A stretch of DNA of 64,000 nucleotides from a virus. Taxonomy: Duplodnaviria; Caudoviricetes. The notes beneath the pieces were generated by a model. It did no database searches. It was given only the letters and a program-made list of their open reading frames with translations, and was not told the origin of the DNA. Each line of letters starts with the position of its first letter. Within the stretch, counting starts at the first letter, position 1. Shown here one piece after another: positions 1 to 64,000 of the stretch. Made by a program: the position numbers and the translations under genes. The stretch covers positions 1 to 64,000 of the IMG/VR virus record IMGVR_UViG_3300032248_000400, one strand, 5' to 3'.

Positions 1-363
1 GATGCTGGTATGGATTTGACAGCAATAAGTAAAGAGGAAGTCAATCCTTTACAAGTTAAATACGGAACAGGTTTAGCAGTTGAAATACCTGAAGGATATG
101 TGGGATTGATATTCCCTCGTTCTTCAATTATGAAAGCTGGATTATCTTTAAGTAATGCAGTTGGTGTAATTGATAGTGGTTATAGAGGCGAATTGATGGC
201 AATCTTTAATAAGAAAATGGCACCATATGCTAAAAACTACGAAGTAGGTGATAGGATTGCACAAATTATGATATTACCATATCCGCATATTACGTTTGAA
301 GAAGCTGATGAGTTATCAGATAGTTATAGAGGAACTGGAGGATTTGGTTCAACGGGATTATAA
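1..363 (+). CDS. dut: trimeric dUTPase, 5' end outside window
   Basis: Motifs AGMDL, GLIFPRSS, GVIDSGYRGE, GDRIAQ, RGTGGFGSTG; frame open from base 1. Confidence 0.97.
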   Translation, partial: DAGMDLTAISKEEVNPLQVKYGTGLAVEIPEGYVGLIFPRSSIMKAGLSLSNAVGVIDSGYRGELMAIFNKKMAPYAKNYEVGDRIAQIMILPYPHITFEEADELSDSYRGTGGFGSTGL

Positions 364-373
364 AATAAAACCT

Positions 374-553
374 ATGGCAAATCAACATTATAAAATAATA
401 AATACAACATCATTAGAATTGGATGGACGTGAGTATATGGTTCAAAATACAAATTTAAATTTAGAAGAATTTTTAAAAGAAAATTATGGAAAGGAATTAT
501 ATATTTATGCACCATCCATTACAACAGATGATATAAACGCAATAGTAAAATAA
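374..553 (+). CDS. small hypothetical protein
   Basis: ORF 296..553 trimmed to the ATG after the dut stop; fills the gap before the clamp loader. Confidence 0.6.
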   Translation: MANQHYKIINTTSLELDGREYMVQNTNLNLEEFLKENYGKELYIYAPSITTDDINAIVK

Positions 554-558
554 TTAAT

Positions 559-1506
559 ATGAGTTTCTTCGCAAACGAAAATAATAAAAAAGAACATTCC
601 CTTTGGGTGGAAAAATATAGACCATCAGAACTTTCAGAATATGTAGGTAACGAAACTATAAAAGAAACAATACAGCAGTATTTAGATGCAAATGATATTC
701 CACATTTACTATTTTATGGTAAAGCGGGTACAGGTAAAACCACACTTGCTAAACTAATCGTAAACACAATTAAATGTGACTTTATGATTATCAACGCATC
801 GGATGAAAACAATGTGGATACCGTTAGAACAAAAGTTAAGAACTTCGCATCATCAGTTGGATTTGCAGGTTTCAAAGTAATCATCTTAGATGAGTTTGAT
901 TATATGACACCGGGAGCACAAGCGATCCTTCGTAACTTAATGGAAACATTCAGTAAGCATTGCAGGTTTATCTTAACCTGTAATTACATTGAGAAAATTA
1001 TTGACCCTATCCAAAGTAGATGTCAATCTTTCGCAATTACACCTCCAACTAAAAAGGATGTAGCAGTTCAGGTAGCAAAGATATTAGATGCGGAAAAGAT
1101 TAAGTATGAACCAAAGAATATGGCTGATGTGATTAATTCATATTACCCAGATATTAGAAGAATACTTAATACTTGCCAACTTCAATCTGCAAAGGGTGAA
1201 TTGAAAGTAGACCATAGAGTAATGGTTGAAGCAAACTTTGCAACAAAGCTTATAGATTTACTGAAAGCAAATGATGATAAACGTAATATGTTTATGAATA
1301 TTAGGCAGGCAGTGGCAGATAATAAACTAAATGATTATTCAGAAATGTATACGATGCTATATGATAAAGTAGATGAGTATGCAAGTGGAAATACCGCAAA
1401 CGTTATACTTACTATTGCAGATGGATTATCCAAAGATGCATTAGTCGTAGATAAAGAAATCGTGTTTATGAGCACAATTATTCAAATTTTAAATATTATA
1501 AAATAA
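559..1506 (+). CDS. clamp loader AAA+ subunit (RFC small / T4 gp44-like)
   Basis: WVEKYRP, Walker A GKAGTGKTT, INASDE, Walker B ILDEFD, SRC motif. Confidence 0.95.
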   Translation: MSFFANENNKKEHSLWVEKYRPSELSEYVGNETIKETIQQYLDANDIPHLLFYGKAGTGKTTLAKLIVNTIKCDFMIINASDENNVDTVRTKVKNFASSVGFAGFKVIILDEFDYMTPGAQAILRNLMETFSKHCRFILTCNYIEKIIDPIQSRCQSFAITPPTKKDVAVQVAKILDAEKIKYEPKNMADVINSYYPDIRRILNTCQLQSAKGELKVDHRVMVEANFATKLIDLLKANDDKRNMFMNIRQAVADNKLNDYSEMYTMLYDKVDEYASGNTANVILTIADGLSKDALVVDKEIVFMSTIIQILNIIK

Positions 1507-1751
1507 TGGAACAACAATCACAAGGTGGGTTACCACCAAACTTCAATTTAAATGATGCAAGAGATATGACTTGCGAATGTGGTAGCAAACAATTTATGCC
1601 AGCATACCGATTTAAAAAAATATCACGTTTATTAACCGGTGCAGATAGAGATACGGTATTGCCAATCGAATTGTATTTATGTACGGGATGTGGTAAATCA
1701 TTACAAGAACTATTACCAGAAGAATTAAGAGAACAAAAAATCATTGAATAA
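1506..1751 (+). CDS. small Zn-ribbon protein
   Basis: CxC (CECG) and CxxC (CTGC); TAATG overlap with neighbours. Confidence 0.7.
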   Translation: MEQQSQGGLPPNFNLNDARDMTCECGSKQFMPAYRFKKISRLLTGADRDTVLPIELYLCTGCGKSLQELLPEELREQKIIE

Positions 1752-2203
1752 TGGCAGCTAAGAAGTTATTTGACCATATCAAAGCAATCACGGATGAACA
1801 GGATCCAAAATACTTCGATAAACTAACCGAAGAAGATTTAAAATCATGGAGTAATTTTATGATTAATCGTTTTCTTTCTATGAAACCTGAATGGGTAGAA
1901 CTAATTGCAACTTTACTTCCTTTGACGCAAACTCTGCAACCAAAGGAAATGTATAAGTTGTATATTAGTGTTATTCCAAAAGGAAAGCATTATCTAAAGT
2001 ATATAAAAGGTAAAGCTGATGAAAAGTACGAAGAATTTATAATCGAATTAATTAAAAAAGAATACGATTGTTCAGAAACTCAAGCAATAGATTATTTGGA
2101 AATACTATACTCAAATCGCGAGGGTAGAGAAGCTATAAAATTCATAGCTGAAAAATATGGTACTGTAAAAAAAGATATAACAAAATTAAAACTTAAGATA
2201 TAA
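1751..2203 (+). CDS. clamp loader small subunit (T4 gp62-like)
   Basis: Size, position next to gp44-like gene, WSNFMINRFLS segment. Confidence 0.65.
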   Translation: MAAKKLFDHIKAITDEQDPKYFDKLTEEDLKSWSNFMINRFLSMKPEWVELIATLLPLTQTLQPKEMYKLYISVIPKGKHYLKYIKGKADEKYEEFIIELIKKEYDCSETQAIDYLEILYSNREGREAIKFIAEKYGTVKKDITKLKLKI

Positions 2204-2235
2204 TTTGGTAAATTCAAATTATTTAGTTATATTAC
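2204..2235 (+). promoter_or_regulatory. Bacteroidota-type sigma70 promoter
   Basis: TTTG 2204, N20, TATATTAC 2228. Confidence 0.65.
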
Positions 2236-2239
2236 ATCT

Positions 2240-3115
2240 ATGGCAAGAGTATCATTTTCACAATACAGCATGTGGCATAGTTGTCCACAACAATACAAAT
2301 TAAGTTACATAGAGGGATTATCAGAATCCTCTTCAAATATACATAGTGTATTTGGCACCGCAATGCATGAAACAATTCAAAACTATTTAGAAAAATGTTT
2401 GAGAATATCAAAATCACAAGCTGATAAGATAATTGATTTAAAAGAATATCTCAAAGAAAGAATGAGAGAAACATATCTTAAAGAAGCAGGTGGTGAAATT
2501 AATTCATCAATTTGTACTAAAGATGAAATGGTTGAATTCTTAGAAGATGGGAATGTTTTATTAGATTGGTTTCAAAAATCAAAAAACTTTAATAAATTCT
2601 TTTCATTAAAAGATGATGAACTCATAGCAATTGAACAACCCATAAATACAAAGATTGCAAACAATGTAAACTTTATGGGATTTATAGATTTGATTACAAG
2701 AAGTAAATTCAGTAACAAATATCGTATCATAGATTTTAAAACTTCAACTAAGGGTTGGAGTAAGTATCAAAAATCAGATGCAGTTAAAAATGCACAAATC
2801 CTTTTATATAAAAAGTTTTACGCAGAACTTCTGAATATATCGGAAGATATGATAGATGTTGAGTTTATCATATTAAAAAGAAAGGTTGAGGTTAGAGAAG
2901 ATATACCAACACATAGGATGAGTAAACACATACCTGCAAATGGAAAACCATCAATCACTAAGGCCTGGAATGGATTTAAGGAGTTTGTAGACACTGTCTT
3001 TGATGAAGATGGTAAGTATAGGCTCAATATAGATTATCCCAAAAAAGCAACTAAACTATGCGAATGGTGTGAATTTTTTCATAGAGGACTATGTGATAGA
3101 GGTCTTAAAAATTAA
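2240..3115 (+). CDS. PD-(D/E)XK nuclease, RecB/Cas4-like with Fe-S cysteines
   Basis: SFSQ..W.SCP, FGTAMH, E...GFIDL...IIDFKT, C-terminal CEWCEF...C. Confidence 0.88.
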   Translation: MARVSFSQYSMWHSCPQQYKLSYIEGLSESSSNIHSVFGTAMHETIQNYLEKCLRISKSQADKIIDLKEYLKERMRETYLKEAGGEINSSICTKDEMVEFLEDGNVLLDWFQKSKNFNKFFSLKDDELIAIEQPINTKIANNVNFMGFIDLITRSKFSNKYRIIDFKTSTKGWSKYQKSDAVKNAQILLYKKFYAELLNISEDMIDVEFIILKRKVEVREDIPTHRMSKHIPANGKPSITKAWNGFKEFVDTVFDEDGKYRLNIDYPKKATKLCEWCEFFHRGLCDRGLKN

Positions 3116-3140
3116 AAACAAAATATATATTTAAAAAGTT

Positions 3141-4523
3141 ATGGCAAAAAAGAAAATTCTGTTACTTTCAGATGATTTAAGAATGGCGAGTGGTATCGCT
3201 AATGTATCAAAGCAATTAGTATTAGGAACTGTAGACAAGTACGATTGGGTACAATTAGGAGCGGCAATTAGCCATCCAGATGCAGGTAAGGTATTTGATT
3301 TAAACGAGAGTGTTAGAGAACAAACCGGTGTAAAAGATGCAAGTGTTAAAATATATCCATTTGATGGATATGGTAATCCGGATACAATTAGACAGCTATT
3401 AATGATAGAAAAGCCTGATGCTATCCTACATTTTACAGACCCAAGATATTGGATTTGGTTGTATGAAATTGAGCATGAGATTCGTCAATCTGTTCCATTA
3501 ATGTTTTATCATATTTGGGATGATTTGCCGGATCCAAAATATAATAGAGATTACTACGAAAGTTGTGATTGGATTGGATGTATTTCAAAACAAACATATG
3601 GTATTACCCGTAGAGTTTGGGGATGGGATAAAGAGAAGCATTGGGTTAAACCTGCTGATTGGCAAGTAAGTTATGTTCCACATGGTATTAATTCTGAATT
3701 ATATAAACCAGTTGATGTTCCAACCGAATTTAAACAAAGTATATTTGGTGATAAAGAATATGAATTCGTTTTATATTGGTCAAATAGAAATATTAGAAGA
3801 AAACAACCGATAGATGTCATATTAGCATTTGATAAATTTGTAGAAGCATTACCTGCGGATAAAAGAGATAAAGTATGTTTATTAATGCATACAGAACCTG
3901 TACAAGAACATGGAACAGATTTACCAAGAACAATAGCAGAATGTTGTTCACCTGAAACAAATGTGATATTTGCACCAAATCGCTATAGTGAAGTTGAACT
4001 TAATTATCTATATAATATAGCAGATGTAACAATTAACGTAGCATCTAATGAAGGATTTGGATTAGCAACTGCAGAAAGTTTAATGGCTGGAACTCCAATC
4101 ATTGTAAATGTTACAGGTGGATTACAAGACCAATGTGGATTTAGAGATAAAGGTACAGGTAAATTATTGAACGCAGAAGATTATGTTGAAATTGGTTCTT
4201 TACATGATAGAAATAAAAAAGCAGGTGTAGTTTGGGGAGATTGGGTTAAACCAATTTGGCCAGTTCGTTCATCAACAGGTTCAGTTCCTACTCCATATAT
4301 CTTTGATGATAGAGTTGATTTTGAAGATATTACTCCATTGATTATGGATTGGTATAAAACACCAAAAGAAGATAGAAAAGCAGCAGCATTGAAGGGTATT
4401 AAATGGATGAAAGGAGATGGCTTATTAAGTAGAGAAGCAATGTGTGATGCATTATCAGATGGCATAGAAGGAGTATTTAAAAATTGGAAACCACGTAAAA
4501 AATATCAGTTATATAGTATATGA
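3141..4523 (+). CDS. GT-B glycosyltransferase (GT4-like)
   Basis: VPHG, NRNIRRK, EGFGLATAESLMAGTPII. Confidence 0.9.
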   Translation: MAKKKILLLSDDLRMASGIANVSKQLVLGTVDKYDWVQLGAAISHPDAGKVFDLNESVREQTGVKDASVKIYPFDGYGNPDTIRQLLMIEKPDAILHFTDPRYWIWLYEIEHEIRQSVPLMFYHIWDDLPDPKYNRDYYESCDWIGCISKQTYGITRRVWGWDKEKHWVKPADWQVSYVPHGINSELYKPVDVPTEFKQSIFGDKEYEFVLYWSNRNIRRKQPIDVILAFDKFVEALPADKRDKVCLLMHTEPVQEHGTDLPRTIAECCSPETNVIFAPNRYSEVELNYLYNIADVTINVASNEGFGLATAESLMAGTPIIVNVTGGLQDQCGFRDKGTGKLLNAEDYVEIGSLHDRNKKAGVVWGDWVKPIWPVRSSTGSVPTPYIFDDRVDFEDITPLIMDWYKTPKEDRKAAALKGIKWMKGDGLLSREAMCDALSDGIEGVFKNWKPRKKYQLYSI

Positions 4524-5788
4524 AACCAACATTAATTTTTCAAGCACCAGTTTCGACTAGGAGCGGTTACGGAGATCACGCGAGAGATTTATTAAATTCT
4601 CTTTATAAATTAGATAAATTTGAAATCAAAATCATCAGTACTCGTTGGGGACAAACTCCAATGGATGCACTTAGTTATGATAATCTATTTCACAAATGGA
4701 TTGTAGATAATATGGTTCAAAAAATCACAGAAAAGCCAGATATTTATATACAGGTTACAGTTCCAAATGAATTTCAACCAGTAGGACATTATAACATTGG
4801 AATTACTGCGGCTATTGAAACAACACATTGTGCAATAGATTGGGTACATGGCTGTAATAGAATGGATTTGATTATAGTACCATCTGAACATTCTAAAAGA
4901 AGTTTAGTTGATACAATATATAACGAAGCAGATAGCCAAACTGGTCAACTAATTACACAACACAAAATTCAAAAACCAGTTGAAATTCTTTTTGAAGGAT
5001 TTGATGAAAATGATTTTGGAACAAATAAGATTATACCGATAAATGAATTGGATGCAATTAAAGAAGATTTCGCATTTTTATTTGTAGGGCATTGGTTAAG
5101 AGGTAATTTAGGTGAAGATAGAAAGAATGTGGGAATGATGATTAAATCATTTGCAATGGCATTCAAAAATGAAAAGAAAAAGCCAGCATTAGTTCTAAAA
5201 ACATCATCAGCTGGATTTAGTGTAATGGATAGGGAAAGTTGTATTAAACAAATTAGAGAAGTATTAGGTAAAGATTATAAAAATGTACCTGTTTATTTAT
5301 TGCATGGAGATTTAACTTCTGCAGAAATGAATGGATTATATGAACATCCAAAGGTAAAAGCAATGTTAAACTTCACAAAGGGTGAAGGATTTGGTAGACC
5401 CCTATTGGAATTCAGTTTGACAGGTAAGCCTGTTATAGTGAGTGGTTGGAGTGGGCATTTGGATTTCTTAAAAGAAGGCGCAGTTTTACTGGAAGGCGAA
5501 TTGAAAGAAGTACATGAATCAGCTGCAGACCAATTCTTATTAAAAGAAGCAAAATGGTTTAATGTAAACATATCAAAAGCACTAGCAGTTATTAAAGATG
5601 TTTATAAAAATTACGATAAATATAAAACCAAATCAGCTCAATTAGGTAAGCAAAATAAACAAAATTTTAGTTTGGAAAAAATGACTAAATTGTTTGATGT
5701 TATTTTAAACCAATATGGTATTTATACTAAAATAAAGCCAAAGTTTCAACAATTACAATTACCAAAATTGAAAATGTTAAATAAATAA
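4520..5788 (+). CDS. GT-B glycosyltransferase (GT4-like)
   Basis: SGYG, VPSEHSK, EGFGRPLLE...GKPVIVSGWSGH. Confidence 0.9.
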   Translation: MKPTLIFQAPVSTRSGYGDHARDLLNSLYKLDKFEIKIISTRWGQTPMDALSYDNLFHKWIVDNMVQKITEKPDIYIQVTVPNEFQPVGHYNIGITAAIETTHCAIDWVHGCNRMDLIIVPSEHSKRSLVDTIYNEADSQTGQLITQHKIQKPVEILFEGFDENDFGTNKIIPINELDAIKEDFAFLFVGHWLRGNLGEDRKNVGMMIKSFAMAFKNEKKKPALVLKTSSAGFSVMDRESCIKQIREVLGKDYKNVPVYLLHGDLTSAEMNGLYEHPKVKAMLNFTKGEGFGRPLLEFSLTGKPVIVSGWSGHLDFLKEGAVLLEGELKEVHESAADQFLLKEAKWFNVNISKALAVIKDVYKNYDKYKTKSAQLGKQNKQNFSLEKMTKLFDVILNQYGIYTKIKPKFQQLQLPKLKMLNK

Positions 5789-6261
5789 TGGGAAATTATA
5801 ATCCAATATATAAAAAATCAATAGATAGTAAAAACCCCGTTTCACCTGCTAAGATGACACGGGGTAACTTTTATCTATTAAAAGAATATACATACGCCGA
5901 TGGTACTAAGGAAAGCTATAATGAAACAACGGCACCTATTATATTTACTTTATTCACATCTGTTTCAAAAGATATAATACACTGTGTTAAAGTTTCCAAC
6001 ATTAACCCAGTTACAATAAAAAAATTCTTTGGTAAATTTATAAACGAAGATACGGAGATGCTCCAATTGAAAGGTGGATCTAAAAATATCTATTCAAAGA
6101 TTGTTAGTAAAGTTCCTATAATAACAAAAGATGCATATAGGACTTATAATATTAGTGGATTAAAAAAAGTTTTTAAATTAGATATGGATGTTAATGAATT
6201 AACACCAAAAAATAAAAATGCGATAGGAATAGATACACAATCACAAAAAAGAAATCAATAG
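5788..6261 (+). CDS. hypothetical phage protein
   Basis: 157 aa ORF coupled to upstream stop; GTATTTATA at 5718; faint resemblance to T4 gp2 only. Confidence 0.65.
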   Translation: MGNYNPIYKKSIDSKNPVSPAKMTRGNFYLLKEYTYADGTKESYNETTAPIIFTLFTSVSKDIIHCVKVSNINPVTIKKFFGKFINEDTEMLQLKGGSKNIYSKIVSKVPIITKDAYRTYNISGLKKVFKLDMDVNELTPKNKNAIGIDTQSQKRNQ

Positions 6262-6263
6262 TT

Positions 6264-6509
6264 ATGACCTCAAAAGAATTTGTTATTTGGCTAAAGGGAT
6301 TTGCAGATGGAGTGCACGAATTTAATGTTACACCAAAACAGTGGGATTATTTAAAAGATAAATTAGTAGAAGTAAATGATGCACCCATAGTATCAAGTAC
6401 ATCTTTAATTGTAGATTACGGTAAATATAATCCATCACATACATCATACTCAGCAATACAAAGTGGTAGTTGGCACTATACAAATCAAATTGAAGAAAAA
6501 ATATTTTAA
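6264..6509 (+). CDS. hypothetical protein
   Basis: 81 aa ORF in operon; FVIWLKGF start typical of small phage proteins. Confidence 0.65.
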   Translation: MTSKEFVIWLKGFADGVHEFNVTPKQWDYLKDKLVEVNDAPIVSSTSLIVDYGKYNPSHTSYSAIQSGSWHYTNQIEEKIF

Positions 6510-7132
6510 TGAAACTAAGTTACGCAATAACTGCCTGTAATGAGGTAGAAGAAACAATTAGATTAGTAAATCAATTACTAAACTATAAAGGGGAAAACTC
6601 AGAAATAGTAGTTCTTTTAGATACACCAAAAGCACCTGTTGAATTATTAGAATATTTAGAATTACAAGCAAATGCAGACTATATAAATTTAATAGAATCT
6701 GAATTTGATAATGATTTTGCGCAATGGAAAAATCTATTGAATTCACAATGTAAAGGTGAATGGATAATGCAATGTGATGCGGATGAATTCTTTGATGCAA
6801 ATTTAATTGTTAATTTAGAAGATATATTAGATAATAATAAAGACAAAGATTTGATACTAGTTCCACGTATAAATACCGTAGAAGGTTTAACTCAATCACA
6901 TATTCAAAAGTGGGGATGGAATGTAAATGAAAAGGGATGGGTAAACTTTCCTGATTTTCAAACCAGAATATATAAAAATTCAGAAAAAATTGGTTGGGTA
7001 AATAAAGTGCATGAGAGAATTGTTGGATTTGAAAGTTATACATCATTCCCAGCCGATGAAGTATATTGTATAAAGCACCCTAAAACCATTGAACGACAAG
7101 AGAAGCAAAACAGTTACTACGATACACTATGA
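6509..7132 (+). CDS. GT2-family glycosyltransferase
   Basis: LSYAITACNE, DFAQWKN, WIMQCDADE, PD.Q.RI. Confidence 0.88.
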   Translation: MKLSYAITACNEVEETIRLVNQLLNYKGENSEIVVLLDTPKAPVELLEYLELQANADYINLIESEFDNDFAQWKNLLNSQCKGEWIMQCDADEFFDANLIVNLEDILDNNKDKDLILVPRINTVEGLTQSHIQKWGWNVNEKGWVNFPDFQTRIYKNSEKIGWVNKVHERIVGFESYTSFPADEVYCIKHPKTIERQEKQNSYYDTL

Positions 7133-8022
7133 AAATAACTTTTATATACGCATACGAAGAAGGTGAGATTTGGTCAACACCAATGGCACTAATTAATGAG
7201 TTTCAATTACGCGGATGGAAAACAGAAATAATATCAATTGGAAGTAATAGAACCGGCCATTACCACGATTTAAAACTACAAAGGTGGGTTGAATTGAAAC
7301 CGGATTCCGATATTGTTATGTTTATGGATTGGGGTAGATTTGATTCACCATATTTAGATAAGAAATTAGTTCCAAACGCATTTTGGATACAAGAGAGTGG
7401 AGATGACCCGCAAAATTGGGAAAGAAACTCACCAAAAGCAAATAAATTTCACTACACAATTACACCTGATTACGATTCATATTTGAAATACAAAGAGATT
7501 GGAATAAATGTAGAATGGATTACTCATTTTGCAGATACAAGAATCCAATATCCAATGAATTTACAACCAGAATATGTAGCAGTAACTACAAGAGGATTTG
7601 GTAATTCCAATTTTTTAGATTATCTTACAACTTGGGGTGAAGGAGCAATTGGTAATAAAAATGGTATGAATGGAATTGAACATACGCAATTTTTAAATAA
7701 AGGATTGATGGTTATTCAAAACAGTAGATGGGGTGAAATTACCCGTAGAATATTTGAAGCAATGGCTTGTGGAAAATTGGTACTAACAGATAGATTAAAT
7801 TCATCAAAAAAATTAGATGAGATTTTAATAGAAGGTGAAGATATTATTTACTATAATGATATGTTTGACTGTATTGAAAAGATGAATTATTACAATGAAC
7901 ATGAAGAAGAAAGAGAAAGAATTGCACATAACGGAATGAAAAAGGTATTAGAAAATTATACACAAATACAGGTAGTAGATAAATTAATAAAAAAATATGA
8001 AAAGAACAGACATCATAAATAA
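7129..8022 (+). CDS. GT-B glycosyltransferase, CgeB-like C-terminus
   Basis: RRIFEAMACGKLVLTD, ERERIAHNG..KV. Confidence 0.8.
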   Translation: MKITFIYAYEEGEIWSTPMALINEFQLRGWKTEIISIGSNRTGHYHDLKLQRWVELKPDSDIVMFMDWGRFDSPYLDKKLVPNAFWIQESGDDPQNWERNSPKANKFHYTITPDYDSYLKYKEIGINVEWITHFADTRIQYPMNLQPEYVAVTTRGFGNSNFLDYLTTWGEGAIGNKNGMNGIEHTQFLNKGLMVIQNSRWGEITRRIFEAMACGKLVLTDRLNSSKKLDEILIEGEDIIYYNDMFDCIEKMNYYNEHEEERERIAHNGMKKVLENYTQIQVVDKLIKKYEKNRHHK

Positions 8023-8605
8023 TTTTATACAAAAATTAGGTTATGAAAATTACCTAGAAATAGGTACACAAAATCCAAATGGAAATTTTAATCACATAAA
8101 TGTAAAAAACAAAGTTTCGGTTGAACCATTTCCAGTACCAGGTTTAACTGTAAATGATTATTCCTTTGTAGGTACTTCAAATGAATATTTTGAATCAATC
8201 ACAGACGATGTTAAATTTGATATTGTTTTTATAGATGGTTTGCATCAATATGACCAAGTATTAATTGATATTCAAAATTCATTAAACCATTTATCGGATA
8301 ACGGAACAATTGTATGTCATGATTGTTTACCATATACTGAAAAAATGCAAGAAAGAGAAGACCCAGGTGGAGAATGGACAGGTGATACTTGGAAAGCAAT
8401 TGCTCAATTAAGAGTAGAATGTATTGATTTGGATATTAAAGTAGTAGATACTGACTATGGATGTGGTATTATTAGAAGAGGAACAAATATACCATATGTT
8501 ACAAATGAAAATTATAAAACATATTCCTATTATTTAAATAGAAAAAATGAATTATTAAACGTCATATCAACCGAAACACTCATAGCATGGATAAATTCTC
8601 TATAA
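7997..8605 (+). CDS. class I SAM methyltransferase (Methyltransf_24-like)
   Basis: YLEIG, FDIVFIDGLH, GTIVCHDCLP. Confidence 0.88.
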   Translation: MKRTDIINNFIQKLGYENYLEIGTQNPNGNFNHINVKNKVSVEPFPVPGLTVNDYSFVGTSNEYFESITDDVKFDIVFIDGLHQYDQVLIDIQNSLNHLSDNGTIVCHDCLPYTEKMQEREDPGGEWTGDTWKAIAQLRVECIDLDIKVVDTDYGCGIIRRGTNIPYVTNENYKTYSYYLNRKNELLNVISTETLIAWINSL

Positions 8606-9228
8606 TAATACCAACGATTTGGAAGGGTGAAACTATTAACGAATTATTACAAAAATGTTATGATTCGGATTTAATTGGAGAAGTTATATTGATTAACAAT
8701 TCAAAAGAAAATACAAAAGATTTCCCTAAAAATGATAAATTAGTTTATATTGAACCAGAAGAAAATATATTTGTAAATCCATCTTGGAATTTAGGAGTTA
8801 GAATGGCAAAGAATGAAAATATTGTAATATCAAATGATGATGTTTTGTTTGATGTAAATTATTTTTTAAAATATTTGCAAGAAATAGATAATATAATAAA
8901 TGGTGTTGGTTTTGTTGGTATGGCATCTGACAATTATACATTGGAAAACAATTTAGAAACTCCATATATGAATTCATATGGTGTAAATAAAAATACAGGA
9001 GGTTGGGCATGTTTATTTGCATTTAAGAAAAACAATTGGAAAGATATTCCTGAAACTATAAAAATATATTATGGTGATAATTTTATACACATGATAGGAC
9101 TTCCAATTTATGAATTTACAGGATTATCCGTTAAAACTAAAATGAGTTCTTCCGCCGATACATCGGTTGGTTGGGTTAAAGAAGTTACGGATAATGATTT
9201 AAAAGAATGGTTAAAAATAATAAAATGA
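8587..9228 (+). CDS. GT2-family glycosyltransferase
   Basis: FSIIIPT, NPSWNLG, ISNDD, YGDN. Confidence 0.8.
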   Translation: MDKFSIIIPTIWKGETINELLQKCYDSDLIGEVILINNSKENTKDFPKNDKLVYIEPEENIFVNPSWNLGVRMAKNENIVISNDDVLFDVNYFLKYLQEIDNIINGVGFVGMASDNYTLENNLETPYMNSYGVNKNTGGWACLFAFKKNNWKDIPETIKIYYGDNFIHMIGLPIYEFTGLSVKTKMSSSADTSVGWVKEVTDNDLKEWLKIIK

Positions 9229-9968
9229 AAAAACTTCCAATCAGTATAGGAATACTTTCCTGGCATAGTGGACAAGTATTAGTAGATACTTTAACCACAT
9301 ATTACGAAAATGGTTTATTTGATATGGTAAACGATGTTACTATTTTATTTCAGGAAGTAACTCCACAAGATTATGAAATCGCAAGACATTTTGGATTGGA
9401 TTTTATAGGTTTACAAAAAAACATTGGTATAGGTCAAGCATTTATTAGATTAACCGAAAATGCACAAACTGATAAAGTATTAGTATTGGAGCATGATTGG
9501 AATTTAATTGAAAATAGAGAAACTACCTATGAAAGATTGAATGATGGTATTAAAATATTGGGAAAATATGGTATGCATGCAGTTAGATATAGACATAGAC
9601 AGCAACCAGGTTATCCACACTTTTCATTTAGAAACAAAGGAAATGAGTTGAACTATTATGATGAAGAAATTCAATGTACATCACCGCACTTATTAGATTC
9701 ATTACATTGGTTAGACCCTTCTGTTGAATTTCCAGATAAGATACAATATTATGGTACTCACTTTCATACAACATCAAGATGGGGGAATTGGACTAATAAT
9801 CCAACTATGTACGATAAAGATTTTTATTTACAAACCGTTAGACAATTTGCCGGGGATGGAATAGCATTGGAAGGTAATATATCCAAATGGTGGGCACAGC
9901 AAGAATTTGGAGTTGCACATGGTGAAGGATTGTTTAAACATAACGATTATGTAAAATACGGAAAATGA
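9225..9968 (+). CDS. GT-A-like protein
   Basis: ISIGILSW, NIGIG, LVLEHDW; start trimmed to ATG 9225. Confidence 0.6.
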   Translation: MKKLPISIGILSWHSGQVLVDTLTTYYENGLFDMVNDVTILFQEVTPQDYEIARHFGLDFIGLQKNIGIGQAFIRLTENAQTDKVLVLEHDWNLIENRETTYERLNDGIKILGKYGMHAVRYRHRQQPGYPHFSFRNKGNELNYYDEEIQCTSPHLLDSLHWLDPSVEFPDKIQYYGTHFHTTSRWGNWTNNPTMYDKDFYLQTVRQFAGDGIALEGNISKWWAQQEFGVAHGEGLFKHNDYVKYGK

Positions 9969-11329
9969 CAAAATTAATTATATTTGATTTAGATGGTGTA
10001 CTAGTTTCGGCAAAACAAATACACTTTGATACTCTTAATAGAGCCTTATATGAAATAGACCCATATTACATTATATCCGAAGCTGAACATCTTTCAATAT
10101 ATGATGGATTAAAGACAACTCAAAAATTAGAACTGCTTACTAAGAATAAAGGATTAGATTCAAAATTTTATGATATTATTTGGAAAACAAAACAAGATTT
10201 GACGATTAGTGCTATTTCACAATTACAACCTGATTTAGAAAAAATTGAATTGTTTAAAGAATTAAGAGATAGAGGATATAAACTAGCATGCGCTTCAAAC
10301 TCAATTAGAAGGTCTGTATTAGTTATGTTAGCAAAGATAGGTATAATTGAGTATATGGATTTAATCCTCTCTAATGAGGATGTAAAGAACTCTAAACCAC
10401 ATCCTGAAATGTATTGGAAGGCAATGAGTATGATGGGATGTTTACCAGAGGAAACTCTTATTGTAGAAGATTCACCACATGGACTTTTAGCCGCAAGTAG
10501 AAGTAGAGCAAATATTTTGAGAGTAGATTCTCCAAAAGATTTGGTAATATCAAAAATTATTAGTAAATTAGATGAAACACAAAACACTATGAATATACCA
10601 AAATGGCAAGGAGGCAAGATGAACATTCTTATTCCAATGGCAGGAGCAGGAAGCCGATTCGCAACAGCGGGTTACACATTTCCTAAACCACTAATTGATG
10701 TAAAAGGAAAACCAATGATACAAGTTGTAGTTGATAATCTTAATATAGAAGCAACATACATTTATGTCGTTCAAAAAGAACACAGAGCAAAATATAATTT
10801 GGATACTTTGTTAAACTTAATTACTCCTAATTGTAAAATTGTGGAAATTGAAGGAATCACAGAGGGTGCAGCATGTACTACATTATTAGCAAAAGAATTT
10901 ATTGATTCGGATACTCCATTACTTATGGCAAACTCCGACCAATTTGTAGAATGGGATAGTAATGAGTTTATGTATAAGATGATTGAACAAAAAGTAGATG
11001 GTGGCATTTTAACATTCATTGGAACACATCCAAAGTATTCATTTGCAAAAGTAGATGAGTATGGATATGTTACTGAAGTCGCAGAGAAGAATCCAATTTC
11101 AGATATTGCAACTGTTGGAATTTATTATTGGTTAAAAGGTTCGGATTATGTAAAATATGCAGAACAAATGATTGATAATAATACTAAAACCAACAATGAA
11201 TTTTATGTATGTCCTGTTTATAATGAAGCCATTAATGCTGGTAAAAAAATTAAAATATTCAATATAGATAAAATGTGGTCATTAGGTACACCCGAAGATT
11301 TAAATTATTATTTAGAAAATTATAAATAA
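9965..11329 (+). CDS. HAD phosphatase fused to sugar-phosphate nucleotidyltransferase
   Basis: N-term DLDGVL, ASNS, KPHPE, VEDS; C-term PMAGAGSRF...PKPLIDV, TEGAACT, NSDQ, EK, LGTPEDL. Confidence 0.9.
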   Translation: MTKLIIFDLDGVLVSAKQIHFDTLNRALYEIDPYYIISEAEHLSIYDGLKTTQKLELLTKNKGLDSKFYDIIWKTKQDLTISAISQLQPDLEKIELFKELRDRGYKLACASNSIRRSVLVMLAKIGIIEYMDLILSNEDVKNSKPHPEMYWKAMSMMGCLPEETLIVEDSPHGLLAASRSRANILRVDSPKDLVISKIISKLDETQNTMNIPKWQGGKMNILIPMAGAGSRFATAGYTFPKPLIDVKGKPMIQVVVDNLNIEATYIYVVQKEHRAKYNLDTLLNLITPNCKIVEIEGITEGAACTTLLAKEFIDSDTPLLMANSDQFVEWDSNEFMYKMIEQKVDGGILTFIGTHPKYSFAKVDEYGYVTEVAEKNPISDIATVGIYYWLKGSDYVKYAEQMIDNNTKTNNEFYVCPVYNEAINAGKKIKIFNIDKMWSLGTPEDLNYYLENYK

Positions 11330-11946
11330 TGAAAATTGGCCTAAATATAGTTGGTATAACACATGATGATGGTAGACATACTAATTGGCAAAAATCAAAT
11401 ATAAAAGATAATATAATAAATATTCTTAATAAAAAATATGAAGTTAAAACATATTTGACCACATATTTTTCAGATAAAAATACAAAAAAAATAATAAAGC
11501 ATTATTCTCCAATTAATGTTAATATATTAGATTGGGAAAATAGTCACCAACTATTGACATATATTGAATCTCTAAAATCATTATTAAATGAAGATTTGGA
11601 TATAATAATTTCAACTAGATTTGATATATTTTTTAATCAAACATTTGATGAATTAAATATTGATTTTTCTAAATTTAATTTCTTATGTAAAGAATTAGAC
11701 CATTGGACTGATTATAAATTTACAAATGATAATTTTTACATTTTCCCTAAACAATATTTAGAAGAAGTTATTAACTCAATAGACGAAATGTATCAAATCC
11801 CACCTAGAAAACATTGTTCAGATATGCATGGGCTGTATAATTTTATTTCATCTAAAATAAATCCAAATAATATTCATTTTATTTCTGAAGACCATATGTA
11901 CTCCACAGAAAATAAATTTTATACTTTAACTAGATTTTTATCATAA
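11329..11946 (+). CDS. RFD-motif family protein 1 (putative transferase)
   Basis: MKIGLNIVG start and IISTRFDIFF shared with 14378, 16662 and 18508. Confidence 0.6.
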   Translation: MKIGLNIVGITHDDGRHTNWQKSNIKDNIINILNKKYEVKTYLTTYFSDKNTKKIIKHYSPINVNILDWENSHQLLTYIESLKSLLNEDLDIIISTRFDIFFNQTFDELNIDFSKFNFLCKELDHWTDYKFTNDNFYIFPKQYLEEVINSIDEMYQIPPRKHCSDMHGLYNFISSKINPNNIHFISEDHMYSTENKFYTLTRFLS

Positions 11947-11968
11947 TCAAAAAACAAATTAAAATAAA

Positions 11969-12000
11969 TTTGGAAAAGTTAAAAATTTTTATTAACTTGT
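11969..12000 (+). promoter_or_regulatory. Bacteroidota-type promoter upstream of the RLP operon
   Basis: TTTG 11969, N20, TAACTTGT 11993, in the only large gap of this part of the island. Confidence 0.5.
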
Positions 12001-12041
12001 ATAATATTAAATCTAATAAGATTAATTAAAAAATAACCATA

Positions 12042-12491
12042 ATGATATTAATATCACATAGAGGTAATACCAACGGAAAGTTTGAATCATACGAAAACGA
12101 ACCAGCATATATTGACAAAGCAATATTGGAAGGATTTGATGTTGAAATAGATGTGTGGATGGTTGAAGGTCAATTATTTTTAGGACATGATATTCCACAA
12201 TATGGTGTTTCACAACATTGGTTTAGCAAAAGATTACAACATTTATGGATACATTGTAAAAATATAGAAGCAGTGGAATGGTTTAATATGCTTAATAGTT
12301 ATCATTATTTTTGGCATGAAGGAGACACATTAACACTTACATCGATGAATGTTATTTGGGCATATCCTGGTAAACAACCAATCAAAGGAAGTATTGCAGT
12401 AATGCCTGAAATTCATAATGATGATTTGGAGAGTTGTATGGGAATTTGTTCGGATTATATAAACAATTATAAAATAAAAAATAATGAATAA
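12042..12491 (+). CDS. short PLC/GDPD-like phosphodiesterase
   Basis: ISHRGN, GFDVEIDVW, LGHD, WIHCKN. Confidence 0.75.
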   Translation: MILISHRGNTNGKFESYENEPAYIDKAILEGFDVEIDVWMVEGQLFLGHDIPQYGVSQHWFSKRLQHLWIHCKNIEAVEWFNMLNSYHYFWHEGDTLTLTSMNVIWAYPGKQPIKGSIAVMPEIHNDDLESCMGICSDYINNYKIKNNE

Positions 12492-12837
12492 ATACAAAAA
12501 AAATTATATCATATCTTCTCACAAATACTTTGAATTGTTTGGTAGTTATGATTTAAACGGATTAAAAGAAATCTATGATAGCAAAATCCATCTTATTGAT
12601 TGGAATGGTGAATGGTTAGGTTCAAAATCAGTATTAGAAATGAATGAGAATTTATTTAAAGCAACACCAATTATAACAGTTTTAGAAATAATTCAATCGG
12701 ATAAAGAAATTAATGATATTCAAAGAACTTATTGTAAAATTCAAATTGAAATAAATGGTGTTACATTAAAAGTAATGGATGTTATTGATTGGAATGATAA
12801 TCATCAAATTATTAAAATAGAAGCATTTAACGGATAA
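12484..12837 (+). CDS. SnoaL/NTF2-like protein
   Basis: DLNGLKEIY..I.L.DW, VMDVI.W....I.KIEAF pattern. Confidence 0.6.
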   Translation: MNKYKKNYIISSHKYFELFGSYDLNGLKEIYDSKIHLIDWNGEWLGSKSVLEMNENLFKATPIITVLEIIQSDKEINDIQRTYCKIQIEINGVTLKVMDVIDWNDNHQIIKIEAFNG

Positions 12838-12846
12838 ACATAAAAT

Positions 12847-13188
12847 ATGGATATATTTAAAATAGAAGAAATGAAAGGAGGTTGGTTTGCAGGAAATTTT
12901 GAACCAACTGCATTTAAAACTGATAAGTTTGAAGCCGCAATTCATAGTTATAAAATGGGTGAAATAAAAGAAGCACATTTTCATAAAGAAGCAACGGAAG
13001 TTAATTATTTATTAGAAGGTAAATTTGTTCTTCAAAATTATGATGGAAATGGTTCATCAAAAGAATTAAATAAAGGTGATGTATTTATTATACATCCGTT
13101 TGAAATAGCAGACCCTTTGTTTTTAGAAGATTGTAAAATAATAGTTATAAAAACTCCATCAGTAATTGGAGACAAATACATAGTATAA
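12847..13188 (+). CDS. cupin-domain protein
   Basis: GGWFAGNF, HFHKEATEVN, GDVFIIHP. Confidence 0.8.
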   Translation: MDIFKIEEMKGGWFAGNFEPTAFKTDKFEAAIHSYKMGEIKEAHFHKEATEVNYLLEGKFVLQNYDGNGSSKELNKGDVFIIHPFEIADPLFLEDCKIIVIKTPSVIGDKYIV

Positions 13189-14376
13189 ATGATAAACATT
13201 TTTAGAAAAGAAGTAGATACAAATAAGTATTTTATTGTAACCTACGAATTAGCATCAGAAACAAATTTAAGAGATGCGGCATGGAATTTGGCAATAGGTC
13301 AAAGTGTAGGAAATCCAAATGTTAGAAACCAATGGGAAACTGATGAGTTGTTTGAAAATCATAGTTGTTTGGTATTGGCAAATGAAGATGAACTTAAATC
13401 TACCAATAGTGGATTGGTTAACATTGCATTTCCAATTGCAAATATTGATTTTAAAACCGATGGTATTTCACATTTATTAGTGAATATTATGGGTGGACAA
13501 ATGGACATTGATAACATTACTAAATGTGCCGTTAAAGATATTTTCTTTCCACAACATATTGAAGATTTATTCTTAGGGCCTAAATTTGGTATCAAAGGAA
13601 TTAGAGAATATACTAAAACATTTGATAAACCATTATTTGGTGCAATCGTAAAACCTAAAATTGGTATTAGTCCAGAAACATTGTTAGAAATGGTTAAAGA
13701 ATTAGTAGAAGGTGGAGTAAATTTTATTAAAGAAGATGAGATTATGAGTAATCCGGCTTTTTGTACAATTGAAGAAAGGGTACCATTGATTGCAGAATAC
13801 CTAAAAGATAAAAATGTAGTTTATTGTGTATCAATTCATTCAGATTATCCACACATTTTAGATAGAGTTAAAAGAGTATATGAATTGGGTGGTAATGGTG
13901 TTCATATCAATTTTTGGTGTGGATTGGGTGTTTATAAAGCAGTAAGAGAATTGGATTTACCTATCTTTATACACTTCCAAAAAAGTGGAGATAAAATTTT
14001 TACAAATAGAAACCATGCGTATTATATCGATTGGACTGTTGTATGTAAATTGGCAGGTATGATGGGAGTTGATTTTATTCATGCTGGTATGATTGGTGGA
14101 TATTACAAATGGCCAGAAGATGAAGTTATTGATTCAATGAAAGTATTACATCAATATGGTGTAATGCCTGCATTAAGTTGTGGATTTCAACCTGGTCTTA
14201 CTAAATGGGTAACCGATAGAGTTGGTATTGATTATATGGCAAATGTGGGTGGAGCTATACATGGTCATCCAATGGGAACATTATCTGGTGCAAAAGCAAT
14301 GAAACAAAGTATTGATGGGACATATGGTGATGAATATAATCATGCAATTGCAAAATGGGGATTAAAGACTAATTAA
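13189..14376 (+). CDS. RuBisCO-like protein (form IV RLP)
   Basis: GPKFG, IVKPKIG, GGVNFIKEDE, DFIHAG, LSCG, NVGGAIHGHP; lacks the E60, N123, R295 and K334 equivalents. Confidence 0.92.
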   Translation: MINIFRKEVDTNKYFIVTYELASETNLRDAAWNLAIGQSVGNPNVRNQWETDELFENHSCLVLANEDELKSTNSGLVNIAFPIANIDFKTDGISHLLVNIMGGQMDIDNITKCAVKDIFFPQHIEDLFLGPKFGIKGIREYTKTFDKPLFGAIVKPKIGISPETLLEMVKELVEGGVNFIKEDEIMSNPAFCTIEERVPLIAEYLKDKNVVYCVSIHSDYPHILDRVKRVYELGGNGVHINFWCGLGVYKAVRELDLPIFIHFQKSGDKIFTNRNHAYYIDWTVVCKLAGMMGVDFIHAGMIGGYYKWPEDEVIDSMKVLHQYGVMPALSCGFQPGLTKWVTDRVGIDYMANVGGAIHGHPMGTLSGAKAMKQSIDGTYGDEYNHAIAKWGLKTN

Positions 14377-14377
14377 T

Positions 14378-15058
14378 ATGAAAGTTGCATTATTATTAAC
14401 CGGATTACCTAGAAAAGTTGAAGAAGGTTATATTCATTATTGGAAACATATTGTAGAAAACTATAATACAGATGTTTACTTACAATATTGGGAAGATGAA
14501 GAATATGAAAAAGTTTTGCAAGTGTATAAACCTGTAAAATACATTCAGGAAAAACCATTTAAATTTACAAAATACAAAGAAGGAATTAATTCTTTTTTTG
14601 CAGATGGTGTTAGACCGGATGATATGTCCAGACCATTACCACAATACGATGTAGCTGGAAATTTTAGAGGATTTCCTATGTTTTATAGTTGGCAAATTGG
14701 ATATAATTTAATAGAAGGTGAATATGATTGTATTATAAGAAGTAGATACGATTTGGGTACACAAAATCCAATTAAATTAGAAAATTTAGATTTATCAAAA
14801 ATAAACATTTCAAATTGGCATTGGGGTGGTTCGGAAATAATGGATGATAATATTTGTATAACAAACCAAACATTATCAGATATATTATTTAAAGATGTAT
14901 TTGATGAATTTATAAATTATTCAAAACAAACAGGTAAAATATTTTTTCAAGAAAAGAATTTTACTGAAATTTTAAATAGAAAAAATTTAAATAACTATAT
15001 TTGTAAAACAAACGAATTGCCATTCACCTTATTAAGAGAGATGGGATTATGGTATTAA
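14378..15058 (+). CDS. RFD-motif family protein 2
   Basis: MKVALLLTG, IIRSRYDL. Confidence 0.55.
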   Translation: MKVALLLTGLPRKVEEGYIHYWKHIVENYNTDVYLQYWEDEEYEKVLQVYKPVKYIQEKPFKFTKYKEGINSFFADGVRPDDMSRPLPQYDVAGNFRGFPMFYSWQIGYNLIEGEYDCIIRSRYDLGTQNPIKLENLDLSKINISNWHWGGSEIMDDNICITNQTLSDILFKDVFDEFINYSKQTGKIFFQEKNFTEILNRKNLNNYICKTNELPFTLLREMGLWY

Positions 15059-15068
15059 AACAAAAAAT

Positions 15069-16259
15069 ATGAAAAAAATAAACACACCAATTCAATTATT
15101 TAAAGTGCATATGAATCCAAATGCAAAAATTGAAGTTGGTAAAATATTAGACAGTGGTTATATAGGACAAGGGCCTAAAGTAGATGAATTTGAAGTAAAA
15201 TTAAATGAATACTTTAATTCGGATAGAGTTGTAACGCTTAATTCAGGTACATCTGGATTACATCTTGCATTACATCTATTAAAGAAATCATCGAATCCAG
15301 TAACGGCCGATGGTTATTCGGTTCATGAAAGAAATTGGCCAGGTATTCAAAGTGGTGATGAAATACTTGCAACTGCATTAACTTGTACCGCATCCAACTG
15401 GCCTATACTTGCAAACGGATTAAAAATTAAATGGGTAGATATTGATGAGAAAACTCTTAATATGGACTTAGATGATTTAGAAAGAAAAATTTCACCAAAC
15501 ACAAAAGCAATTATTGCAGTACATTGGGGAGGGTATCCATTGGATTTAGATAGATTGAAAAAAATACAAGATAAATCATTTGAGTTATATGGATTTAGAC
15601 CTGCAATCATAGAAGATGGGGCACACTCATTTGGTTCCGAATATAAAGGAAAAAAATTGGGTAATCACGGAAATATGGTTATGTATTCTTTACAGGCAAT
15701 CAAACACATTACTGCAATTGATGGTGGATTATTAATATTACCACATCAGGATTTATACAATAGAGCAAAGTTAATTCGTTGGTATGGTATTGACAGAGGT
15801 GGTAATAGAAAAGATTTTCGTTGTGAAGCGGATATTGTAGAGTGGGGATTTAAGTTCCATATGAATGATGTATGTGCAACGGTTGGTATGGAGAATTTAA
15901 AAGACGCTGAAACCATTATTGGAAAACATAGAGCAAACGCTAAATTTTATGATGAGAATTTAAAAGGTGTTAATGGTGTAACTCTATTAGAAAGAAACCC
16001 AAACCATAATTCTGCATTTTGGATTTATAGTTTATTGGTTGAAAATAGAGATGGATTCTATAAACATATGAAAGATTGTGGAATTGTAGTATCACAGGTT
16101 CACGAAAGAAATGATAAACATACGGCAGTAAAAGAGTTTAGAAGTCCATTACCTACATTGGATAGAGTATTACCAAAAGTAGTTTCAATACCAGTAGGTT
16201 GGTGGATAACCGAAGAAGAAAGACAATACATCGTTGATTGTATTAAAAAAGGTTGGTAA
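15069..16259 (+). CDS. DegT/DnrJ/EryC1/StrS PLP sugar aminotransferase
   Basis: NSGTSGLHLAL, VHWGG, IEDGAH, SLQAIKHIT..DGG. Confidence 0.95.
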   Translation: MKKINTPIQLFKVHMNPNAKIEVGKILDSGYIGQGPKVDEFEVKLNEYFNSDRVVTLNSGTSGLHLALHLLKKSSNPVTADGYSVHERNWPGIQSGDEILATALTCTASNWPILANGLKIKWVDIDEKTLNMDLDDLERKISPNTKAIIAVHWGGYPLDLDRLKKIQDKSFELYGFRPAIIEDGAHSFGSEYKGKKLGNHGNMVMYSLQAIKHITAIDGGLLILPHQDLYNRAKLIRWYGIDRGGNRKDFRCEADIVEWGFKFHMNDVCATVGMENLKDAETIIGKHRANAKFYDENLKGVNGVTLLERNPNHNSAFWIYSLLVENRDGFYKHMKDCGIVVSQVHERNDKHTAVKEFRSPLPTLDRVLPKVVSIPVGWWITEEERQYIVDCIKKGW

Positions 16260-16678
16260 TGAATTTAAGACAATTATCCATATCAGATTTATCATTTTTG
16301 TTAGAAGTCAGGAACGATGAAACAACAAGAGTAAATTTAGAAAACGATTCGGTATTTACATTAGCACAATGTGAAGAATGGTTTTTAATTAGGGAACCAA
16401 AGTGGTATATAATTGAAATTGATGGTAGTAGGGTTGGGTATATCAGAACAAATGGTGTTGAAGTTGGTATAGATATTCATCCAAATTATAGAAGAAATGG
16501 ATATGCAAGAGAAGCATATAAACTTTATTTAAAAGATAAACAATATGCATCTCTTTGGGTATTTGTTGATAATTTTGCCAAAACACTTTATACTCGATTG
16601 GGATTTATAGAAAACGGAAATAAAAAAATAATTAGAGATAGAGAATACATACAAATGATTTATGAAAATAGGAATTAA
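16259..16678 (+). CDS. GNAT N-acetyltransferase (PseH-like)
   Basis: IHPNYRRNGYAREA acetyl-CoA motif; TAATG coupling to the aminotransferase. Confidence 0.82.
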   Translation: MNLRQLSISDLSFLLEVRNDETTRVNLENDSVFTLAQCEEWFLIREPKWYIIEIDGSRVGYIRTNGVEVGIDIHPNYRRNGYAREAYKLYLKDKQYASLWVFVDNFAKTLYTRLGFIENGNKKIIRDREYIQMIYENRN

Positions 16679-17375
16679 TTTAGTCGGCATATCTTATAAC
16701 GATGGTATAAATGGTGGTAGATATAGAAATTATCAGGATGCCATAGATGGATTTATGTTGAATATTGTCAATCCTTTAAAAAAAGAAGGCCACGAAATAA
16801 TATTTTACATTTATAGTTACGATAATATCAAAAAAAATGATATTTTAGAAGCATATCAACCTGTTAAAAAATATCATTTTACAGAACCATCAAATATAAC
16901 AATGGCCGGCCGAGATAAGTTACCAAATGGATTTAAAATGGTATCTTCAATGTATATTGGTAGTTTAATTGAACTTAAAGATGAAAATTTAGATTTAGTA
17001 ATATCAACTCGTTTTGATATTAATTTTTTGAAAAATCCATTTAAAAAATATAATTATGATTTTACCAAATTTAATTTTTTATGGAGAGAACCTTACTTAA
17101 CTCATATACCACTTATAACAGATGTATTTGTAGTATTTCCATATTCAATGTTAGATAATGTAATTGAATCTATTAAAGAACTGGAATTTAATCCAAAAGA
17201 TGATATAAATATTTCAATGCACAATTGGTATGCACCTATGGTAAATCAAGTTGGAAAAGAAAATGTTCAATGGGTTTGTGATGAATTTCCTGATTCAATT
17301 AGTAATGATGTATATAAATTAATGAGAAGTGAAGAGGGCCAGATTATTTACAATGATGGCCAAAAAGCCAATTAA
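16662..17375 (+). CDS. RFD-motif family protein 3
   Basis: MKIGINLVGISY, LDLVISTRFDINF; close paralog of 18508. Confidence 0.6.
   Translation: MKIGINLVGISYNDGINGGRYRNYQDAIDGFMLNIVNPLKKEGHEIIFYIYSYDNIKKNDILEAYQPVKKYHFTEPSNITMAGRDKLPNGFKMVSSMYIGSLIELKDENLDLVISTRFDINFLKNPFKKYNYDFTKFNFLWREPYLTHIPLITDVFVVFPYSMLDNVIESIKELEFNPKDDINISMHNWYAPMVNQVGKENVQWVCDEFPDSISNDVYKLMRSEEGQIIYNDGQKAN
17248..17288 (+). repeat. 41 bp exact direct repeat, copy 1
   Basis: AAGTTGGAAAAGAAAATGTTCAATGGGTTTGTGATGAATTT, identical at 19094-19134. Confidence 0.95.
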
Positions 17376-17388
17376 AAAAATAAACACT

Positions 17389-18498
17389 ATGGAAAATAAT
17401 AGAGAACATTGTGTTTTGTGTGGTTCTGAAATTGTAGACAAATATACAACTAAAATGCCTGTATTTATGGGCACTATTGAAAATATTTTTAATTATAAAA
17501 CAAATTCTTATACAATATGTGAATGTGTTAAGTGTGGTGAAATTATGATTAAAGAACTATTAAATTTAAAAGATGTTTATTTAAATAATCATAATATTGA
17601 TGTTGTTGGTAATCTATGGAGTAATCATTATAATCAGTTTTCAAATTTTATTTTAAATGATATTGAAGATAAAATAATATTGGAAATTGGCGACCCATCT
17701 GCAAAAATTGCAAGTATATCTAAAAAATTTAAAAAATGGTATATTGTAGAGCCAAATTTTAACAAATCAAATACGGATAATATTATTTTTATAAATAATT
17801 TTTTTGATAATTCATTTGATACTATAAAAGATGTTGATGTTATTATCCATTCACATTACTTTGAACATTCATATGACCCAAATCAATTTTTAAAAAAATG
17901 TAATGAAAATTTAAAAAATGATGGAACTATGTTTATGAGTGTTCCAAATATGGAATATCTTTTAAATAATAAAAAACAAATAGCATCTATACTTCATTTT
18001 GAGCATACGTTTTATTTAAATGACGAAATTATTACTTATTTATTAAATAAAAATGGATTTTCAATTGAATTGAAAGAAAATTATGAAAATCATTCTATTT
18101 TTTATAAAATTAAAAAAACAGACAAATCAATAAAAAATATAAAATTAAAAATTTCATCTAAATTTAATAATACTTGGAATAAAACATTAATTAATATTCA
18201 AAATATAAATAACATATTAAAAAATATCAATCATACAAATATTTACATTTATGGTGCACATGTAAATACACAATTTTATTTATATAATGGAATTGATATT
18301 AATAAAATAAAAGGAATTATAGATAATTCAAAAAGCAAAAAAAATAAAATACTTTATGGAACTAATAAAATGGTTAATAGTCCAGATAGTATTGAAAATA
18401 TGGATGAATGTATTGTTATTTGTAGTCACACCGGTGTATATTATAATGAAATATCACAACAATTAAAAAGTATAAATAAAAAAATAAAAATAATATAA
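17389..18498 (+). CDS. class I SAM methyltransferase, sugar C-methyltransferase-like
   Basis: N-term CxxC...CxxC, ILEIG, SHYFEH, C-term IYGA domain; start trimmed to ATG 17389. Confidence 0.8.
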   Translation: MENNREHCVLCGSEIVDKYTTKMPVFMGTIENIFNYKTNSYTICECVKCGEIMIKELLNLKDVYLNNHNIDVVGNLWSNHYNQFSNFILNDIEDKIILEIGDPSAKIASISKKFKKWYIVEPNFNKSNTDNIIFINNFFDNSFDTIKDVDVIIHSHYFEHSYDPNQFLKKCNENLKNDGTMFMSVPNMEYLLNNKKQIASILHFEHTFYLNDEIITYLLNKNGFSIELKENYENHSIFYKIKKTDKSIKNIKLKISSKFNNTWNKTLINIQNINNILKNINHTNIYIYGAHVNTQFYLYNGIDINKIKGIIDNSKSKKNKILYGTNKMVNSPDSIENMDECIVICSHTGVYYNEISQQLKSINKKIKII

Positions 18499-18507
18499 AA
18501 ACAACTT

Positions 18508-19182
18508 ATGAAAATAGGAATCAATTTAAACGGAGTATCGTATCACGATGGTTCAAGTTATAGACGTAGAAATTACGCAGATTCAATTGAAGGATTTACA
18601 AATAATGTAATTAATCCACTTAAAGAAGCCGGACATGAAATATCATATTATTTATTTACATATGAGTCAGAAAAAAAGGATGAAATATTAAAAGCATATA
18701 ATCCAGTAAAATCAACATTCATTGCAACTGAAAGTAATTATAATAATTTAACAAGTGGTGATAGACTTCCAAATGGTTATAGAATGATGACGTTAACAAC
18801 AATAAATTCATTAAACGAATTAGTAGAGGAAGATTTGGATTTAGTTATATCTACAAGATTTGATATTAATTTTTTTAAAAATCCATTTGAAGAATACAAT
18901 TATGATTTTAGCAAATGTAACTTTTTGTGGAGAGAACCCGAATTTACTGATTTACCAATAGTTAATGATACGTTTATTGTATTTCCACATCATATGATTG
19001 TCAGTTTAATGGAATCACTTATGGAACAAGAGGAAAATCCACCATATGGTGTAAATCCAGGAAATCATAACATTTATTTACCAATGATTAATAAAGTTGG
19101 AAAAGAAAATGTTCAATGGGTTTGTGATGAATTTGTAAATGTTAATACTAATACTTTATATAAATTAATGAGAAATGAGTAA
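18508..19182 (+). CDS. RFD-motif family protein 4
   Basis: MKIGINLNGVSY, LDLVISTRFDINF. Confidence 0.6.
   Translation: MKIGINLNGVSYHDGSSYRRRNYADSIEGFTNNVINPLKEAGHEISYYLFTYESEKKDEILKAYNPVKSTFIATESNYNNLTSGDRLPNGYRMMTLTTINSLNELVEEDLDLVISTRFDINFFKNPFEEYNYDFSKCNFLWREPEFTDLPIVNDTFIVFPHHMIVSLMESLMEQEENPPYGVNPGNHNIYLPMINKVGKENVQWVCDEFVNVNTNTLYKLMRNE
19094..19134 (+). repeat. 41 bp exact direct repeat, copy 2
   Basis: Identical to 17248-17288. Confidence 0.95.
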
Positions 19183-19942
19183 ATTAATAAGTGGTTATTT
19201 ATGGGCGTGGACAAACTATGAAGCCGGTCAAAAATCGGTTGGTAGTTTAAAGAAATTTTATCCAGATGCGGATATTTTTATAAATGTAGATTATGATGGA
19301 GATGTAACAAATTATGAAAAAATTTGTGATAAAAATGGATATACATTTAGTAGAAATAATTTTCAATTAGGATATTGTGGAAACTTTGGAAGTATAAATG
19401 TTGGTAGAGATTGCTGGTCAAAGGAATCTACTTTTGAATGGGTTAGGGGAATATATGAAGCATGTTTTAAAACTGATTCAAAATATATTATACTATTAGA
19501 AGAGGATGATTTTATATTAAAACCAATTTCACAATTGCAAGAAGATGTTTCAATATCAATTCATCCAACGGCACCATCACCAACAGGTAGAAATAGACCA
19601 AATGCAATACCAAACGCATTTACATTATATATAAATGATAATGATGGAAATCCTCTTTCACCAGGATATGCAGCAGGCGGTGGATGTTTTTTTAATAGAG
19701 AAGAATTCATAAAAGCTTGGGAAAATAATAAAGAAAAACTTTGGAAAGATTATGATTATTTAAAAAGTATAGACAAAATTATTGGTTGGGCCGATTATAT
19801 ATTACAATTCATCATGCAATTGGAAGGATATGAAGTAGTTCAAAATCACAAATTGTGTGAACATTGGGAATTAGGAGATAAATGGAATGAATTTGAAATC
19901 GTAACAGGAATGAAAGATGTTGAAATAATAAAAAATTTATAA
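19175..19942 (+). CDS. GT-A-like protein
   Basis: YIILLEEDD, GGG, GWAD; island context. Confidence 0.55.
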   Translation: MSKLISGYLWAWTNYEAGQKSVGSLKKFYPDADIFINVDYDGDVTNYEKICDKNGYTFSRNNFQLGYCGNFGSINVGRDCWSKESTFEWVRGIYEACFKTDSKYIILLEEDDFILKPISQLQEDVSISIHPTAPSPTGRNRPNAIPNAFTLYINDNDGNPLSPGYAAGGGCFFNREEFIKAWENNKEKLWKDYDYLKSIDKIIGWADYILQFIMQLEGYEVVQNHKLCEHWELGDKWNEFEIVTGMKDVEIIKNL

Positions 19943-19945
19943 AAT

Positions 19946-20623
19946 ATGAAAGGATATATTAATGGAAATGATAGATACAAAGTTACAAAAATTGTAGGAA
20001 GATACACATATGGTGATGAATTGATTACTATAAAAGAGCCTGGCGCCGATTTAACAATTGGTAGTTTTTGCGCCATAGGTCAATCTGTTAAAGTAATTTT
20101 GGGTTCATATCATAGAGTCGATTGGATAACATCTTTCCCCTTTGGTCAAAATAGTACGGATGTATTTACAAAGTTCAATCATTTACCATATAATTCACAC
20201 AATGTTACTGTTACAAATGGTGATATTGTTATTGGTAATGATGTTTGGTTGGGCGATTGTGTAACTATTATGAGTGGTGTTACAATAGGACATGGTTGTG
20301 TTATTGGTGCACATAGTGTTGTGGCAAAAGATATTCCACCATATAGTGTTGTAGTGGGTAATCCGGGTAAAATAATAAGAAAGAAATTTAATGATGACGA
20401 TATTGAATTTTTATTAAATTTAAAATGGTGGGATTTACAAGATAGTATAATTAATGAAATTACTCCTATATTGTGTTCTGGAAATATTCAAAAATTAAGA
20501 GAATATTTTGAAATAAATCAAAAAATTTATATTGATAATCCAATTAATAAAAAATTAATATTAGATTGGTCAAATACAAGATGGAGTGATGGAAGCAATT
20601 GTCCAATTGGATATAATACATAA
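19946..20623 (+). CDS. hexapeptide-repeat O-acetyltransferase (CatB/Vat-like XAT family)
   Basis: IGSFCAIG, IVIGNDVWLG, GVTIGHGCVIGAHSVV, VVVGNPG. Confidence 0.9.
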   Translation: MKGYINGNDRYKVTKIVGRYTYGDELITIKEPGADLTIGSFCAIGQSVKVILGSYHRVDWITSFPFGQNSTDVFTKFNHLPYNSHNVTVTNGDIVIGNDVWLGDCVTIMSGVTIGHGCVIGAHSVVAKDIPPYSVVVGNPGKIIRKKFNDDDIEFLLNLKWWDLQDSIINEITPILCSGNIQKLREYFEINQKIYIDNPINKKLILDWSNTRWSDGSNCPIGYNT

Positions 20624-20638
20624 TTAAAAAGTTATAAT

Positions 20639-21493
20639 ATGAAAGATGTAGTTATGGGGTGTATAACTGAATACACATTTGAACAAATAAAATTGTTTGT
20701 AAATTCAGTAGATAGAAGTGGATTCACCGGCCACAAAGTAATGATAGTTTATAATGTACCATTTTCAACTGTTGATGAATTGAGAAAACGAGAATGGATT
20801 GTAGTTGCATTTAATGAAGATGTTCAAAATCAGAGATACACATATAGAGATAATTTTATAGTTACCGTTGATAGGCATTTGCACTATTATCTTACTTTAA
20901 AGCAATTAGCAGAAGAAACACCAGAAGGATTGAGATATGTATTAGCATTAGACCCAAAGGATGTAATATTCCAATACAATCCATCGGAGTGGTTAGAAAA
21001 AAATATAGGTGATAAAAAAATTAATGCAGGATGCGAGAGTGTTAAATATAAACACGAAGTTTGGGGTAGAAGTAATATGATTGAAAGTTTTGGCGAAGTT
21101 GTGTATGATAGATGTAAAGATAACATAACAGTAAACGCAGGAACAATATCAGGTGATTGGAAAACAATGTCTGAATTATTTTTGAATGTATATATAATGT
21201 GCCAAGGAAGTCCAAGTGCAACTCCAGACCAAGCGGCAGTTAATGTGGCTTTATCATTTTCTCCATATAGAGAATTGACAAGATTCACAATGTCTGAGGA
21301 AGGATGGGCTGCACAATGTGGAACAACTGTTGACCCACGAATGGTTAATCAATATGGTGATAATTTATTAGAACCTGCACCGATTATGGAAGGAGATGTA
21401 GTTAAAACCAGTAAGGGTATTCCATTTGCAATTGTACATCAATATGATAGGATACCTGAGTGGAATAAAATAATTAGACAAAAATATAAATAA
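20639..21493 (+). CDS. putative GT-A glycosyltransferase
   Basis: DPKDVIFQ.NPS, NAGTI, DQAAVN, IVHQYDR. Confidence 0.65.
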   Translation: MKDVVMGCITEYTFEQIKLFVNSVDRSGFTGHKVMIVYNVPFSTVDELRKREWIVVAFNEDVQNQRYTYRDNFIVTVDRHLHYYLTLKQLAEETPEGLRYVLALDPKDVIFQYNPSEWLEKNIGDKKINAGCESVKYKHEVWGRSNMIESFGEVVYDRCKDNITVNAGTISGDWKTMSELFLNVYIMCQGSPSATPDQAAVNVALSFSPYRELTRFTMSEEGWAAQCGTTVDPRMVNQYGDNLLEPAPIMEGDVVKTSKGIPFAIVHQYDRIPEWNKIIRQKYK

Positions 21494-21496
21494 GTT

Positions 21497-21985
21497 ATGA
21501 TTATAGGTAAAGGCGATATCGCATCTATTTTGAACGATAGAGAAGGTGCAATATTTTTTGCATCTGGGGTTTCGAAAAGTAGTGAAACAAATGAGGCTGA
21601 ATTTAATCGTGAAATTGAATTATTAAATAAGCAAGATAAAACTAAGTGTTTATTTTATTTCAGCTCTATTTCAATAGATGATACTCAAAAATTGTCAAAT
21701 AGATATTTACAACATAAAAAGAGTATGGAGGAATTAGTTAAATCCAATTTTAAAAATCATAACATCATACGAATTGGAAATATTACGTGGGGTAGTAATC
21801 CAAACACTTTTATTAACTACATTAGGAACAAAATTAAAAATGGAGAACCTGTTGAAATAAAAGATGAGTTTAAGTATCTAATTGATAAAGAGCAATTGCT
21901 TCTATTAACCAATAATTTACCACTAACAGGTCAAAACAAAATAAGTATATTCGGGAGAATGGCCAAAGTAAAGGAATTGATATGA
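21497..21985 (+). CDS. short NAD-dependent epimerase/dehydratase-like protein
   Basis: MIIGKG.IAS, FASGVS, YFSS, Y.QHK..ME. Confidence 0.65.
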   Translation: MIIGKGDIASILNDREGAIFFASGVSKSSETNEAEFNREIELLNKQDKTKCLFYFSSISIDDTQKLSNRYLQHKKSMEELVKSNFKNHNIIRIGNITWGSNPNTFINYIRNKIKNGEPVEIKDEFKYLIDKEQLLLLTNNLPLTGQNKISIFGRMAKVKELI

Positions 21986-22875
21986 TAGAAATTGTAATTT
22001 GGATAGCACCAACCGATATAGATGATTTAGAAAAGTCTTTGAATAGATTGAATATTGGAAAAGATTATCTAACAAAAGAACAATGTGACAATATTAAATT
22101 CAATGTTGTTATGTGTGTTTCTGATGAAATAATTGATTGGAGTAAAAGTAGTGTTACGATTGAAGAAGTTACTGAAAAATTCTTAAAATTAAAACCATTA
22201 ACCGATTGGGCATCTCCTGGTATTTTTGAAACTACAACTACGATTAATGGTTGCACTTCTATGAGAAGATTATCTGGCTATTCTGATTCAAACTATTATT
22301 TATGGTTAGATACTGATATTATATTTGACCCATTAACATTGGCACATTCAATAAATTCGATAGATATAATTGAAGGTGCTGGTATTACTAAATTTGTATC
22401 TATTCCTGAAATTGTAAGACAATGGGATTCTACTTGGGATTGTTTAGTTAATGAACGATTTATAAATAAACCAATTGGATATCAGGCAACGAATAATCCA
22501 CATATAGATGCTATTATTTACGATGAACCTGTATTGGAAGAAGTTCGTAATAATGTTTCAGGTCAACCATATATGAAATTTGGTGGTGGGTGGTTTGCAT
22601 TGATTTCAAAAGAATTAATGAAAACAATACCATTTCCAACGAACTATGGCCATTACGGATTGGATGATACCTATTTAATGTGGGGAGCAGAAATTTTGCA
22701 AGACCCAATGATAAAACAATTCAAAATAAAAAATATAATTGTATGTGAAAACTACTACGATAGAGGTATTACATACCCCAATCAGATACAATTTATAGAT
22801 AGAAGAGAGGAATATAAAAAGTATAATACGGAATTGGCCAATATTGCATTGGAAAATTTATTAAAGAATAAATAA
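21982..22875 (+). CDS. putative GT-A glycosyltransferase
   Basis: YLWLDTDIIF, YGHYGLDD. Confidence 0.6.
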   Translation: MIEIVIWIAPTDIDDLEKSLNRLNIGKDYLTKEQCDNIKFNVVMCVSDEIIDWSKSSVTIEEVTEKFLKLKPLTDWASPGIFETTTTINGCTSMRRLSGYSDSNYYLWLDTDIIFDPLTLAHSINSIDIIEGAGITKFVSIPEIVRQWDSTWDCLVNERFINKPIGYQATNNPHIDAIIYDEPVLEEVRNNVSGQPYMKFGGGWFALISKELMKTIPFPTNYGHYGLDDTYLMWGAEILQDPMIKQFKIKNIIVCENYYDRGITYPNQIQFIDRREEYKKYNTELANIALENLLKNK

Positions 22876-22879
22876 TTTT

Positions 22880-22888
22880 ATATTTATA
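22880..22888 (+). promoter_or_regulatory. putative phage late promoter ATA(T/C)TTATA
   Basis: Same motif in gaps at 28921, 30538, 33237, 40017; variants at 24873 and 42583. Confidence 0.45.
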
Positions 22889-22910
22889 TCAGTATATCAA
22901 TCAATATAAT

Positions 22911-23297
22911 ATGAAATTTGAAATAACTCATCCAAAAATTTGGAAAAAACTGGCAGAAAAAAAGATACCAATGTCCCACAAAGTAAAAATCTACGAAAAA
23001 TTAGGTGGAGCTTATAGACTTGGTGAAAATGGTGGTGAACAGGTGTTCAACAAAATGACCGAATTACTGAAATATAAAATAGATAATCCTATCAACGAAG
23101 GACCTGAAACAAAAGATCACGAAGTATCAATGGCAGGCGGGCAGTTGGATGATATCATTCGTAATGCTACCGAACTTAAAGGTAAAGTGGGAGAACAAGA
23201 AATGAACCTACCAGGTTGGATACAAGACCATATATCACAGGCACAAAACTTCATTAATCAGGCTAATACCGGATTTCATAAATTAGAACAGCAATAA
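22911..23297 (+). CDS. hypothetical protein, possibly virion-internal
   Basis: 128 aa after late-type motif; DHEVSMA...LPGWIQDHI. Confidence 0.7.
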   Translation: MKFEITHPKIWKKLAEKKIPMSHKVKIYEKLGGAYRLGENGGEQVFNKMTELLKYKIDNPINEGPETKDHEVSMAGGQLDDIIRNATELKGKVGEQEMNLPGWIQDHISQAQNFINQANTGFHKLEQQ

Positions 23298-23602
23298 TGG
23301 AAAATATCTACTCTGTATTAATAACAGCAATAAGCGTATTAGGTGGAACTACTGCGTTTCGTTTCTATGAAAAAAGATCAATGAGAAAAGAAAGAGATGA
23401 TGAATTTATTCGTCACGATTGTAAAGACCGTATCGCTAAATTAGAAGCCCTTTTAGAAGATTCATCTAAAGAAAAGGATATATTAAGAATTATGATATTA
23501 GATTTAACTAAGAATGTTGCTGAGTTATCTGTTAAAGTTGAGTTTCTTACAAAAGAAAACGAAAAGCTATCAAAAACAACTAAGAAACAATTGAATGGGT
23601 AA
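23297..23602 (+). CDS. membrane-anchored coiled-coil protein
   Basis: N-term hydrophobic helix followed by heptads. Confidence 0.65.
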   Translation: MENIYSVLITAISVLGGTTAFRFYEKRSMRKERDDEFIRHDCKDRIAKLEALLEDSSKEKDILRIMILDLTKNVAELSVKVEFLTKENEKLSKTTKKQLNG

Positions 23603-24455
23603 TTTACTTAAAGAATTCTTTTTCGGCCAAAGATTTGCAAAGCTAGATGGTCGTAATATTGAATTGGGTAAAGTTTACGGAAACCCAATGGTAAATGCAT
23701 TCTCATCATTAGAAGAAGCTGAAAGTAAAAAATTAAGAGTATTTGATTTTGATGATACATTAGTTAAAACAAAATCACACATATACATTAAACATGGTGA
23801 TGGTAAAGAATCAAAACTTACTCCAGGTGAATACGCAGTGTATGAACCAAAGGGAGATGATAAGTATGATTTTTCAGATTTTGAGCAAGTTAAACAACCA
23901 CAAGAAATAAAGGGAGTTACAAAGTTATTAAAAACAGTTGTAAAAGCAGAAGGTGAAAGAAAGGTTGTAATACTTACAGCAAGGAGTTCATATAAACCTG
24001 TTAAGGATTATTTAAAAGATATTGGGTTGGAAGGGATATATGTAGTTGCATTAGCAGATGCAGACCCACAAAAGAAAGCAGATTGGATTGAAGATAAAAT
24101 TAAAGCAGGATATGATGATGTATTTTTTATAGATGATTCACATAAAAATGTATCAGCAGTTTCAAAATTAAAAGATAAATATCCAAATATCAAAATGAAG
24201 GTTAGCCATGTCAAACACGATACCCCTGCGCCACCAAAACAATCCGATATGAAATCCCAAAAAGATAAGGAAGCAACTAAAAGAGTTGAACCTAAGAAAA
24301 CGGATATGAGTTTAAAATCTTTATTACCAAAACAATTAGATAAAACTATTAAAAACCCAGAAACAGGTAATAAAATCAAAATCAAATCAGCATTACAATA
24401 CGATAAAAACACGCCAGCATATAAAGCGGCACAATTCGCATTAAAACAAAAATAA
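23595..24455 (+). CDS. HAD-superfamily phosphatase with basic C-terminal tail
   Basis: VFDFDDTL, ILTAR, K, FFIDDS. Confidence 0.8.
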   Translation: MGNLLKEFFFGQRFAKLDGRNIELGKVYGNPMVNAFSSLEEAESKKLRVFDFDDTLVKTKSHIYIKHGDGKESKLTPGEYAVYEPKGDDKYDFSDFEQVKQPQEIKGVTKLLKTVVKAEGERKVVILTARSSYKPVKDYLKDIGLEGIYVVALADADPQKKADWIEDKIKAGYDDVFFIDDSHKNVSAVSKLKDKYPNIKMKVSHVKHDTPAPPKQSDMKSQKDKEATKRVEPKKTDMSLKSLLPKQLDKTIKNPETGNKIKIKSALQYDKNTPAYKAAQFALKQK

Positions 24456-24464
24456 GTTATAAAT

Positions 24465-24854
24465 ATGGCAGTTTACCTATTTACAGGTCAGCCCGGTAGT
24501 GGAAAAACTACACTGGCAAAAAAGTTACAATTTTGGTTACAAACGGATAAAAAGAACTGGAGGAAATCCGTATTTCACATAGATGAAAATCAAACAGAAC
24601 ATCCTTTTGAAGTAGCACTATATTTAGATAAATATGGAAATGATGTTGTATTATCATTAATATCACCCAATAGAGAAATAAGAGAAAACTTTAAATCAAA
24701 ATCCAAAGTAATTGAAATATATTGCCAATCAAAAAAAATGAGAAATCAATCTGTGGTTGAAAATTATGAACCACCAATCGATTTTTTTGTAGATTTAGAT
24801 ACATCAGATTCAATTGATATAACTTTCAATAAACTGATTAAAATAATATCTTAA
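24465..24854 (+). CDS. P-loop kinase, APS-kinase-like (shortened)
   Basis: FTGQPGSGKTT, SLISP, NYEPP. Confidence 0.7.
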   Translation: MAVYLFTGQPGSGKTTLAKKLQFWLQTDKKNWRKSVFHIDENQTEHPFEVALYLDKYGNDVVLSLISPNREIRENFKSKSKVIEIYCQSKKMRNQSVVENYEPPIDFFVDLDTSDSIDITFNKLIKIIS

Positions 24855-24904
24855 TTAAAAAATAAATTTGATATACTTATTAGTATAAACAAATAGTTAT
24901 TAGT

Positions 24905-25468
24905 ATGGAAAATGAAAGTTTTTTTCCAAATTTAGAAGAAAAAGAAAAAATTACAAAAAGAGGGCTAGGTGCAAGACCTATATTGGAATCGCAAATAAAA
25001 GCCGCACAAGAAAAATCCCAATCCGCATTTGAAGCTGCAAGAACTTTAGGTATATCTTATAACACATATAAGAAGTATGCTAAACTATATGGTATATTTG
25101 AAGATTTAAAAAATCCATATGGTATTGGTATTCATAAGGCAAAAGCAATTAAGAATAAAAAATATCACATTGATGATTTGATTGCAGGAAAGCATTTGAA
25201 ATATCCATTACATAAATTCAAAAATAAACTATTTGATAGTGGATATGTTCCAAAGGTATGTGGTAGTTGTGGATTTAGTGAAGAAAGAGTTACAGATAGT
25301 AAGATGCCATTACTAATAGATTTCTTAGATGGCAATTTGAACAACAGAGTATTGGATAATATACGACCTCTTTGTTATAATTGTTTTTTCCTATTAGTTG
25401 GAGAAAGAAACGTAAAAAATTGGTACGAAGAAAATGGAGGAATTCCAGATGAAGATATACAGGAGTAA
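24905..25468 (+). CDS. HTH plus degenerate HNH/Zn-finger protein
   Basis: AARTLGISYNTYKK; CGSC...LIDFLDGN..N..LDNIRPLCYNC. Confidence 0.72.
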   Translation: MENESFFPNLEEKEKITKRGLGARPILESQIKAAQEKSQSAFEAARTLGISYNTYKKYAKLYGIFEDLKNPYGIGIHKAKAIKNKKYHIDDLIAGKHLKYPLHKFKNKLFDSGYVPKVCGSCGFSEERVTDSKMPLLIDFLDGNLNNRVLDNIRPLCYNCFFLLVGERNVKNWYEENGGIPDEDIQE

Positions 25469-26477
25469 GGCACCATTCAGGATTAGTTTTGCAGGTGGTG
25501 GTACTGATATAGAATCTTATACAAAGAACCACACAGGCGAAGTAATCAATACCACTATATCTCTATTTACTCATACATCTTTACAATTGAGGGATGATAC
25601 TAAAGTTACATTTAAATGGGTAAATAAAGATGAATATGAGGAGCATGATTTTAGTGATGAGTTAGATTGTTCTTATGGATTAAAGCTCTTTAAAGCAACC
25701 CACAATCACATATGTAAACGTTTTAACGTAAATCAATTTGGATGTGATATCATTTCATATCAAGATGTACCAACCGGAAGTGGATTGGGTACATCATCTA
25801 CACTTATAATATCTTTAATTGGTGTGTATCAGGAATTATTTAATCTACCATTAGGAGAATATGATATTGCTGAAATGGCAGTTCAAATTGAAAGAAATGA
25901 ATTAAAAGAGAAAGGTGGAAAGCAAGATCAATATGCATCTGCATTTGGTGGGTTTAATCATATGGAATTTAAAAATGATAGAGTAATGGTAAATCCATTA
26001 AAAATAAAAATGGAAATACAAAATGAATTGGAAAATAATATTCTTCTTTATTTTACAAATTTGACAAGAAATAGTTCGGATGTACTTACTGAACAAATTG
26101 AAAAGATAAAAACAAATGATGAACAATCTATCGAATCATTACAATGTTTGGTAAAACAATCAAGGGATGTAAAAGATTGTTTGATGAAAGGTAATTTAGA
26201 TAAACTTGGTAATATATTTCATAACGGGTTTCAGCAAAAGAAAAAATTAGCAAATGGGATTAGTACGGAGGAAATAGAACTACTTTACCAAACGGCATTA
26301 AAAGCTGGGGCAACAGGTGGTAAGATAAGTGGTGCAGGTGGTGGTGGATTTTTATTTTTTTATTGTCCAAATAATACAAAATATAATGTAATAAAGGAGT
26401 TGGATAAATTAAAAATGGGATATCACCAACTATTTACTTTTAATAAATTTGGTATGAATAGTTGGCAGATTCAATAA
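25449..26477 (+). CDS. hddA: GHMP kinase, heptose-7-phosphate kinase family
   Basis: APFRISFAGGGTD, PTGSGLGTSS, GGKQDQY, GGKISGAGGGG. Confidence 0.85.
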   Translation: MKIYRSKAPFRISFAGGGTDIESYTKNHTGEVINTTISLFTHTSLQLRDDTKVTFKWVNKDEYEEHDFSDELDCSYGLKLFKATHNHICKRFNVNQFGCDIISYQDVPTGSGLGTSSTLIISLIGVYQELFNLPLGEYDIAEMAVQIERNELKEKGGKQDQYASAFGGFNHMEFKNDRVMVNPLKIKMEIQNELENNILLYFTNLTRNSSDVLTEQIEKIKTNDEQSIESLQCLVKQSRDVKDCLMKGNLDKLGNIFHNGFQQKKKLANGISTEEIELLYQTALKAGATGGKISGAGGGGFLFFYCPNNTKYNVIKELDKLKMGYHQLFTFNKFGMNSWQIQ

Positions 26478-26492
26478 AATTGTATATATTTG
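26461..26492 (+). promoter_or_regulatory. Bacteroidota-type promoter
   Basis: GTTG 26461, N20, TATATTTG 26485. Confidence 0.55.
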
Positions 26493-26496
26493 TTGT

Positions 26497-26868
26497 ATGA
26501 TATTAAAACCAATAAGAGTAGAAAAGATGTGGGGATATGAGTTGTGGATTCATAATGATTCTCAATATTGTGGAAAAAAATTAGTTTTTACAAAAGCTGG
26601 CAATCACTTCTCAATGCATTACCATATGATTAAAAACGAAACTTGGTATGTACAAGATGGTGAATTTCAATTTGATTGGATTGATACTAAAGATGGTAAA
26701 AGAAAATTCACAAATTTAAAGCCAGGAGATTGTGTATATGTTCAAAAAGGAATGCCACACAAACTTATTGCAAAGAGTGACATGGCAACTATATTTGAAG
26801 TAAGTACGGAACATTTAGACTCTGATTCTTACAGAATTTATAAAGATACCCCAAAAGATTTAATATGA
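26497..26868 (+). CDS. cupin (sugar-phosphate isomerase-like)
   Basis: VEKMWGYE, SMHYH..K.ETWY, H.L, EVST. Confidence 0.82.
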   Translation: MILKPIRVEKMWGYELWIHNDSQYCGKKLVFTKAGNHFSMHYHMIKNETWYVQDGEFQFDWIDTKDGKRKFTNLKPGDCVYVQKGMPHKLIAKSDMATIFEVSTEHLDSDSYRIYKDTPKDLI

Positions 26869-27047
26869 AACCAACAAAAGAAACGGAAAAACCAAAAAAA
26901 TTTGAACATATATATGAAGATGATGAAAGTACATCTATTTGGAAATATGACTTAGATAAGTTTCCAAGAGGACCGATATCCGTTGAATATAAATGGAAAG
27001 CACATTATTTAAAAGAATTAGAATTAAAAAAGAAACGTGGAAGATAA
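26865..27047 (+). CDS. hypothetical protein
   Basis: 60 aa ORF with coupled start. Confidence 0.6.
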   Translation: MKPTKETEKPKKFEHIYEDDESTSIWKYDLDKFPRGPISVEYKWKAHYLKELELKKKRGR

Positions 27048-27088
27048 ATCATTTTCCACATATTTAGATAACAACAAAAACAAAAACA

Positions 27089-27271
27089 ATGAGTAGTAAA
27101 AAAACAGAACTATTTGAGCAAATGAAAGGATTGTGGGAACAATTTGAAGTAGAACACAACAAAACAACAAAGGTATCACAAAAAAATGCAAGAACACTTA
27201 TCGGTGATTTGAAAAAGTTAGTAACCGATTACAGACAAGCATCTGTTGAAGAAACTAAAGGAGTACAATAA
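27089..27271 (+). CDS. histone H1-like Hc1-type protein (Bacteroidota type)
   Basis: K...K.AR...DLKKLV.DYRQASVEETK pattern, recognised by eye. Confidence 0.6.
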   Translation: MSSKKTELFEQMKGLWEQFEVEHNKTTKVSQKNARTLIGDLKKLVTDYRQASVEETKGVQ

Positions 27272-27277
27272 AGAAAT

Positions 27278-27301
27278 GGGGAAATAACTTTCCCTTTTTT
27301 T
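27278..27301 (+). terminator. intrinsic terminator
   Basis: GGGGAAA-TAAC-TTTCCCT followed by a T-run. Confidence 0.8.
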
Positions 27302-27302
27302 A

Positions 27303-27334
27303 TTTGGTAGTATCAAAAAATAATTGTATATTTA
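27303..27334 (+). promoter_or_regulatory. Bacteroidota-type promoter
   Basis: TTTG 27303, N20, TATATTTA 27327. Confidence 0.75.
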
Positions 27335-27370
27335 CATTATAACAATAATTAAAAACAAAAACAAAAAGTT

Positions 27371-27577
27371 ATGGCAAAGTTTTATTCAGTACAAGTAGCA
27401 ATCGAAGTTGAAGATGCGAAAGGTAAAATCAAAAAACAAAAAGAAAACTATTTAGTAGATGCAATGTCAGTTACAGAAGCAGAGGCTAAATTGGTAAAGA
27501 AATTTGTAGCAGAAGCAGTTAAGCTTGAATACGAAGTAGTTAAAGTATCAGAAACAAATGTTATCGAAGTATTCTAA
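27371..27577 (+). CDS. DUF4494-like protein
   Basis: G..KK..ENYLVDAMSVTEAEAK pattern of the Bacteroidota family. Confidence 0.75.
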   Translation: MAKFYSVQVAIEVEDAKGKIKKQKENYLVDAMSVTEAEAKLVKKFVAEAVKLEYEVVKVSETNVIEVF

Positions 27578-27592
27578 TAAAGTTTATATCGT

Positions 27593-27832
27593 ATGGCAAC
27601 AGAAACAATTCAAACAGTAGTTCTTAAAAGAGTTGCACCCGGAGATAGGTGGGTATTTCCTGAAAATTCAAAAACTATTTACCCATCTCTTACGGATGCA
27701 TTAGAAGCTTATTACCAAAAAAGTGGTGATACACAATACTATATAGATGCAAGAGAAGGAACAATTAGTGTATTTGGAATCAGAGAATATGAAGAACCTA
27801 TAAAGAGATTCTCATTGTATGGTGAAGACTAA
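27593..27832 (+). CDS. hypothetical protein
   Basis: 79 aa ORF in operon. Confidence 0.65.
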   Translation: MATETIQTVVLKRVAPGDRWVFPENSKTIYPSLTDALEAYYQKSGDTQYYIDAREGTISVFGIREYEEPIKRFSLYGED

Positions 27833-28268
27833 GATATTAGTTATAGCTAGTGGTTATTTCAACCCAATTCATAAAGGACATATAGAATACCTCAATCGCT
27901 CAAAAGCGGTTGGGGATTTTCTATTTGTAATAGTGAATAATGATAAACAAAGAGAGCTGAAAGGGTCTAAATCATTTATGAACGAAGATGAAAGATTGAT
28001 AGTGGTATCAAATCTAAAATCGGTTGATAGTGCAATGATATCTATTGATAAAACCAATAGATTAGTTGAAAATTCTATTAAAAAAATATACAATGAAATC
28101 GGTTCACAATTTGATAAAATTATATTTACCAATGGTGGTGATGTAATTGAAGAAACTATGGGTGAGTGGGCTATATGTAAAATTTTAGGAATAGATTTGG
28201 TATTTGGATTGGGAGATAAAATACAATCATCATCTCTTTTGATTAAAAAATATACCGATGAACATTAG
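27819..28268 (+). CDS. cytidylyl/adenylyltransferase (RfaE-II/TagD-like HxGH family)
   Basis: SGYFNPIHKGH, VNND, ER...V..L..VD, GGD, K.QSSS. Confidence 0.88.
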   Translation: MVKTKILVIASGYFNPIHKGHIEYLNRSKAVGDFLFVIVNNDKQRELKGSKSFMNEDERLIVVSNLKSVDSAMISIDKTNRLVENSIKKIYNEIGSQFDKIIFTNGGDVIEETMGEWAICKILGIDLVFGLGDKIQSSSLLIKKYTDEH

Positions 28269-28911
28269 TCGTACTAAATCCGAACTTTTAGGTGGATCGG
28301 GTGGTGTATATTACAATCCACTATACAATGGCGGTGGCACGACTATTGGATATGATATGTGTAAACACCCATCAGTATTAAAGCATATTATAAATGTAAA
28401 TACTACATTGGAAATGTGTTCAGGCCCTGGATTTATTGGCTACTATTTATTATTTAATAATTTAACAAAAAGATTATGGTTATCAGATAAATTTGATGGT
28501 GTAATACCGGGCATTATTGAAACAAATAAAATTAATAATGTAGATGTTCCATTTATACATTCCGATTGCTTCCAAAATTTTCCAAAAGATTTAAAGTTTG
28601 ACTTAATAATAAGTAATCCTCCACATTTTCAAAAAAATCACAAATACATATGGGATAAAGCAACAAAGGAGGAATTGGATGCTAGTTACCGAATCAATCT
28701 TGATACGGATTTAAAATTTCACAAAGAATTTTTTAAAAATATAAAAAACCATTTAAACAAAAATGGTAAAATAATATTGGTTGAAAACCAATCATTTATA
28801 AATGATAAAACCATAATTGAATTAGCTGAAACCGGATTTGAATATGAAGTTATAAACGGGCTATACAAGGATAATGAACTTTACTATATTATATTAACTA
28901 TCTTAAACTAA
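28258..28911 (+). CDS. SAM methyltransferase, NPPY-type (PrmC/MTS-like)
   Basis: LEMCSGPGFIG, SDCF, DLIISNPPHF. Confidence 0.82.
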   Translation: MNISRTKSELLGGSGGVYYNPLYNGGGTTIGYDMCKHPSVLKHIINVNTTLEMCSGPGFIGYYLLFNNLTKRLWLSDKFDGVIPGIIETNKINNVDVPFIHSDCFQNFPKDLKFDLIISNPPHFQKNHKYIWDKATKEELDASYRINLDTDLKFHKEFFKNIKNHLNKNGKIILVENQSFINDKTIIELAETGFEYEVINGLYKDNELYYIILTILN

Positions 28912-28972
28912 AAATTTTATATATTTATATTTACTTAAAACAAGTTATTAAAAACAAAAAAAAACAACTATT

Positions 28973-29341
28973 ATGAAAAAATTATTTCAATTTATTAAAA
29001 ATCTATTTGTAAAATTAGATGTTCTCGAAGAAAAAGTAGAAAAAGCCGTTGAGAGTTCTAAATTACTATCAGCTGAACAAAAAGCAAAAATCAAAAAGGG
29101 ATTGAGCGATTTTGACAAATTTGAAGAAAATATTGAAGATGTTGTTGATGAATCAGAAATTGCAGCTGAAAAAATTAAAAAAGCAGTAAAATCTAAAAAT
29201 TTAACAGATGTAACTGCTGCAGTTGAATCTGTAAAAAAAGTTGGAAAAGAAGCTAAAGAAGTTGGTGATGATGCTAAAGCTGTAGCTAAAAAAGCTAAAG
29301 AAGCAAAAGCCAAAATGATAGCTAAGAAATCAAAAAAGTAG
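28973..29341 (+). CDS. Lys/Glu/Ala-rich helical protein
   Basis: Low-complexity helical ORF after ATATTTATA at 28921. Confidence 0.65.
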   Translation: MKKLFQFIKNLFVKLDVLEEKVEKAVESSKLLSAEQKAKIKKGLSDFDKFEENIEDVVDESEIAAEKIKKAVKSKNLTDVTAAVESVKKVGKEAKEVGDDAKAVAKKAKEAKAKMIAKKSKK

Positions 29342-29366
29342 TAAAGTAAAATCGGAAGAATAACCT

Positions 29367-29489
29367 ATGGCTAGACTAAGCGGAGGAAACACAAAAGTTT
29401 CATTTGGTAAAAAGAAAAATAAAGCACAAAAATCTTTCAACAAAAACGATAGGAAAGAAAAAAACTATCGTGGACAGGGGAGGCTATAA
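29367..29489 (+). CDS. 40 aa basic peptide ending YRGQGRL
   Basis: Hand-translated MARLSGGNTKVSFGKKKNKAQKSFNKNDRKEKNYRGQGRL; fills the gap exactly. Confidence 0.65.
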   Translation: MARLSGGNTKVSFGKKKNKAQKSFNKNDRKEKNYRGQGRL

Positions 29490-29491
29490 AA

Positions 29492-30517
29492 ATGATAAGG
29501 CTTAAAGACTTATTAAAAGAAGATGATGTTGTAAAAAACAAAAAGACAGGTAATGTCTATGTTGTAAAACAATTTGATCCAGCTAAACATGATAAGCCAA
29601 CACCTGCCGAAGTTGAAAAATCAAAAGTAGCAAATGGTGGTAAATTACCAACAAGTGATACGGCAAAACCTGCAGCACAACCTGCAGTAGGAAAAACTGC
29701 ACAACAAGCCCCTCAACAAAAATTAGGAGCTAGTGATTTCAAATCATCAGCTGAGAAACCAAAAAGTTCTAACGGAAGTAATGCGCCTGGTGGTGATATA
29801 AATAAATTGAAAAGTTTAATGCCTAATGCACAGTTTGATAGAAAACCTTTATCAGCGGTATCACCAATTGATAGACAACGGATATCAACAAAGATAGACC
29901 AGTTAGCAAAACTTGGTGCTGAAGCAAAAGCTAAAGGTGAAAAAGCACCTAATTACAATTTATGCAAAGTAACTGTTCCAGGAACAAATTTATATTGTAG
30001 TGGTAATAAAGGCATTCCGAGAGCAGAAATGCCTCAATTCAAAGGAACACCCGAACCCGGATCACCTGCGGATAAACTTCCGAGAGATAATGCAGGTGAA
30101 GTTGATACAGAAGAATTCTTCAAACAAATGTTAGAGAAGGATGGAGTTAACGTATCAGAACCTACTGAAGTTTCTCCAGACCGTTTAAAAGCAACACAGA
30201 GTGAGCTTGTAGGGGTTAAAGTAGCTGGAATGAGTCAAGTATTGGATAATCCTAATCACCCTGCGTATGACAAAATAACCGCACCTATATATGTTTCAAA
30301 TGATGGATATGTATTAGATGGACATCATAGATGGGCAGCATTAGTTGCACATAATGCAAAGAATCCAGATAATCAGATACCAATGAAAGTTAGGGTAATA
30401 GATGAACCAATTGAACCATTAGTAAAACGTTCTAATAAATTCGCAGAAGATATTGGAATTAAAGCAAAAGCAGCCGATACGGGCGCAGCTGGTGGGCCAT
30501 CACCAATATCAAAATAG
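29492..30517 (+). CDS. ParB/Srx-like domain protein with P/A/Q-rich N-terminus
   Basis: LKATQSE, IYVSNDGYVLDGHHRWAAL. Confidence 0.75.
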   Translation: MIRLKDLLKEDDVVKNKKTGNVYVVKQFDPAKHDKPTPAEVEKSKVANGGKLPTSDTAKPAAQPAVGKTAQQAPQQKLGASDFKSSAEKPKSSNGSNAPGGDINKLKSLMPNAQFDRKPLSAVSPIDRQRISTKIDQLAKLGAEAKAKGEKAPNYNLCKVTVPGTNLYCSGNKGIPRAEMPQFKGTPEPGSPADKLPRDNAGEVDTEEFFKQMLEKDGVNVSEPTEVSPDRLKATQSELVGVKVAGMSQVLDNPNHPAYDKITAPIYVSNDGYVLDGHHRWAALVAHNAKNPDNQIPMKVRVIDEPIEPLVKRSNKFAEDIGIKAKAADTGAAGGPSPISK

Positions 30518-30565
30518 ATATTTTTAAAAATAAGGTTATATTTATACTAAATAAAACATATAACC

Positions 30566-31405
30566 ATGATATTAAAAAAAGGCGATAATAACGAAAACGT
30601 AAAATTGATGCAGGAGAAACTTGGTATATCTCCAGCAGTAACAAACTTCGGACCTAAAACCGAAGCAGCAGTAAAAGAATTTCAAGCAAAAAACGGATTG
30701 CCAGCAGATGGTATCGTAGGTGATAAAACTTGGGCTATGATTATGTCGCAAGGACAATTTCAACCCAAAGAAGTTGTAGTTGCACCTGTTGTATCAACAG
30801 GCGGACTAAAATTAGATAAATTAAAAGGACATATTCCTGATGCAGTTATTGGAATGATACCTGCAGTAGCACAAAAGTTTCAAATAGATTCTGCATTGAG
30901 ATTAGCACACTTTTTAGCACAATGTGGACATGAAAGTGGTGGATTCCGTGCAACACAAGAAAATCTAAACTATTCAGCAAAGGGATTAATGGGTATATTT
31001 AAAAAATATTTCCCAGATGCAGCAACTGCGGCAGCTTACGAAAGAAAGCCAGAAAAGATTGCGAATAAAGTATATGCAAATAGAATGGGTAATGGACTCG
31101 AATCAAGTGGTGAAGGATATAAATTTCGTGGTCGGGGATATATCCAATTGACAGGAAAGGATAACTATACAGCATTTGGTAAATCAATCGGTGAAGATAT
31201 TCCATCTAATCCAGATGTAGTAGCATCTAAATATGCATTACTATCGGCTGCATGGTTCTTTAATAAGAATGGATTACATAAGATGGCAGATGAAGGTGCA
31301 AGTGATGTAGTTGTAACAAAAATTACTAAACGAGTTAATGGTGGAACAATTGGATTACCAGATAGGATAAAACATTTCAAAGAGTATTACGAATTATTAT
31401 CTTAA
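30566..31405 (+). CDS. endolysin: PG-binding domain plus GH19 domain
   Basis: FGPKTEAAVKEFQ...ADGIVGDKTW; HFLAQCGHESGG, FRGRGYIQLTG, VNGG..GL.DR. Confidence 0.93.
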   Translation: MILKKGDNNENVKLMQEKLGISPAVTNFGPKTEAAVKEFQAKNGLPADGIVGDKTWAMIMSQGQFQPKEVVVAPVVSTGGLKLDKLKGHIPDAVIGMIPAVAQKFQIDSALRLAHFLAQCGHESGGFRATQENLNYSAKGLMGIFKKYFPDAATAAAYERKPEKIANKVYANRMGNGLESSGEGYKFRGRGYIQLTGKDNYTAFGKSIGEDIPSNPDVVASKYALLSAAWFFNKNGLHKMADEGASDVVVTKITKRVNGGTIGLPDRIKHFKEYYELLS

Positions 31406-31424
31406 AGTTAAGTTAACAATAATA

Positions 31425-32111
31425 ATGAATCAACAATTAACTATAATTATCCCTTGTAAAAATGAAGGTAAAGGAATAATTGACGTAGTTAAATTAATTT
31501 TATCGCAAATTGATTGCAGAATAATAGTAGCTGATTCCTCAACTGAGGAATCTTCTATTTTGATATTAACAACATATCAATCAACTCATAACAATATAGA
31601 AATAATTAAAGGTGGATTACCCGCTATTGCTAGAAATAATGGAGCAAAATTAGTTACAACTCCTTATATTTTATTTTTAGATGCAGATACATACCCAGAA
31701 CAAAATACAATTAAAAATTCTATTGAAATTGCTATTAATTATAATTATGATTTAGTTACTTGCAAATTTAAAACTGATAAAAAATATAATTGGGTATATA
31801 GAATTTTTGATTTAATACAATGGTTTAGTTCAAAAACCAAACCATTTGCATTGGGAGGTTTTATGTTATTTAAAACAGAAGTATTTAATAAATTAGGAGG
31901 ATTTAATGAAGAAGATAAAATTGCAGAAGATTATCACATCAGTTCCAAAATTAAACCTAATCGTTTTAAAATCACAAATGATTTCGTTTATACTCCAAGT
32001 AGAAGATTTCATAAAAAAGGTATATGGTATATGATTGTATTAGCTTACAAATCATGGTTAAATAGAAATAATGATGAATTTTTTAAACAAGATTTTAACT
32101 ATTGGAAATGA
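31425..32111 (+). CDS. GT2-family glycosyltransferase
   Basis: IIIPCKNE, ARNNGA, LFLDAD, GGF.E...AED, SRRF. Confidence 0.9.
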   Translation: MNQQLTIIIPCKNEGKGIIDVVKLILSQIDCRIIVADSSTEESSILILTTYQSTHNNIEIIKGGLPAIARNNGAKLVTTPYILFLDADTYPEQNTIKNSIEIAINYNYDLVTCKFKTDKKYNWVYRIFDLIQWFSSKTKPFALGGFMLFKTEVFNKLGGFNEEDKIAEDYHISSKIKPNRFKITNDFVYTPSRRFHKKGIWYMIVLAYKSWLNRNNDEFFKQDFNYWK

Positions 32112-32854
32112 AAAATTACAGAGCAATAATTGTATCGGATTTACATTTAGGAACTAAAGACTCTAAAGCTGAAGAATTTTTAGAATTTTTAGAAAAACAT
32201 CCTACGGATCTTTTAATTTTAAATGGAGATATAATTGATGGCTGGGCATTGAACAGAGGAAGTAAGTGGAAAAAACAACATACTAAAGTATTAGGTAAAA
32301 TTTTAAAACTATCCAATAAAATACAAGTAATTTGGATTAGAGGTAATCACGATGAATTTATTCAGGAATTTATAGGATCACATTTTGGAGGCATAGAATT
32401 TAGAGAAGATTATAAAATTGAATATGCTGAACACATAGAATACGATAATTGGGAAAGAAAATGTTTTTATGTTTTTCATGGTGATGTGATTGATGTATTT
32501 ATAACCAAATATACGTGGTTATCTAAAATAGGAGCAGTTGGATATGATGTGGCATTAACTCTCAATCGTTGGTACAACAAATATCGTAAATGGCGTAAGT
32601 TACCATATCAATCTATATCTCAAAAAATAAAAAGTAGTGTAAAAACAGCAACAAACTATGTTAATGATTTTGAAGTAACTGCGCTTAAAATGGCAGAAAA
32701 AAAAGGATGTGATGGTGTTATTTGTGGACATATTCACCAACCAGAAGATAGAATTATTAATGGCAAACGATATCTCAATAGTGGAGATTGGGTAGAAAAT
32801 ATGAGTGCTATACTTATTGATACATATGGAAAAATTTACATCTATAATAATTAA
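32102..32854 (+). CDS. metallophosphoesterase, PlcP/LpxH-like
   Basis: SDLHLG, GDIIDGW, GNHDE, HGD, CGHIH, NSGDWVE. Confidence 0.88.
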   Translation: MEMKNYRAIIVSDLHLGTKDSKAEEFLEFLEKHPTDLLILNGDIIDGWALNRGSKWKKQHTKVLGKILKLSNKIQVIWIRGNHDEFIQEFIGSHFGGIEFREDYKIEYAEHIEYDNWERKCFYVFHGDVIDVFITKYTWLSKIGAVGYDVALTLNRWYNKYRKWRKLPYQSISQKIKSSVKTATNYVNDFEVTALKMAEKKGCDGVICGHIHQPEDRIINGKRYLNSGDWVENMSAILIDTYGKIYIYNN

Positions 32855-32857
32855 ACT

Positions 32858-32983
32858 ATGTATAAAATTTTAGATTTACTATTAAATTTCAACACAGGTA
32901 AAAAAATTAATTTTGAAAGAAGTATAGTATGGGGATTTATTATATTCTTTTTACTTTTTGCTTTGATTAAATTAATTGTATAA
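32858..32983 (+). CDS. 41 aa membrane peptide
   Basis: Hand-translated; C-term hydrophobic helix IVWGFIIFFFTFALIKLIV. Confidence 0.5.
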   Translation: MYKILDLLLNFNTGKKINFERSIVWGFIIFFLLFALIKLIV

Positions 32984-32987
32984 TTTA

Positions 32988-33019
32988 TTTGGTATATTAA
33001 AAAATTATTATTATATTAG
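32988..33019 (+). promoter_or_regulatory. Bacteroidota-type promoter
   Basis: TTTG 32988, N20, TATATTAG 33012. Confidence 0.5.
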
Positions 33020-33023
33020 TGTT

Positions 33024-33212
33024 ATGGAAAAATTTAAAATAACACTTAATGTAATAGTAGTTACATCAGTAATTGGATTGGCAGTATCATACGTTAGTCA
33101 GTTGTTGACTATTGTACCTGATATTAATTTTTTGGAAGCAGTTGGAATTTATTGTTTATGGACACCCATACATCATTATTTCAATTCATTTTCACAAAAA
33201 GATAATATCTAA
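33024..33212 (+). CDS. small 2-TM protein
   Basis: Start trimmed to ATG 33024; two hydrophobic segments. Confidence 0.55.
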   Translation: MEKFKITLNVIVVTSVIGLAVSYVSQLLTIVPDINFLEAVGIYCLWTPIHHYFNSFSQKDNI

Positions 33213-33261
33213 ACTGAAATATTTGGTTCTTTTTTTATACTTATAGTAGAGAATAACTACT

Positions 33262-33915
33262 ATGAAACAAAAAGTAACCGCACTGGCTATAAGCCTAAAG
33301 GAGAAACTATTACACACGTTTCTCATATCTGTCCTATTATTTGTAATAGGAGCATTAGCATTTCAATTATTTTTTGTATTTTTAGAAATTACGGGTAAAA
33401 CCGAATTTGCTTCACAAATCTCTAAAGAAATAAGCTGGAGAATGGATGGTACATTTAAAAACAATCCAAATAATATTTCCTATGTAGCAGAGAATCATAT
33501 TTGGGTTGAGAGTGTAACCAATGAAGTAAAAATTGGAAAATTAGCAGGAAATAGAAACTTAGCATTTGGTGTTAAAAATGTATTAGAGGAGTTTTTACAA
33601 GAGAAGGGGTATGATTTAACCCCTGCAGCTCCTTACAAATTACAAGTTCAAATTGTATATTTAGATGTTCTTACTACAAAAAAGAACATATCGGTTTTTC
33701 ATAAAAATGAGGAAGAAGTTGTTATCAGAATGAAGGGTATCCTTTATAAAGATGGCAAAAAAGATAAAGAGGTTATGATTGAAGAAAGTTCATCAGAAAT
33801 CTCTATGTCAACTCTCATAGTAGATGAAGGTGGAAAGTTCAATCAGACTTCATTGAGCAATGCTCTTAAAAAAGGTTCTGAAAAACTAATCACTAAACTA
33901 CTAGAACAAAAATGA
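33262..33915 (+). CDS. membrane-anchored CsgG/LptE-fold-like protein
   Basis: N-term TM helix; LAFGVKNVLEEFL and KFNQTSLSNALKK match 40041. Confidence 0.55.
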   Translation: MKQKVTALAISLKEKLLHTFLISVLLFVIGALAFQLFFVFLEITGKTEFASQISKEISWRMDGTFKNNPNNISYVAENHIWVESVTNEVKIGKLAGNRNLAFGVKNVLEEFLQEKGYDLTPAAPYKLQVQIVYLDVLTTKKNISVFHKNEEEVVIRMKGILYKDGKKDKEVMIEESSSEISMSTLIVDEGGKFNQTSLSNALKKGSEKLITKLLEQK

Positions 33916-35576
33916 AAAAACTATTATTAAGTTTGTCACTAATTTTAACAACATTTGTGACAAATGCGCAATTAACTGTCAATCAATCTGTAACACCAAC
34001 GACTGGATTAAAAGTGGGTGATACAATTTCTGTTAAATACACCATTGCAAAATCAACAACAACACCTCGTTATTTTTGGTTAAGGTATCAGTATAATAAT
34101 AAGGCTTTGACATTTGTTCCTAATAGCACTACATTTACACAGGGAACATCCGTTCAAACATATTATACACTTTGGAATAATTACAAATTCAATGCAAACG
34201 GAACCAAAGCGGCAACTCAGTTGTATGAGCAATACAAATTATCACCTTGGGGATATACATCTAATGTCGATTGGAATGCCGCACAAATAACTATTCAAAG
34301 AACGGATGCATCCATTGATGGTGATGCGGTAACTCAAAAATATATAATCAAAGATTTAGGTGATTATACTGATATTCATAAATTGGACTTATCTTATTCT
34401 ATTGATGCAGCTGGAGCATACATTTCCACAATTACAACAAATCCTGGTACCCTATCCCTATCAAATGTAATTGGTAATAGTTCTCAATTCAAAGTTAGAG
34501 TTTTATTTCCACAAGGATACGATATAAGTGCACATAGTGTTTCATTGATACCATTAACGACTACTGGTAATGTCAATTTGGCAGGAACACCTATTGCAAC
34601 AAAAACATTAGATGGTAGTGGTGAGGCGATTTTTACAACTGAAGTTAAAGTTGGTGATAGTTTAGCTGTAGTTGTAAATGCGGCATCTCAAAAAACGTTT
34701 ATGAATAATATCGTAACTGTATCGGATGCATATAAAGCATTCTTAGGAATATCTCAAACCGATATAATGGGAAATTCTACTTATTTTACAAGACCAGTTT
34801 TAGAAAAGAAAATTGCATATATAACAAAAGATAAGCCAGCATTTAGTGAAAGTGACTCATATTATATGTTCGCATATGTTATGGGAATTGATGTTGCAAA
34901 TAAAGCATACATACCAACAAATGCAGCACCTATAAATAATGTTGCAAATTATAAATGGTATAGTGGTTTGTTGAATGATAGTTGGTTAAATGGTACACCT
35001 ACATATAAAACAAAGATTACATCACCAATTCAAGCAGTTGATGCTGTATTTGCATGGGGTGGTGACTTAGATTGGTCTCACTCATCTGACCCAACTGAAA
35101 TAGCAGCTAGAATTGCAAGTGGTAACTATTCTAATTCAGCAAATAAGTTAGTTATTAATTCAATCAAATCAAGCGCTTATACATCTATGGAATATCAACA
35201 ACCTGTTTTAGAAAAAGCAACCCTGTCAGTTGCATCTAAATTGGAAAATGGTAAGGTTGTATTAATGACTACTTTAACAAAAGAAGGTTTAGCAGGATTG
35301 CAAGTTATTATGAACTACGATGATAGTAAATTATCATTAGATAATGTAGTATTTGATGCAGGTAGTTCAATAACAAACTTTTCAACTCATAACAATGGTA
35401 GGTTGACATTTGGTTCTATTGACCAATTAAAAACAGCTAGAATAAAAACTGGTACACCATACAAATTGATATTTACACCAAAGGAAACATTATCCAATAC
35501 ATCTGGATTGTTTTACTTTGTATTATCTGATGCAGTTGATGCAAACGGAAACAAGATTAATTTAATAATTGAGTAA
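33912..35576 (+). CDS. exported protein: cohesin-like, dockerin-like, cohesin-like
   Basis: SPI signal ending TNA-Q; KVGDTISV..RYQYNNKAL; IVTVSDAY; C-term LAGLQVIMNYDDSKL...DAVDANG. Confidence 0.65.
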   Translation: MKKLLLSLSLILTTFVTNAQLTVNQSVTPTTGLKVGDTISVKYTIAKSTTTPRYFWLRYQYNNKALTFVPNSTTFTQGTSVQTYYTLWNNYKFNANGTKAATQLYEQYKLSPWGYTSNVDWNAAQITIQRTDASIDGDAVTQKYIIKDLGDYTDIHKLDLSYSIDAAGAYISTITTNPGTLSLSNVIGNSSQFKVRVLFPQGYDISAHSVSLIPLTTTGNVNLAGTPIATKTLDGSGEAIFTTEVKVGDSLAVVVNAASQKTFMNNIVTVSDAYKAFLGISQTDIMGNSTYFTRPVLEKKIAYITKDKPAFSESDSYYMFAYVMGIDVANKAYIPTNAAPINNVANYKWYSGLLNDSWLNGTPTYKTKITSPIQAVDAVFAWGGDLDWSHSSDPTEIAARIASGNYSNSANKLVINSIKSSAYTSMEYQQPVLEKATLSVASKLENGKVVLMTTLTKEGLAGLQVIMNYDDSKLSLDNVVFDAGSSITNFSTHNNGRLTFGSIDQLKTARIKTGTPYKLIFTPKETLSNTSGLFYFVLSDAVDANGNKINLIIE

Positions 35577-37881
35577 GATGAAACAATTTGTTACTATTTT
35601 ATTTTTGTTAATTTCTTATTTAGGGTTTGGACAGTCTGTAACTGCTCCAGACCCTAAAACATATATTCTAAATACAACTGCACAAGATGGTAGTGGATTT
35701 GTATTGAGTGGGTTTAATGGTAGTGATATATTACTAACATCAATAAGTTTAATTAACCCATCAACAAATACAACATTTTATTTAAACACTACTACGGGAT
35801 TGACTGCGGCAATAGGATTTACATTGACCGGTAATAAAACTAGATTGGTGGTTACCGGAACAATGGTAAATATTAATACAGCATTGGCATCGTTAAAAAT
35901 TAATACGGGTTTAGTAAGTGGTGATGTAAACATATCAGTAGCAGCAACGGTAAATCCAACGGGATACTATTACAATGGAGTAAATGGGCATTTTTATAAA
36001 CCCGTATCAACCGGTGTATATTATTCAAATGCAAAAATAAATGCACATGCTACTACATTTAAAGGACAAGAAGGGTATTTATTAACACTTACATCTGCGA
36101 ATGAAGAAGATTTTATAAAATTAAATGTTCCACAAAATAATATTTGGTTTGCGGCAACTGATAAAGTAACTGATGGAACTTGGGTGATAGATGACGGGCC
36201 TGAAATTGGTACAGTAATGAAAACACAAAACGGACAACTTAACGGAAATATTGCAGGTGTATATAATAACTGGTGTGGCGGTGAACCAAATGGTAGTAAT
36301 CATAGTGAAGATTATCCCGTAGCAAAATGGAATGGTGCGGCTTGCTGGAATGATTTATCAAATAACTGGAATAATCCATATGTAATTGAATATGGAACTT
36401 GGAGCAACCCTGATGATGCAACATTTAGTGAATTTTATACTAACAGTGTATCTCATTCAAACGGAGAAACATTAAAAGCATTATTCACTTTTGATTTTGG
36501 AAGTGGTATAGATAAAACTAAATTCTTAGCACAGGTGTTTAAAAGAAATAATTTAACTTCTGCATGGCAATCAACAACTGGATATAAAGCATTGAGTGGT
36601 TTAGGTAAAATCTTTGTTTCAAATCAATTAGATACAGCAAAAATAGCATCTGGAACATATAAAGCAACTATATCACCAGTTGGAGCGGAATGGGCATATG
36701 TAAATCCAAATTTAACTTTTTTGAATGGTAATAGTAGATTATTGATTGATATGAGGCAAGTTGGTAATATAGACCCAACTAAAATACTAAACATAAAAAT
36801 ATTAGATGCATATGATGGACCGGTTACATATGTATCACATGATACTAATGGTTGGGCGATATATACCGTCCCATCACCATTAACAAAAGTAACCGATGGA
36901 ACTTCTGCATATAACCAATATATTAGAAATGTAAATGGAACAAATTCTGATTACGCTTTTCAATGTTCAGTTGGCATTGTACAACAAAATTCATACAAAC
37001 AACATAAATTAGAATTACAAGAATACGATAGTATACAATTAAAAACTTTGTATAATAGTATTGTGACTGTATCGGATGTTTATTTGGCATTTAAAGAATT
37101 AGCAAATAGTGGAATTATGGGTAACCAAACTGGTAATGAATTTACATATGGTATTCAATATAAAAACGCAGATATTAATAATGATAATGTATTTAATGAA
37201 GCCGATTGTTTTATATTATTACAAAACTTAATGGGTGTTAAAAATTTAATTAGTTCATATACTTTATCTAATACAATACATCTATACCCACAATCTACAT
37301 ATTACTCAATTGGTAAATCTAATTGGAATACATACTCATCTTATTTAGGAACTGCGTATCCATTTAATTTATTAAATAATGTAGTGAATTATGATTTTGA
37401 TGTATCAGTAGCATGGAAAGGTGATGTAAATTTATCACATTCACCAACTCCGCCATCAAATGGTGTAACAACAACTTCGGCATATGGAATAAAATCAAAA
37501 GTTATTAGTAATGAAATCAATGCATCAATTTTGACTGAAATAGTAGGTGATAGTGTTTATGCATATATTACATTAGACCCATTACAACAAAATGTAGTAG
37601 GCACACAATTTCAATTAAATTATGATAATGTAATGCTAAAGTTTAGTAATGTAAAATTTATAACAAAAGGTGCACCAATGAATTATGCAAATAATACTGG
37701 AACTTATGTTAATATTGGGTCTTTAATTACTGATGGTGCATCGATATTAGATAATAAAACGCAATATAAGATAGTATTCTCAGCAAAAGAAAAAATAGAA
37801 AATGTATTGGGGTTGATTTCAATAGGAATAACCGATGCTGTTAATCAAATTGGTTCACAATTAAAAATAAGAATGAACTAA
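35569..37881 (+). CDS. exported protein: C-type lectin, dockerin-like, cohesin-like
   Basis: Signal ending GFG-Q; GHFY...YL.T.TSANE..F...W...TD...GTW...YNNW.GGEPN...WNDL; ADINNDNVFNEAD; GTQFQLNYD. Confidence 0.78.
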   Translation: MSKMKQFVTILFLLISYLGFGQSVTAPDPKTYILNTTAQDGSGFVLSGFNGSDILLTSISLINPSTNTTFYLNTTTGLTAAIGFTLTGNKTRLVVTGTMVNINTALASLKINTGLVSGDVNISVAATVNPTGYYYNGVNGHFYKPVSTGVYYSNAKINAHATTFKGQEGYLLTLTSANEEDFIKLNVPQNNIWFAATDKVTDGTWVIDDGPEIGTVMKTQNGQLNGNIAGVYNNWCGGEPNGSNHSEDYPVAKWNGAACWNDLSNNWNNPYVIEYGTWSNPDDATFSEFYTNSVSHSNGETLKALFTFDFGSGIDKTKFLAQVFKRNNLTSAWQSTTGYKALSGLGKIFVSNQLDTAKIASGTYKATISPVGAEWAYVNPNLTFLNGNSRLLIDMRQVGNIDPTKILNIKILDAYDGPVTYVSHDTNGWAIYTVPSPLTKVTDGTSAYNQYIRNVNGTNSDYAFQCSVGIVQQNSYKQHKLELQEYDSIQLKTLYNSIVTVSDVYLAFKELANSGIMGNQTGNEFTYGIQYKNADINNDNVFNEADCFILLQNLMGVKNLISSYTLSNTIHLYPQSTYYSIGKSNWNTYSSYLGTAYPFNLLNNVVNYDFDVSVAWKGDVNLSHSPTPPSNGVTTTSAYGIKSKVISNEINASILTEIVGDSVYAYITLDPLQQNVVGTQFQLNYDNVMLKFSNVKFITKGAPMNYANNTGTYVNIGSLITDGASILDNKTQYKIVFSAKEKIENVLGLISIGITDAVNQIGSQLKIRMN

Positions 37882-38228
37882 TGAGGATTATTACGATTAT
37901 ATTATTTTTTCTTATATCATTATCAGCTTGTAAAAAAGTAGATATTATAATACCAAAAAAACCCATTACTAATATCTTTGATAATAACGAAGTGAGTATA
38001 AAGAATGGGCAGGAAATACAATTTGAATTAATAAAAGATGGAATATATACATTAACTTTAGGTGATGAAATAGGCAATCAAGTTTTGACAAGAGAAAGAT
38101 TTAATGGAAAAATTGGAATAAATAAAATGAAAATATACACCAAATCAATCTCAATTAAATATTTATATTTGTTATTAGAAGATGAAACTAAAACCAAAAT
38201 TGGAAAAACAACAATAATAATCAATTAA
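37881..38228 (+). CDS. lipoprotein resembling a stand-alone T9SS CTD
   Basis: Lipobox LSAC; beta-rich small domain ending K.TIIIN. Confidence 0.55.
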   Translation: MRIITIILFFLISLSACKKVDIIIPKKPITNIFDNNEVSIKNGQEIQFELIKDGIYTLTLGDEIGNQVLTRERFNGKIGINKMKIYTKSISIKYLYLLLEDETKTKIGKTTIIIN

Positions 38229-38229
38229 A

Positions 38230-38595
38230 ATGAAAAAAGTATTTTTAGTAGTGTTCGCATTAGTATTTTTATTTGGATGCAGAAAAATGGATATTCCCGT
38301 TATACCTGAAATAAATAAAGAACTTAACATTGAAGCTGCAGTTGGATTAAAGCTACAATCACCATTTGTAACAGAAGAAGTTGTTATGAATGTAAAAAGT
38401 GATGTGGCACAATCGGTTACTATTAAAATATTTGACATCGCTAATAGAGTAGTATCCAAAGAAACTATGAATGTAAACGTAGGTGATAATATACTAAAAG
38501 TATACACCAAAATACTACCTTCATCAGCATACAGAATTGGACTTTACAGCACTAAAGGAAGTGAGTTAGGTATAACCGATTTTAACAAATTGTAA
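38230..38595 (+). CDS. lipoprotein resembling a stand-alone T9SS type A CTD
   Basis: Lipobox LFGC; PFVTEE, VTIKIFDIANRVV, GDN, LPSSAYRI. Confidence 0.65.
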   Translation: MKKVFLVVFALVFLFGCRKMDIPVIPEINKELNIEAAVGLKLQSPFVTEEVVMNVKSDVAQSVTIKIFDIANRVVSKETMNVNVGDNILKVYTKILPSSAYRIGLYSTKGSELGITDFNKL

Positions 38596-38613
38596 ACTAA
38601 AAAAACAAATAAA

Positions 38614-38922
38614 ATGGCAGAAGAAGTAGAACAAGAATCAACCGGTAAATCATTTAAGAATATCATTATCGGTTTAGTAAGTACAGTAACATTAGGCATT
38701 GGTGGATTTATCACAAACAAATTAACAGGTGGTGATGATGAAAAAGCACCAGTACAACAAGCAGCACCAGTAATTAATATTCAAAATAACCAAACTCAAC
38801 AAGCGGGTGGTGGTAAAACTGTAATCATCAACAAAGGTGGTGATACTAAACCAACACAACCTGTAGTTAAACCTAAGAAGAAAGAAGGTGATGAGTTTAA
38901 AGAGAAAGAGCCTGAATGGTAG
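38614..38922 (+). CDS. bitopic membrane protein with Q/P/K-rich tail
   Basis: TM IIIGLVSTVTLGIGGFI. Confidence 0.65.
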   Translation: MAEEVEQESTGKSFKNIIIGLVSTVTLGIGGFITNKLTGGDDEKAPVQQAAPVINIQNNQTQQAGGGKTVIINKGGDTKPTQPVVKPKKKEGDEFKEKEPEW

Positions 38923-38946
38923 TTTAACTTATAAAAAATTATAAAA

Positions 38947-39546
38947 ATGGTAGAACAACCAACTGGGTTTAAAAACCTATTAAATAAAATGATGGCCAGA
39001 AGATGGTACATCACTGCATTAGTATTGGGTGGATTTATGTTAATAATTGGAGGCATATTTGCTGCTGTATTAGGAAAATCTCCAATAGCAGGGGAATGGA
39101 AAGAACTTCTATTATTATTATTAGGAGCATTCATAGGTTCTTATGGTAAAATCATCGACTATTGGTTTAGTGATACTGATAAGGATAAAATGTTAGTTCA
39201 GAAAATGGATGAGGAAGATGGTACTACATTGAGTAATACAGCAGATATGCCAAACAATCCAATTGTTCCAACGAATATATCTCCATTAGCATTACCAACA
39301 TCAGAACCAAATAATCCACAACATATTGAATCTCCTTTCAAACCTGAAACAAAAGTAGGTGTTGAAGTGGATGAAGATGGTGATGGTGTAATGGATGGTA
39401 TAGATAACGATGGTGATGGTAAAATAGATGAATACTTTACACATAGGCAATGTGAACACATCTGGGGTGATAGTGATGGTGATGGCGATTTAGAGTGTTT
39501 AAAATGCGGAAAAATAAAAGATGAAGATGCAGAGCAAGTGGGATAA
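38947..39546 (+). CDS. 2-TM holin-like protein with DxDxDG repeats and Cys/His finger
   Basis: Two TMs, IIDYWFS; DEDGDG, DNDGDG, DSDGDGD; CEH...CLKC. Confidence 0.6.
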   Translation: MVEQPTGFKNLLNKMMARRWYITALVLGGFMLIIGGIFAAVLGKSPIAGEWKELLLLLLGAFIGSYGKIIDYWFSDTDKDKMLVQKMDEEDGTTLSNTADMPNNPIVPTNISPLALPTSEPNNPQHIESPFKPETKVGVEVDEDGDGVMDGIDNDGDGKIDEYFTHRQCEHIWGDSDGDGDLECLKCGKIKDEDAEQVG

Positions 39547-39711
39547 TCAAAGAGAAGATAAGCTAGCTAGAATTATCAAAATGGAATTAGAAATAATAGA
39601 AGCAATCAGAAATGGCCATAAACCTGCTGATAATGATGAATTCAAAAGTTACAGAGAAGAAATGAATAGGTTACGAATTGAATTAAAACTAAAATAAAAA
39701 GGAGTAACACT

Positions 39712-39981
39712 ATGGGATTTATTAAAGAACTTTTCAAAGACAACAATGACATAAACGAAAAATCAGTAGTTGGTTTCTTGTCATTCACATGTATGGTAGC
39801 TGCATTAGCAGTAGACCTTATAACCGGTTGGATGGGTAGACCATTGGAAATCAATGAGTACATTTTTAACGGATTTTTAGTAATAACATTAGGTTCATTT
39901 GGCATTGCATCGGTTGATAAATACATTAACCGAAAAGCAGAACACGATGCAGCTAAGTTGGAAGCTGAAGAGGAAGGATAA
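39712..39981 (+). CDS. 2-TM holin-like protein
   Basis: INEKSVVGFLSF, two TMs; AAGGAG at 39699. Confidence 0.6.
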   Translation: MGFIKELFKDNNDINEKSVVGFLSFTCMVAALAVDLITGWMGRPLEINEYIFNGFLVITLGSFGIASVDKYINRKAEHDAAKLEAEEEG

Positions 39982-39989
39982 AAATTTAG

Positions 39990-40016
39990 AAAGGGAGTTA
40001 AATACTCCCTTTTTTT
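39990..40016 (+). terminator. intrinsic terminator
   Basis: AAAGGGAGT-TAAAT-ACTCCCTTT plus TTTT. Confidence 0.85.
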
Positions 40017-40040
40017 ATATTTATACTAAACAATTTATGT

Positions 40041-40763
40041 ATGGGAAAATTATTCACATTATTAAGTTTCTTTTTGTTAAGCGTTGTTGCCGCTAATTCG
40101 CAAACAATAGGAAGCACTAAAACAGAACAATACAAAGCATCATTTGAAACAGCAATTGATATTTCTCAATTTTTAGATTATGATGGACCACAAATTCCAA
40201 TTCAAATATTAAAGTGTGGTATATCTGATGAGATGTATGAAATGTATCCTGAACTTAAAGAAAAAAGAGTAGGATTGGGTGTTGCTAACATATCAATGGA
40301 GTATTTGGAAAACCTTAATCGTTTCAAATTTACCGAAGATAAAACAGAAATTAAGAATAGGATGGTTAAACAATTCCAAGCATCTCAAGCTGGTATTTCT
40401 GAAAACAAATTAGATGGTAGGGGAAAGATTAACTTAGCAAAATACTTTGTAACGATTGAGTGTTATGATTATTCCGTATCAGAAGATGAGACAGTAAATT
40501 TGAAAGATGGTATTAAAAATCTAATGGTGACTCGTATTGGTTTACAAGTTCGTTTTACTGATGCAGAAACAGGCGTAGTATTTGGAGCAAGTGGATTGGG
40601 TGAAGCTAAAACTACAAGAGAGTTAACCTTATTATCAGATGCAACTGTGGATCCAGTTAAGTTCAATCAATCAACTATCTCTATTGCAACTAAAAAAGCA
40701 TTGGATATAGCATGTGCAAGGATTTTGGATAGAATGATTAAAAAACAAATATTTACAAAATAA
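40041..40763 (+). CDS. CsgG/HfaB-like exported protein
   Basis: Signal ending ANS-Q; GLGVANI..EYL.N.NRF...E, LQVRFTDAETG. Confidence 0.72.
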   Translation: MGKLFTLLSFFLLSVVAANSQTIGSTKTEQYKASFETAIDISQFLDYDGPQIPIQILKCGISDEMYEMYPELKEKRVGLGVANISMEYLENLNRFKFTEDKTEIKNRMVKQFQASQAGISENKLDGRGKINLAKYFVTIECYDYSVSEDETVNLKDGIKNLMVTRIGLQVRFTDAETGVVFGASGLGEAKTTRELTLLSDATVDPVKFNQSTISIATKKALDIACARILDRMIKKQIFTK

Positions 40764-40769
40764 CAAACT

Positions 40770-40883
40770 ATGGGTAGCGCACCAAAAAAACCAAGACCAA
40801 TGAAATCTAGACGTAATGGATTAAAACATCGTGATAGAATTAATAAGAACAATGAAGTAATAAAAAAACTAAGTAAAAGTTAA
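40770..40883 (+). CDS. 37 aa basic peptide
   Basis: Hand-translated MGSAPKKPRPMKSRRNGLKHRDRINKNNEVIKKLSKS. Confidence 0.55.
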   Translation: MGSAPKKPRPMKSRRNGLKHRDRINKNNEVIKKLSKS

Positions 40884-40887
40884 ATCT

Positions 40888-41193
40888 ATGAAAAATTTTT
40901 TAATTTTATTTATTCTTGCATTTATGGGATGTACGACTACACAATATGTAATGGTAGACCCGAAAGATTCTACTAAACTTGTTGAAGTTCATAAAAGAAT
41001 AATTTATGATGATATGTATTTTAGTTCACCATTTTATTATAATTATGACTGGTATAATAGGAACTATTATTATCAACGACCAATGATTGTTCCAAATTAT
41101 AGACCTATAATAATTCATACACCCGATAGAGGACAACCGCATCATAGAGAAGGGAGTGCACCAATTAGAACATTTCCGAAAAGAAAAGATTAA
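40888..41193 (+). CDS. small Tyr/Pro-rich lipoprotein
   Basis: Lipobox FMGC. Confidence 0.65.
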   Translation: MKNFLILFILAFMGCTTTQYVMVDPKDSTKLVEVHKRIIYDDMYFSSPFYYNYDWYNRNYYYQRPMIVPNYRPIIIHTPDRGQPHHREGSAPIRTFPKRKD

Positions 41194-41198
41194 TACAA

Positions 41199-42578
41199 AT
41201 GAAAAGATACATACTCTGTTTGTTTGTATTAATTATTTGTGCATTAACTCAAAAAGTAAATGGACAAACGTATTCGCAAACATTCATAGATAAGTGTACA
41301 GGCGAAACCAAAATAGCAACTACCACATATATAAATGGTAATGCTTATGTATCTTTCTATAATCAATCAAAAGTATTCACGCCACTTGAAGTTCAAAGTG
41401 GAGTATTGCAAGCATGGTTACTTGCAACAAAATCATCATACGAAGCATTAACTTGTCCCGTTACAAACAATCCTATTGTTCAACAAACGGTAACACAGGC
41501 GGTAACACAAGCTACATCACAGGCTGCATCAACTGCAGCAACTACTGCAGCAACTGCCGCTGCAAGTGCAGCATCTTCATCCGCATCTGCAGCAGCAAGT
41601 AGTTCAGCATCCACTGCCGCTTCATCGGTAGTCGCCCCACCACAAACAAATGTAGCACCTACGGCGGCACCACCACCTGCAAGTGGTAGTAGTTCTACAC
41701 CACCTGCACAGAGTGGTAGTTCATCATCTTCATCCAGTAGTTCATCTTCATCATCTGAAAGTAAAACTGAAAGTAGTTCAACATCATCCGAGTCAAAGAG
41801 CGAGAGTAAATCGGAAAGCAAAACGGAAGAGAAAAAAGAAGAATCTAAATCTGAAAGTAAAGAAGAAAAAAAAGAAGAGAAGAAAACGGAATCTAAAAAA
41901 GAAGAAAAGAAGAAATCACAAAATATAAACCCAACATTATTAGCATCCGATTTAACAACGGCACAAAACCCTGATAAGAGATTTAATGTTATGTTATCAG
42001 TTGGGGTATCACATTCATCTATGGCAGGTGACAAATCATACTCTCTGAATGGTATAATTTGGAGTTCACTAAATCAATTTGCATTATCATCTGGCTATAC
42101 TAAAATGGAATTTGAAGATGGTAAGTTAAATGCTATACACTCATACGGAGTTACTGCCGCATACCTAATTGGAAACTACATGAATATGGTATCATATACT
42201 TACATAAAACCTGATCCAAAATATGGTACGTATGGTTGTAATGTTGGAGTGATAGGTTTACTTTTAAAAAATCAAAAAGGTGGATTTGATTTCAATGTGG
42301 TATCATCCGCTGTAGGATTTTGGACAAAGCAGTACCCTGTAAATAGGAAATTAGTTTTATCACCGCAAATATTTACAATGGTATCACCATTATCTTATAA
42401 TTCAAATGCAAATAATAGTACAAAAAATTCAAACGCAGGATTTCTAATTGGGTCATCTTTTGATTATAAATTAAGTAAGAGATTTGGTTTCAGTTTTAAT
42501 TACAAAGCAAATATGAATACACAGCCTGGCTCACCTATATTACATAATTTTTTAATAGGTAGTAGAGTTATTTTATAA
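41199..42578 (+). CDS. exported protein with low-complexity stalk and C-terminal OM beta-barrel
   Basis: Signal ending VNG-Q; Cys pair; A/T/S/P then S/E/K linker; amphipathic strands ending FLIGSRVIL. Confidence 0.65.
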   Translation: MKRYILCLFVLIICALTQKVNGQTYSQTFIDKCTGETKIATTTYINGNAYVSFYNQSKVFTPLEVQSGVLQAWLLATKSSYEALTCPVTNNPIVQQTVTQAVTQATSQAASTAATTAATAAASAASSSASAAASSSASTAASSVVAPPQTNVAPTAAPPPASGSSSTPPAQSGSSSSSSSSSSSSSESKTESSSTSSESKSESKSESKTEEKKEESKSESKEEKKEEKKTESKKEEKKKSQNINPTLLASDLTTAQNPDKRFNVMLSVGVSHSSMAGDKSYSLNGIIWSSLNQFALSSGYTKMEFEDGKLNAIHSYGVTAAYLIGNYMNMVSYTYIKPDPKYGTYGCNVGVIGLLLKNQKGGFDFNVVSSAVGFWTKQYPVNRKLVLSPQIFTMVSPLSYNSNANNSTKNSNAGFLIGSSFDYKLSKRFGFSFNYKANMNTQPGSPILHNFLIGSRVIL

Positions 42579-42636
42579 TCGTATATTTATTCAAAAGTTA
42601 TTCATTATTAACGAAATAAATCATTAATGAAAGAGG

Positions 42637-42867
42637 GTGAGGAACGGATTAAAAAAACTCCACGAAAGGAGAATGGAATACTCAAAAAACTTATTGCTGA
42701 TGTTAGCAATGTTTTTCAATCCATTCGGGTTCGATGCACTTTTCAAATTAACGATGGATTTGACAGGTTCTTATTGGATTACGGACGTAATATTTTATTG
42801 CGTTTCGGGTCTCTTATTTGGTTCATATTTATTATTATCAAATTATCAAAATAAAAAAACTCAATGA
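42637..42867 (+). CDS. small 2-TM protein
   Basis: GTG start; MFFNPFGFD...W.TDVIFY. Confidence 0.6.
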   Translation: MRNGLKKLHERRMEYSKNLLLMLAMFFNPFGFDALFKLTMDLTGSYWITDVIFYCVSGLLFGSYLLLSNYQNKKTQ

Positions 42868-43466
42868 AAAAAATAGTTGTTCTTATATCTTTACTTTTAA
42901 TTTCAATTTTTGTATGTTCACAAGATACAATTCGAGTAAAAAATAAAGTATTTGAAGTTTTATATTCACAAAACTTAGAACAACCACTTTGGATAAAATA
43001 CCATTCAACAAATAGACCTACAAATGTTAATAGGGGAGCAATGGATTTTTATAAAGAACCTAATATCAAAACATCAGATGCAGATGATTATAAAGCAAAT
43101 GTATACGATAAAGGACATGGTGCACCCGCTGCTTCATTCTCTGATAATATGGTAAACCTAAAACAAACATTCTCTTATCTGAATTGTATATTACAAAATC
43201 AATATCTTAATAGAGGTGAATGGAGATTGTTAGAAGAGCAAGAAAGAAGATGGGATGATTTAGAAAATCTGACAGTAATAATTAAAGTATTCTTTGATGA
43301 ATCTGTTAAAAGATTACCAACAAACGTAGCAATACCTTCTTATTTAGAAAAACACATATATTTTGAAAAATCTAAACAATGGAAATGTTTTGTATTTTTA
43401 AATCAAAAACCTGAATACCATTGGCAGCAATTAGAACTGACATGTGAACCAAACGCTCACAAATAA
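42864..43466 (+). CDS. secreted DNA/RNA non-specific endonuclease
   Basis: Signal peptide; YDKGHGAPAA, TF..LN...Q...LNRG.W..LE. Confidence 0.9.
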   Translation: MKKIVVLISLLLISIFVCSQDTIRVKNKVFEVLYSQNLEQPLWIKYHSTNRPTNVNRGAMDFYKEPNIKTSDADDYKANVYDKGHGAPAASFSDNMVNLKQTFSYLNCILQNQYLNRGEWRLLEEQERRWDDLENLTVIIKVFFDESVKRLPTNVAIPSYLEKHIYFEKSKQWKCFVFLNQKPEYHWQQLELTCEPNAHK

Positions 43467-43921
43467 TGTTTAGACCTAATCATTTACACTTATTAGTTAA
43501 GGGTTATTTAAAAACCCCACCTAAAACAGAAAAGATTCTTAATATCTTTTTTACACAATTAGTTAGTAATGTCGGAATGAAAGTAGTAGCCGGGCCTACA
43601 TCGGTTTATGTGAATGAGCCGGGTAATGAAGGTATAACGGGAACTGTCACCTTAGCTACATCGCACGCATCAATTCACGTATGGGATGCAGAGAAGCCAG
43701 CAATGTTTCAGTTCGACCTGTATAGTTGTTCAGAGTTTACACCATCGCAAGTTCTAAATGAAATTGATTATTGGTTTGGACTTGATTCAGCAAATTGGGT
43801 AATGATTGATAGAAACCATAGCAAATTCTTTGAACTATCACATGGTGAATGGAAACAAAAAGGGGCTGGGGATAAAACAGTCGTTAAAGAAGGAAAATTT
43901 TTTGATAGTAATGAGCGATAA
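43466..43921 (+). CDS. AdoMet decarboxylase-family proenzyme
   Basis: GITG...LATSHASIHVW, FDLYSCS. Confidence 0.85.
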   Translation: MFRPNHLHLLVKGYLKTPPKTEKILNIFFTQLVSNVGMKVVAGPTSVYVNEPGNEGITGTVTLATSHASIHVWDAEKPAMFQFDLYSCSEFTPSQVLNEIDYWFGLDSANWVMIDRNHSKFFELSHGEWKQKGAGDKTVVKEGKFFDSNER

Positions 43922-44013
43922 CAGCATAAATAACATCTGCCCACTATGCGCCAAGCTCCTCTCAGGAGACGGGATATGTTGGCCATGCACTTTAGAACGA
44001 AATACCTAAACCT

Positions 44014-44526
44014 ATGAGAGCCATAAAATTAGTAAGCCAAACCGAAGAAACCGAATTGATGATACGATTGGGTAACGAATTGAGTACCGCCGGATTCAAT
44101 GCCGATACGGCGTGTATTATAACTGTTTCTACGGATTATAGTTCCGTGGTAGGTCAATACCTTCGGCACCGATTATCGAGCGGTGGTGAGGTTTGTGAGG
44201 GGTTTGGAGTGGATGTTCCATACCCTGATGAGAATTGGGATGATACGTATCAAACCGGATTGGCACGTGCATTCACCAACAACATGTCCATACTGAGAAA
44301 GCGGACCCCAATACTGGTTGAAGCCGGTGTGATTAGGGGTGGTAACTACGAATGGATTACAAATTGGATGCGAAAATATTTGGCATTTGATAAAAAAATT
44401 ATTACATTAGCACTATATGAAAACCTACACTCTCGGTTTAAATCGGATTTTGTAGGCGAATACTATGATAACGAAACCGAAGATTTAACTTTTTGGTGGG
44501 AACGAGAAAACCGGCATTGGAAATAA
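44014..44526 (+). CDS. phosphoribosyltransferase-like protein
   Basis: ILVEAGVIRGGN resembles a PRPP loop; visibly more GC-rich than flanks. Confidence 0.5.
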   Translation: MRAIKLVSQTEETELMIRLGNELSTAGFNADTACIITVSTDYSSVVGQYLRHRLSSGGEVCEGFGVDVPYPDENWDDTYQTGLARAFTNNMSILRKRTPILVEAGVIRGGNYEWITNWMRKYLAFDKKIITLALYENLHSRFKSDFVGEYYDNETEDLTFWWERENRHWK

Positions 44527-44536
44527 AAACAAAAGA

Positions 44537-44689
44537 ATGAAGATTAAGAATTGGGAGAAATTTGTAACAACAGATGAAGAACCCCCAAAATTCCAAAAGA
44601 AAAAACCCAAATCAAAGCGTATGTTGGGTGAAGAATGGATAAAATCGGGTAAAAAACCGGTTGAAAAGAGGCGTTTGAGGCCTGAATAG
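44537..44689 (+). CDS. 50 aa basic hypothetical protein
   Basis: Hand-translated MKIKNWEKFVTTDEEPPKFQKKK...RLRPE. Confidence 0.45.
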   Translation: MKIKNWEKFVTTDEEPPKFQKKKPKSKRMLGEEWIKSGKKPVEKRRLRPE

Positions 44690-44740
44690 GGTTAGTGTGT
44701 AATTGCCTAATTCGTTGAAAACCAATGATATAAAAATTTA

Positions 44741-44772
44741 TTTGGCGGATTGAAATATTTATGGTATATTTG
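44741..44772 (+). promoter_or_regulatory. promoter for tmRNA
   Basis: TTTG 44741, N20, TATATTTG 44765 (perfect -7 box). Confidence 0.85.
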
Positions 44773-44812
44773 TATTCATCCGTTAAATAATCGGATTAGT
44801 TCTTTAAAATAT

Positions 44813-45224
44813 GGGGATGTTTGGAATCGATTGCTATGCAAAAGATAGTACCACATGCAGAGATATCGTATTAGTTCTCTTTAAATCTATACGAAACAAT
44901 AACTGACGCTAAGTCAACAATGACCTTCGATGACCTTATGGCATTCGTAGGTGCGGATTACGCTGTAGCAGCCTAGTCCAACTCGGGTGAGTAACCTAGG
45001 AACAGAACTACTCTGAGCGTTCACGATCGACTCATTAAATAAAGATAGTGGAAATGGTTTTCTTTGTTTCATAAAACAAAGTGGTGGACTCGGCCCATAA
45101 AACGGTCAACCCTATACGGTGCAGACCATTTCGTTGGTATCAACAAAATGGCCAGTACTAAGCATGTGAATCTCTGGTATTATAGTTTCTTAGTAAGACG
45201 CGAGTTCGAATCTCGCCATCTCCA
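44813..45224 (+). ncRNA. ssrA: tmRNA; tag (A)DAKSTMTFDDLMAFVGADYAVAA*
   Basis: GGGGATG/CATCTCC-A acceptor stem with G3:U; T-arm GCGAG-TTCGAAT-CTCGC; ATAACT before resume codon GAC 44905; TAG 44974-44976. Confidence 0.96.
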
Positions 45225-45325
45225 CGAATATTATTTAAGTATGGTAATCCTACTAACACAACTAGCGGACTTGAATAATAAATAAAAAAAGATTTGGTGA
45301 ATTGAAAAATTTATCCTATCTTACA

Positions 45326-45411
45326 TTTAAGATGGTTGATTGAAGCCAACAACTAATAAAACCGATTGTGTGACCCCGTAAGGAATAAAGCCGGATATCG
45401 AACATCTTAAA
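45326..45411 (+). ncRNA. candidate small RNA 1
   Basis: Between promoters 1 and 2; closed by TTTAAGATG/CATCTTAAA; CC-GTAA-GG loop. Confidence 0.45.
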
Positions 45412-45449
45412 AAAAGATTTGGTAGATTGAAAAAAATATCTTATCTTTA

Positions 45450-45509
45450 TAAAGATTCAGAAATAAAGTAGTTGATTGGTTCGCCAGAAAACAAAATTGA
45501 GAATCTTTA
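45450..45509 (+). ncRNA. candidate small RNA 2
   Basis: Between promoters 2 and 3; closed by TAAAGATTC/GAATCTTTA; TGG-TTCG-CCA loop. Confidence 0.4.
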
Positions 45510-45579
45510 AAAATAAATTTGGTAGATTGAAAAAGATTTCGTATCTTTAATTCTAACAAAGAAGTTCTTTAACATAATG

Positions 45580-46458
45580 AATAATTTACATAGTGAGTTC
45601 GTCTCACATAGTAAATAACCGCCGCCTATGGTGGTTAAATAAACTACGAAAGTAGGATAAAGTGAGTGTATTGGTTTAATACATTTGCGGCTACTCTCCC
45701 CGTAAGGAGAGATTAGCTTGAGTAGGCAAGTGGGGTATCACTTGGGCTTTGTACGAAAGGGTAACACTATATCGGAAGAGTTTGAGTGACCGGGGTAAGT
45801 AGATACTTCGGTTGAGTTCGGAAGAACAATAAGAATAACCCATAGAATTTATGTAAGAAATCAGAACTTAATCCCTTCTGACTATTGCGTGATTCAATAT
45901 TAGAGTGGTCTTAACATCAAGCTATCCGAAAGGACGTAAGATAAGACTGTGTACAGGTGGTGCTGTTACTATCCTTTTATAAAGTGTACCAACGCTTATA
46001 AATGAAGATGACTCAAAATATGGTGATAGGGATATCACATCGGGTAGTTTAGTATTTCGTTTTTCAAAAGAAAACGGAGCTTGGGGCAAACCACTATCTG
46101 AATCCATCTACAAACCACAAACTTTTATCAAATGGAATTTGATTATTCAATAACAATAAAAGCATAAGTGTTTGCCAGTTACGGACGAAAGGTGTGTACA
46201 TAGTAGGGAGTTGTTCTCTGCCACGATACCTCCGCAAGAGGTCTGTGATTCTATCTAAAAGTTTCTAATTCCGCAAGAACTAATCAGGCTGCGAGGCTTG
46301 AGGAAATGGAGTAAATAGAGAGTAAGACGTAACTCAAAGACTGATAGTCTCAAATCATCCACATTGTATCGGTACTACTCAAAAGGTAGTGGATAAGAAA
46401 GGAAACAAATAATCTTTCTAAAGTTGGTACACCTGAAGAGGTAATCTCACTCTTTTAT
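45580..46458 (+). ncRNA. large ornate structured RNA, GOLLD-like (~870 nt)
   Basis: No + strand ORF; GC-richer than flanks; dense hairpins with GNRA loops; own promoter; abuts tRNA-Gly. Class assignment is inferred and ends are approximate. Confidence 0.68.
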
Positions 46459-46460
46459 TA

Positions 46461-46531
46461 GCGGAATTAGTGTAACGGTAGCACACTTACCTTCCAGGTG
46501 AGAGGATGGAGTTCAATTCTCTGGTCCCGCT
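46461..46531 (+). tRNA. tRNA-Gly(TCC), imperfect stems, no encoded CCA
   Basis: CTTAC-CTTCCAG-GTGAG anticodon arm, TTCAATT T-loop, U73. Confidence 0.8.
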
Positions 46532-46547
46532 CTATATGATATAAGTT

Positions 46548-47216
46548 ATGAGTGATTTGAATTTTAATTGGGTAAAGGAAAACTTTGAAACTCAAGAAAA
46601 TTTTGTATTTTTTGATATTGGTTGTGCTATTTTAAAACATTCATCAACATCAGAGATGCAAAAAATTTTACCAAATGGTAAATATTACGCATTTGAAGCA
46701 GCAAATCATTGGAACGATATTAATGGTGAATGTGATAATAAAGAATATGCAAAAGAAGCAGGAATAAATTATTATCATTGCGCAGTATCTGATATTGATG
46801 GTGAAATTGATTTAATACCATCTCTTACAGAAAACGGCCAACGACATCCGTGGTCAAGTAGTATTTTTAAAATGAATGATGCTACATCTACAAAAATATA
46901 TGGTAATCCCTACTCTGTCAAATCAATTCGTTTGGAAACTTTTTGTAAAGAAAATAATGTAACTCCTGATTTTATTCATATAGATGTAGAAGGTGCTGAA
47001 CTAAAAGTTTTTAAAAATATTGGCCAATATAAACCAAAATTTATATGGGCAGAAACATGTACGTTTCAACATTATGATACAAAAATTACTACCAAAGAAT
47101 TTCACAAATATATGGAAAGTATTGGATATCATATAATTAGTTATTCAAATGGAAATGATACTCTATATGGCTTAGATGGATTTAAAACAACACCATACTG
47201 CAGTAAATTTTTATAA
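46548..47216 (+). CDS. FkbM-family methyltransferase
   Basis: FFDIGC, YAFEA, AVSD..G, DFIHIDVEGAEL.V. Confidence 0.9.
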   Translation: MSDLNFNWVKENFETQENFVFFDIGCAILKHSSTSEMQKILPNGKYYAFEAANHWNDINGECDNKEYAKEAGINYYHCAVSDIDGEIDLIPSLTENGQRHPWSSSIFKMNDATSTKIYGNPYSVKSIRLETFCKENNVTPDFIHIDVEGAELKVFKNIGQYKPKFIWAETCTFQHYDTKITTKEFHKYMESIGYHIISYSNGNDTLYGLDGFKTTPYCSKFL

Positions 47217-47224
47217 AATAGTTT

Positions 47225-47500
47225 ATGAAAGAATTTAAAGATTTAATATTTAAGACACGTTTTACAGGCGAAGGTATAATTTCCAGATTACAATTTGATA
47301 ATGGATACGGAGTATCGGTAGCAAAACACGATAGTTCCTATGGCGGAAAGCTAGGACTTTACGAATTAGCAGTATTGGATAGTTATGGTGAGTTACATTA
47401 CGATAACCCTGTTGCTAAAGGTGATGTTGTTGGATATTTACGTGAGGAAGATGTAACGGATGCAATGGCACTTATTCAGAAATTTGAACCATTGCAATAA
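47225..47500 (+). CDS. conserved phage hypothetical protein
   Basis: F.NGYGVSV.....SYGG..GLYELAVL...DV.GYL pattern. Confidence 0.75.
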   Translation: MKEFKDLIFKTRFTGEGIISRLQFDNGYGVSVAKHDSSYGGKLGLYELAVLDSYGELHYDNPVAKGDVVGYLREEDVTDAMALIQKFEPLQ

Positions 47501-47505
47501 ACTAT

Positions 47506-47592
47506 GCCCCGGTGGTGAAATTGGTAGACACGCAGGACTTAAAATCCTGTTCGCCGAAAAAGCGAGTGCGGGTTCAAGTCCCGCTTGGGGCA
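47506..47592 (+). tRNA. tRNA-Leu(TAA), no encoded CCA
   Basis: CAGGA-CTTAAAA-TCCTG, long variable arm, GCGGG-TTCAAGT-CCCGC. Confidence 0.96.
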
Positions 47593-47598
47593 CAATAT

Positions 47599-47945
47599 AC
47601 TATCGTTCTTTGACATATAAGGAGACACACATTATGGAAACATTATCATTCATTTTAGGGATAGCGTTGGTGGTGGTTATTGCTCTTGCAATAGTTGCTG
47701 TTTATGCTTTCGTTAAGGTAGGAAAATTAGAAAACCAAATTAGAGATTTTGATAACAGAGAGCAAGGTATTTATCGAGCACTTAGTGATCAAGCTGATTG
47801 GATAAGTAAACGAATTGATGAAACTGAACGTAATATCAACGACTTGGAAAAAGAAGTATTTTCTCAATTAGATTCACGTTTAGACAAATTAGAAAACAAA
47901 TTAATTAATAACAAAAAATAAAAATTAAAGTCAAAGAACGATAGT
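47599..47945. repeat. 16 bp perfect inverted repeat enclosing one gene
   Basis: ACTATCGTTCTTTGAC 47599-47614 / GTCAAAGAACGATAGT 47930-47945. Confidence 0.93.
47634..47921 (+). CDS. bitopic membrane coiled-coil protein (95 aa)
   Basis: Start trimmed past tRNA-Leu; TAAGGAG 9 nt upstream; TM helix then heptads. Confidence 0.75.
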   Translation: METLSFILGIALVVVIALAIVAVYAFVKVGKLENQIRDFDNREQGIYRALSDQADWISKRIDETERNINDLEKEVFSQLDSRLDKLENKLINNKK

Positions 47946-47963
47946 TATATTAAATTATTTTTT

Positions 47964-48521
47964 ATGAGAGTAAATTGGAAAAAATTAATAATAGCAATAA
48001 TATTAACAATAATATTGGGTTGGTTAATGTACTTAATATATCAATCAAGAATAGATAAGCCATTTAACGTAGTAAATTTATCTTTTAAAAATAAAATAAT
48101 AAATGAGGAGTTTCCCGCTTATTATGATACCATATTGAGTGTTGGTTTAGATAATATCAACATAAGGGATATAACCATTGAATTACATCAAATATCAGAA
48201 TCAACAAAAACAAAACTAGAAGGTGTTGAAATAAAAGCACATTTAAGATATTCGGATGGTATATACTATCTATTCGTTGATAAGTGGGGTAGAGATGAAA
48301 CAATTACAATACTATCACATGAACTTATACACATTATGCAATATCATAGTGGTATTTTATATTATATGGATGGAATAGTGTTTTGGCAAAGTGCACCCAA
48401 TTTAATTCACTACGAAGAATATGATTTAAATAATACAGACTATGTTAGCAGACCATGGGAAGATGATGCTTTCAAAAAGCAAAACGATATGGAACGTAGT
48501 ATAACGGATATATTATATTAA
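47964..48521 (+). CDS. membrane-anchored HExxH metallopeptidase-like protein
   Basis: N-term TM, LSHELIHIMQY, RPWEDDA. Confidence 0.7.
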   Translation: MRVNWKKLIIAIILTIILGWLMYLIYQSRIDKPFNVVNLSFKNKIINEEFPAYYDTILSVGLDNINIRDITIELHQISESTKTKLEGVEIKAHLRYSDGIYYLFVDKWGRDETITILSHELIHIMQYHSGILYYMDGIVFWQSAPNLIHYEEYDLNNTDYVSRPWEDDAFKKQNDMERSITDILY

Positions 48522-48670
48522 AATATGGGCATTAGTGGATATGCCAAAAAGAAAAATAGATGTTTTTCATCCACTTATCGCAGGTATAGTACAATTGTAA
48601 GTGCTCTGATATTCCAAATCAGAAAAGGTCAGTTCGATCCTGACACCTGTTCAAATCTAACTATAATGCA

Positions 48671-48735
48671 TAACTGGTTGATTACTAATGTATTAAAAAT
48701 ATATTTGGTAATATCAGGTATTTGTCGTATCTTAC
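48671..48735 (+). promoter_or_regulatory. 25 bp IHF-like palindrome plus promoter
   Basis: TAACTGGTTGATTACTAATGTATTA 48671-95; TTTG 48704; TATCTTAC 48728. Confidence 0.7.
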
Positions 48736-48757
48736 ATATCAATCAAAAAATAAAATT

Positions 48758-49015
48758 ATGTTATTTATTATTTATTTAGTATCTGTAACTTATTGCATTT
48801 TCAAAATGTATCGTAGTTACAAAAAAAGGGGAATTGACCCAATCTACGCAACACCGGGATTAGAAACAATGGCAATTATTGCAATGGCACCTGTATTGAT
48901 GGCAGTTGATGTATCAATGACTTGGATTAGAGTATATAAAGAAGCTGAAGAATCTCGTATTAGAAGAAATAAAATTGAATTTGATTTTACTGATGATAAA
49001 GGTGAGATATTTTAA
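48758..49015 (+). CDS. small membrane protein
   Basis: Start trimmed to the ATG after the promoter; two hydrophobic segments. Confidence 0.6.
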   Translation: MLFIIYLVSVTYCIFKMYRSYKKRGIDPIYATPGLETMAIIAMAPVLMAVDVSMTWIRVYKEAEESRIRRNKIEFDFTDDKGEIF

Positions 49016-49166
49016 TATATGAAATACATTTTAATAATTGCACTTATTATCATTAGTAATATAACTAATGCACAGAATGTTCCAATAAAGCCCAAACAAA
49101 AATGGGCCCGGATTGGTTTAATAACAAGCTCAATAGAATTAAATAATAGACAGGTTAGATAAACGT

Positions 49167-49649
49167 ATGGAAAAGAAAAAAATATATTTGTATTTAGATG
49201 ATGTCAGAATTCCAACCGAAGGTGAGTGGGAAGTTGTCCGAAACTATGATGAGTTTGTGAAACATATACTTTTGAACGGATTGGAAAACTATGAAGCAAT
49301 ATCACTAGATCACGATTTAGGTGAAGGTGCTATGGTTGAATATTATAGTAATGTTAAACCAAACTATGAATTAGATTATAAACGTATACCGGAAAAAACA
49401 GGAATGGATTGTGTACGATTTTTAATATTGGAGGTTATGAATAAAAATATATCATTACCAAAAATATATGTACATTCAGCCAATCCAATAGGAGCAGCAA
49501 ATATGATGGGATATATAAATAATTATTTCAGAAATAATGGATTACCTGAGGATTGTGTAAAAGTGAAGATTGCCCATACCTATTCAAAGGAAATGAGTTT
49601 AGAAGAAAGAGAAAATAGATATAAAATTATTAACAAATATAAAAAATAA
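49167..49649 (+). CDS. receiver-fold protein (cyclic-phosphate processing receiver type)
   Basis: LYLDDVRIP, ISLDHDLG, KTGMDC, VHSANPIGA. Confidence 0.78.
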   Translation: MEKKKIYLYLDDVRIPTEGEWEVVRNYDEFVKHILLNGLENYEAISLDHDLGEGAMVEYYSNVKPNYELDYKRIPEKTGMDCVRFLILEVMNKNISLPKIYVHSANPIGAANMMGYINNYFRNNGLPEDCVKVKIAHTYSKEMSLEERENRYKIINKYKK

Positions 49650-49652
49650 GTT

Positions 49653-49805
49653 ATGTTAGGATTTGGAATTGGATTTATAGTAGTAGGATTATGGTTAGCA
49701 TTTGAGGTTTGGAGAGCACCTATGATAGATGAGTATACAGGTAGAATACTTAGACCTACTAAAAAATTAAGTGATTTATTTAAAAAAAATAATAAAAACA
49801 AATAG
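49653..49805 (+). CDS. 50 aa membrane peptide
   Basis: Hand-translated MLGFGIGFIVVGLWLAFEVWRAP... Confidence 0.55.
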   Translation: MLGFGIGFIVVGLWLAFEVWRAPMIDEYTGRILRPTKKLSDLFKKNNKNK

Positions 49806-49807
49806 TT

Positions 49808-50380
49808 ATGGATGTAGAATTTAAAGCATCGTTTTTTGAAAGTGTACAGAAGGTTATTTGGTATGATACTAAGCTATGGAAAGCTTGGAATTTCATCAAA
49901 AGAGGTTTACCGAATTTTTTCAAAAACATATGGAGATTTAGGAAAGAGTTATATAACCATCAATGGTGGGATTACCATTTCACATTGGAAATGTTGTATC
50001 GTTCTCTGTCCATAGTGGAAAAAGGTATATCTGAACGAGGGATTGAAGTAGATGAGAGTAAAAATATAAAGGTAGTTAAAATGCGTAGAGCATTAGAACT
50101 ACTTAATCATAAATTGGATAATGATTATGTGGAAAGAGCAGAATTGGAATTTGGTGGAATAGTATTTAAACCATTTAATCTTGAAGAATTGGAAAATGGA
50201 AATTATCGTTTATCATTAAATGAAACTCCTGCTGAAAAGAAACATTCGCGTAAGGTCTTTAAAAGAGCGGCGCAATTGGAAGATGCAGAGTGGAAGGAAT
50301 TGTGGGAAATTTTTAAAGGAAAGAACTTTAAAACAATTGAAAGCTTTGATGGTAGTGATATGAGGACTTGGTGGGATTAA
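49808..50380 (+). CDS. conserved phage hypothetical protein
   Basis: 190 aa; WWDYHF, MRTWWD end. Confidence 0.7.
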   Translation: MDVEFKASFFESVQKVIWYDTKLWKAWNFIKRGLPNFFKNIWRFRKELYNHQWWDYHFTLEMLYRSLSIVEKGISERGIEVDESKNIKVVKMRRALELLNHKLDNDYVERAELEFGGIVFKPFNLEELENGNYRLSLNETPAEKKHSRKVFKRAAQLEDAEWKELWEIFKGKNFKTIESFDGSDMRTWWD

Positions 50381-50419
50381 TTTAAATCAATTATAAACAA
50401 ATATACAACAATCACCATT

Positions 50420-50599
50420 ATGAGCACTTTAATCGTTATCGGCCTCGTCCTACTCGTTACAATTCCCATTTCAATATTATGGGCAAAAGGAATTTCAAAC
50501 ATGAAAGAAAACCACCCAACCTATAAAGGTGATGATTTTTTAAGTACAGCCGCCGGCAGAGATGCTTGGGATGATGCTCATACAGAAGCAGAAATTTAA
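50420..50599 (+). CDS. 59 aa membrane peptide
   Basis: Hand-translated; TM then HPTYKGDD. Confidence 0.55.
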   Translation: MSTLIVIGLVLLVTIPISILWAKGISNMKENHPTYKGDDFLSTAAGRDAWDDAHTEAEI

Positions 50600-50614
50600 A
50601 AACAAATATAATAT

Positions 50615-50791
50615 ATGAAAAGAATACCGACATTAATCGTAAAATGGCTTGCTAATAAACTAGGATATAAAATTGCAATGCTCAAAGCGGCAAAGGGAAT
50701 AACAACAATTGAAGGTGATAAAGAATTACTTCGATATGTAGACATAGCCGGTTATTTCTTTAAAAAAGAGCCAATAAAAAGAACTTATTAA
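50615..50791 (+). CDS. 58 aa hypothetical protein
   Basis: Hand-translated; fills the gap. Confidence 0.5.
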   Translation: MKRIPTLIVKWLANKLGYKIAMLKAAKGITTIEGDKELLRYVDIAGYFFKKEPIKRTY

Positions 50792-50800
50792 TAATAAAAT

Positions 50801-51142
50801 ATGAAAGAATGGATAGCAAAATACCAAAAAGCAATAGTTGGTACGGGAGCAATATCGGTACTACTGATATGCTATTTACAGCAAAAAGAATTAACAAAAC
50901 TGCGTAGTGAAAGAAATGGTTTAATAGAACATATGGTTGATGCGCATGCCATGCAAGGTGGTGATATTGCAAAAGCACAATATATTGATTCATTACAAAA
51001 AGTAACTGATAGTTTATATGGTGAATTATTTCCTGCTCAAGTAGAACTTGGTAGATATAAAGTTGCTTATGAAATCTTTGTGGAAAGAAACCCAAAAGCA
51101 GCAAAGCAATACGGTGATATAATTTCAAATGAAACAGAATAA
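50801..51142 (+). CDS. membrane-anchored hypothetical protein
   Basis: N-term hydrophobic helix. Confidence 0.65.
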   Translation: MKEWIAKYQKAIVGTGAISVLLICYLQQKELTKLRSERNGLIEHMVDAHAMQGGDIAKAQYIDSLQKVTDSLYGELFPAQVELGRYKVAYEIFVERNPKAAKQYGDIISNETE

Positions 51143-51320
51143 TATGCAACACGATTTTGATATATTAGTTACTCTATGCGAAATTAGAGACCTATTAAAA
51201 AAACAAAATGAGATATTAGAAAATCAACAATCACAATCACAAACTAAAATTACAGTCGTTGGAAATAAGGTTAACCCGAATACCAAAGGACTGAAAAGTA
51301 AAGAAGATTTTACCCTATAA
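51129..51320 (+). CDS. hypothetical protein
   Basis: 63 aa coupled ORF. Confidence 0.55.
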   Translation: MKQNNMQHDFDILVTLCEIRDLLKKQNEILENQQSQSQTKITVVGNKVNPNTKGLKSKEDFTL

Positions 51321-51458
51321 ATAGTGGGTTTTATAACTGGTTGATAATCAAAGACTTACATATGTAGGTCTTTTTTTATGCGTATTACATTGGTAATCAA
51401 TGAGTTATGGGATATGGAAAAATAAATTTGGCCATATCAAAAAAATGTCGTATATTTA
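51312..51458 (+). repeat. regulatory cassette copy 1: hairpin, palindrome, terminator, palindrome, promoter
   Basis: CCCTAT..TAGTGGG; sites 51334-58 and 51383-407; terminator 51352-77; TTTG 51427 / TATATTTA 51451. Confidence 0.8.
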
Positions 51459-51507
51459 CATATATTCACAAATTAATCACAATAAAAACAACAAAAATTT
51501 CCGAGCT

Positions 51508-53748
51508 ATGAGTTGGTACACAAATTTTAAGAAGGGCACAAAAGATGCCGTAGTAAATGCTAAATCAAAAGTATCATCCTTTTGGTATGATGATTATGAT
51601 ACATCATTTGACTATTTAGAAGAATATGGTTCAATGAAGTCAAGTGACTTGAATGCGTATAAAAATACACATAACCTATATAAGTTATCATCTGTTAGAA
51701 GGGCGATATCAAATTTCGTACAAATTGTAACTAACAAATCAATCCCTGTTTCTTTCGCTACAAAGAGTGATAGTAAAACAGATGGTAAAAAAGTTATCCT
51801 ATCAGCTGATGTTGATGATAATTTTGATGTATCAGTTGGTTTGGCATTGCACGAAGGTTCACATATCATTCTTTCAGATTTCAAATTATTGTATTGTATG
51901 AGTCAGATGCGAATTAATACTGATAACGCTGATATACGTTTAAAACATCAACAACAATATCGGATTGATAATAACGAACAACCTTTATCAGATGATGAAA
52001 TTGCAAAAATGTTGGAAGATACTATAAAAGATAATATTCAAAAATATGCACCAAATTATCAATCACAAATGATGGATATCTATTCCAATACGGGTAAGAT
52101 TGGCAGTATGGGTTGGCCGGTATCTGAAACAATTGATACAATACAAGCTTTGACTAATTGGATTGAAGATAGACGTATTGACCAATACATATATAATTCA
52201 GCACCCGGTTATAGAGATTACTATACTCAAATGTATAATCACTATTTCAATGATAAGATAGTTAGTAAAGGTATTGCAAGTGATGAATTTACCGAAGAAA
52301 CTATGCAGAGTTATATGTTCCGTATCATTAATCTAATGAATGAGAATACCGACTTGAGTAAGTTGAAAGGATTGAGAACAATTTATCGTATGATGGATTT
52401 TAAGAACGTTGCTAGATTGAAAACTACAACGGAATCATTGACTCTTGCAATTGATATTGTTGCTGAAATACTAAAACGTATAAAAGCTGAACCACAGCAA
52501 TCAGGCCAACAACAACAATCAGCCGGTGGGAATGGTAATATGGATAATGGTGCCGATATTAATGAAGATGGTGAAAATGAAGAGAATGAAATGGGTGGTA
52601 CTAATATGGATATTGATATAGCCGGCAATCAAACAGGCGAAGGTAAAGATATGTTATCTAAAACTGCAGCTCAACAATTATTAAAGAAATTCGAAAAACA
52701 AAAAGATTTTCTTAATGGGCAATTAAAGAAAAAAACTATAACCAAATCAGAACAAACAAAATTAGATACCATTCAAGAATCAGGTACTGAATTGGTTCGT
52801 GTTGGTATGGACTATGAAGGTGGCCGACTAGCTAAAGGTGTTGATTGTATCGTAGTGAAGAAGATTACATCTGATTTATTAAATAGTTCAGATTTTCCAT
52901 TTACACAAAAGAGTTGGTCATCTGATGAACTTTGTGTATATCACGAAGATGAAGTAAGACGTGGTACTGTATTAGGTACTCTATTGGGTAAGAAACTACA
53001 AATCAGAAGTGAAAGTCGTGAGACAGTTTTCAGTAGATTGAAGAAGGGTAAGATTGATGGTAGAATGATTGCTTCATTGGGATATGATAATGAGAATGTG
53101 TTTTACACAAATGAGATAGACCAATTTAAGAAAGGCAACTTACATATATCAATTGATTACTCCGGCTCAATGCATGGTGGAAACTTAAAGAAATGTATTG
53201 TATCAACCGTTGCCATAGTGAAAGCTTGCCAGATGGCTCGTAATATCAATGTGCAAGTATCAATACGTTCAACCGATACGGGTGGTAAATGTTTACCATA
53301 TATTGCATTGGTGTATGATAGCCGTAGAGATACATTCCGTCAGTTCTGTCGTTATATGAGTGTAATGAATTGTACTAATACAACACCCGAAGGTTTGTGT
53401 TTTGAAGCAATTATGAAAGAACTTATCCCATCAACAAATGATATGGATAGTTATTTCTTAAATTTCTCAGATGGTGAACCTTGTTTCAATATCAGCACTG
53501 GTACTGATGAAATTCATTATGGAGGTGATACCGCTGCAACGCATACTGCAAAGCAAGTGAAGAAAATGAAGAAAAATGGTATAAATGTACTTTCATATTT
53601 CATTTCTAATTATAGTCGGGATATAGAAGGTAATTCATCGTGGCAAACATTCAAAAAATGTTATGGTAATGACTCAAAGCATGTAAATGTAGAAAATATG
53701 TTTGAAGTTGCTAAAACAATGAATGAATTATTTTTAAAGAAACAATAG
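51508..53748 (+). CDS. vWA-domain protein with N-terminal HExxH region (CobT-like)
   Basis: GLALHEGSH, NWIEDRRI; MIDAS IDYSGSM, T, FSDGEP; start trimmed to ATG 51508. Confidence 0.85.
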   Translation: MSWYTNFKKGTKDAVVNAKSKVSSFWYDDYDTSFDYLEEYGSMKSSDLNAYKNTHNLYKLSSVRRAISNFVQIVTNKSIPVSFATKSDSKTDGKKVILSADVDDNFDVSVGLALHEGSHIILSDFKLLYCMSQMRINTDNADIRLKHQQQYRIDNNEQPLSDDEIAKMLEDTIKDNIQKYAPNYQSQMMDIYSNTGKIGSMGWPVSETIDTIQALTNWIEDRRIDQYIYNSAPGYRDYYTQMYNHYFNDKIVSKGIASDEFTEETMQSYMFRIINLMNENTDLSKLKGLRTIYRMMDFKNVARLKTTTESLTLAIDIVAEILKRIKAEPQQSGQQQQSAGGNGNMDNGADINEDGENEENEMGGTNMDIDIAGNQTGEGKDMLSKTAAQQLLKKFEKQKDFLNGQLKKKTITKSEQTKLDTIQESGTELVRVGMDYEGGRLAKGVDCIVVKKITSDLLNSSDFPFTQKSWSSDELCVYHEDEVRRGTVLGTLLGKKLQIRSESRETVFSRLKKGKIDGRMIASLGYDNENVFYTNEIDQFKKGNLHISIDYSGSMHGGNLKKCIVSTVAIVKACQMARNINVQVSIRSTDTGGKCLPYIALVYDSRRDTFRQFCRYMSVMNCTNTTPEGLCFEAIMKELIPSTNDMDSYFLNFSDGEPCFNISTGTDEIHYGGDTAATHTAKQVKKMKKNGINVLSYFISNYSRDIEGNSSWQTFKKCYGNDSKHVNVENMFEVAKTMNELFLKKQ

Positions 53749-53754
53749 GCTCGG

Positions 53755-53905
53755 AAAGCCCCTATGTAGTGGGGCTTTACAACCCCCTACATAACTCGTT
53801 GATAATCAAAGGAATACATATTATTCCTTTTTTTATTGCGTAAAACGTTACAAATCAATGACTTATAAATACTTTTGGCTATGTCAAAAAAAAGTTGTAT
53901 ATTTG
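53755..53905 (+). repeat. regulatory cassette copy 2
   Basis: CCCTATGTAGTGGGG; sites 53792-816 and 53841-65; terminator 53808-34; TTTG 53874 / TATATTTG 53898. Confidence 0.8.
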
Positions 53906-53938
53906 ATATAATCAATCACCAATTAAAAGGATAATTTT

Positions 53939-55261
53939 ATGCCTAAAACAAATGTAAAAAAATCACAAACTACTAAAACAAAAAAAATGGTAAAAAGAAA
54001 AACAACGCCTCGTAAGACAGTTAAACGTGTTAGTACAAAAAAATCAACAACAGATATTAATGTTGGTTTTACTACTGAATGTTACAAAGTAATTCAAATG
54101 GGTAGAACGTTCGCAATGTTAACTACGAAAAATGATGTAGTTCAGAAATTGGCCGGTGTATCTAAACAAAAGATGAAACAGGCTCATACCGAAGGTAAAG
54201 CAATTCGTGGGTATGTTGGTAAAACCGGCTCACTTACTTATAAAATGGTAGAGATGGATGATTTCAAAAAACTGGCAAACACAATCAATGATGAAGCATG
54301 TGATAGTGTAAGTGAAGCATTTGAAACACACGAACATCTTAAACAATTCATTCATACTAAAGGTATGGAACTGAAACCCGAAGGATTGTTTATTGAACAA
54401 TTGAAGTGGAAATATCTTCTTCGTTCAGCAGTTAGGGGTAAGAACATAATGATGCTTGGCCCAACCGGTTGTGGTAAAACACTTGCCGCTCAATCTTTGG
54501 TTAAATCATTGAAACGACCTGATTTCTATTTCAACTTAGGTGCTACGCAAGATGCTAGAGCAGCTCTTATTGGTAACACACATTTTGATAAAATTAAAGG
54601 TACGTTCTTTAGTGAATCCGCTTTCGTTAAAGCAATCAAAACTCCAAACGCAATCATCTTATTGGATGAGTTGAGTAGAGCACATCCAGAAGCTGCGAAT
54701 ATCTTAATGACTGTATTAGATGCAGGACAACGATATCTTCGTTTAGATGAGGCTGATGGTTCACCAATTGTAAAAGTTGCAAGTGGTGTTACATTCATCG
54801 CTACCGCTAACGTAGGTAATGAGTACACAGCGACTCGTATTATGGATAGGGCTCTATTGGATAGGTTCGTAACTATTGAAATGGATTTGTTGGATAAGCA
54901 AAGTGAATATGAATTATTGAAATTCAAATTCCCTGAAGCAAACGATTACGAATTGAACGCATTGGCTGAGATTGCTGATACGACTCGCCAGTTAATCAAA
55001 ACTGATATGAGTAAGGTATCAACGATTGTATCTACCCGTGTTAACGTAGAGGCAGCTGGATTGATATATGATGGCTTCTCTCTAATGGAGGCGGCTGAGA
55101 TTGCAATCCTTCCATACTTTTCAAATGATGGTGGACTTGATTCGGAGCGTGTGTTCATTAAGCAATTGGTTCAGAAATTTATTAAATCCGCTGATGAATC
55201 AGAACTTTTTACAGAAGTGAAAGATGAAGAAGGACAGGATGAAGAAACTATCAAGTGGTAG
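53939..55261 (+). CDS. MoxR/CobS-type AAA+ ATPase
   Basis: GPTGCGKT, LLDELSRA, FIATAN, D.ALLDRF. Confidence 0.92.
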   Translation: MPKTNVKKSQTTKTKKMVKRKTTPRKTVKRVSTKKSTTDINVGFTTECYKVIQMGRTFAMLTTKNDVVQKLAGVSKQKMKQAHTEGKAIRGYVGKTGSLTYKMVEMDDFKKLANTINDEACDSVSEAFETHEHLKQFIHTKGMELKPEGLFIEQLKWKYLLRSAVRGKNIMMLGPTGCGKTLAAQSLVKSLKRPDFYFNLGATQDARAALIGNTHFDKIKGTFFSESAFVKAIKTPNAIILLDELSRAHPEAANILMTVLDAGQRYLRLDEADGSPIVKVASGVTFIATANVGNEYTATRIMDRALLDRFVTIEMDLLDKQSEYELLKFKFPEANDYELNALAEIADTTRQLIKTDMSKVSTIVSTRVNVEAAGLIYDGFSLMEAAEIAILPYFSNDGGLDSERVFIKQLVQKFIKSADESELFTEVKDEEGQDEETIKW

Positions 55262-55282
55262 TAGTTTAATGGTGATTAGTTA

Positions 55283-55310
55283 AGGGGGGACTTCGGTCCC
55301 TCTTTTTCTT
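55283..55310 (+). terminator. intrinsic terminator with UUCG loop
   Basis: AGGGGGGAC-TTCG-GTCCCTCT followed by a T-run. Confidence 0.88.
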
Positions 55311-55343
55311 TTTTTAGTATATTTAAGATATAAAAGTAAAGTT

Positions 55344-56081
55344 ATGAAAACAATAGTATTAGGTGATACGCATGGACGTTCCAATTGGAAACTTGCGATA
55401 CATCAAGACAACCCGGATAGAGTTATCTTTATAGGTGATTACTTTGATTCATATGAGATTAGTGGGGTAGAACAGATTGATAATTTTAAACAAATAATCC
55501 AATACAAAGAAAATAACCCACAAGTTGAAGTTATAATGTTGATTGGTAACCACGATCATCATTACTTTCCTGAAATTGGTTACACCGGAACTAGTGGGTA
55601 TCAATCAGGAGTTGGCCACTCAATTACTCAAGTTATAGATGAAAATAGACATCACCTACAAATGGCTTATGGTTTTGAAGATTATTTATTCACCCATGCT
55701 GGAGTTAGTCCTGTGTTTATGGACCAAGTATTTGGTACTGATGGTTGGAATGAGGAGAGTGTTATAGTAGACTTAAATGAGTTGTTTAGATATAAACCTA
55801 GAGCATTCCTATTCAATGGGTTTGATTCAAGTGGTGATAGTCAAACACAAACTCCAATTTGGATTAGACCTGGATCATTAATGTCTGTGAATAAGAAACA
55901 TAAAAAAGGTTTAAAGAAAGACTACATTCAAATTGTAGGTCATACTCAAATGAAGAAACTTGATTTAGTGGGTAGTGATAAATTTACGGGTGGAAGATAT
56001 TATTTTATAGATACTATGGACACATCGGGACAATATTTGATAATAGAAGATAGTACATTAAAAGTAAATTCAGTAAGATAA
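55344..56081 (+). CDS. calcineurin-like metallophosphoesterase
   Basis: GDTHG, GDYFD, GNHD, THAG, GHT. Confidence 0.9.
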   Translation: MKTIVLGDTHGRSNWKLAIHQDNPDRVIFIGDYFDSYEISGVEQIDNFKQIIQYKENNPQVEVIMLIGNHDHHYFPEIGYTGTSGYQSGVGHSITQVIDENRHHLQMAYGFEDYLFTHAGVSPVFMDQVFGTDGWNEESVIVDLNELFRYKPRAFLFNGFDSSGDSQTQTPIWIRPGSLMSVNKKHKKGLKKDYIQIVGHTQMKKLDLVGSDKFTGGRYYFIDTMDTSGQYLIIEDSTLKVNSVR

Positions 56082-56086
56082 AAGTT

Positions 56087-56662
56087 ATGAAAGTAGATAG
56101 AGAAAAGTTGGAATGGTATTTAAAAAATATCAGAAGGGATAATGAGAATATATCAGATACCGAATTGATAAATAAATTGGCAAATTGGATAGAAAGAAAT
56201 CCAGGTTGTATTGATGCGAATGGTGTATCGGATCGAGGTCGTTATTATTATTCAACGGTCGGTTATGGTATATTCAGTTTGTTAGGTGAGAGATATCGAA
56301 TGGGTAGAATAGAAGTGTTTGATAAACAAACTGAAAGTAATTATCAAATAGATGAAGGAAGTTATTGTATGCCGTTTGTAGCAGCAAATCAATTTGAGGA
56401 TTTCATAGAATCTTTACAAACTGATTTACCAATTCATATCGAAATGGGTAGTGTTGATGAATGTAATAGAGCAACCGCTGAAGAGTTGGGAATAGAACCC
56501 GATAAGATGCATGATAAAGAAACAATAAAAGAAGTTTACAAAAAGAAAAATGATATCTACGCAAAAGAGCAAGGATATAAAGATTGGGATGATTTATTAG
56601 CACATTCAAAATTTGGACCTAAAAATAAAGACAATGACACGAACACAACAAAAAACAAATAA
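56087..56662 (+). CDS. hypothetical protein
   Basis: 191 aa ORF in operon. Confidence 0.7.
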   Translation: MKVDREKLEWYLKNIRRDNENISDTELINKLANWIERNPGCIDANGVSDRGRYYYSTVGYGIFSLLGERYRMGRIEVFDKQTESNYQIDEGSYCMPFVAANQFEDFIESLQTDLPIHIEMGSVDECNRATAEELGIEPDKMHDKETIKEVYKKKNDIYAKEQGYKDWDDLLAHSKFGPKNKDNDTNTTKNK

Positions 56663-57221
56663 GGAAAGACTTATATTAAAAGAACTCATTGATAAGATGT
56701 TTGAAATAGCAGGACACCCTCTTAAATTTGAAGATGTAGAAGGTAGAACCGATAATTGGTTTCAACAATACACTATGACTGAAGCTCAAAATACAGAGTG
56801 GCGAGATTGGGGTACTAAATTTATAAGTAAGAAACGTCGCTTTGGTATAAAATTAGCTGATCGTGAAATGAGAATGCTAGACTTATATTGTGGATTAAGT
56901 ATATCAGATAGTAGATTTGCAAAAGAAGAAAACAAAATAACTATGAAAGAACAAAAGAAGTTGCTTATTGAAATAATGGAATCAGATGCTAAGGATGGTT
57001 TGTATAAACAACAAACATCAGTAGAATGGCTATTCATTCAGTTATATGAAAAGTTTGAGATGAAGGGTGATGGTAAAGAGATGAATGCGATACTCGAACA
57101 AGCCAAAGCAATGGAAGCTGATAAAATAGTAACCGCTTATGAAACCGGATGGGTTAATGGTGATTTAAAGAAAGCTCCCAGATTTGGAAGTGATTATTAC
57201 GAACAAACATTTAATAAATAA
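56634..57221 (+). CDS. hypothetical protein, probably a fusion of two phage ORFs
   Basis: Internal AAAATAACTATG; C-term QTSVEWL...QAKAME module. Confidence 0.6.
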   Translation: MTRTQQKTNKERLILKELIDKMFEIAGHPLKFEDVEGRTDNWFQQYTMTEAQNTEWRDWGTKFISKKRRFGIKLADREMRMLDLYCGLSISDSRFAKEENKITMKEQKKLLIEIMESDAKDGLYKQQTSVEWLFIQLYEKFEMKGDGKEMNAILEQAKAMEADKIVTAYETGWVNGDLKKAPRFGSDYYEQTFNK

Positions 57222-57240
57222 AAAGTAAAAAAATAAAGTT

Positions 57241-57723
57241 ATGGGATTTTTTAGTTGGAAAACACAAGACACGGATAGAAGTATTTGTAACTCATACTCA
57301 AATAGAGTGCCATTTTTAGTTCAAATGGTTGATAACAATGGGAATGTATGGAGTGAAAACGAATATGATGGGTATGGTAGATTTGGTAATAAAGATTATT
57401 ACGAACTACTTGCTGAAATGAACGGAATTGAATGCGATTTGATTGGTGAAGAATATACCTACTATATGAGAGGTGCAGGTATTGATTTAGCATTTAAAAA
57501 TAATCCATCGGGTGTAGGAACAGAAGGTGTATTATATCCTAACTTAGTTGAGATGGCTAAGGGATGGGAATATGAACGGATGGGACCTGATACTTGTGAC
57601 TTTCAGGGATATTTTTATGATGAAGAAGAACATTTAACCGATACGATGTCAGAAGATAAGTATTGGAAAGCAGTAACAACGTATAGTGAAAGAAATTCAA
57701 TTACAGATGAAGATTTGTGGTAA
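57241..57723 (+). CDS. conserved phage hypothetical protein
   Basis: MGFFSW.T.DT..SI, YDGYG.FG..DYYELL. Confidence 0.75.
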   Translation: MGFFSWKTQDTDRSICNSYSNRVPFLVQMVDNNGNVWSENEYDGYGRFGNKDYYELLAEMNGIECDLIGEEYTYYMRGAGIDLAFKNNPSGVGTEGVLYPNLVEMAKGWEYERMGPDTCDFQGYFYDEEEHLTDTMSEDKYWKAVTTYSERNSITDEDLW

Positions 57724-57738
57724 TAAAAAATAAACAAT

Positions 57739-58059
57739 ATGCTTAAGATAGTTAATACGGGTGAGTTATATAAGATAGTATCACATGATGTTAGGATTAC
57801 GGATATAATAGTTGAGCCTGATTTTTATAGATTTAATTTCAGACATGAGGCATATCCAACAAAGGATTTTGATTATCATTTACAGAGGGATAGTTTGTAT
57901 AGTTTTGATGCAACAAATTATTTATATAAGGGGTGGTTGCATTATGGAAACAATAACAGTATTTATTCCATAAACAAAAATTCCCTATTGGCAACATGCA
58001 ACTTTTTAGATTTCTTATCAGATTCAGTACACGATTGGGATTTCGTAACAAACAAATAA
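57739..58059 (+). CDS. hypothetical protein
   Basis: 106 aa ORF in operon. Confidence 0.6.
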   Translation: MLKIVNTGELYKIVSHDVRITDIIVEPDFYRFNFRHEAYPTKDFDYHLQRDSLYSFDATNYLYKGWLHYGNNNSIYSINKNSLLATCNFLDFLSDSVHDWDFVTNK

Positions 58060-58084
58060 ACATTAAAAATTAAAAATAAACATT

Positions 58085-58711
58085 ATGCCAAATTGGTGCA
58101 GTAACACATTAGAAGTTAGAGGTAACGTAGAACAACTTAAAGAATTTACAGAAAAATCATTCATAGCAGAGACTGGTAAATTTACAATGGATGGGCTATT
58201 ACCAACTCCAAAAGAATTAACAGAAGTGACTTCGCCTGTTATGTGGAGAGGTGATGAAACGGATCTAGAAGGTAAGGCTACATTTGAAGCCGAAGCAAAA
58301 CGAATTGAGGAAACTTATGGACATGCTGATTGGTATTCGTGGAATACAACTAATTGGGGAACTAAATGGGATGTGGCGGAATCAACTATTGGATTTATGG
58401 ATGATGATGCACTTATTGTTTCATATGATACGGCTTGGAGCCCTAATATAAATTGGGTGGAACAAGTTAGTAAAATGTTTCCTGATTTGGAATTTAGATT
58501 AAGTTTTATGGAGCCAGGTTGTAATTTTTGTGGAGTAGCACATTGTGTAGATGGTGAAGTAGAAGTTTCGGAAGGTGATATTGAATGGACAGATGAAGAT
58601 GGAAATCCGGTTGCAACAAATGATGATGGTAGGTGGTATCGTACAGATACAAATGAAATAATTGAGGATGAAGATTTTTATCCGTTTGAAAATAACCCAT
58701 TTGATTATTAA
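58085..58711 (+). CDS. DUF1281/YubB ferredoxin-like domain protein
   Basis: MPNWCSN.L, WY.W...NWGTKWD, DTAWSP. Confidence 0.8.
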   Translation: MPNWCSNTLEVRGNVEQLKEFTEKSFIAETGKFTMDGLLPTPKELTEVTSPVMWRGDETDLEGKATFEAEAKRIEETYGHADWYSWNTTNWGTKWDVAESTIGFMDDDALIVSYDTAWSPNINWVEQVSKMFPDLEFRLSFMEPGCNFCGVAHCVDGEVEVSEGDIEWTDEDGNPVATNDDGRWYRTDTNEIIEDEDFYPFENNPFDY

Positions 58712-58722
58712 ATAAATTTATT

Positions 58723-58905
58723 ATGAACATAATACAAAAAGTAAGTGAAGATGAATTTGCAGATGAATACATCTTATTGAGTAAAGAATCAGTTGATAGA
58801 TTGGTAAAACGAAGTGAATTTAAAGATGATGAACTGACTCAGAAAGTAATTGTCCAATTTGGTAAATGGATACACGCAAATAATTTAATAGAGGAAGATA
58901 ATTAA
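58723..58905 (+). CDS. hypothetical protein
   Basis: 60 aa ORF in operon. Confidence 0.55.
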   Translation: MNIIQKVSEDEFADEYILLSKESVDRLVKRSEFKDDELTQKVIVQFGKWIHANNLIEEDN

Positions 58906-58917
58906 AAAATAAGTTAT

Positions 58918-60027
58918 ATGATTTTAGATACAATATACAAAAAGACACAAACGGGTGCAACACAAGAGTGGACTATTGAAGTAGTAGGTAACAAATACAG
59001 AACACATAGTGGCCAAGTTGGTGGTATCATAACTACAAACGAATGGACAGTTGTTTATGGTAAGAACGTTGGTAAAGCAAATGGTACTACTGATGGTGAA
59101 CAATGTATGAAAGAAGCAGTTGCAAAGAGAACAAAGAAGTTAGAGAGTGGTTACTTTGAAAACATTAAACACATAAACAAAACACAATACTTTGAACCAA
59201 TGTTGGCGAGTAAGTGGGAAGATAGTAAGGATAAGATTAGTTACCCAATATTCTCACAACCAAAATTGGATGGTATTAGATGTATCGTTACAAAGGATGG
59301 TATGTTTAGTAGAAATGGTAAACCAATTATTTCAGCACCACACATTAGAGAAAGTTTAAGTGAAGTGTTTGATGTATATCCTGAATTGATATTGGATGGT
59401 GAGTTATATGCTGACAAGTTCGCAAATGACTTTAATAAGATTGTATCATTGGTAAAGAAAACAAAACCAACTGATGCTGACTTAAAAGAAAGTAAAAAGA
59501 ATATTCAGTATTGGATATATGATTTACCAGATAATGATATTCAATTTGGTGATAGATGTGATAGATTGAATGAATTGTTTGAAAACTGCATTGCATTCAA
59601 AAAACATTGTGTTGAAGTTGAAACACATATTTGTAACAATGAAAACGAAGTGATGGAATTATATGAGAAGTATGTGAACGATGGATTTGAAGGTCAGATG
59701 TTAAGAACAAATGGTAAGTATGAAAACAAACGTAGTAAAAACTTATTGAAACATAAATCATTTATTGATGAGGAATATACAATCGTTGATATTTGTGAAG
59801 GTGAAGGTAACAGAACCGGAACTGCCGGTTATATGGTATTCGAAACTGCTGACGGTAAAACATTCAAATCAAATGTGAAAGGAACGTGGGAAGAAACTGC
59901 TGAGATGTTAAAGAGTAAAAAGAAACTAATTGGTAAAGAAGCAACCATTAAGTATTTCAATTTAACACCGGATGGCATACCCCGTTTTCCATATGTTACT
60001 GCTATTGATAGGAAAAGCTATGAATAG
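58918..60027 (+). CDS. ATP-dependent DNA ligase with N-terminal WGR-like domain
   Basis: QPKLDGIRC, LDGELY, EGQMLR, KRS..LLKHK, RFP. Confidence 0.94.
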   Translation: MILDTIYKKTQTGATQEWTIEVVGNKYRTHSGQVGGIITTNEWTVVYGKNVGKANGTTDGEQCMKEAVAKRTKKLESGYFENIKHINKTQYFEPMLASKWEDSKDKISYPIFSQPKLDGIRCIVTKDGMFSRNGKPIISAPHIRESLSEVFDVYPELILDGELYADKFANDFNKIVSLVKKTKPTDADLKESKKNIQYWIYDLPDNDIQFGDRCDRLNELFENCIAFKKHCVEVETHICNNENEVMELYEKYVNDGFEGQMLRTNGKYENKRSKNLLKHKSFIDEEYTIVDICEGEGNRTGTAGYMVFETADGKTFKSNVKGTWEETAEMLKSKKKLIGKEATIKYFNLTPDGIPRFPYVTAIDRKSYE

Positions 60028-60054
60028 GTATCATATATAAAAAACCATAATATG

Positions 60055-60229
60055 TAACCGGTTGATACTCAATACAACCCGGCTAACTGGTTGATTATCA
60101 ATGAAAAAAAAGTTTATTGATAATCAACCAGTTATGTTATGCTAAATACCTACTCTCGCTAACTCGTTGATTATCAACAAACTTTTTTTCTAAAAAATTT
60201 GGCCATTAACTTAAAAATCCGTATCTTTA
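60055..60229 (+). promoter_or_regulatory. four IHF-like sites plus promoter
   Basis: Sites 60055, 60084, 60110 (inverted), 60160; perfect 19 bp IR 60084-102/60116-134; TTTG 60198 / TATCTTTA 60222. Confidence 0.78.
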
Positions 60230-60257
60230 CGAAGTAAAGTTAATAACAATTTTATAT

Positions 60258-60282
60258 GGGGGTGTATATTGCCCCTTTTTTA
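60258..60282 (+). terminator. terminator-like hairpin in the leader of the gp88-like gene
   Basis: GGGGGT-GTATATT-GCCCCT followed by a T-run. Confidence 0.6.
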
Positions 60283-60301
60283 ATGTCTAAAAATGTATAT
60301 T

Positions 60302-61144
60302 ATGAGTAAGTTAAAATTCACAACAATTTCCGCCGCTAAGAAATCAACCGGTCTATCTTATTTAGGTAGTGTTGCTTCATCATCTAAAATCGCTAAGGGG
60401 TTGAAGTATAACGAAATGACTTATATATTGTATCTTGCTCCGGCTGATATGAGTGGTTATAATGTTTGTCCTATGGCGAGTGCCGAATGTAAAGAAGCTT
60501 GTTTGAGTGAATCGGGTCACAATCGTATTGATGTTAAAAAGAATAATATCAACAAAGCACGTATCAAAAAAACTAAATTGTTTTTTGAACATAGAGAATT
60601 CTTTATGCATTGGTTACACGCTGAGATTTGTAACGCTAAGTTGAAAGCTGAAGATTTGGGTATGAGATTTTCAGTTCGTATCAATGGTACATCTGATATT
60701 TCATTAGAGAGTTTCAAAATCTATGGTATGAATATATTGGAGTTTTTCAATGATGTTCAATTTTATGATTACACTAAGGTTGTTAATCGTTTCAAATTGT
60801 TAGATAAATATCCTAACTACGATTTGACTTACTCTTATAGTGGACACAATATGTTACATTCATTAGCATTATTAGAAGGTAAGAAGGGACGCGTGGCTAT
60901 GGTGTTTGAAGGTAAACAATTACCAAAAACATTTATGGGTTTCAAAGTAATTGATGGTGATGAATATGATATGAGATATTTGGATGAGCAAGGTGTAATT
61001 GTAGGATTGAAGTTTAAGAAAGTTCGTAACAAAATTGATACATCAAACAACGTATTCATCATTCCAATGAATAGTGAATTTAGTGTGTATGATGTTAATC
61101 CAATGTTGACTAAAGCAGCACAATCAAAAATCAAAGTGAAGTAA
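60302..61144 (+). CDS. gp88-like protein (radical-SAM-related fold)
   Basis: YILYLAPA, CP.AS..C...CL, RINGTSDI, QFYDYTK, DGD..D.R..D. Confidence 0.8.
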   Translation: MSKLKFTTISAAKKSTGLSYLGSVASSSKIAKGLKYNEMTYILYLAPADMSGYNVCPMASAECKEACLSESGHNRIDVKKNNINKARIKKTKLFFEHREFFMHWLHAEICNAKLKAEDLGMRFSVRINGTSDISLESFKIYGMNILEFFNDVQFYDYTKVVNRFKLLDKYPNYDLTYSYSGHNMLHSLALLEGKKGRVAMVFEGKQLPKTFMGFKVIDGDEYDMRYLDEQGVIVGLKFKKVRNKIDTSNNVFIIPMNSEFSVYDVNPMLTKAAQSKIKVK

Positions 61145-61145
61145 T

Positions 61146-61418
61146 ATGAACGATTCATTAATTAGAGCATTTGTTAAAAAAGTAAAATCAGAAAATATGA
61201 GTAAATTAGATAAACTTAAAACCGAATTGAAACAATGGGAAGATATGGTACCTGTAAATAATATGGGTAAGTGGGCACGTCAGTCTAAGATTGATAAACT
61301 TAAACAACTGATTGAAGATAATGAAGACTTAGGACCTGAATTTGATGGTGCTGGGTTTAGTGAAGATGATAGAATTGTAAACGGACAATATATGGTAAAC
61401 GAAAAAAATAAGAAGTAA
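61146..61418 (+). CDS. hypothetical protein
   Basis: 90 aa ORF in operon. Confidence 0.6.
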   Translation: MNDSLIRAFVKKVKSENMSKLDKLKTELKQWEDMVPVNNMGKWARQSKIDKLKQLIEDNEDLGPEFDGAGFSEDDRIVNGQYMVNEKNKK

Positions 61419-61419
61419 T

Positions 61420-61581
61420 ATGCAAGTGAAAGAATCAAAAACAAATTGGCACTTTAGAATTAGTGTAGCTAAATCAATATTAAGAATCGCCGCAGGTATG
61501 GCACTTTGTAAATCAGATTTCGTTTCATCGGGTATCTTATTCGTTGTGGCTGAAATGTTAGGAATTGTTGAAGAACTTTAA
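61420..61581 (+). CDS. 53 aa small membrane protein
   Basis: Hand-translated; HFRIS..KS.LRI.AG...AE.LGIVEE. Confidence 0.6.
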   Translation: MQVKESKTNWHFRISVAKSILRIAAGMALCKSDFVSSGILFVVAEMLGIVEEL

Positions 61582-61591
61582 AATTAATAAT

Positions 61592-61849
61592 ATGAGTAAA
61601 GTAAAAGTAAAATTAGAAATGATGCCGTGTATAAAATGTAATAACGATATGCCGGTATTACGATTCACAAAGTATGGTTACAAACATTGTGTTAATTGTA
61701 GTTCAGTTGAACGTGTTGGTGGAGTTCAAATAGCAAACCACAAAACAGGCAATGAGATACAGGTCTTACCAATGGAAGTTGCCAATAACCTTAATCGTTT
61801 AGCACAACGTAGTGGTTATGGAGTTATGAAAGGTATGAAACATAATTAA
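61592..61849 (+). CDS. small Zn-finger protein
   Basis: CIKC...CVNC; start trimmed to ATG 61592. Confidence 0.65.
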   Translation: MSKVKVKLEMMPCIKCNNDMPVLRFTKYGYKHCVNCSSVERVGGVQIANHKTGNEIQVLPMEVANNLNRLAQRSGYGVMKGMKHN

Positions 61850-61859
61850 AATAAAATAT

Positions 61860-62051
61860 ATGATATACACAAAATCAGAATTAAGAGAAATGGAAACCAT
61901 TGAGCAAGCTTGGGATGGTGATGAACTTAAAGTAGAATGTAATGACTTTAGAGTTTGGTTAGTTCATCCTGAAAATCGTAAATGGAATGGTGATTACGTT
62001 GTTGAAATTAATAACAATGGTAAATGGGAACAGAGAAGTTATTCTTTCTAA
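61860..62051 (+). CDS. hypothetical protein
   Basis: 63 aa ORF in operon. Confidence 0.6.
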   Translation: MIYTKSELREMETIEQAWDGDELKVECNDFRVWLVHPENRKWNGDYVVEINNNGKWEQRSYSF

Positions 62052-62068
62052 AAATAAAATAAAATTAT

Positions 62069-62425
62069 ATGAGTAAAGTAAAAGTATTAGGTAAAAAGTA
62101 TGGTATTGAAATTACAAAGCCGTGGAGTAACGAAATGTATAATCACAATGATAAAGTTGGTGCTATAATGAAAGAGAACATCTTACAAGCCCTAACCGAA
62201 GTGTATAAAAAAAATGATGAAGCCGCTCTAAGAGAAATTGGTAAATCGGTATTGGCTTATGGATTTGGACAGGGTTATAGTATGGATGAAATGTATAATG
62301 AAATTTGTAGTGAGTTAGATGTAGTTCAGAACTTTTGGTTGAATGATGAATATCCTTACTTAGCAAAGAAGGGATATGTGAGAGTAGTTGAAATCGGATT
62401 TGTTGGTTATGATAAAAATATATAA
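62069..62425 (+). CDS. hypothetical protein
   Basis: 118 aa ORF in operon. Confidence 0.65.
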   Translation: MSKVKVLGKKYGIEITKPWSNEMYNHNDKVGAIMKENILQALTEVYKKNDEAALREIGKSVLAYGFGQGYSMDEMYNEICSELDVVQNFWLNDEYPYLAKKGYVRVVEIGFVGYDKNI

Positions 62426-62426
62426 T

Positions 62427-62636
62427 ATGAATTACGAAAATGTTATTTGTTGTAAAGGTAGAGATTGCCAAAAGACAACCGCCGATGAAGATGTTTATGT
62501 AGAATTACGAAGTGACAATTATGGTATTCCTACGGGGTATTATTGTGATGATTGTTATGAAAACAATTATCCATATCGTAGGGATAACTACTATGACTAT
62601 ATGAACGCGGGTGAGTATTTAAATGATGATTATTAA
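62427..62636 (+). CDS. small Cys-rich protein
   Basis: C...C and CDDC; start trimmed to ATG 62427. Confidence 0.6.
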   Translation: MNYENVICCKGRDCQKTTADEDVYVELRSDNYGIPTGYYCDDCYENNYPYRRDNYYDYMNAGEYLNDDY

Positions 62637-62776
62637 AAAAGAAAAGTATGAAAATGATAGTAAGAACTATTAAGAAGTTAGTTAACAATTGGTTAATGCT
62701 TGAGGATAGTGATGAGGTTAAGTTATTAGAAAAACAATGGCAAGAAAGATTAAAAGAAATACAAAATAAATAAATT

Positions 62777-63127
62777 ATGAGAGCAACTGATGAAAAAGCA
62801 ATAGAGTATATTAAGAGTAATCCTATTGTAAAGAAGTTTATTGATGAAGTGAATACAAAACGATTAAACTATTATACTACGGCTAATATGGTTAATCAAT
62901 ATAAAGAATTGACAGTTGAAATTGGTAATAAGTATATTCGTTTATGGACGGGAACTACGTGTTGGGGTTTCATTAGTAGAGTTGATGGTGATTTGAAAGG
63001 TGCACCAATTAAGAAAGGTGATTTATTAAAACCGGCAACTTGGAAAGCTCCGGCAAAGCATGCAAGGGGTAACATATTGGAAGGAACTGCTATGTGGGGT
63101 GAATACGGCCCGTCATACATTAAATAA
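62777..63127 (+). CDS. conserved phage hypothetical protein
   Basis: GDLLKPATWKAPAKHARGNI motif. Confidence 0.78.
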   Translation: MRATDEKAIEYIKSNPIVKKFIDEVNTKRLNYYTTANMVNQYKELTVEIGNKYIRLWTGTTCWGFISRVDGDLKGAPIKKGDLLKPATWKAPAKHARGNILEGTAMWGEYGPSYIK

Positions 63128-63138
63128 AAAATCATAAA

Positions 63139-63333
63139 ATGATACAAACAATACTGATAATTTGGTTTTTTCTAACATTACCAATAGTATATCAAGTGAA
63201 CAAATCACTAAAAAATACAAAAGATGAATGGGTATCGGAAAGTTTTATGTTTCAGATTACTTTGATAATAAAAGCATTTTTCAAAGTACCACAATATTAC
63301 ATCTTAACAATAATAATGTTATTCAAAAAATAA
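63139..63333 (+). CDS. small membrane protein
   Basis: Two hydrophobic segments. Confidence 0.55.
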   Translation: MIQTILIIWFFLTLPIVYQVNKSLKNTKDEWVSESFMFQITLIIKAFFKVPQYYILTIIMLFKK

Positions 63334-63343
63334 AAAATAAAAT

Positions 63344-63685
63344 ATGTTTAAAGAAATTTCAGAGAGAATACAAAAGACAAATGACCAAAGAGTTAAAATG
63401 GCATTAACAATTATTAATGTTATGGAAACATCAAAAGATATTGCACTGAAAACAGCAGTAGCTACATCTATGTTGGAAATGTTAAGTACATCAATGATAC
63501 CAGAAGATGGTGCTTTGGTTAATTTAATCAATAACTCAATTGATAAAGTGTGTGATATCATTTCAAATGAAACAGGTGTTTCAGATATCAAAGATAGATT
63601 GTTTACTATACTAAATGAATCAAAAGAAAAGATAGATAGGATAGAGGCTGGTAATTCAATACTCAATAACATTAACTATAACTAA
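63344..63685 (+). CDS. hypothetical helical protein
   Basis: 113 aa ORF in operon. Confidence 0.65.
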   Translation: MFKEISERIQKTNDQRVKMALTIINVMETSKDIALKTAVATSMLEMLSTSMIPEDGALVNLINNSIDKVCDIISNETGVSDIKDRLFTILNESKEKIDRIEAGNSILNNINYN

Positions 63686-63696
63686 AATAAAACAAA

Positions 63697-63882
63697 ATGG
63701 AAAAATTAAATGACTCCTTATTAAAAGAAGCAATTGAAATGTTTGGAAGTGATACTGTCCACGAAGTAAGAACTATTGTAGAACTATCTGATATAGATGG
63801 AGCTATAAGTATGTTTGAAGATATGAGTAAATTTGACCACGCAGATTGTGTTCAATTTTTGTATATAACAGATGAATATTAA
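63697..63882 (+). CDS. hypothetical protein
   Basis: 61 aa ORF in operon. Confidence 0.55.
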   Translation: MEKLNDSLLKEAIEMFGSDTVHEVRTIVELSDIDGAISMFEDMSKFDHADCVQFLYITDEY

Positions 63883-63892
63883 AATAAAAATT

Positions 63893-64000
63893 ATGGGATT
63901 AGATATGTACGCTTACGCTACTAAAGCAAAACCTGCAAAGGAAGTAGATTTTTCAACCGATGAGAATGATGAACAAATATATTATTGGAGAAAGCATCCT
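63893..64000 (+). CDS. conserved phage hypothetical protein, 3' truncated
   Basis: MGLDMY...YWRKHP motif; runs off the window. Confidence 0.7.
   Translation, partial: MGLDMYAYATKAKPAKEVDFSTDENDEQIYYWRKHP

What the first reader, a model, noticed from the sequence alone, without database searches (positions are those of the whole stretch)
9965..15058. RuBisCO-like protein embedded in a phage sugar-nucleotide operon
Seen: HAD-nucleotidyltransferase fusion, RFD protein, GDPD-like, SnoaL-like, cupin, RLP, RFD protein; the cupin stop directly abuts the RLP ATG. By-eye alignment (plant RbcL numbering) keeps K175, K177, K201, D203, E204, H294, H327, S379 and G403/G404 but lacks E60, N123, R295 and K334. 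Knowledge: form IV RLPs are enolases, isomerases or (de/trans)carboxylases on phosphosugar-like substrates in methionine salvage and apionate-type catabolism. Inference: here the RLP is used anabolically to make an unusual keto or branched sugar phosphate, which is then nucleotide-activated and transferred. I know of no such described pathway.
Basis: partly seen in the sequence, partly recalled or inferred. Interest (0 to 1): 0.82.

Follow-up and report, generated by a model that had tools for sequence, protein, structure and literature searches.

The report
Phage RuBisCO-like sugar-activation cassette
A large T4-like phage carries an intact RuBisCO relative that lacks four residues needed for CO2 fixation and that, in viruses, bacteria and archaea, sits beside or is fused to one particular sugar-activating enzyme, so it probably prepares an unusual activated unit for surface sugars, a role never tested for this enzyme family.

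Summary
One residue call is wrong: H294 is Gln, and the His it saw aligns with H292.

The 395-aa RLP belongs to a well-supported clade (SH-aLRT 99). Members come from phages, SAR11, DPANN archaea, CPR bacteria, Legionella, Nonomuraea, Azospirillum and Turneriella. All share one active-site signature. K175, K177, K201, D203, E204, H327, S379, G381 and G403/404 are kept. E60, N123, H294 and K334 are lost.

It is not an MtnW enolase, an OiaX decarboxylase or a carboxylase. It fits the phage "form IV-like" clade of Jaffe et al., whose function is unknown.

Linkage is strong:
- A 4EVW-like nucleotidyltransferase lies within 5 kb in 80 of 83 viral loci, and a family match is present in 46 of 50 cellular loci.
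- A small cupin and a miniature GDPD-like enzyme are usually present.
- Pairwise fusions exist: RLP-NTase, GDPD-RLP, NTase-cupin, GDPD-DUF7796 and HAD-NTase.

Within this cassette the RLP and a C-terminal HAD phosphatase on the NTase are nearly mutually exclusive (p = 4e-11, not corrected for relatedness).

The aminotransferase, GNAT, SnoaL-like gene and most glycosyltransferases are not conserved partners. Substrate and product remain unknown.

This scan has flagged the same cassette before on other DNA (at least 48 genomes).

The parts
9965..11329 (+). Fusion of an N-terminal HAD-IA (beta-phosphoglucomutase-like) domain with a C-terminal 4EVW-like ('BcbE-type') sugar-phosphate nucleotidyltransferase. 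It is the only NTase of this family in the window.
   Evidence: Pfam and NCBIfam. The NTase domain is 37-65% identical to the stand-alone NTases that flank RLPs in other loci. The family profile hits PDB 4EVW at E 4e-34, against 7e-10 for the next hit, RmlA. The same fusion occurs in L005, L006, L012, L035 and in a complete Pelagibacter chromosome.
11329..11946 (+). DUF7796 / 'RFD' paralogue, a putative GT-A-fold transferase.
   Evidence: It aligns with the three other window paralogues. It is not a conserved RLP neighbour (3 loci).
12042..12491 (+). Miniature (149 aa) GDPD/PLC-like phosphodiesterase. It is a core cassette member.
   Evidence: Present in 68 of 83 viral loci within 5 kb. Invariant residues are H6, R7, E18, N19, E35, D37, H49 (and D50 in at least 90%), H71 and K73. 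PDB profile hit. Model pLDDT 95 with GDPDs as top fold matches. DPANN loci carry a full-length PF03009 GDPD instead. Fused to an RLP in P0150 and to DUF7796 in L008.
12484..12837 (+). Small SnoaL/NTF2-like protein. The assignment is weak and the gene is specific to this window.
   Evidence: PF12680 E 1.6e-3, below the cut-off. No PDB match. No homologue in 83 related loci.
12847..13188 (+). Small single-domain cupin with an HxH...E metal motif. It is a core cassette member, and its stop codon abuts the RLP start.
   Evidence: PF07883. Present in 65 of 83 viral loci, mostly directly upstream of the RLP. Invariant H44, H46, E51. Fused to the NTase in L037, L039, L040, L078 and L079. PDB matches are only generic (quercetinase, a 113-aa mannose-6-P isomerase, KdgF).
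13189..14376 (+). RuBisCO-like protein of the NTase-linked 'form IV-like' clade.
14378..15058 (+). DUF7796 / 'RFD' paralogue with a GT-A-like model. An RxD motif stands at the position I take (by eye, not tested) to be that of the usual DxD.
   Evidence: Model pLDDT 88. Foldseek top hits are glycogenin (GT8) and GT6 enzymes at E ~3e-5, prob 1.00. DUF7796 also sits directly after the NTase in an RLP-less gammaproteobacterium (L171).
15069..19182 (+). Variable tailoring tail, not conserved with the RLP: DegT/PseC-like aminotransferase (15069-16259), GNAT (16253-16678), DUF7796 paralogue (16662-17375), methyltransferase with a weak (E 1.9e-3, below the Pfam cut-off) match to the C-methyltransferase C-terminal domain (17329-18498), DUF7796 paralogue (18508-19182).
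   Evidence: Homologues were found in only 1-6 of the 83 related loci.

Best explanation
The RLP is a working, Mg-dependent enolising enzyme (an isomerase, epimerase or tautomerase type, not a carboxylase). It belongs to a portable donor-synthesis cassette whose constant member is a 4EVW-like nucleotidyltransferase.

Inferred order of steps:
1. The RLP binds a phosphorylated alpha-hydroxy-ketone, such as a ketose phosphate or a related acid-sugar phosphate. It uses the retained P1 phosphate site and the carbamylated-Lys/Asp/Glu metal site.
2. It enolises and rearranges this substrate.
3. The small cupin performs a further isomerisation.
4. The NTase couples the phosphate to an NMP, giving an NDP-activated unit.
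5. Transferases encoded nearby put that unit on a surface glycan. These are DUF7796 GT-A-like proteins and GT2 here, GT2 in Nonomuraea and Turneriella, and LicD in Legionella.

The mini-GDPD belongs to the same pathway, but its step is unknown.

In related cassettes without an RLP, the NTase carries a C-terminal HAD phosphatase instead. The RLP therefore seems to fill the slot that delivers the monophosphate substrate to the NTase.

Shown here: family membership, residue pattern, purifying selection, synteny, fusions, and the mutual exclusion with the HAD domain. Inferred: the reaction type, the order of steps and the glycan destination. Unknown: substrate, nucleotide, product and acceptor.
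For: Catalytic core.
- The core residues are invariant from phage to Legionella, while four residues that carboxylation needs are absent.
- dN/dS is 0.07-0.08.

Distinct clade.
- The family is monophyletic (SH-aLRT 99). The representative search shows a score gap, from 236 bits or more inside the family to 165 or less outside.

Linkage.
- NTase within 5 kb in 80 of 83 viral loci, cupin in 65, GDPD-like in 68.
- An NTase-family match in 46 of 50 cellular loci (one only weak, 57 bits), usually the next gene. These include a complete Pelagibacter chromosome, three Legionella species, Nonomuraea rosea, Turneriella and DPANN archaea.
- All 62 cupin-anchored viral loci have the NTase.

Fusions confirmed with domain HMMs.
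- RLP-NTase (P0122).
- GDPD-RLP (P0150, a fragment).
- NTase-cupin (five loci).
- GDPD-DUF7796 (L008).
- HAD-NTase.

Glycan context.
- Glycosyltransferases or LicD flank the pair everywhere examined.

Slot equivalence.
- An NTase with a C-terminal HAD-IIIB domain occurs in 17 of 22 RLP-less loci and in 1 of 49 RLP-bearing cupin-anchored loci. Fisher p = 4e-11. It occurs in 1 of 83 RLP-anchored loci.

Asymmetry.
- In 400 sampled Gammaproteobacteria, 10 genomes have the NTase family but only Legionella has this RLP. The other nine pair the NTase with combinations of HAD, cupin, GDPD-like or DUF7796 genes.
- An E. coli plasmid operon places a class II aldolase/epimerase-family enzyme in a similar cassette.

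Literature lead.
Against: - No biochemical datum exists for any member, and sequence cannot give the substrate.
- In this window the NTase is the HAD-fused form and lies 1.9 kb upstream, with three genes in between, rather than adjacent.
- A phosphate next to a ketone on C1 is not anomeric. A simple 'ketose-1-P to NDP-sugar glycosyl donor' route is therefore chemically incomplete. It needs a mutase step or a phosphodiester-type transfer.
- The exclusion statistic is not corrected for relatedness among loci, and some loci are near-duplicates.
- I did not test that the window's NTase is homologous to BcbE, because no BcbE sequence was available. That label comes from earlier notes of this scan and from my memory of CDD.
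- The record is only about one third of the genome, so missing partners (kinase, SDR) may lie elsewhere.
- Some 'cellular' MAG contigs may be phage contamination. The complete Pelagibacter chromosome and the Legionella isolates are not.
Confidence: 0.6

Rival explanations
1. The cassette makes a CDP-ribitol- or CDP-choline-like donor of a phospho-alcohol, phospho-ketose or phospho-acid, not a glycosyl donor. The NTase activates a primary phosphate. The unit is then transferred with its phosphate as a phosphodiester substituent. The GDPD-like enzyme edits or supplies that phosphodiester.
For: - LicD, a phospho-alcohol transferase family, is the only transferase next to RLP-NTase in Legionella.
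- GDPD or mini-GDPD is a core member, full-length in DPANN loci.
- Known RLP substrates carry a primary phosphate beside the carbonyl (established knowledge of MtnW, the R. rubrum RLP and OiaX).
- The NTases give weak IspD and MobA-like (NTP_transf_3) matches.
Against: - Most loci pair the cassette with GT-A or GT2 glycosyltransferases, not LicD.
- After 4EVW, the NTase profile is closest to sugar-1-P enzymes such as RmlA and mannose-1-P guanylyltransferase.
Confidence: 0.2
2. The order is reversed. The NTase acts first on a common sugar phosphate or bisphosphate. The RLP (or, in other cassettes, the HAD phosphatase) then works on the nucleotide-linked intermediate, using its phosphate site for a remaining phosphate or for the diphosphate.
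For: - RLP and the C-terminal HAD phosphatase are mutually exclusive. A phosphatase fused after an NTase could act after it.
- K/R295 and H327 of the second phosphate site are retained.
- Fusions do not fix the order of steps.
Against: - No known RuBisCO-superfamily enzyme takes a nucleotide-linked substrate.
- In the heptose pathway (GmhB/HddC, established knowledge) the HAD phosphatase acts before the NTase.
Confidence: 0.12
3. The RLP is an auxiliary metabolic gene for salvage or catabolism (methionine or 5'-deoxynucleoside salvage, or acid-sugar breakdown), and only happens to lie in a glycan island.
For: - All characterised RLPs are catabolic or salvage enzymes.
- RLP + HAD + cupin recalls MtnW + MtnX + MtnD of Bacillus methionine salvage (established knowledge).
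Against: - The window RLP scores far below the cut-offs of the MtnW and OiaX models and sits in a clade separate from true MtnW and from the OiaX / acid-sugar-kinase-linked RLPs.
- Its G103 stands at the N123 column, where the MtnW-clade sequences have Lys.
- The cupin gives no match to the ARD family.
- HAD is rare in RLP loci.
- Adjacency and fusion to an NTase across domains of life are not expected for salvage.
- No acid-sugar kinase lies nearby, unlike the OiaX-type loci.
Confidence: 0.05
4. It is a true or cryptic carboxylase (form III-like) working in nucleotide salvage, as in archaea and CPR bacteria.
For: - The best PDB and NCBIfam similarity is to form III enzymes.
- The family occurs in DPANN archaea and CPR bacteria.
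Against: - E60, N123, H294 and K334 are all missing and loop 6 is shortened.
- The form III model scores 177 bits against a cut-off of 497.
- No AMP phosphorylase or R15P isomerase lies beside it. The IF-2B fusions P0157 and P0187 score 131-158 bits (30-32% identity), below the family's score gap.
Confidence: 0.02

Closest known systems
'Form IV-like' RuBisCO-related proteins of phages and Beckwithbacteria (Jaffe, Castelle, Dupont & Banfield; bioRxiv 10.1101/386292, also PMC6389311)
   Same: Phage-borne and highly divergent from other RLPs. Key residues are only partly kept. The family groups with Beckwithbacteria sequences: a Beckwithbacteria MAG protein (L093) is 55% identical and falls inside the same SH-aLRT-99 clade.
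   Different: That paper left the function open. As far as the passages I read go, it reports neither the NTase, cupin and GDPD linkage, nor the fusions, nor the spread to SAR11, Legionella, Nonomuraea and DPANN archaea. I could not compare directly with its sequences.
DK-MTP-1-P enolase MtnW/YkrW (methionine salvage)
   Same: The same fold and metal site (K175, K201, D203, E204). It enolises a 1-phospho-2-keto substrate. In Bacillus it works with a HAD phosphatase and a cupin dioxygenase.
   Different: The window RLP scores 149 and 122 bits against cut-offs of 409 and 514. It has Gly, not Lys, at the N123 position, and Gln, not His, at H294. It sits in a separate clade. Its context is an NTase and glycan genes, not mtn genes.
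3-oxo-isoapionate-4-phosphate decarboxylase OiaX and RLPs linked to four-carbon acid-sugar kinases
   Same: RLPs that act on a phospho-keto acid sugar. About 27-30% identity to the window RLP.
   Different: 140 bits against a cut-off of 700. A separate clade. Those genes sit beside acid-sugar kinases, which are absent here.
The 4EVW / 'BcbE-type' nucleotidyltransferase cassette of capsule loci (P. multocida bcbE/F/G, E. coli K4 kfoE region)
   Same: The NTase family of PDB 4EVW. It has HAD, cupin, GDPD-like and DUF7796 partners in RLP-less bacteria. Genetics tie bcbE and bcbG to a fructose side chain (PMC13552107) and kfoE to K4 fructosylation (PMC8858990).
   Different: Those capsule cassettes have no RLP, and their enzymology is also unsolved. 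Homology of the window's NTase to BcbE or KfoE themselves was not tested here.
GmhB/HddC-type 'phosphatase then nucleotidyltransferase' logic of GDP-heptose synthesis
   Same: A HAD phosphatase coupled or fused to an NTP_transferase that activates the resulting sugar-1-phosphate (established knowledge). This parallels the NTase-HAD fusions in RLP-less cassettes.
   Different: Different HAD and NTase subfamilies. The substrate is unknown, and here an RLP stands in place of the phosphatase.

Membership tests
Carboxylating RuBisCO (forms I-III) | Full catalytic set including E60, N123, H294 and K334 on loop 6 | tested here: not met
   The residues are Gly37, Gly103 and Gln264, and loop 6 is shortened without the Lys. 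Sequences with the full signature form other branches.
Carboxylating RuBisCO (forms I-III) | Score above the curated NCBIfam cut-offs | tested here: not met
   Form III 177 bits against 497. PRK04208 164 against 438. Form II 94 against 489.
RuBisCO large-subunit superfamily (Pfam PF00016/PF02788) | Both domains above the gathering score; metal site K201/D203/E204 and K175 | tested here: met
   113 bits against 30.1, and 20.8 against 20.7. Residues.
DK-MTP-1-P enolase (MtnW/YkrW) | Equivalog HMM cut-offs; Lys at the N123 position; placement in the MtnW clade | tested here: not met
   149 bits against 409 and 122 against 514. Gly103 at that position. True MtnW sequences (P0251, P0255) form a separate clade with support 100.
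OiaX / acid-sugar RLPs | Equivalog cut-off; a neighbouring four-carbon acid-sugar kinase | tested here: not met
   140 bits against 700. No such kinase in the annotated island. Reference loci have one.
'Form IV-like' phage/Beckwithbacteria RLP clade (Jaffe et al.) | Phage-borne; clusters with Beckwithbacteria RLPs apart from classical form IV clades | tested here: inconclusive
   It clusters with a Beckwithbacteria MAG sequence inside a clade with SH-aLRT 99.
4EVW-like ('BcbE-type') nucleotidyltransferases | Specific similarity to PDB 4EVW well above other NTP_transferases | tested here: met
   Family profile E 4e-34 to 4EVW, against 7e-10 to RmlA.
4EVW-like ('BcbE-type') nucleotidyltransferases | Homology to P. 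multocida BcbE; product is an activated fructose | not tested
   No BcbE sequence or assay was available. The genetics are in PMC13552107. The label comes from earlier scan notes and from memory.
Glycerophosphodiester phosphodiesterase (GDPD, PF03009) | Catalytic HR...EN...ExD...HD motifs | tested here: met
   These residues are invariant or nearly so in 58 sequences.
Glycerophosphodiester phosphodiesterase (GDPD, PF03009) | Full (beta/alpha)8 barrel of about 240 aa; Pfam gathering score | tested here: not met
   Only 149 aa. No Pfam hit at E<=0.01. Fold matches to GDPDs have TM about 0.5 and E about 3e-3. It is a trimmed relative.
DUF7796 (PF25072) / GT-A glycosyltransferases | Pfam match; GT-A fold; DxD motif | tested here: inconclusive
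   19 of 44 family members match PF25072, but the window's 14378-15058 itself does not at E<=0.05. The GT-A fold is supported. In the family alignment R123 is nearly invariant and D125 invariant, giving an RxD motif; that it replaces the usual DxD is my reading by eye.

The most novel reading that the evidence does not exclude
A whole branch of the RuBisCO superfamily, spread through phages, giant viruses, SAR11, DPANN archaea, CPR bacteria and Legionella, works anabolically. It reshapes a ketose (or branched or keto-sugar) phosphate that a dedicated nucleotidyltransferase then activates. The result would be an NDP-ketose-type donor of a kind whose biosynthesis has, as far as I know, not been worked out. 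That donor would mark virions or cell surfaces with a rare sugar.
Probability: 0.35. Interest if true: 0.85.

Novelty: new variant of a known kind. Interest (0 to 1): 0.7.

Why it matters
Every characterised RuBisCO-like protein works in salvage or catabolism. An RLP clade tied to a nucleotidyltransferase in surface-glycan loci would give the fold a biosynthetic role.

It would also give a handle on an unsolved problem, namely how microbes activate ketoses or other odd units for capsules, LPS and virion glycans.

The clade is abundant in the sea: more than 2,500 metagenome proteins match at E <= 1e-10, and the best 120 are 71-90% identical to this one. It is present in SAR11.

It can be tested now, because cultured hosts carry compact versions of the cassette (Legionella nautarum, L. 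maceachernii, L. drozanskii, Nonomuraea rosea, Azospirillum oleiclasticum).

For phage biology, it suggests that large T4-like phages build their own unusual sugar donors. These may serve for virion or host-surface decoration.

Tried and rejected
- **Phage collection.** tblastn of the RLP against the GenBank phage collection found no match.
- **Broad alignment as a genome query.** I used the family-only alignment instead.
- **Complex prediction.** The RLP + cupin job gave no verdict (score 0.00). I do not use it as evidence either way.
- **A first cluster that misled.** Single-linkage clustering joined the window's methyltransferase (17329-18498) to a family found in 34 loci. Sub-clustering and Pfam showed that family is an SDR epimerase/dehydratase present in 28 loci. 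The methyltransferase itself occurs in only 2-6 loci. I dropped the claim of a conserved C-methyltransferase.
- **A second cluster that misled.** The mini-GDPD and the RFD family also joined in that clustering. The link is one fusion protein in L008, not homology.
- **RLP in place of a 4,6-dehydratase.** I considered that the RLP replaces the missing dehydratase for the DegT aminotransferase, since no SDR is in the 73.6-kb record. I rejected this as a general reading. The aminotransferase is not conserved with the RLP, many related loci do have an SDR, and the record is incomplete.
- **Methionine-salvage analogy** (RLP + HAD + cupin = MtnW + MtnX + MtnD). Rejected for the reasons given under rival explanations.
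- **Testing the BcbE/KfoE link by sequence.** No BcbE sequence could be reached. A distant DNA search of E. coli genomes found a related plasmid cassette instead.
- **Literature.** Searches for RLP together with phage, nucleotide sugar, nucleotidyltransferase, or SAR11 plus glycosyltransferase, and for the IV-GOS clade, found nothing on function.

Full report
**What is in the window**

The window is the first 64 kb of a 73.6-kb IMG/VR virus record estimated to be one third complete. All genes lie on one strand and G+C is about 30%. It carries T4-like clamp-loader subunits, a PD-(D/E)XK nuclease, an ATP-dependent DNA ligase, a tmRNA and three tRNAs.

From about 3.1 to 22.9 kb runs a glycan island. 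It holds GT2- and GT1/GT4-like glycosyltransferases, methyltransferases, a hexapeptide acyltransferase, a DegT aminotransferase and a GNAT.

- HAD-nucleotidyltransferase fusion (9965-11329)
- an 'RFD' protein (11329-11946)
- a 149-aa GDPD-like protein (12042-12491)
- a weak SnoaL-like protein (12484-12837)
- a 113-aa cupin (12847-13188)
- the 395-aa RLP (13189-14376), whose ATG follows the cupin stop directly
- a second 'RFD' protein (14378-15058)

**The RLP itself**

Pfam finds both RuBisCO large-subunit domains. The closest solved structures are form III enzymes (8DHT, 3A13; E about 1e-36), followed by RLPs. No curated NCBIfam equivalog is reached: form III scores 177 against a cut-off of 497, MtnW 149 against 409 and 122 against 514, and OiaX 140 against 700.

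Two independent alignments agree on the residues.
- Kept: K175, K177, K201, D203, E204, H327, S379, G381, G403, G404.
- Changed: E60 is Gly37, N123 is Gly103, H294 is Gln264, R295 is Lys265. Loop 6 is four residues shorter and has no K334.

The metal and enolisation core and the P1 phosphate site are intact. Residues that carboxylation needs are gone, including those around loop 6. The gene is under strong purifying selection (dN/dS 0.07-0.08).

**Family and phylogeny**

More than 2,500 metagenome proteins match at E <= 1e-10. The best 120 are 71-90% identical, and some carry marine sources such as Tara. At the 50% clustering level the family reaches down to about 38% identity (236 bits). Scores then drop to 165 bits or less for other RuBisCO/RLP forms.

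I built a maximum-likelihood tree of 129 sequences. Its references are a form I enzyme and an OiaX named by their genome annotation, two RLPs annotated only as family members but lying beside acid-sugar kinase genes, and MtnW and form III-like sequences labelled by their NCBIfam scores.

All 41 sequences with the signature G-G-K-K-K-D-E-Q-K/R-H-S-G-G-G form one clade with SH-aLRT 99. This clade is separate from the MtnW clade (support 100) and from the OiaX group. Deeper nodes are unresolved.

The clade includes a Beckwithbacteria MAG sequence. This fits the 'form IV-like' phage clade of Jaffe et al., who reported about 90 phage RLPs of unknown function.

It is not confined to phages. Members occur in:
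- a complete Pelagibacter chromosome and many SAR11 single-cell genomes
- Woese-, Nano-, Pace- and Micrarchaeota
- Saccharibacteria and Verrucomicrobia
- Legionella nautarum, L. maceachernii and L. drozanskii
- Nonomuraea rosea, Azospirillum oleiclasticum and Turneriella

**Conserved neighbours**

Among the 83 related viral and metagenome loci in which the RLP was found, the counts within 5 kb of the RLP are as follows:

| Partner | Loci (of 83) | Usual position |
|---|---|---|
| Nucleotidyltransferase of one family | 80 | 1-2 genes upstream |
| Small cupin | 65 | directly upstream |
| Mini-GDPD | 68 | within a few genes |
| HAD-IA domain | 9 | fused in 4 |

O-methyltransferases (CmcI-like in 35 loci, FkbM in 27) and an SDR (28 loci) are frequent extras. 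The window's aminotransferase, GNAT, SnoaL-like gene, glycosyltransferases and RFD paralogues each recur in only 0-16 loci, so they are local tailoring genes.

In 50 cellular loci a match to the NTase family is present in 46, one of them only weak (57 bits), and it is usually the adjacent gene. Examples:
- Legionella: LicD divergent from RLP-NTase.
- Nonomuraea: RLP-cupin-NTase-GT2-2-hydroxyacid dehydrogenase.
- Turneriella: GT2 divergent from RLP-cupin-NTase.
- Pelagibacter: glycan islands with GT9, GT17, GT61, ADP-heptose genes and the same HAD-NTase fusion as in the window.
- DPANN loci: a full-length Pfam GDPD in place of the mini form.

**Fusions**

Domain HMMs confirm the following fusions:
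- RLP-NTase (P0122, 667 aa)
- GDPD-RLP (P0150, cut by a contig end)
- NTase-cupin (L037, L039, L040, L078, L079)
- GDPD-DUF7796 (L008)
- HAD-NTase

Every core component is thus joined to another somewhere. This is strong evidence for a single pathway.

**The partners**

*Nucleotidyltransferase.* The family profile matches PDB 4EVW, a Vibrio cholerae 'nucleoside-diphosphate-sugar pyrophosphorylase' from structural genomics, at E 4e-34. The next hits, RmlA and mannose-1-P guanylyltransferases, are at about 1e-9.

*Mini-GDPD.* The catalytic motifs are invariant. The model is confident (pLDDT 95) and its best fold matches are GDPDs, though it is trimmed to 149 aa.

*Cupin.* It has an HxH...E site and only generic relatives.

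*RFD proteins.* They belong to Pfam DUF7796. The model of 14378-15058 (pLDDT 88) matches GT-A glycosyltransferases such as glycogenin and GT6 enzymes. An RxD motif appears to stand where DxD is usual, so these are probably transferases. DUF7796 also follows the NTase directly in an RLP-less gammaproteobacterium.

**RLP as an optional module of a wider cassette**

In 400 sampled Gammaproteobacteria, the NTase family occurs in 10 genomes. Only Legionella has this RLP. The other nine pair the NTase with combinations of HAD, cupin, GDPD-like and DUF7796 genes.

An E. coli plasmid carries this operon: NTase, GtrA, GT2, PLC/GDPD, a kinase, HAD, and a class II aldolase/epimerase-family enzyme.

I then anchored on the cupin in viral contigs. 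All 62 loci with enough flank have the NTase, and 45 have the RLP. In loci without the RLP, the NTase carries a C-terminal HAD-IIIB-type phosphatase domain. That domain occurs in 17 of 22 RLP-less loci and in 1 of 49 RLP-bearing loci (Fisher p = 4e-11). It occurs in 1 of the 83 RLP-anchored loci.

The counts are not corrected for relatedness. Even so, the pattern says that the RLP and a phosphatase are alternative fillers of one slot next to the NTase.

**Literature**

I found no paper that links RLPs to nucleotidyltransferases or nucleotide sugars.

A 2026 study shows that bcbE and bcbG are needed for the fructose side chain of the Pasteurella multocida type B capsule (PMC13552107). kfoE is needed for fructosylation of the E. 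coli K4 capsule (PMC8858990).

Earlier notes of this scan call the 4EVW-like NTase 'BcbE-like'. I could not test that homology. If it holds, the cassette's normal business is to activate a ketose, which is the type of substrate that RuBisCO-fold enzymes bind.

**Most likely mechanism**

The RLP enolises and rearranges a phosphorylated alpha-hydroxy-ketone. The cupin isomerises further. The NTase makes the NDP-linked unit. GT-A, GT2 or LicD transferases install it on a glycan. The step carried out by the mini-GDPD is unknown. I put about 0.6 on this general scheme.

Open alternatives:
- The unit is transferred with its phosphate as a phosphodiester. LicD and GDPD point this way.
- The NTase acts before the RLP.

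Salvage or catabolism, and carboxylation, are unlikely for the reasons given under the rival explanations.

**Status**

The RLP clade is known, but the functional linkage is not in the literature I could search.

This scan has reported the same cassette before on other DNA: 78 notes in at least 48 genomes, several followed up with the same conclusion. My tests were run independently on this window. They add the RLP versus NTase-HAD exclusion, the GDPD-RLP fusion and the GT-A fold of DUF7796.

Noticed in passing
window 44813-45225; tRNAs at 46461-46532, 47506-47593, 48579-48652: The phage encodes a tmRNA (tag peptide ending ...ADYAVAA) and three tRNAs (Gly-TCC twice, Leu-TAA).
   Followed up: no
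window 559-3115: T4-like clamp-loader pair (an AAA protein of 315 aa and Phage_clamp_A) and a PD-(D/E)XK nuclease lie directly upstream of the glycan island. A DNA ligase is at 58918-60027.
   Followed up: partly
window 12042-14376 compared with L005, L007, L008: Mosaic conservation. The RLP is about 90% identical to these relatives, but the adjacent cupin is only about 60% and the mini-GDPD about 57%. This suggests recombination or very different evolutionary rates within the cassette.
   Followed up: partly
window 11329-11946, 14378-15058, 16662-17375, 18508-19182: Four paralogues of the uncharacterised DUF7796 family lie in one island. The modelled paralogue has a GT-A fold, and an RxD motif stands in place of the usual DxD.
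   Followed up: yes
P0183 (583 aa), from the representative search: A TIR domain fused to the N-terminus of a different RLP (30% identical to the window's). It may be a defence-type fusion.
   Followed up: no
P0157, P0187 (726 and 742 aa): IF-2B-family domain (the MtnA / ribose-1,5-bisphosphate isomerase family) fused to a complete RuBisCO-like protein outside this clade.
   Followed up: no
L176 (E. coli plasmid NZ_CP145712.1, 6022-14984): An operon of double NTase, GtrA, GT2, PLC/GDPD-family protein, a 660-aa 'uridine kinase', HAD, a class II aldolase/adducin-family protein and a 586-aa hypothetical protein. It looks like a Gtr-type glycan-modification module with its own donor synthesis.
   Followed up: partly
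L172, L173, L174 (unnamed Gammaproteobacteria): Proteins of 557-573 aa that carry two NTase-family matches in one frame.
   Followed up: no
window 21497-21985: A 162-aa ORF with only a weak match to part of the RmlD substrate-binding domain. It may be a remnant or a divergent short SDR. No full SDR is present in the 73.6-kb record.
   Followed up: partly
L204:8843-9454 and neighbouring RLP-less viral loci: A Sulfotransfer_2-family protein sits in some RLP-less versions of the cassette.
   Followed up: no

Follow-up and report, generated by a model that had tools for sequence, protein, structure and literature searches.

A conserved phage gene module predicted to act in the Bacteroidota cell envelope combines a CsgG-like protein with a putative lectin- and cohesin-like scaffold

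Judged from its sequence, the region at 33262–43466 of a large freshwater phage with a Bacteroidota host is a phage-specific, conserved envelope module whose partner genes differ from those of the known CsgG-based phage modules. The block spans ~10 kb and adjoins lysis genes. All positions refer to the window, the whole 64,000-nucleotide stretch of DNA that was analysed. The most likely reading, to which we assign a probability of about 0.42, is that the module encodes a late-made trans-envelope or outer-membrane complex bearing a glycan-binding scaffold.

Gene order, export signals and promoter-like motifs

ORF calling in the window gave 13 credible genes in this region, all on the plus strand and close-packed or overlapping, in line with the roughly 14 co-oriented genes over 10 kb counted in the first-pass annotation. 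A further call, g8 (39521–39697), has a homolog in no locus and is a doubtful gene. On the same strand, 5′ of g1, g0 (32976–33212) encodes a small protein with one transmembrane (TM) helix, and its homologs lie upstream of g1 in loci L002, L015, L026 and L076. All 42 well-covered IMG/VR loci have genes for g1, a g3-like cohesin protein, g6, g10 and g12, and the order of these genes does not change. The same core is found in the Flavobacterium phage immuto (gp013–gp019) and in a marine phage lineage (L083 and six more contigs, L090–L095). The ordered module extends across hundreds of phage contigs and three phage lineages, and the conservation of gene order that had been proposed as a check is confirmed. 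The most conserved gene is g10, with relatives encoded on 533 IMG/VR contigs; clustered at 90% identity, its relatives in the protein collection form 5,874 groups. Across 80 loci g10 is 86–97% identical, whereas the adjacent genes in these phages have drifted to 25–80%, which suggests a strongly constrained action on the host envelope.

Signal peptides, lipoboxes and TM helices were called by a heuristic. For twelve of the 13 credible genes the product carries TM helices, a lipobox or a Sec signal that follows the Bacteroidetes Q-rule (Gln at +1). An SPI-type signal followed by Gln occurs in g2, g3, g10, g12 and g14, and this arrangement is kept in 36/37, 48/49, 63/76, 51/69 and 11/12 of their homologs, respectively. 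Lipoboxes are present in g4 (LSAC), g5 (LFGC) and g11 (FMGC), and are kept in 34/36, 36/36 and 10/10 homologs. A signal anchor or TM helices are predicted for g1, g6, g7, g9 and g13. Gln at +1 is a Bacteroidetes-specific feature of signal peptides (PMC5837995). The calls agree with the earlier claims that nearly all products carry SPI signals, lipoboxes or TM helices and that these signals route them to the Bacteroidota envelope; as far as prediction from sequence goes, they establish that nearly every product enters the host envelope via the Sec pathway.

The late-type motifs placed by the first-pass annotation at 33237, 40017 and 42583 stood in part. Exact copies of the motif TTTTATAYTTATA lie at 33233, 40013 and 22876, but the site at 42583 is imperfect, and the count in the window (8 against 4.3 expected) is not above chance. 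At 39992–40025 on the plus strand, 5′ of g10, a terminator hairpin (GGGAGT..ACTCCC) with a T run is followed by the promoter-like motif TTTTTATATTTATA. The motif and the hairpin are kept in ~18 distinct relatives, with compensatory changes in the stem.

The CsgG-like protein and other core proteins

The g10 gene (40041–40763) encodes a secreted protein with an SPI signal, whose AF2 model (pLDDT 83) places it in the CsgG superfamily. The best Foldseek matches of the model are CsgG (E 2e-6), and the best eight entries in VIA are all CsgG, with Z-scores of 10.7–12.3 and rmsd values of 3.6–4.5 over 158–175 aligned residues. By hhalign, the g10 family matches E. coli CsgG with a probability of 93% (E 3e-7, 223 columns), and the Tyr-Pro of the constriction loop is aligned. 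Pfam CsgG (PF03783) does not match g10 itself but matches 14 of 33 distant homologs, at best with 1.9e-17. The close g10 family is essentially confined to viruses.

Compared with E. coli CsgG (PDB 4uv2, 4uv3, 6l7a), g10 shares the fold over ~160–175 residues, but the protein is ~40 residues shorter and carries an SPI rather than a lipoprotein signal. In g10 and its close phage relatives the signal ends in ..S/A-Q and holds no lipobox Cys, which is present in distant bacterial homologs and in the marine phage homolog. The model contains one long hairpin (residues 135–174). The region aligned with TM1 of CsgG is five residues shorter and includes invariant acidic residues (SEDETVNLKDG, with SEDE..KDG invariant), and that aligned with TM2 is ~10 residues shorter. 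Both hairpin regions look short and charged rather than hydrophobic. The curli partners CsgE, CsgF, CsgA and CsgB do not accompany g10. Against E. coli CsgE and CsgF, hhalign gave probabilities below 1% for g1, g4/g5, g6, g7, g9, g11 and the g12 N-domain, and Pfam found no curlin repeat among the module proteins; the earlier remark that curli subunits and CsgE/F are absent was thus borne out. By analogy with PelC and LptE, which sit beside a barrel, g10 is probably not a curli-type channel but an adaptor or ring in the periplasm.

The first gene of the core, g1 (33262–33915), is present in 42/42 loci and combines an N-terminal TM anchor with an LptE/PelC/YajG-like α/β domain. It reaches 25.4 bits against Pfam Lipoprotein_16 (cut-off 25), and 19 of 30 homologs match this family as well. 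The AF2 model (pLDDT 77) matches Cj1090c/LptE in Foldseek at 1.6e-5, together with many LptE entries, GNA1162 and PelC (TMt 0.60, rmsd 3.5). The TM helix at residues 21–39 seems to be uncleaved, and homologs in other clades have short signal peptides; a lipobox was found neither in g1 nor in these homologs. Weak matches to Pfam TraT occur in 2 of 30 g1 homologs. The kinship of g1 with g10 is linked transitively only, through a marine g1-like protein, and it is by this route that g1 is predicted to be a distant paralog of g10. The claim of two CsgG-fold paralogs accordingly stands for g10, which is CsgG-like over its full length, but g1 is nearest to LptE, PelC and YajG.

The g12 protein (41199–42578; 42/42 loci) has a signal peptide, an N-domain of ~85 residues with two Cys, a disordered linker with A/S-, S- and E/K-rich parts, and a C-terminal domain of ~215 residues that is a probable outer-membrane β-barrel. 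The N-domain recurs, conserved, both in immuto gp018 and in a marine protein of 329 residues, each directly 3′ of the g10 homolog, and therefore lies next to a CsgG-like gene in three lineages. The ESM Atlas model, of low confidence (pLDDT 0.52 for the whole protein), matches outer-membrane barrel families at TM 0.6–0.8, among them Phenol_MetA_deg, BBP2_2 and KdgM/OmpL at 0.68–0.75. The barrel domain has no sequence match in the PDB, and 4 of 36 g12 proteins give matches to DUF5777 below the Pfam cut-off. The Atlas matches and the weak DUF5777 similarity support the stalked β-barrel seen in the first pass.

Another core protein, g6 (38614–38922; 42/42 loci), is a predicted type II, bitopic membrane protein. 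Its alignment shows a periplasmic part rich in P and Q and, at the C-terminus, a conserved KKEGDEFKE..W motif. Immuto gp016, encoded immediately 5′ of the g10 homolog, matches g6 at 7e-18. The topology of g6 would suit a two-component spanin, but the P- and Q-rich periplasmic part of the protein is not coiled-coil, and the neighbouring lipoproteins g4 and g5 are predicted to be folded β-sandwiches.

Scaffold and accessory proteins

Two further proteins of the module, g2 (33912–35576) and g3 (35569–37881), are secreted with an SPI signal and Gln at +1. The C-terminal ~290 residues of g2, a dockerin-like and cohesin-like half, are homologous to g3 (hhalign 99.6%), and g2 matches immuto gp015, annotated as a cohesin protein, at 5e-11. 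In g3 a C-type lectin domain is combined with a dockerin-like loop and a cohesin-like C-terminus. The lectin assignment is solid: g3 scores 23.5 bits against Lectin_C (PF00059; cut-off 22.6), 23 of 24 orthologs match, and mannose-binding proteins are among the matches of a PDB profile search. The domain carries the Ca/sugar-site motifs EPN (residues 239–241; 36283–36291) and WND (residues 260–262; 36346–36354) and is predicted to bind sugar, which upholds the C-type lectin reported for one of the pair. The description of both proteins as dockerin/cohesin-like fared less evenly. Cohesin (PF00963) matches neither g2 nor g3 themselves but is recognized in 10 of 24 g3 orthologs (best 3.6e-5), and a PDB profile search with g3 finds the scaffoldin cohesin 4ums at E 0.047. 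The dockerin likeness is weak: Dockerin_1 (PF00404) gives E 0.066 for g3, two of 24 orthologs reach 0.018, and a single canonical DxNxDxxxxxxD loop is present in g3 (DINNDNVFNEAD, 37171–37206), where the first repeat has degenerated, as have both repeats of g2. Some g3 orthologs carry PA14, GLEYA or LCCL modules. The T9SS C-terminal domain (CTD; Por_Secre_tail, PF18962) has no match in g2, g3 or the 24 orthologs, and because they lack both this domain and a known outer-membrane route, g2 and g3 could remain periplasmic.

Cohesin–dockerin scaffolds, cellulosome-like or non-cellulosomal, offer the closest parallel to this pair, sharing the dockerin-like Ca loop, the cohesin-like β-sandwich and the carbohydrate-binding modules. 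They differ in that g2 and g3 have no attached enzymes, possess only one canonical dockerin loop, hold both module types on one chain and are encoded by a phage of a Gram-negative host.

Downstream lie two small β-sandwich lipoproteins, g4 (37881–38228) and g5 (38230–38595), which are paralogs whose HMMs match each other at 8e-15. Their lipoboxes agree with the first-pass description as CTD-like lipoproteins, but the CTD likeness is sub-threshold only: g5 reaches 0.0025 for DUF3244 and 0.066 for Por_Secre_tail, and among 40 g4/g5 proteins 19 show DUF3244 and 11 Por_Secre_tail (best 0.0014). Both are missing from 12 of the 42 loci that retain g6. The g7 protein (38947–39546; 36/42 loci) has two predicted TM helices, and its consensus shows an acidic DxDxDG tail and a Cys/His cluster. 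Two further genes are variable: g11 (40888–41193), a Tyr/Pro-rich lipoprotein restricted to 6 of 42 loci, and g13 (42637–42867), a small predicted membrane protein with homologs in six loci. The block ends with g14 (42864–43466), which matches Pfam Endonuclease_NS (PF01223) at 6.2e-22 and contains the motifs DKGH (43107–43127) and N..G.W. Together with its SPI signal, this match vindicates the secreted nuclease proposed earlier, a DNA/RNA non-specific endonuclease. It is present in 11 of 42 loci, and its homolog in immuto, gp012 (47% identity), is the first gene of the cluster there.

Proposed function and comparison with known systems

In the complex that we favour, g6 and g1, the latter membrane-anchored in the window phage, would sit in the inner membrane. 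The soluble g10, which belongs to a ring-forming fold class, would join them in the periplasm, and g12 would supply the barrel in the outer membrane, its N-domain being tethered by a long disordered segment. The resulting trans-envelope or outer-membrane-associated complex, which would be produced around the time of lysis, may position a variable Ca-dependent glycan-binding scaffold composed of g2, g3 and the lipoproteins g4 and g5. Binding of host-type envelope or surface glycans by this scaffold could mask receptors, either excluding other phages or shielding progeny from debris; alternatively, sibling cells could be clumped. The secreted g14 nuclease would clear DNA. T5 Llp and Cor are known phage receptor-masking lipoproteins. 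A further parallel is the surface-exclusion lipoprotein TraT (PDB 9fsm), which has the same broad fold, assembles into rings and shuts out incoming DNA donors, although the g10 match is weak (Z 6.8) and the module described here comprises many more components. The surface complex on the infected Bacteroidota cell envisaged in the first-pass annotation is retained as far as an ordered, co-conserved and envelope-targeted module is concerned, one whose proteins resemble no tail or baseplate protein in PHROGs and that holds no CsgE, CsgF or curlin.

The main rival, an unlikely but substantial one, is that the module is an extended lysis cassette. Here g9 would be the holin, and g6 together with g10, g1 and g12 would act on the outer membrane as a spanin-like or lysis-timing complex, either breaching or conditioning it. 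The nuclease would thin the released DNA, and the lectins would localize the complex on peptidoglycan or envelope glycans. The window endolysin (30566–31405, plus strand; PG_binding_1 and GH19, with Pfam and PHROG endolysin matches) lies outside the block, 1.9 kb upstream, and the same family stands immediately 5′ of g1 in 22 of 43 loci. In 15 of these 22 linked loci, however, it is on the opposite strand, it is absent nearby in 21 of 43, and in immuto it is 8 kb away. In the marine lineage, genes for an endolysin and a holin-like protein lie upstream in the same orientation. The g9 protein (39712–39981; 89 residues) has two predicted TM helices and a charged C-terminus, an anatomy like that of class II holins, and is a holin candidate because in two relatives (L018 and L081) the endolysin begins directly 3′, 11–18 nt past the g9 homolog. 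It matches no holin family in Pfam, PHROGs or NCBIfam, it occurs in 25 of 42 loci and is missing from 17, and the endolysin is the only protein with a lysis PHROG match. Neither the endolysin linkage nor the holin-like g9 had been among the first-pass observations. The endolysin linkage and the position of g9 inside the block raise the standing of a role in lysis or egress, as do the i-spanin-like topology of g6 with its conserved C-terminal motif and the lysis-timing role proposed for the CsgGF pair of phage Melnitz (PMC9004378). The variable lectin, PA14, GLEYA and cohesin/dockerin modules would be unexpected in a lysis device.

A more specific and rather improbable version is that the g6–g10–g12–g1 core is a new trans-envelope device that replaces spanins or controls the last, outer-membrane step of lysis. 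Such a device would consist of a CsgG-like soluble ring with its LptE-like paralog and a mini-barrel on a tether; it would be coupled to holin and endolysin, and the lectin/cohesin scaffold would aim it at host envelope glycans.

It is somewhat more doubtful still that g10 and g1 act with g12 as a glycan or lipid conduit, in which phage-made polysaccharide or modified LPS from an upstream nucleotide-sugar cluster would be exported or inserted and the lectins would bind the product. In PelC–PelB (PDB 5t0z, 9h80) and LptE–LptD, a small α/β protein of this fold is the ring or plug beside an outer-membrane barrel; PelC, PelBC, LptE and LptDE rank high among the structural matches of g10 and g1, and the putative barrel gene g12 is always adjacent. 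TPR-plus-barrel proteins occur among the Atlas neighbours of the g12 barrel, and ~20 kb of sugar-nucleotide genes lie upstream with a GT2 that has weak GtrB-like PHROG matches. However, the g12 barrel is far smaller than PelB or LptD and is joined to a disordered linker and a phage-only N-domain. No gene of Wzx/Wzy type was seen, nor one for a flippase or an inner-membrane synthase; both immuto and the marine lineage retain the core with no polysaccharide or LPS machinery or sugar cluster linked to it, and the fold is common to many unrelated ring lipoproteins.

A curli-type (T8SS) system, with g10 as a nonameric CsgG-like channel secreting an unfolded substrate such as the A/S-rich part of g12 as fibres, appears quite improbable. 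The full-length fold match (Z 12.3), the aligned constriction-loop Tyr-Pro and the complete T8SS modules of pelagiphages (PMC9599517) speak for it, but the phage clade of g10 has no lipobox, its TM1 and TM2 regions are shortened and acidic, and the curli partners were not found. Least probable are virion parts or unrelated morons in a chance row: phage fibres and capsid decorations are known to bear lectin and Ig-like modules and the region belongs to the accessory genome, but cleavable signals, lipoboxes and the probable outer-membrane barrel are kept across homologs, the order is fixed in all 42 loci and three lineages, and no module protein has a tail, baseplate or other structural match in PHROGs, in line with the first-pass view that the signals do not route these proteins to tails.

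Phage T8SS modules are described in pelagimyophages, HTVC023P-type pelagiphages and the methylophage Melnitz, with proposed roles in aggregation ('sibling capture'), uptake and lysis timing (PMC7029224, PMC9599517, PMC9004378). Like the present block, they place a CsgG-family gene in a conserved multi-gene envelope block in the accessory region of T4-like or other aquatic phages, so the module cannot be called undescribed in every respect, although the partner genes differ. The published modules derive from Alphaproteobacteria and contain recognizable CsgG and CsgF, and later CsgA/B, FecR and adenylate cyclase. Here, g10 has neither its own Pfam CsgG match nor a lipobox or hydrophobic hairpins, and CsgF, CsgE and curlin are lacking; it is accompanied by an LptE-like paralog, a bitopic protein, a protein that combines an N-domain with a probable barrel, and lectins with cohesin/dockerin-like modules, and the host belongs to Bacteroidota.

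Late phage remodelling of the Gram-negative envelope, through exclusion, receptor masking, aggregation or breaching of the outer membrane, is poorly understood outside E. coli models, and we know of nothing comparable characterized for Bacteroidota. The cultured relative, phage immuto of Flavobacterium sp. LMO8, makes the question testable. The predicted module would represent a reuse of the CsgG/LptE/PelC fold without a lipid anchor, and it would bring a cohesin/dockerin/lectin scaffold into a phage.

Gene layout and conservation across phages

The + strand at 33262-43466 carries 14 tightly packed ORFs (g1 to g14); none of the related loci contains a homolog of g8 (39521-39697), a doubtful gene. 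The window is part of a 73.6 kb virus-record fragment, with the record ~33% complete and related contigs extending up to 238-335 kb, and among cultured phages relatives were found only in the Flavobacterium myophages vB_FspM_immuto (hereafter immuto). No GenBank phage matched the block at the nucleotide level, 11 of the 14 genes had no match in PHROGs with the remaining few weak or low-complexity, and an NCBIfam search of the block proteins returned no significant match. The upstream ~20 kb holds a run of nucleotide-sugar and sugar-modifying genes (15069-32854), encoding a DegT aminotransferase, a GNAT protein, two methyltransferases, a hexapeptide transferase, an RmlD-like protein, a GHMP kinase, a cupin, a cytidylyltransferase and a GT2 with weak PHROG matches to GtrB-like proteins (O-antigen conversion). 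This run could serve host surface remodelling, or glycosylation of DNA or the virion. Downstream of the nuclease gene g14 lies an AdoMet decarboxylase gene (speH-like; 43466-43921), which is also found 3' of the nuclease in the related loci L002, L026, L062, L067 and L076; speH has been recorded in freshwater pelagimyophages too (PMC7029224).

Relatives of g10, the slowest-evolving gene of the block, are encoded on 533 contigs in IMG/VR. Co-occurrence was counted by HMM in the 42 loci that extend at least 8 kb upstream and at least 3 kb downstream, and g1, a g3-type protein, g6, g10 and g12 are present in 42/42 in constant order, bearing out the gene-order conservation that the first-pass annotation had proposed as a check on an envelope apparatus. 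The other genes were found in 36 (g7), 30 each (g2 and g4), 28 (g5), 25 (g9), 11 (g14) and six (g11) of these loci. In immuto, gp012-gp019 encode in order a nuclease, a lectin, gp014, a cohesin, a g6-like protein, g10 (53% identity), a protein like the g12 N-domain and a g1-like protein. A second group of relatives, the marine lineage, has a Mu-like capsid gene and keeps the module order in seven contigs: a cohesin protein, a 290 aa protein, a bitopic 126 aa protein, a CsgG-like lipoprotein, a protein like the g12 N-domain and a g1-like protein. Across 80 viral loci (L002-L081), g10 (40041-40763) shows 86-97% identity compared with 25-80% for g1, g2, g3, g6, g7 and g12, a contrast that is inflated since the loci were picked by g10 similarity; the immuto comparison gives the same ranking, with g10 slowest. 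This points to an exceptionally strong constraint on one small, probably secreted protein. A g10 scan of genome contigs recovered only two short contigs, in 'Thiobacillus' and 'Micavibrio' MAGs (L087 and L088; 86-91% identity), which are most likely phage sequences wrongly binned with bacteria.

Predicted export signals, lysis genes and transcription

Signals were called by a hydropathy and pattern heuristic. By this heuristic, g2, g3, g10, g12 and g14 carry a classical n-h-c signal with Gln directly after the predicted cleavage site, g4, g5 and g11 carry a lipobox, and one or two TM helices are called in each of g1, g6, g7, g9 and g13. The signal with Gln at +1 is retained in 36/37, 48/49, 63/76, 51/69 and 11/12 homologs of g2, g3, g10, g12 and g14, respectively, where the exceptions mostly have miscalled start codons, and the lipobox in 34/36, 36/36 and 10/10 homologs of g4, g5 and g11. 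Homologs in immuto and the marine lineage follow the same pattern. The Bacteroidetes 'Q-rule' of signal peptidase I substrates is a Gln at this +1 position (PMC5837995), and its retention supports both genuine export of the predicted products and a Bacteroidota host. That the block is an envelope-targeted module conserved among phages is well supported. Among the membrane proteins, g7 (38947-39546) has two TM helices together with a C..H...CxxC cluster and an acidic tail of conserved DxDxDG repeats; the positive-inside rule would place this tail in the cytoplasm, an odd location for Ca-type loops.

A linkage to lysis genes was absent from the first-pass annotation. The endolysin (PG_binding and GH19; 30566-31405) lies downstream of the sugar genes, and its family is found directly 5' of g1 in 22 of the 43 loci in which the region is visible, sharing its strand in seven and divergent from it in 15. 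In two loci, L018 and L081, the endolysin gene begins 11-18 nt 3' of the g9 homolog. With its two TM helices and charged tail, g9 is a holin candidate; it has no match in holin families. A device for lysis or egress is the main rival to an envelope complex with a glycan-binding scaffold; it has this linkage and the g9 candidate on its side and the mostly divergent endolysin strand against it, and we consider it possible but doubtful.

The endolysin is followed in the window by a GT2 and metallophosphoesterase pair (31425-32854), which separates it from g1. In two related loci the pair lies between g9 and g10 (L002:8501-9986 and L076:10729-12140), and so the two genes move as one cassette inside the module and the block has been reshuffled around fixed sub-units. 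About 18 distinct relatives keep, 5' of g10, a terminator hairpin whose stem shows compensatory changes and the motif TTTTTATATTTATA, so that g10-g12 look like a separate transcription unit; across the window this motif is no more frequent than chance predicts. The gap between g10 and g11 also contains a 37-codon ORF (40771-40884) for a very basic peptide (MGSAPKKPRPMKSRRNG...).

Folds of g1 and g10

To place g1 and g10, we combined profile comparisons with AlphaFold2 models of both proteins. Sequence-profile searches of the PDB gave no useful match for g10, g1, g2 or the probable g12 barrel. The g1 protein barely passes the cut-off for Pfam Lipoprotein_16 (YajG), which 19/30 of its homologs match, and its model (pLDDT 77) resembles LptE-type proteins, GNA1162 and PelC. 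The g10 protein itself has no Pfam match; among 1.8 billion cluster representatives searched, relatives turned up in 207 clusters, the full-length distant ones being mostly lipoproteins of GC-rich bacteria, and among 33 distant relatives 14 match CsgG (best 1.9e-17) and six match LpoB. Its model (pLDDT 83) has CsgG as the best Foldseek match (E 2e-6), and in VIA eight CsgG entries (Z 10.7-12.3) are followed by PelC (Z 9.8), and then by PelBC, FlgT, LptE (~8) and TraT (6.8). A glycan conduit like PelBC or LptDE, to which the PelC and LptE matches of both proteins would fit, is unlikely.

The g10 family aligns with Escherichia coli CsgG over 223 columns at 93% probability (hhalign), and its conserved Tyr69-Pro70 aligns to the Tyr-Pro in the constriction loop of CsgG. 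Unlike the curli channel CsgG, however, g10 does not have a lipobox, the region matching hairpin TM1 is five residues shorter with invariant acidic residues (SEDETVNLKDG), and the TM2 region is ~ten residues shorter. We therefore file g10 as a predicted member of the CsgG superfamily rather than as a demonstrated channel. No cluster protein resembles CsgE or CsgF, as the first-pass annotation had already observed, and a true curli-type channel seems quite improbable despite the aligned constriction loop.

Compared directly, the g1 and g10 profiles have only a C-terminal helix motif in common (probability 17-24%). The marine g1-like protein bridges the two families: it aligns with the g1 profile (hhalign 88%, E 3e-6) and matches both a wide CsgG-like HMM (7e-14) and the neighbouring marine g10-like protein (BLASTP 1e-7). 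Thus, g1 and g10 are distant paralogs, a relation seen via this marine homolog only. In the bacterial locus L085 (7357-8708), two neighbouring CsgG-like genes mirror the phage g1/g10 pair, one product having an SPI signal and the other being a lipoprotein; they sit after two paralogous ~225 aa proteins, and beyond the pair the locus has no partner in common with the phage block.

Candidate glycan-binding scaffold, probable stalked barrel and proposed role

The C-terminal ~290 residues of g2 and g3 are homologous (hhalign 99.6%), and neither protein has a T9SS CTD. Among 24 g3 orthologs, 23 match Lectin_C, ten Cohesin and two Dockerin_1, and some contain PA14, GLEYA or LCCL modules. The EPN and WND motifs (Ca/sugar site) are retained in g3, and its profile matches mannose-binding proteins in the PDB. 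The lipoproteins g4 and g5 are paralogs with only sub-threshold matches to DUF3244 and Por_Secre_tail; comparison of them with the cohesin half of g2 shows no relation. Lastly, g14 is an Endonuclease_NS protein with a secretion signal and the DKGH motif.

The g12 protein has four segments, which are a signal peptide, an N-domain of ~85 residues in which two Cys are conserved, a long linker that shifts in composition from A/S-rich through S-rich to E/K-rich, and a conserved C-terminal domain of ~215 residues. The model of this last domain in the ESM Atlas matches OM barrel families (TM 0.68-0.75) and TPR-plus-barrel proteins (0.61-0.65), and the match to Pfam DUF5777 is under the cut-off. The N-domain has only viral look-alikes in the ESM Atlas, with no known fold; since its two Cys are widely spaced, we infer that it would fold in the periplasm rather than thread outward. 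The predicted barrel has no significant hhalign match in the C-terminus of immuto gp018 or of the marine 329 aa protein, and the three proteins have the terminal Phe and the architecture in common. In 20 related loci (22 HMM matches), such as L019:5815-6738, L040:6195-7118, L073:5080-6003 and L070:6737-7537, a ~300 aa paralog of the barrel domain is encoded as a separate gene between g3 and g4. The window has none, the gene having been lost or never present.

The first-pass annotation called the apparatus undescribed, which holds in part. Published CsgG-based modules, each of unknown function, come from pelagimyophages (PMC7029224), from Melnitz (PMC9004378) and from pelagiphages that carry a full T8SS (PMC9599517). 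These have only the CsgG-family member in common with the present module, whose partners and host phylum differ, and our literature search turned up no article on cohesin/dockerin lectin modules in phages. That the products are virion parts or unrelated morons is very hard to credit beside the retained export signals and constant gene order. We tentatively favor, at a probability of about 0.4, that g6, g1, g10 and g12 form a trans-envelope or OM-associated complex positioning a variable glycan-binding scaffold (g2, g3, g4 and g5). Such a complex would act late in infection, where it may mask receptors or clump cells.

Follow-up and report, generated by a model that had tools for sequence, protein, structure and literature searches.

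A complete GOLLD RNA of the env-38 type in a phage RNA island, with a predicted promoter and a boxA-like word in its leader

Genomic setting of the locus

The DNA analysed here, termed “the window” in the following, is a stretch of 64,000 nucleotides from the start of a linear virus record in IMG/VR, which has a total length of 73.6 kb. CheckV rates this record as 33% complete, and therefore it represents about one third of a phage genome of roughly 200 kb. The G+C content is ~30%, and nearly all long open reading frames (ORFs) are located on the + strand. The same strand harbours an RNA island, which comprises a phage tmRNA (44813-45225), a GOLLD RNA (45621-46456) and, 7 nt past the end of the Rfam match to the latter, a tRNA-Gly(tcc) (46461-46532); two further tRNAs are found near GOLLD. 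The tmRNA, which is context and lies outside GOLLD, and the tRNA-Gly were both identified by ARAGORN and Rfam, in agreement with an earlier note on this DNA that had placed a large non-coding RNA between these genes. A coding reading of the stretch was considered and rejected: there is no + strand ORF of at least 40 amino acids within 45286-46547, as the note had also remarked, and the minus-strand ORFs of this interval are few (47-61 aa).

In a blastn comparison with GenBank phages, two partial matches only were obtained, in uncultured phages of 630-640 kb. Elsewhere in the window, the gene at 13189-14376 (+) codes for a 395-aa protein with a RuBisCO large-chain catalytic domain (PF00016, 113 bits) and belongs to a sugar-modifying cluster, along with genes for a GT4 glycosyltransferase, a HAD-nucleotidyltransferase fusion and a DegT aminotransferase. 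Its product is probably a RuBisCO-like protein, an unusual cargo for a phage. CbbQ-type ATPases serve as RuBisCO activases in some bacteria, and a MoxR/CbbQ-type AAA+ ATPase (AAA_5 plus CbbQ_C) is encoded at 53939-55261 (+); it may conceivably be linked with the RuBisCO-like gene, at a distance of 40 kb. A search of genome contigs with the DegT-like protein retrieved matches of 28-30% identity from unrelated phyla and gave no clue to the host.

Identity and fold of the GOLLD RNA

The GOLLD family reportedly goes back to Weinberg et al. 2009 and is said to occur in phages, prophages and lake as well as marine metagenomes. An Rfam covariance-model search assigned 46040-46453 (+) to this family (RF02032) with 270.7 bits at an E-value of 4e-76, the gathering score being 150. 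The alignment takes in all of model positions 1-416, without truncation and with high posterior probability, few pairs of this 3' domain are non-canonical, and the match was obtained again in a second search of the virus record. The models that the earlier note had proposed to run besides GOLLD, namely ROOL, HEARO and introns, returned nothing in 44700-48800 at E-values up to 1, nor did any other Rfam family apart from GOLLD, tmRNA and tRNAs.

RF02032, with its 416 positions, models the 3' domain only, so the 5' half needed a test of its own. To this end, IMG/VR was scanned with a 3'-domain word, which led to 115 fetched loci, and nhmmer with 45550-46039 as the query matched 21 loci (19 from IMG/VR and two GenBank phage loci) with E-values from 3e-79 to 8e-22. 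The 3' half matches in 21/21 of these as well, in identical order and on the same strand. The possibility raised in the earlier note of a new ornate RNA class that is merely GOLLD-like, to which the 3'-only model had given some room, is thereby refuted: an untruncated full-length match, a 5' half homologous to those of loci bearing the 3' domain and to the printed env-38 sequence (see below), and the lack of a second family in the searched interval leave it with virtually no probability. The note's other alternative, a GOLLD member, is borne out by the score and by a 5' domain of the env-38 type.

The alignment of 5' halves (18 sequences) is well conserved from ~45621 on. Its RNAalifold consensus contains 103 pairs, 70 of which show compensatory changes, and thus the covariation whose absence would have spoken against the earlier proposal is strong. 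The minimum free energy of 45620-46456 (-220.5 kcal/mol) has a z-score of -2.45 (20 shuffles), which is suggestive and, taken alone, modest; the structure goes beyond chance because of the strong covariation across the 18 homologues and the Rfam E-value. As part of a metagenomic fragment, the element might be a decaying GOLLD copy that has lost its function. This is highly improbable, since 99 of the 103 consensus pairs of the 5' domain are kept in the window sequence, non-canonical pairs are few in the 3' domain, and the bridge loops, the promoter and the boxA word discussed below are all in place.

Within the ~836 nt of the RNA, the 5' domain extends from 45621 to 46039, as delimited by nhmmer, alignment and covariation, and the 3' domain from 46040 to 46456; in env-38 these domains build the half-shell cap and the equatorial ring, respectively. 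A variable A/U-rich linker at 46101-46177 coincides with the unpaired model positions 62-137, and ARAGORN detects no tRNA in it. The hairpins listed in the earlier note all lie where it had placed them: GTGAG (45593-45597)/CTCAC (45603-45607), CTAC-GAAA-GTAG (45644-45655), CTCTCC (45694-45699)/GGAGAG (45706-45711), TCC-GAAA-GGA (45925-45934), ACCTC (46228-46232)/GAGGT and CAGGCT-GCGA-GGCTTG (46285-46300), and the same TCAAAAG loop indeed caps two stems (46064-46070 and 46379-46385). Regarding the extent, which the note had given as 45580-46458, the element itself stands; the published core instead starts at ~45621, and the hairpin at 45593 is part of a 65-nt leader. TCC-GAAA-GGA forms the tip of an extended hairpin (45916-45942, +) equivalent to L11a. 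Of the 18 aligned sequences, 16 lack 17 nt of this hairpin; the insertion is shared only by the window and its closest relative, L117, and resembles an extension in env-38.

In summary, 45621-46456 (+) is a complete, ordinary GOLLD RNA and belongs to the env-38 type, known from lake/marine phages. At the sequence level, the score, the complete 3' domain, the ~400-nt 5' domain, the location in a phage next to tRNAs and the bridge loops all agree with membership, and there is no substantial difference from the RF02032 family, the Rfam model being devoid of the 5' domain. The element adds one more full-length member to a known family, and, as the earlier note had foreseen for a strong GOLLD match, the call gains in certainty what it loses in novelty.

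The neighbourhood of GOLLD was compared among 22 loci, i.e., the window and the 21 fetched relatives. In 8 of about 21-22 loci, GOLLD is followed by a tRNA that begins no more than 17 nt from its 3' end. The fetched flanks include a tmRNA at 6 of the 22 (the window, L117, L038, L066, L053 and L110), which amount to five distinct loci, as L053 and L110 overlap. In L117, the order is tmRNA, tRNA-Met, GOLLD and then ~20 tRNAs. A tRNA-Met(cat) also abuts GOLLD in many relatives, either upstream (L011, L070, L003) or downstream (L093, L074, L104, L028).

Correspondence with the env-38 cage

Env-38 is a GOLLD RNA of 833 nt, the structure of which was determined by cryo-EM as a homo-14-meric cage with D7 symmetry (Kretsch et al. 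2025, PMC12286853). The cage measures ~380 Å across and assembles without protein; the 5' domains form half-shell caps, the 3' domains an equatorial ring, and the linker is disordered and located inside the cage (PMC12286853). Env-38 lies downstream of a tRNA-Met, in line with a known association of GOLLD with tRNAs, and the roles suggested for the RNA include the enclosing of tRNAs or other cargo; ribosome binding has also been reported (PMC12286853). Among the contacts between subunits, bridge B6 is an intermolecular A-minor contact by A447/A448, which involves an L14/P14 interaction and a conserved A-run, while in bridge B10 A763/A764 dock into the partner half-shell (PMC12286853).

The printed env-38 sequence (PMC12286853, supplement) shares with the window the opening words GGCCGC-UAUGGUC, AAAUAAA and GAAAGUAGGAUAAAGUG, and also contains both CAAAAG loops. 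According to the Rfam alignment, the first TCAAAAG of the window (46064-46070, +) is the loop that caps the hairpin with which the 3' domain opens; it represents the conserved UCAAAAG of the model and corresponds to L14, with its last two A's equivalent to A447/A448 (B6). The second TCAAAAG (46379-46385, +) caps the hairpin of model positions 337-357 and, by the same alignment and the residue count in env-38, corresponds to the A763/A764 loop (B10), which connects the half-shells. In this count, A447/A448 and A763/A764 fall at the 3' ends of the two CAAAAG loops of env-38; it is approximate, with letters dropped in the PDF text and an offset of +2 rising to ~+14, and was calibrated on G33-A35, G656/C657 and G675-A677. 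Further loops of the window are CGCAA at 46233-46237 and 46272-46276 and GCGA at 46291-46294: a CGCAA loop corresponds to the B8 contact, a second CGCAA loop is likewise kept, and the GC-containing loop corresponds to B9.

By homology, the two UCAAAAG loops would provide the adenosines for the intermolecular A-minor bridges B6 and B10, and we infer that the RNA encoded here assembles, free of protein, into a 14-meric D7 cage. The view of the earlier note that the repeated loops may be assembly contacts agrees with their alignment to the B6 and B10 loops, and for env-38 it is in print already. The window RNA and env-38 are alike in their two-domain layout, the opening 5' words, the GAAA-tipped L11a, both CAAAAG loops, the CGCAA loop of L21a, the GC-containing loop of L21b and their length (~836 versus 833 nt). 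Yet, the two sequences have diverged, and the cage of the window copy is a prediction by homology. Moreover, env-38 lies downstream of a tRNA-Met, whereas the window GOLLD is followed by a tRNA-Gly, and the env-38 construct did not include a natural 65-nt leader with boxA word and hairpin such as that found here. ROOL, another large phage RNA near tRNA islands, likewise forms an RNA-only cage (an 8-mer), but is unrelated to the present GOLLD in sequence and fold and has no match in the window.

Promoter-like repeats and the leader hairpin

A 43-nt direct repeat, D1, occurs in four + strand copies, one before the tmRNA (44730) and three in the interval between tmRNA and GOLLD (45282, 45407 and 45507). 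Every copy conforms to the pattern TTTG-N20-TAnnTTTn, and this type of -33/-7 layout is characteristic of Bacteroidota promoters. The copy ahead of the tmRNA contains a perfect TTTG-N20-TATATTTG (44741-44772), which is the predicted tmRNA promoter. Of the three copies upstream of GOLLD, the first (TTTG-N20-TATCTTAC, 45293-45324) and the second (TTTG-N20-TATCTTTA, 45418-45449) are promoter-like, and the proximal one (45518-45549), which repeats the word of the second copy in the same -33/-7 layout, is the predicted GOLLD promoter. The core word of D1 is found 8 times in the window (1.4 expected). L117 has TTTG-N20-TATATTTG at the matching site before GOLLD, and TAnnTTTG is present upstream of GOLLD in most relatives. 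The more general pattern TTTG-N19-21-TAnnTTTG is also in excess, with 12 matches in the window compared to 3.1 expected; as support for the host call this is weak, because 8 of the 12 are on the non-coding strand. In a scan with the sigma-70 consensus, the tmRNA copy was the only repeat to be recognised as a promoter; the repeats otherwise escaped it because their layout is -33/-7.

With the last D1 copy ending at 45549, transcription of GOLLD would start near 45555, which is also where the nhmmer homology to the closest relatives begins. Downstream of this putative start, and outside the published core, the leader forms a hairpin that can be read directly from the letters (TTTAC-ATA-GTGAG/CTCAC-ATA-GTAAA, 45585-45617, +). 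In L117, its inner stem is altered on both sides and still paired (GTAGA/TCTAC), and other relatives have a different hairpin at this position.

Alternatively, GOLLD might be a segment of a single tmRNA-GOLLD-tRNA precursor, in which case the three repeats would not be promoters. In favour of this, the genes are all co-oriented, and no + strand terminator is predicted in 44500-47000. However, the repeat combines the -33/-7 layout with an A-rich upstream tract, recurs before the tmRNA and is kept in L117 directly upstream of GOLLD, which makes the single precursor improbable. We thus favour a separate start of GOLLD transcription at the proximal repeat.

The spacers between the repeats contain elements of their own. 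An end-paired element of ~85 nt (45326-45411) lies between the first and the second copy and has a homologue in L117 (959-1033, nhmmer E 7e-07), directly after the tRNA-Met. Its closing stem differs from the homologue on both sides and is still paired (TTTAAGATG/CATCTTAAA versus GTTAAGGT/ACCTTAAC), and AACTAATAAAACCGATTG is common to both. The element matches no Rfam family and may represent either a small RNA or a hairpin involved in processing. A second end-paired spacer (45446-45513; TTTATAAAGATTC/GAATCTTTAAAAA) is situated between the second and the third copy, and has no detectable homologue among the fetched loci.

A boxA-like word ahead of GOLLD and tmRNA

Fifteen nucleotides after the -7 element of the proximal repeat, the leader contains the boxA-like word GTTCTTTAACAT (45564-45575, +). 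A related word, GTTCTTTAA (44799-44807, +), lies 14 nt before the 5' end of the tmRNA and behind the predicted tmRNA promoter. The tmRNA of L066 (upstream of 6311) displays the same arrangement of promoter and boxA word, which is missing before the three other neighbouring tmRNAs. In the window, GTTCTTTRA is matched 10 times (2.4 expected). Of the 19 relatives with enough upstream sequence, 18 have GTTCTT[TA][GA]A at 21-97 nt ahead of the GOLLD core, the exception being L002, and it is often the sole copy on its strand of a GOLLD locus of 5-14 kb.

The boxA consensus is UGCUCUUUAACA in E. coli and AUGAUCUUUGAAA in B. subtilis (PMC13753749). The window word AGUUCUUUAACA closely matches the E. 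coli sequence, and GUUCUUUGAAA of the relatives closely matches GAUCUUUGAAA of B. subtilis. A further comparison made use of 120 fetched metagenome loci with a 16S 5' end of a type that we take to be the signature of Bacteroidota, the presumed host group, 104 of which are distinct and have enough flanking sequence. The word occurs at most 350 nt upstream of the 16S gene in 57 of these 104 loci, ~50-fold above the expected 0.011 per 350 nt of the same strand. Within the literature library searched, no paper links GOLLD with boxA, and nothing beyond primer lists came up for boxA with GUUCUUUG or GTTCTTTG.

The leader word is likely an rrn-type boxA antitermination signal, as its resemblance to the consensus and its occurrence before 16S genes suggest. 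The GOLLD leader resembles a bacterial rrn leader with its tandem promoters, boxA and Nus-factor antitermination: predicted host-type promoters are repeated at intervals of ~100-125 nt, and behind them come a boxA-like word, a long RNA that is structured and untranslated, and downstream tRNAs. In contrast to an rrn operon, the product here is a phage RNA rather than rRNA, and antitermination is a prediction. The window copy also lacks a boxB-like hairpin between promoter and boxA, which many relatives possess.

It is possible, albeit unlikely, that GTTCTTTAA has another function, as part of a precursor fold, as an RNase processing site or as a site bound by a phage factor. Three relatives have the word between tRNA-Met and GOLLD, and not behind a promoter, and it is present at only two of the five distinct neighbouring tmRNAs. 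On the other hand, in rrn operons the spacer tRNAs are followed by a second boxA. The distance to the core varies (21-97 nt), as would be expected of a linear signal and not of a structural element with a fixed place in the fold, and the enrichment before Bacteroidota-type 16S genes and the closeness to the published consensus likewise speak against these other functions. An antitermination signal hence remains our preferred reading of the word.

Related words are found at additional sites. In the three relatives L011, L070 and L003, the position between tRNA-Met and GOLLD is reminiscent of the spacer boxA of rrn operons. The window contains a third boxA-like word directly after a tRNA-Leu (47605-47613, +) and, ~320 nt downstream, the reverse complement of that word (47931-47939, -), and this pair brackets a small ORF (47634-47921). 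Several ROOL sequences start with words similar to UUCUUUGACAA or CUUUGAAA (alignment in supplementary file 5 of PMC12286853), and a boxA-like leader may therefore precede ROOL as well.

Proposed expression route and implications

The elements described above can be arranged into a likely expression route, which consists of promoter, boxA word, leader hairpin and 3' cleavage at the tRNA-Gly. The host RNA polymerase would start at the promoter ending at 45549, perhaps reinforced by the two upstream repeat copies in a manner comparable to P1 and P2 of rrn operons. NusB/NusE would be recruited by the boxA word and render RNA polymerase resistant to Rho on a long untranslated transcript, and a cut by RNase P at the adjoining tRNA-Gly would release the 3' end of GOLLD. 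The transcript would then assemble into the 14-mer, with the 5' domains as caps, the 3' domains as ring and the UCAAAAG loops in bridges B6 and B10. Taken together, we are confident in assigning the locus to GOLLD, as a complete member of the env-38 type in an RNA island, with an expression route and a 14-meric cage as predicted from its sequence features.

Beyond this single locus, the phages of the clade may express GOLLD, and in the present case also tmRNA, in a way that imitates a host rRNA operon, using repeated host-type promoters together with an rrn-type boxA that recruits the Nus antitermination complex; we consider this somewhat more probable than its opposite. If true, the cage RNA would be made at rates similar to those of rRNA and be folded co-transcriptionally like rRNA, and GOLLD would be functionally tied to the translation apparatus. 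The natural transcript would possess a conserved leader, comprising promoter, boxA word and hairpin, which has been left out of the structural constructs. This leader suggests a way to produce an untranslated RNA of ~900 nt without Rho termination and offers a handle on the level and timing of its expression. Finally, the tmRNA and tRNA neighbourhood is compatible with a role of GOLLD in translation, and the position beside tmRNA within tRNA islands supports seeking the function of GOLLD in translation or ribosome rescue.
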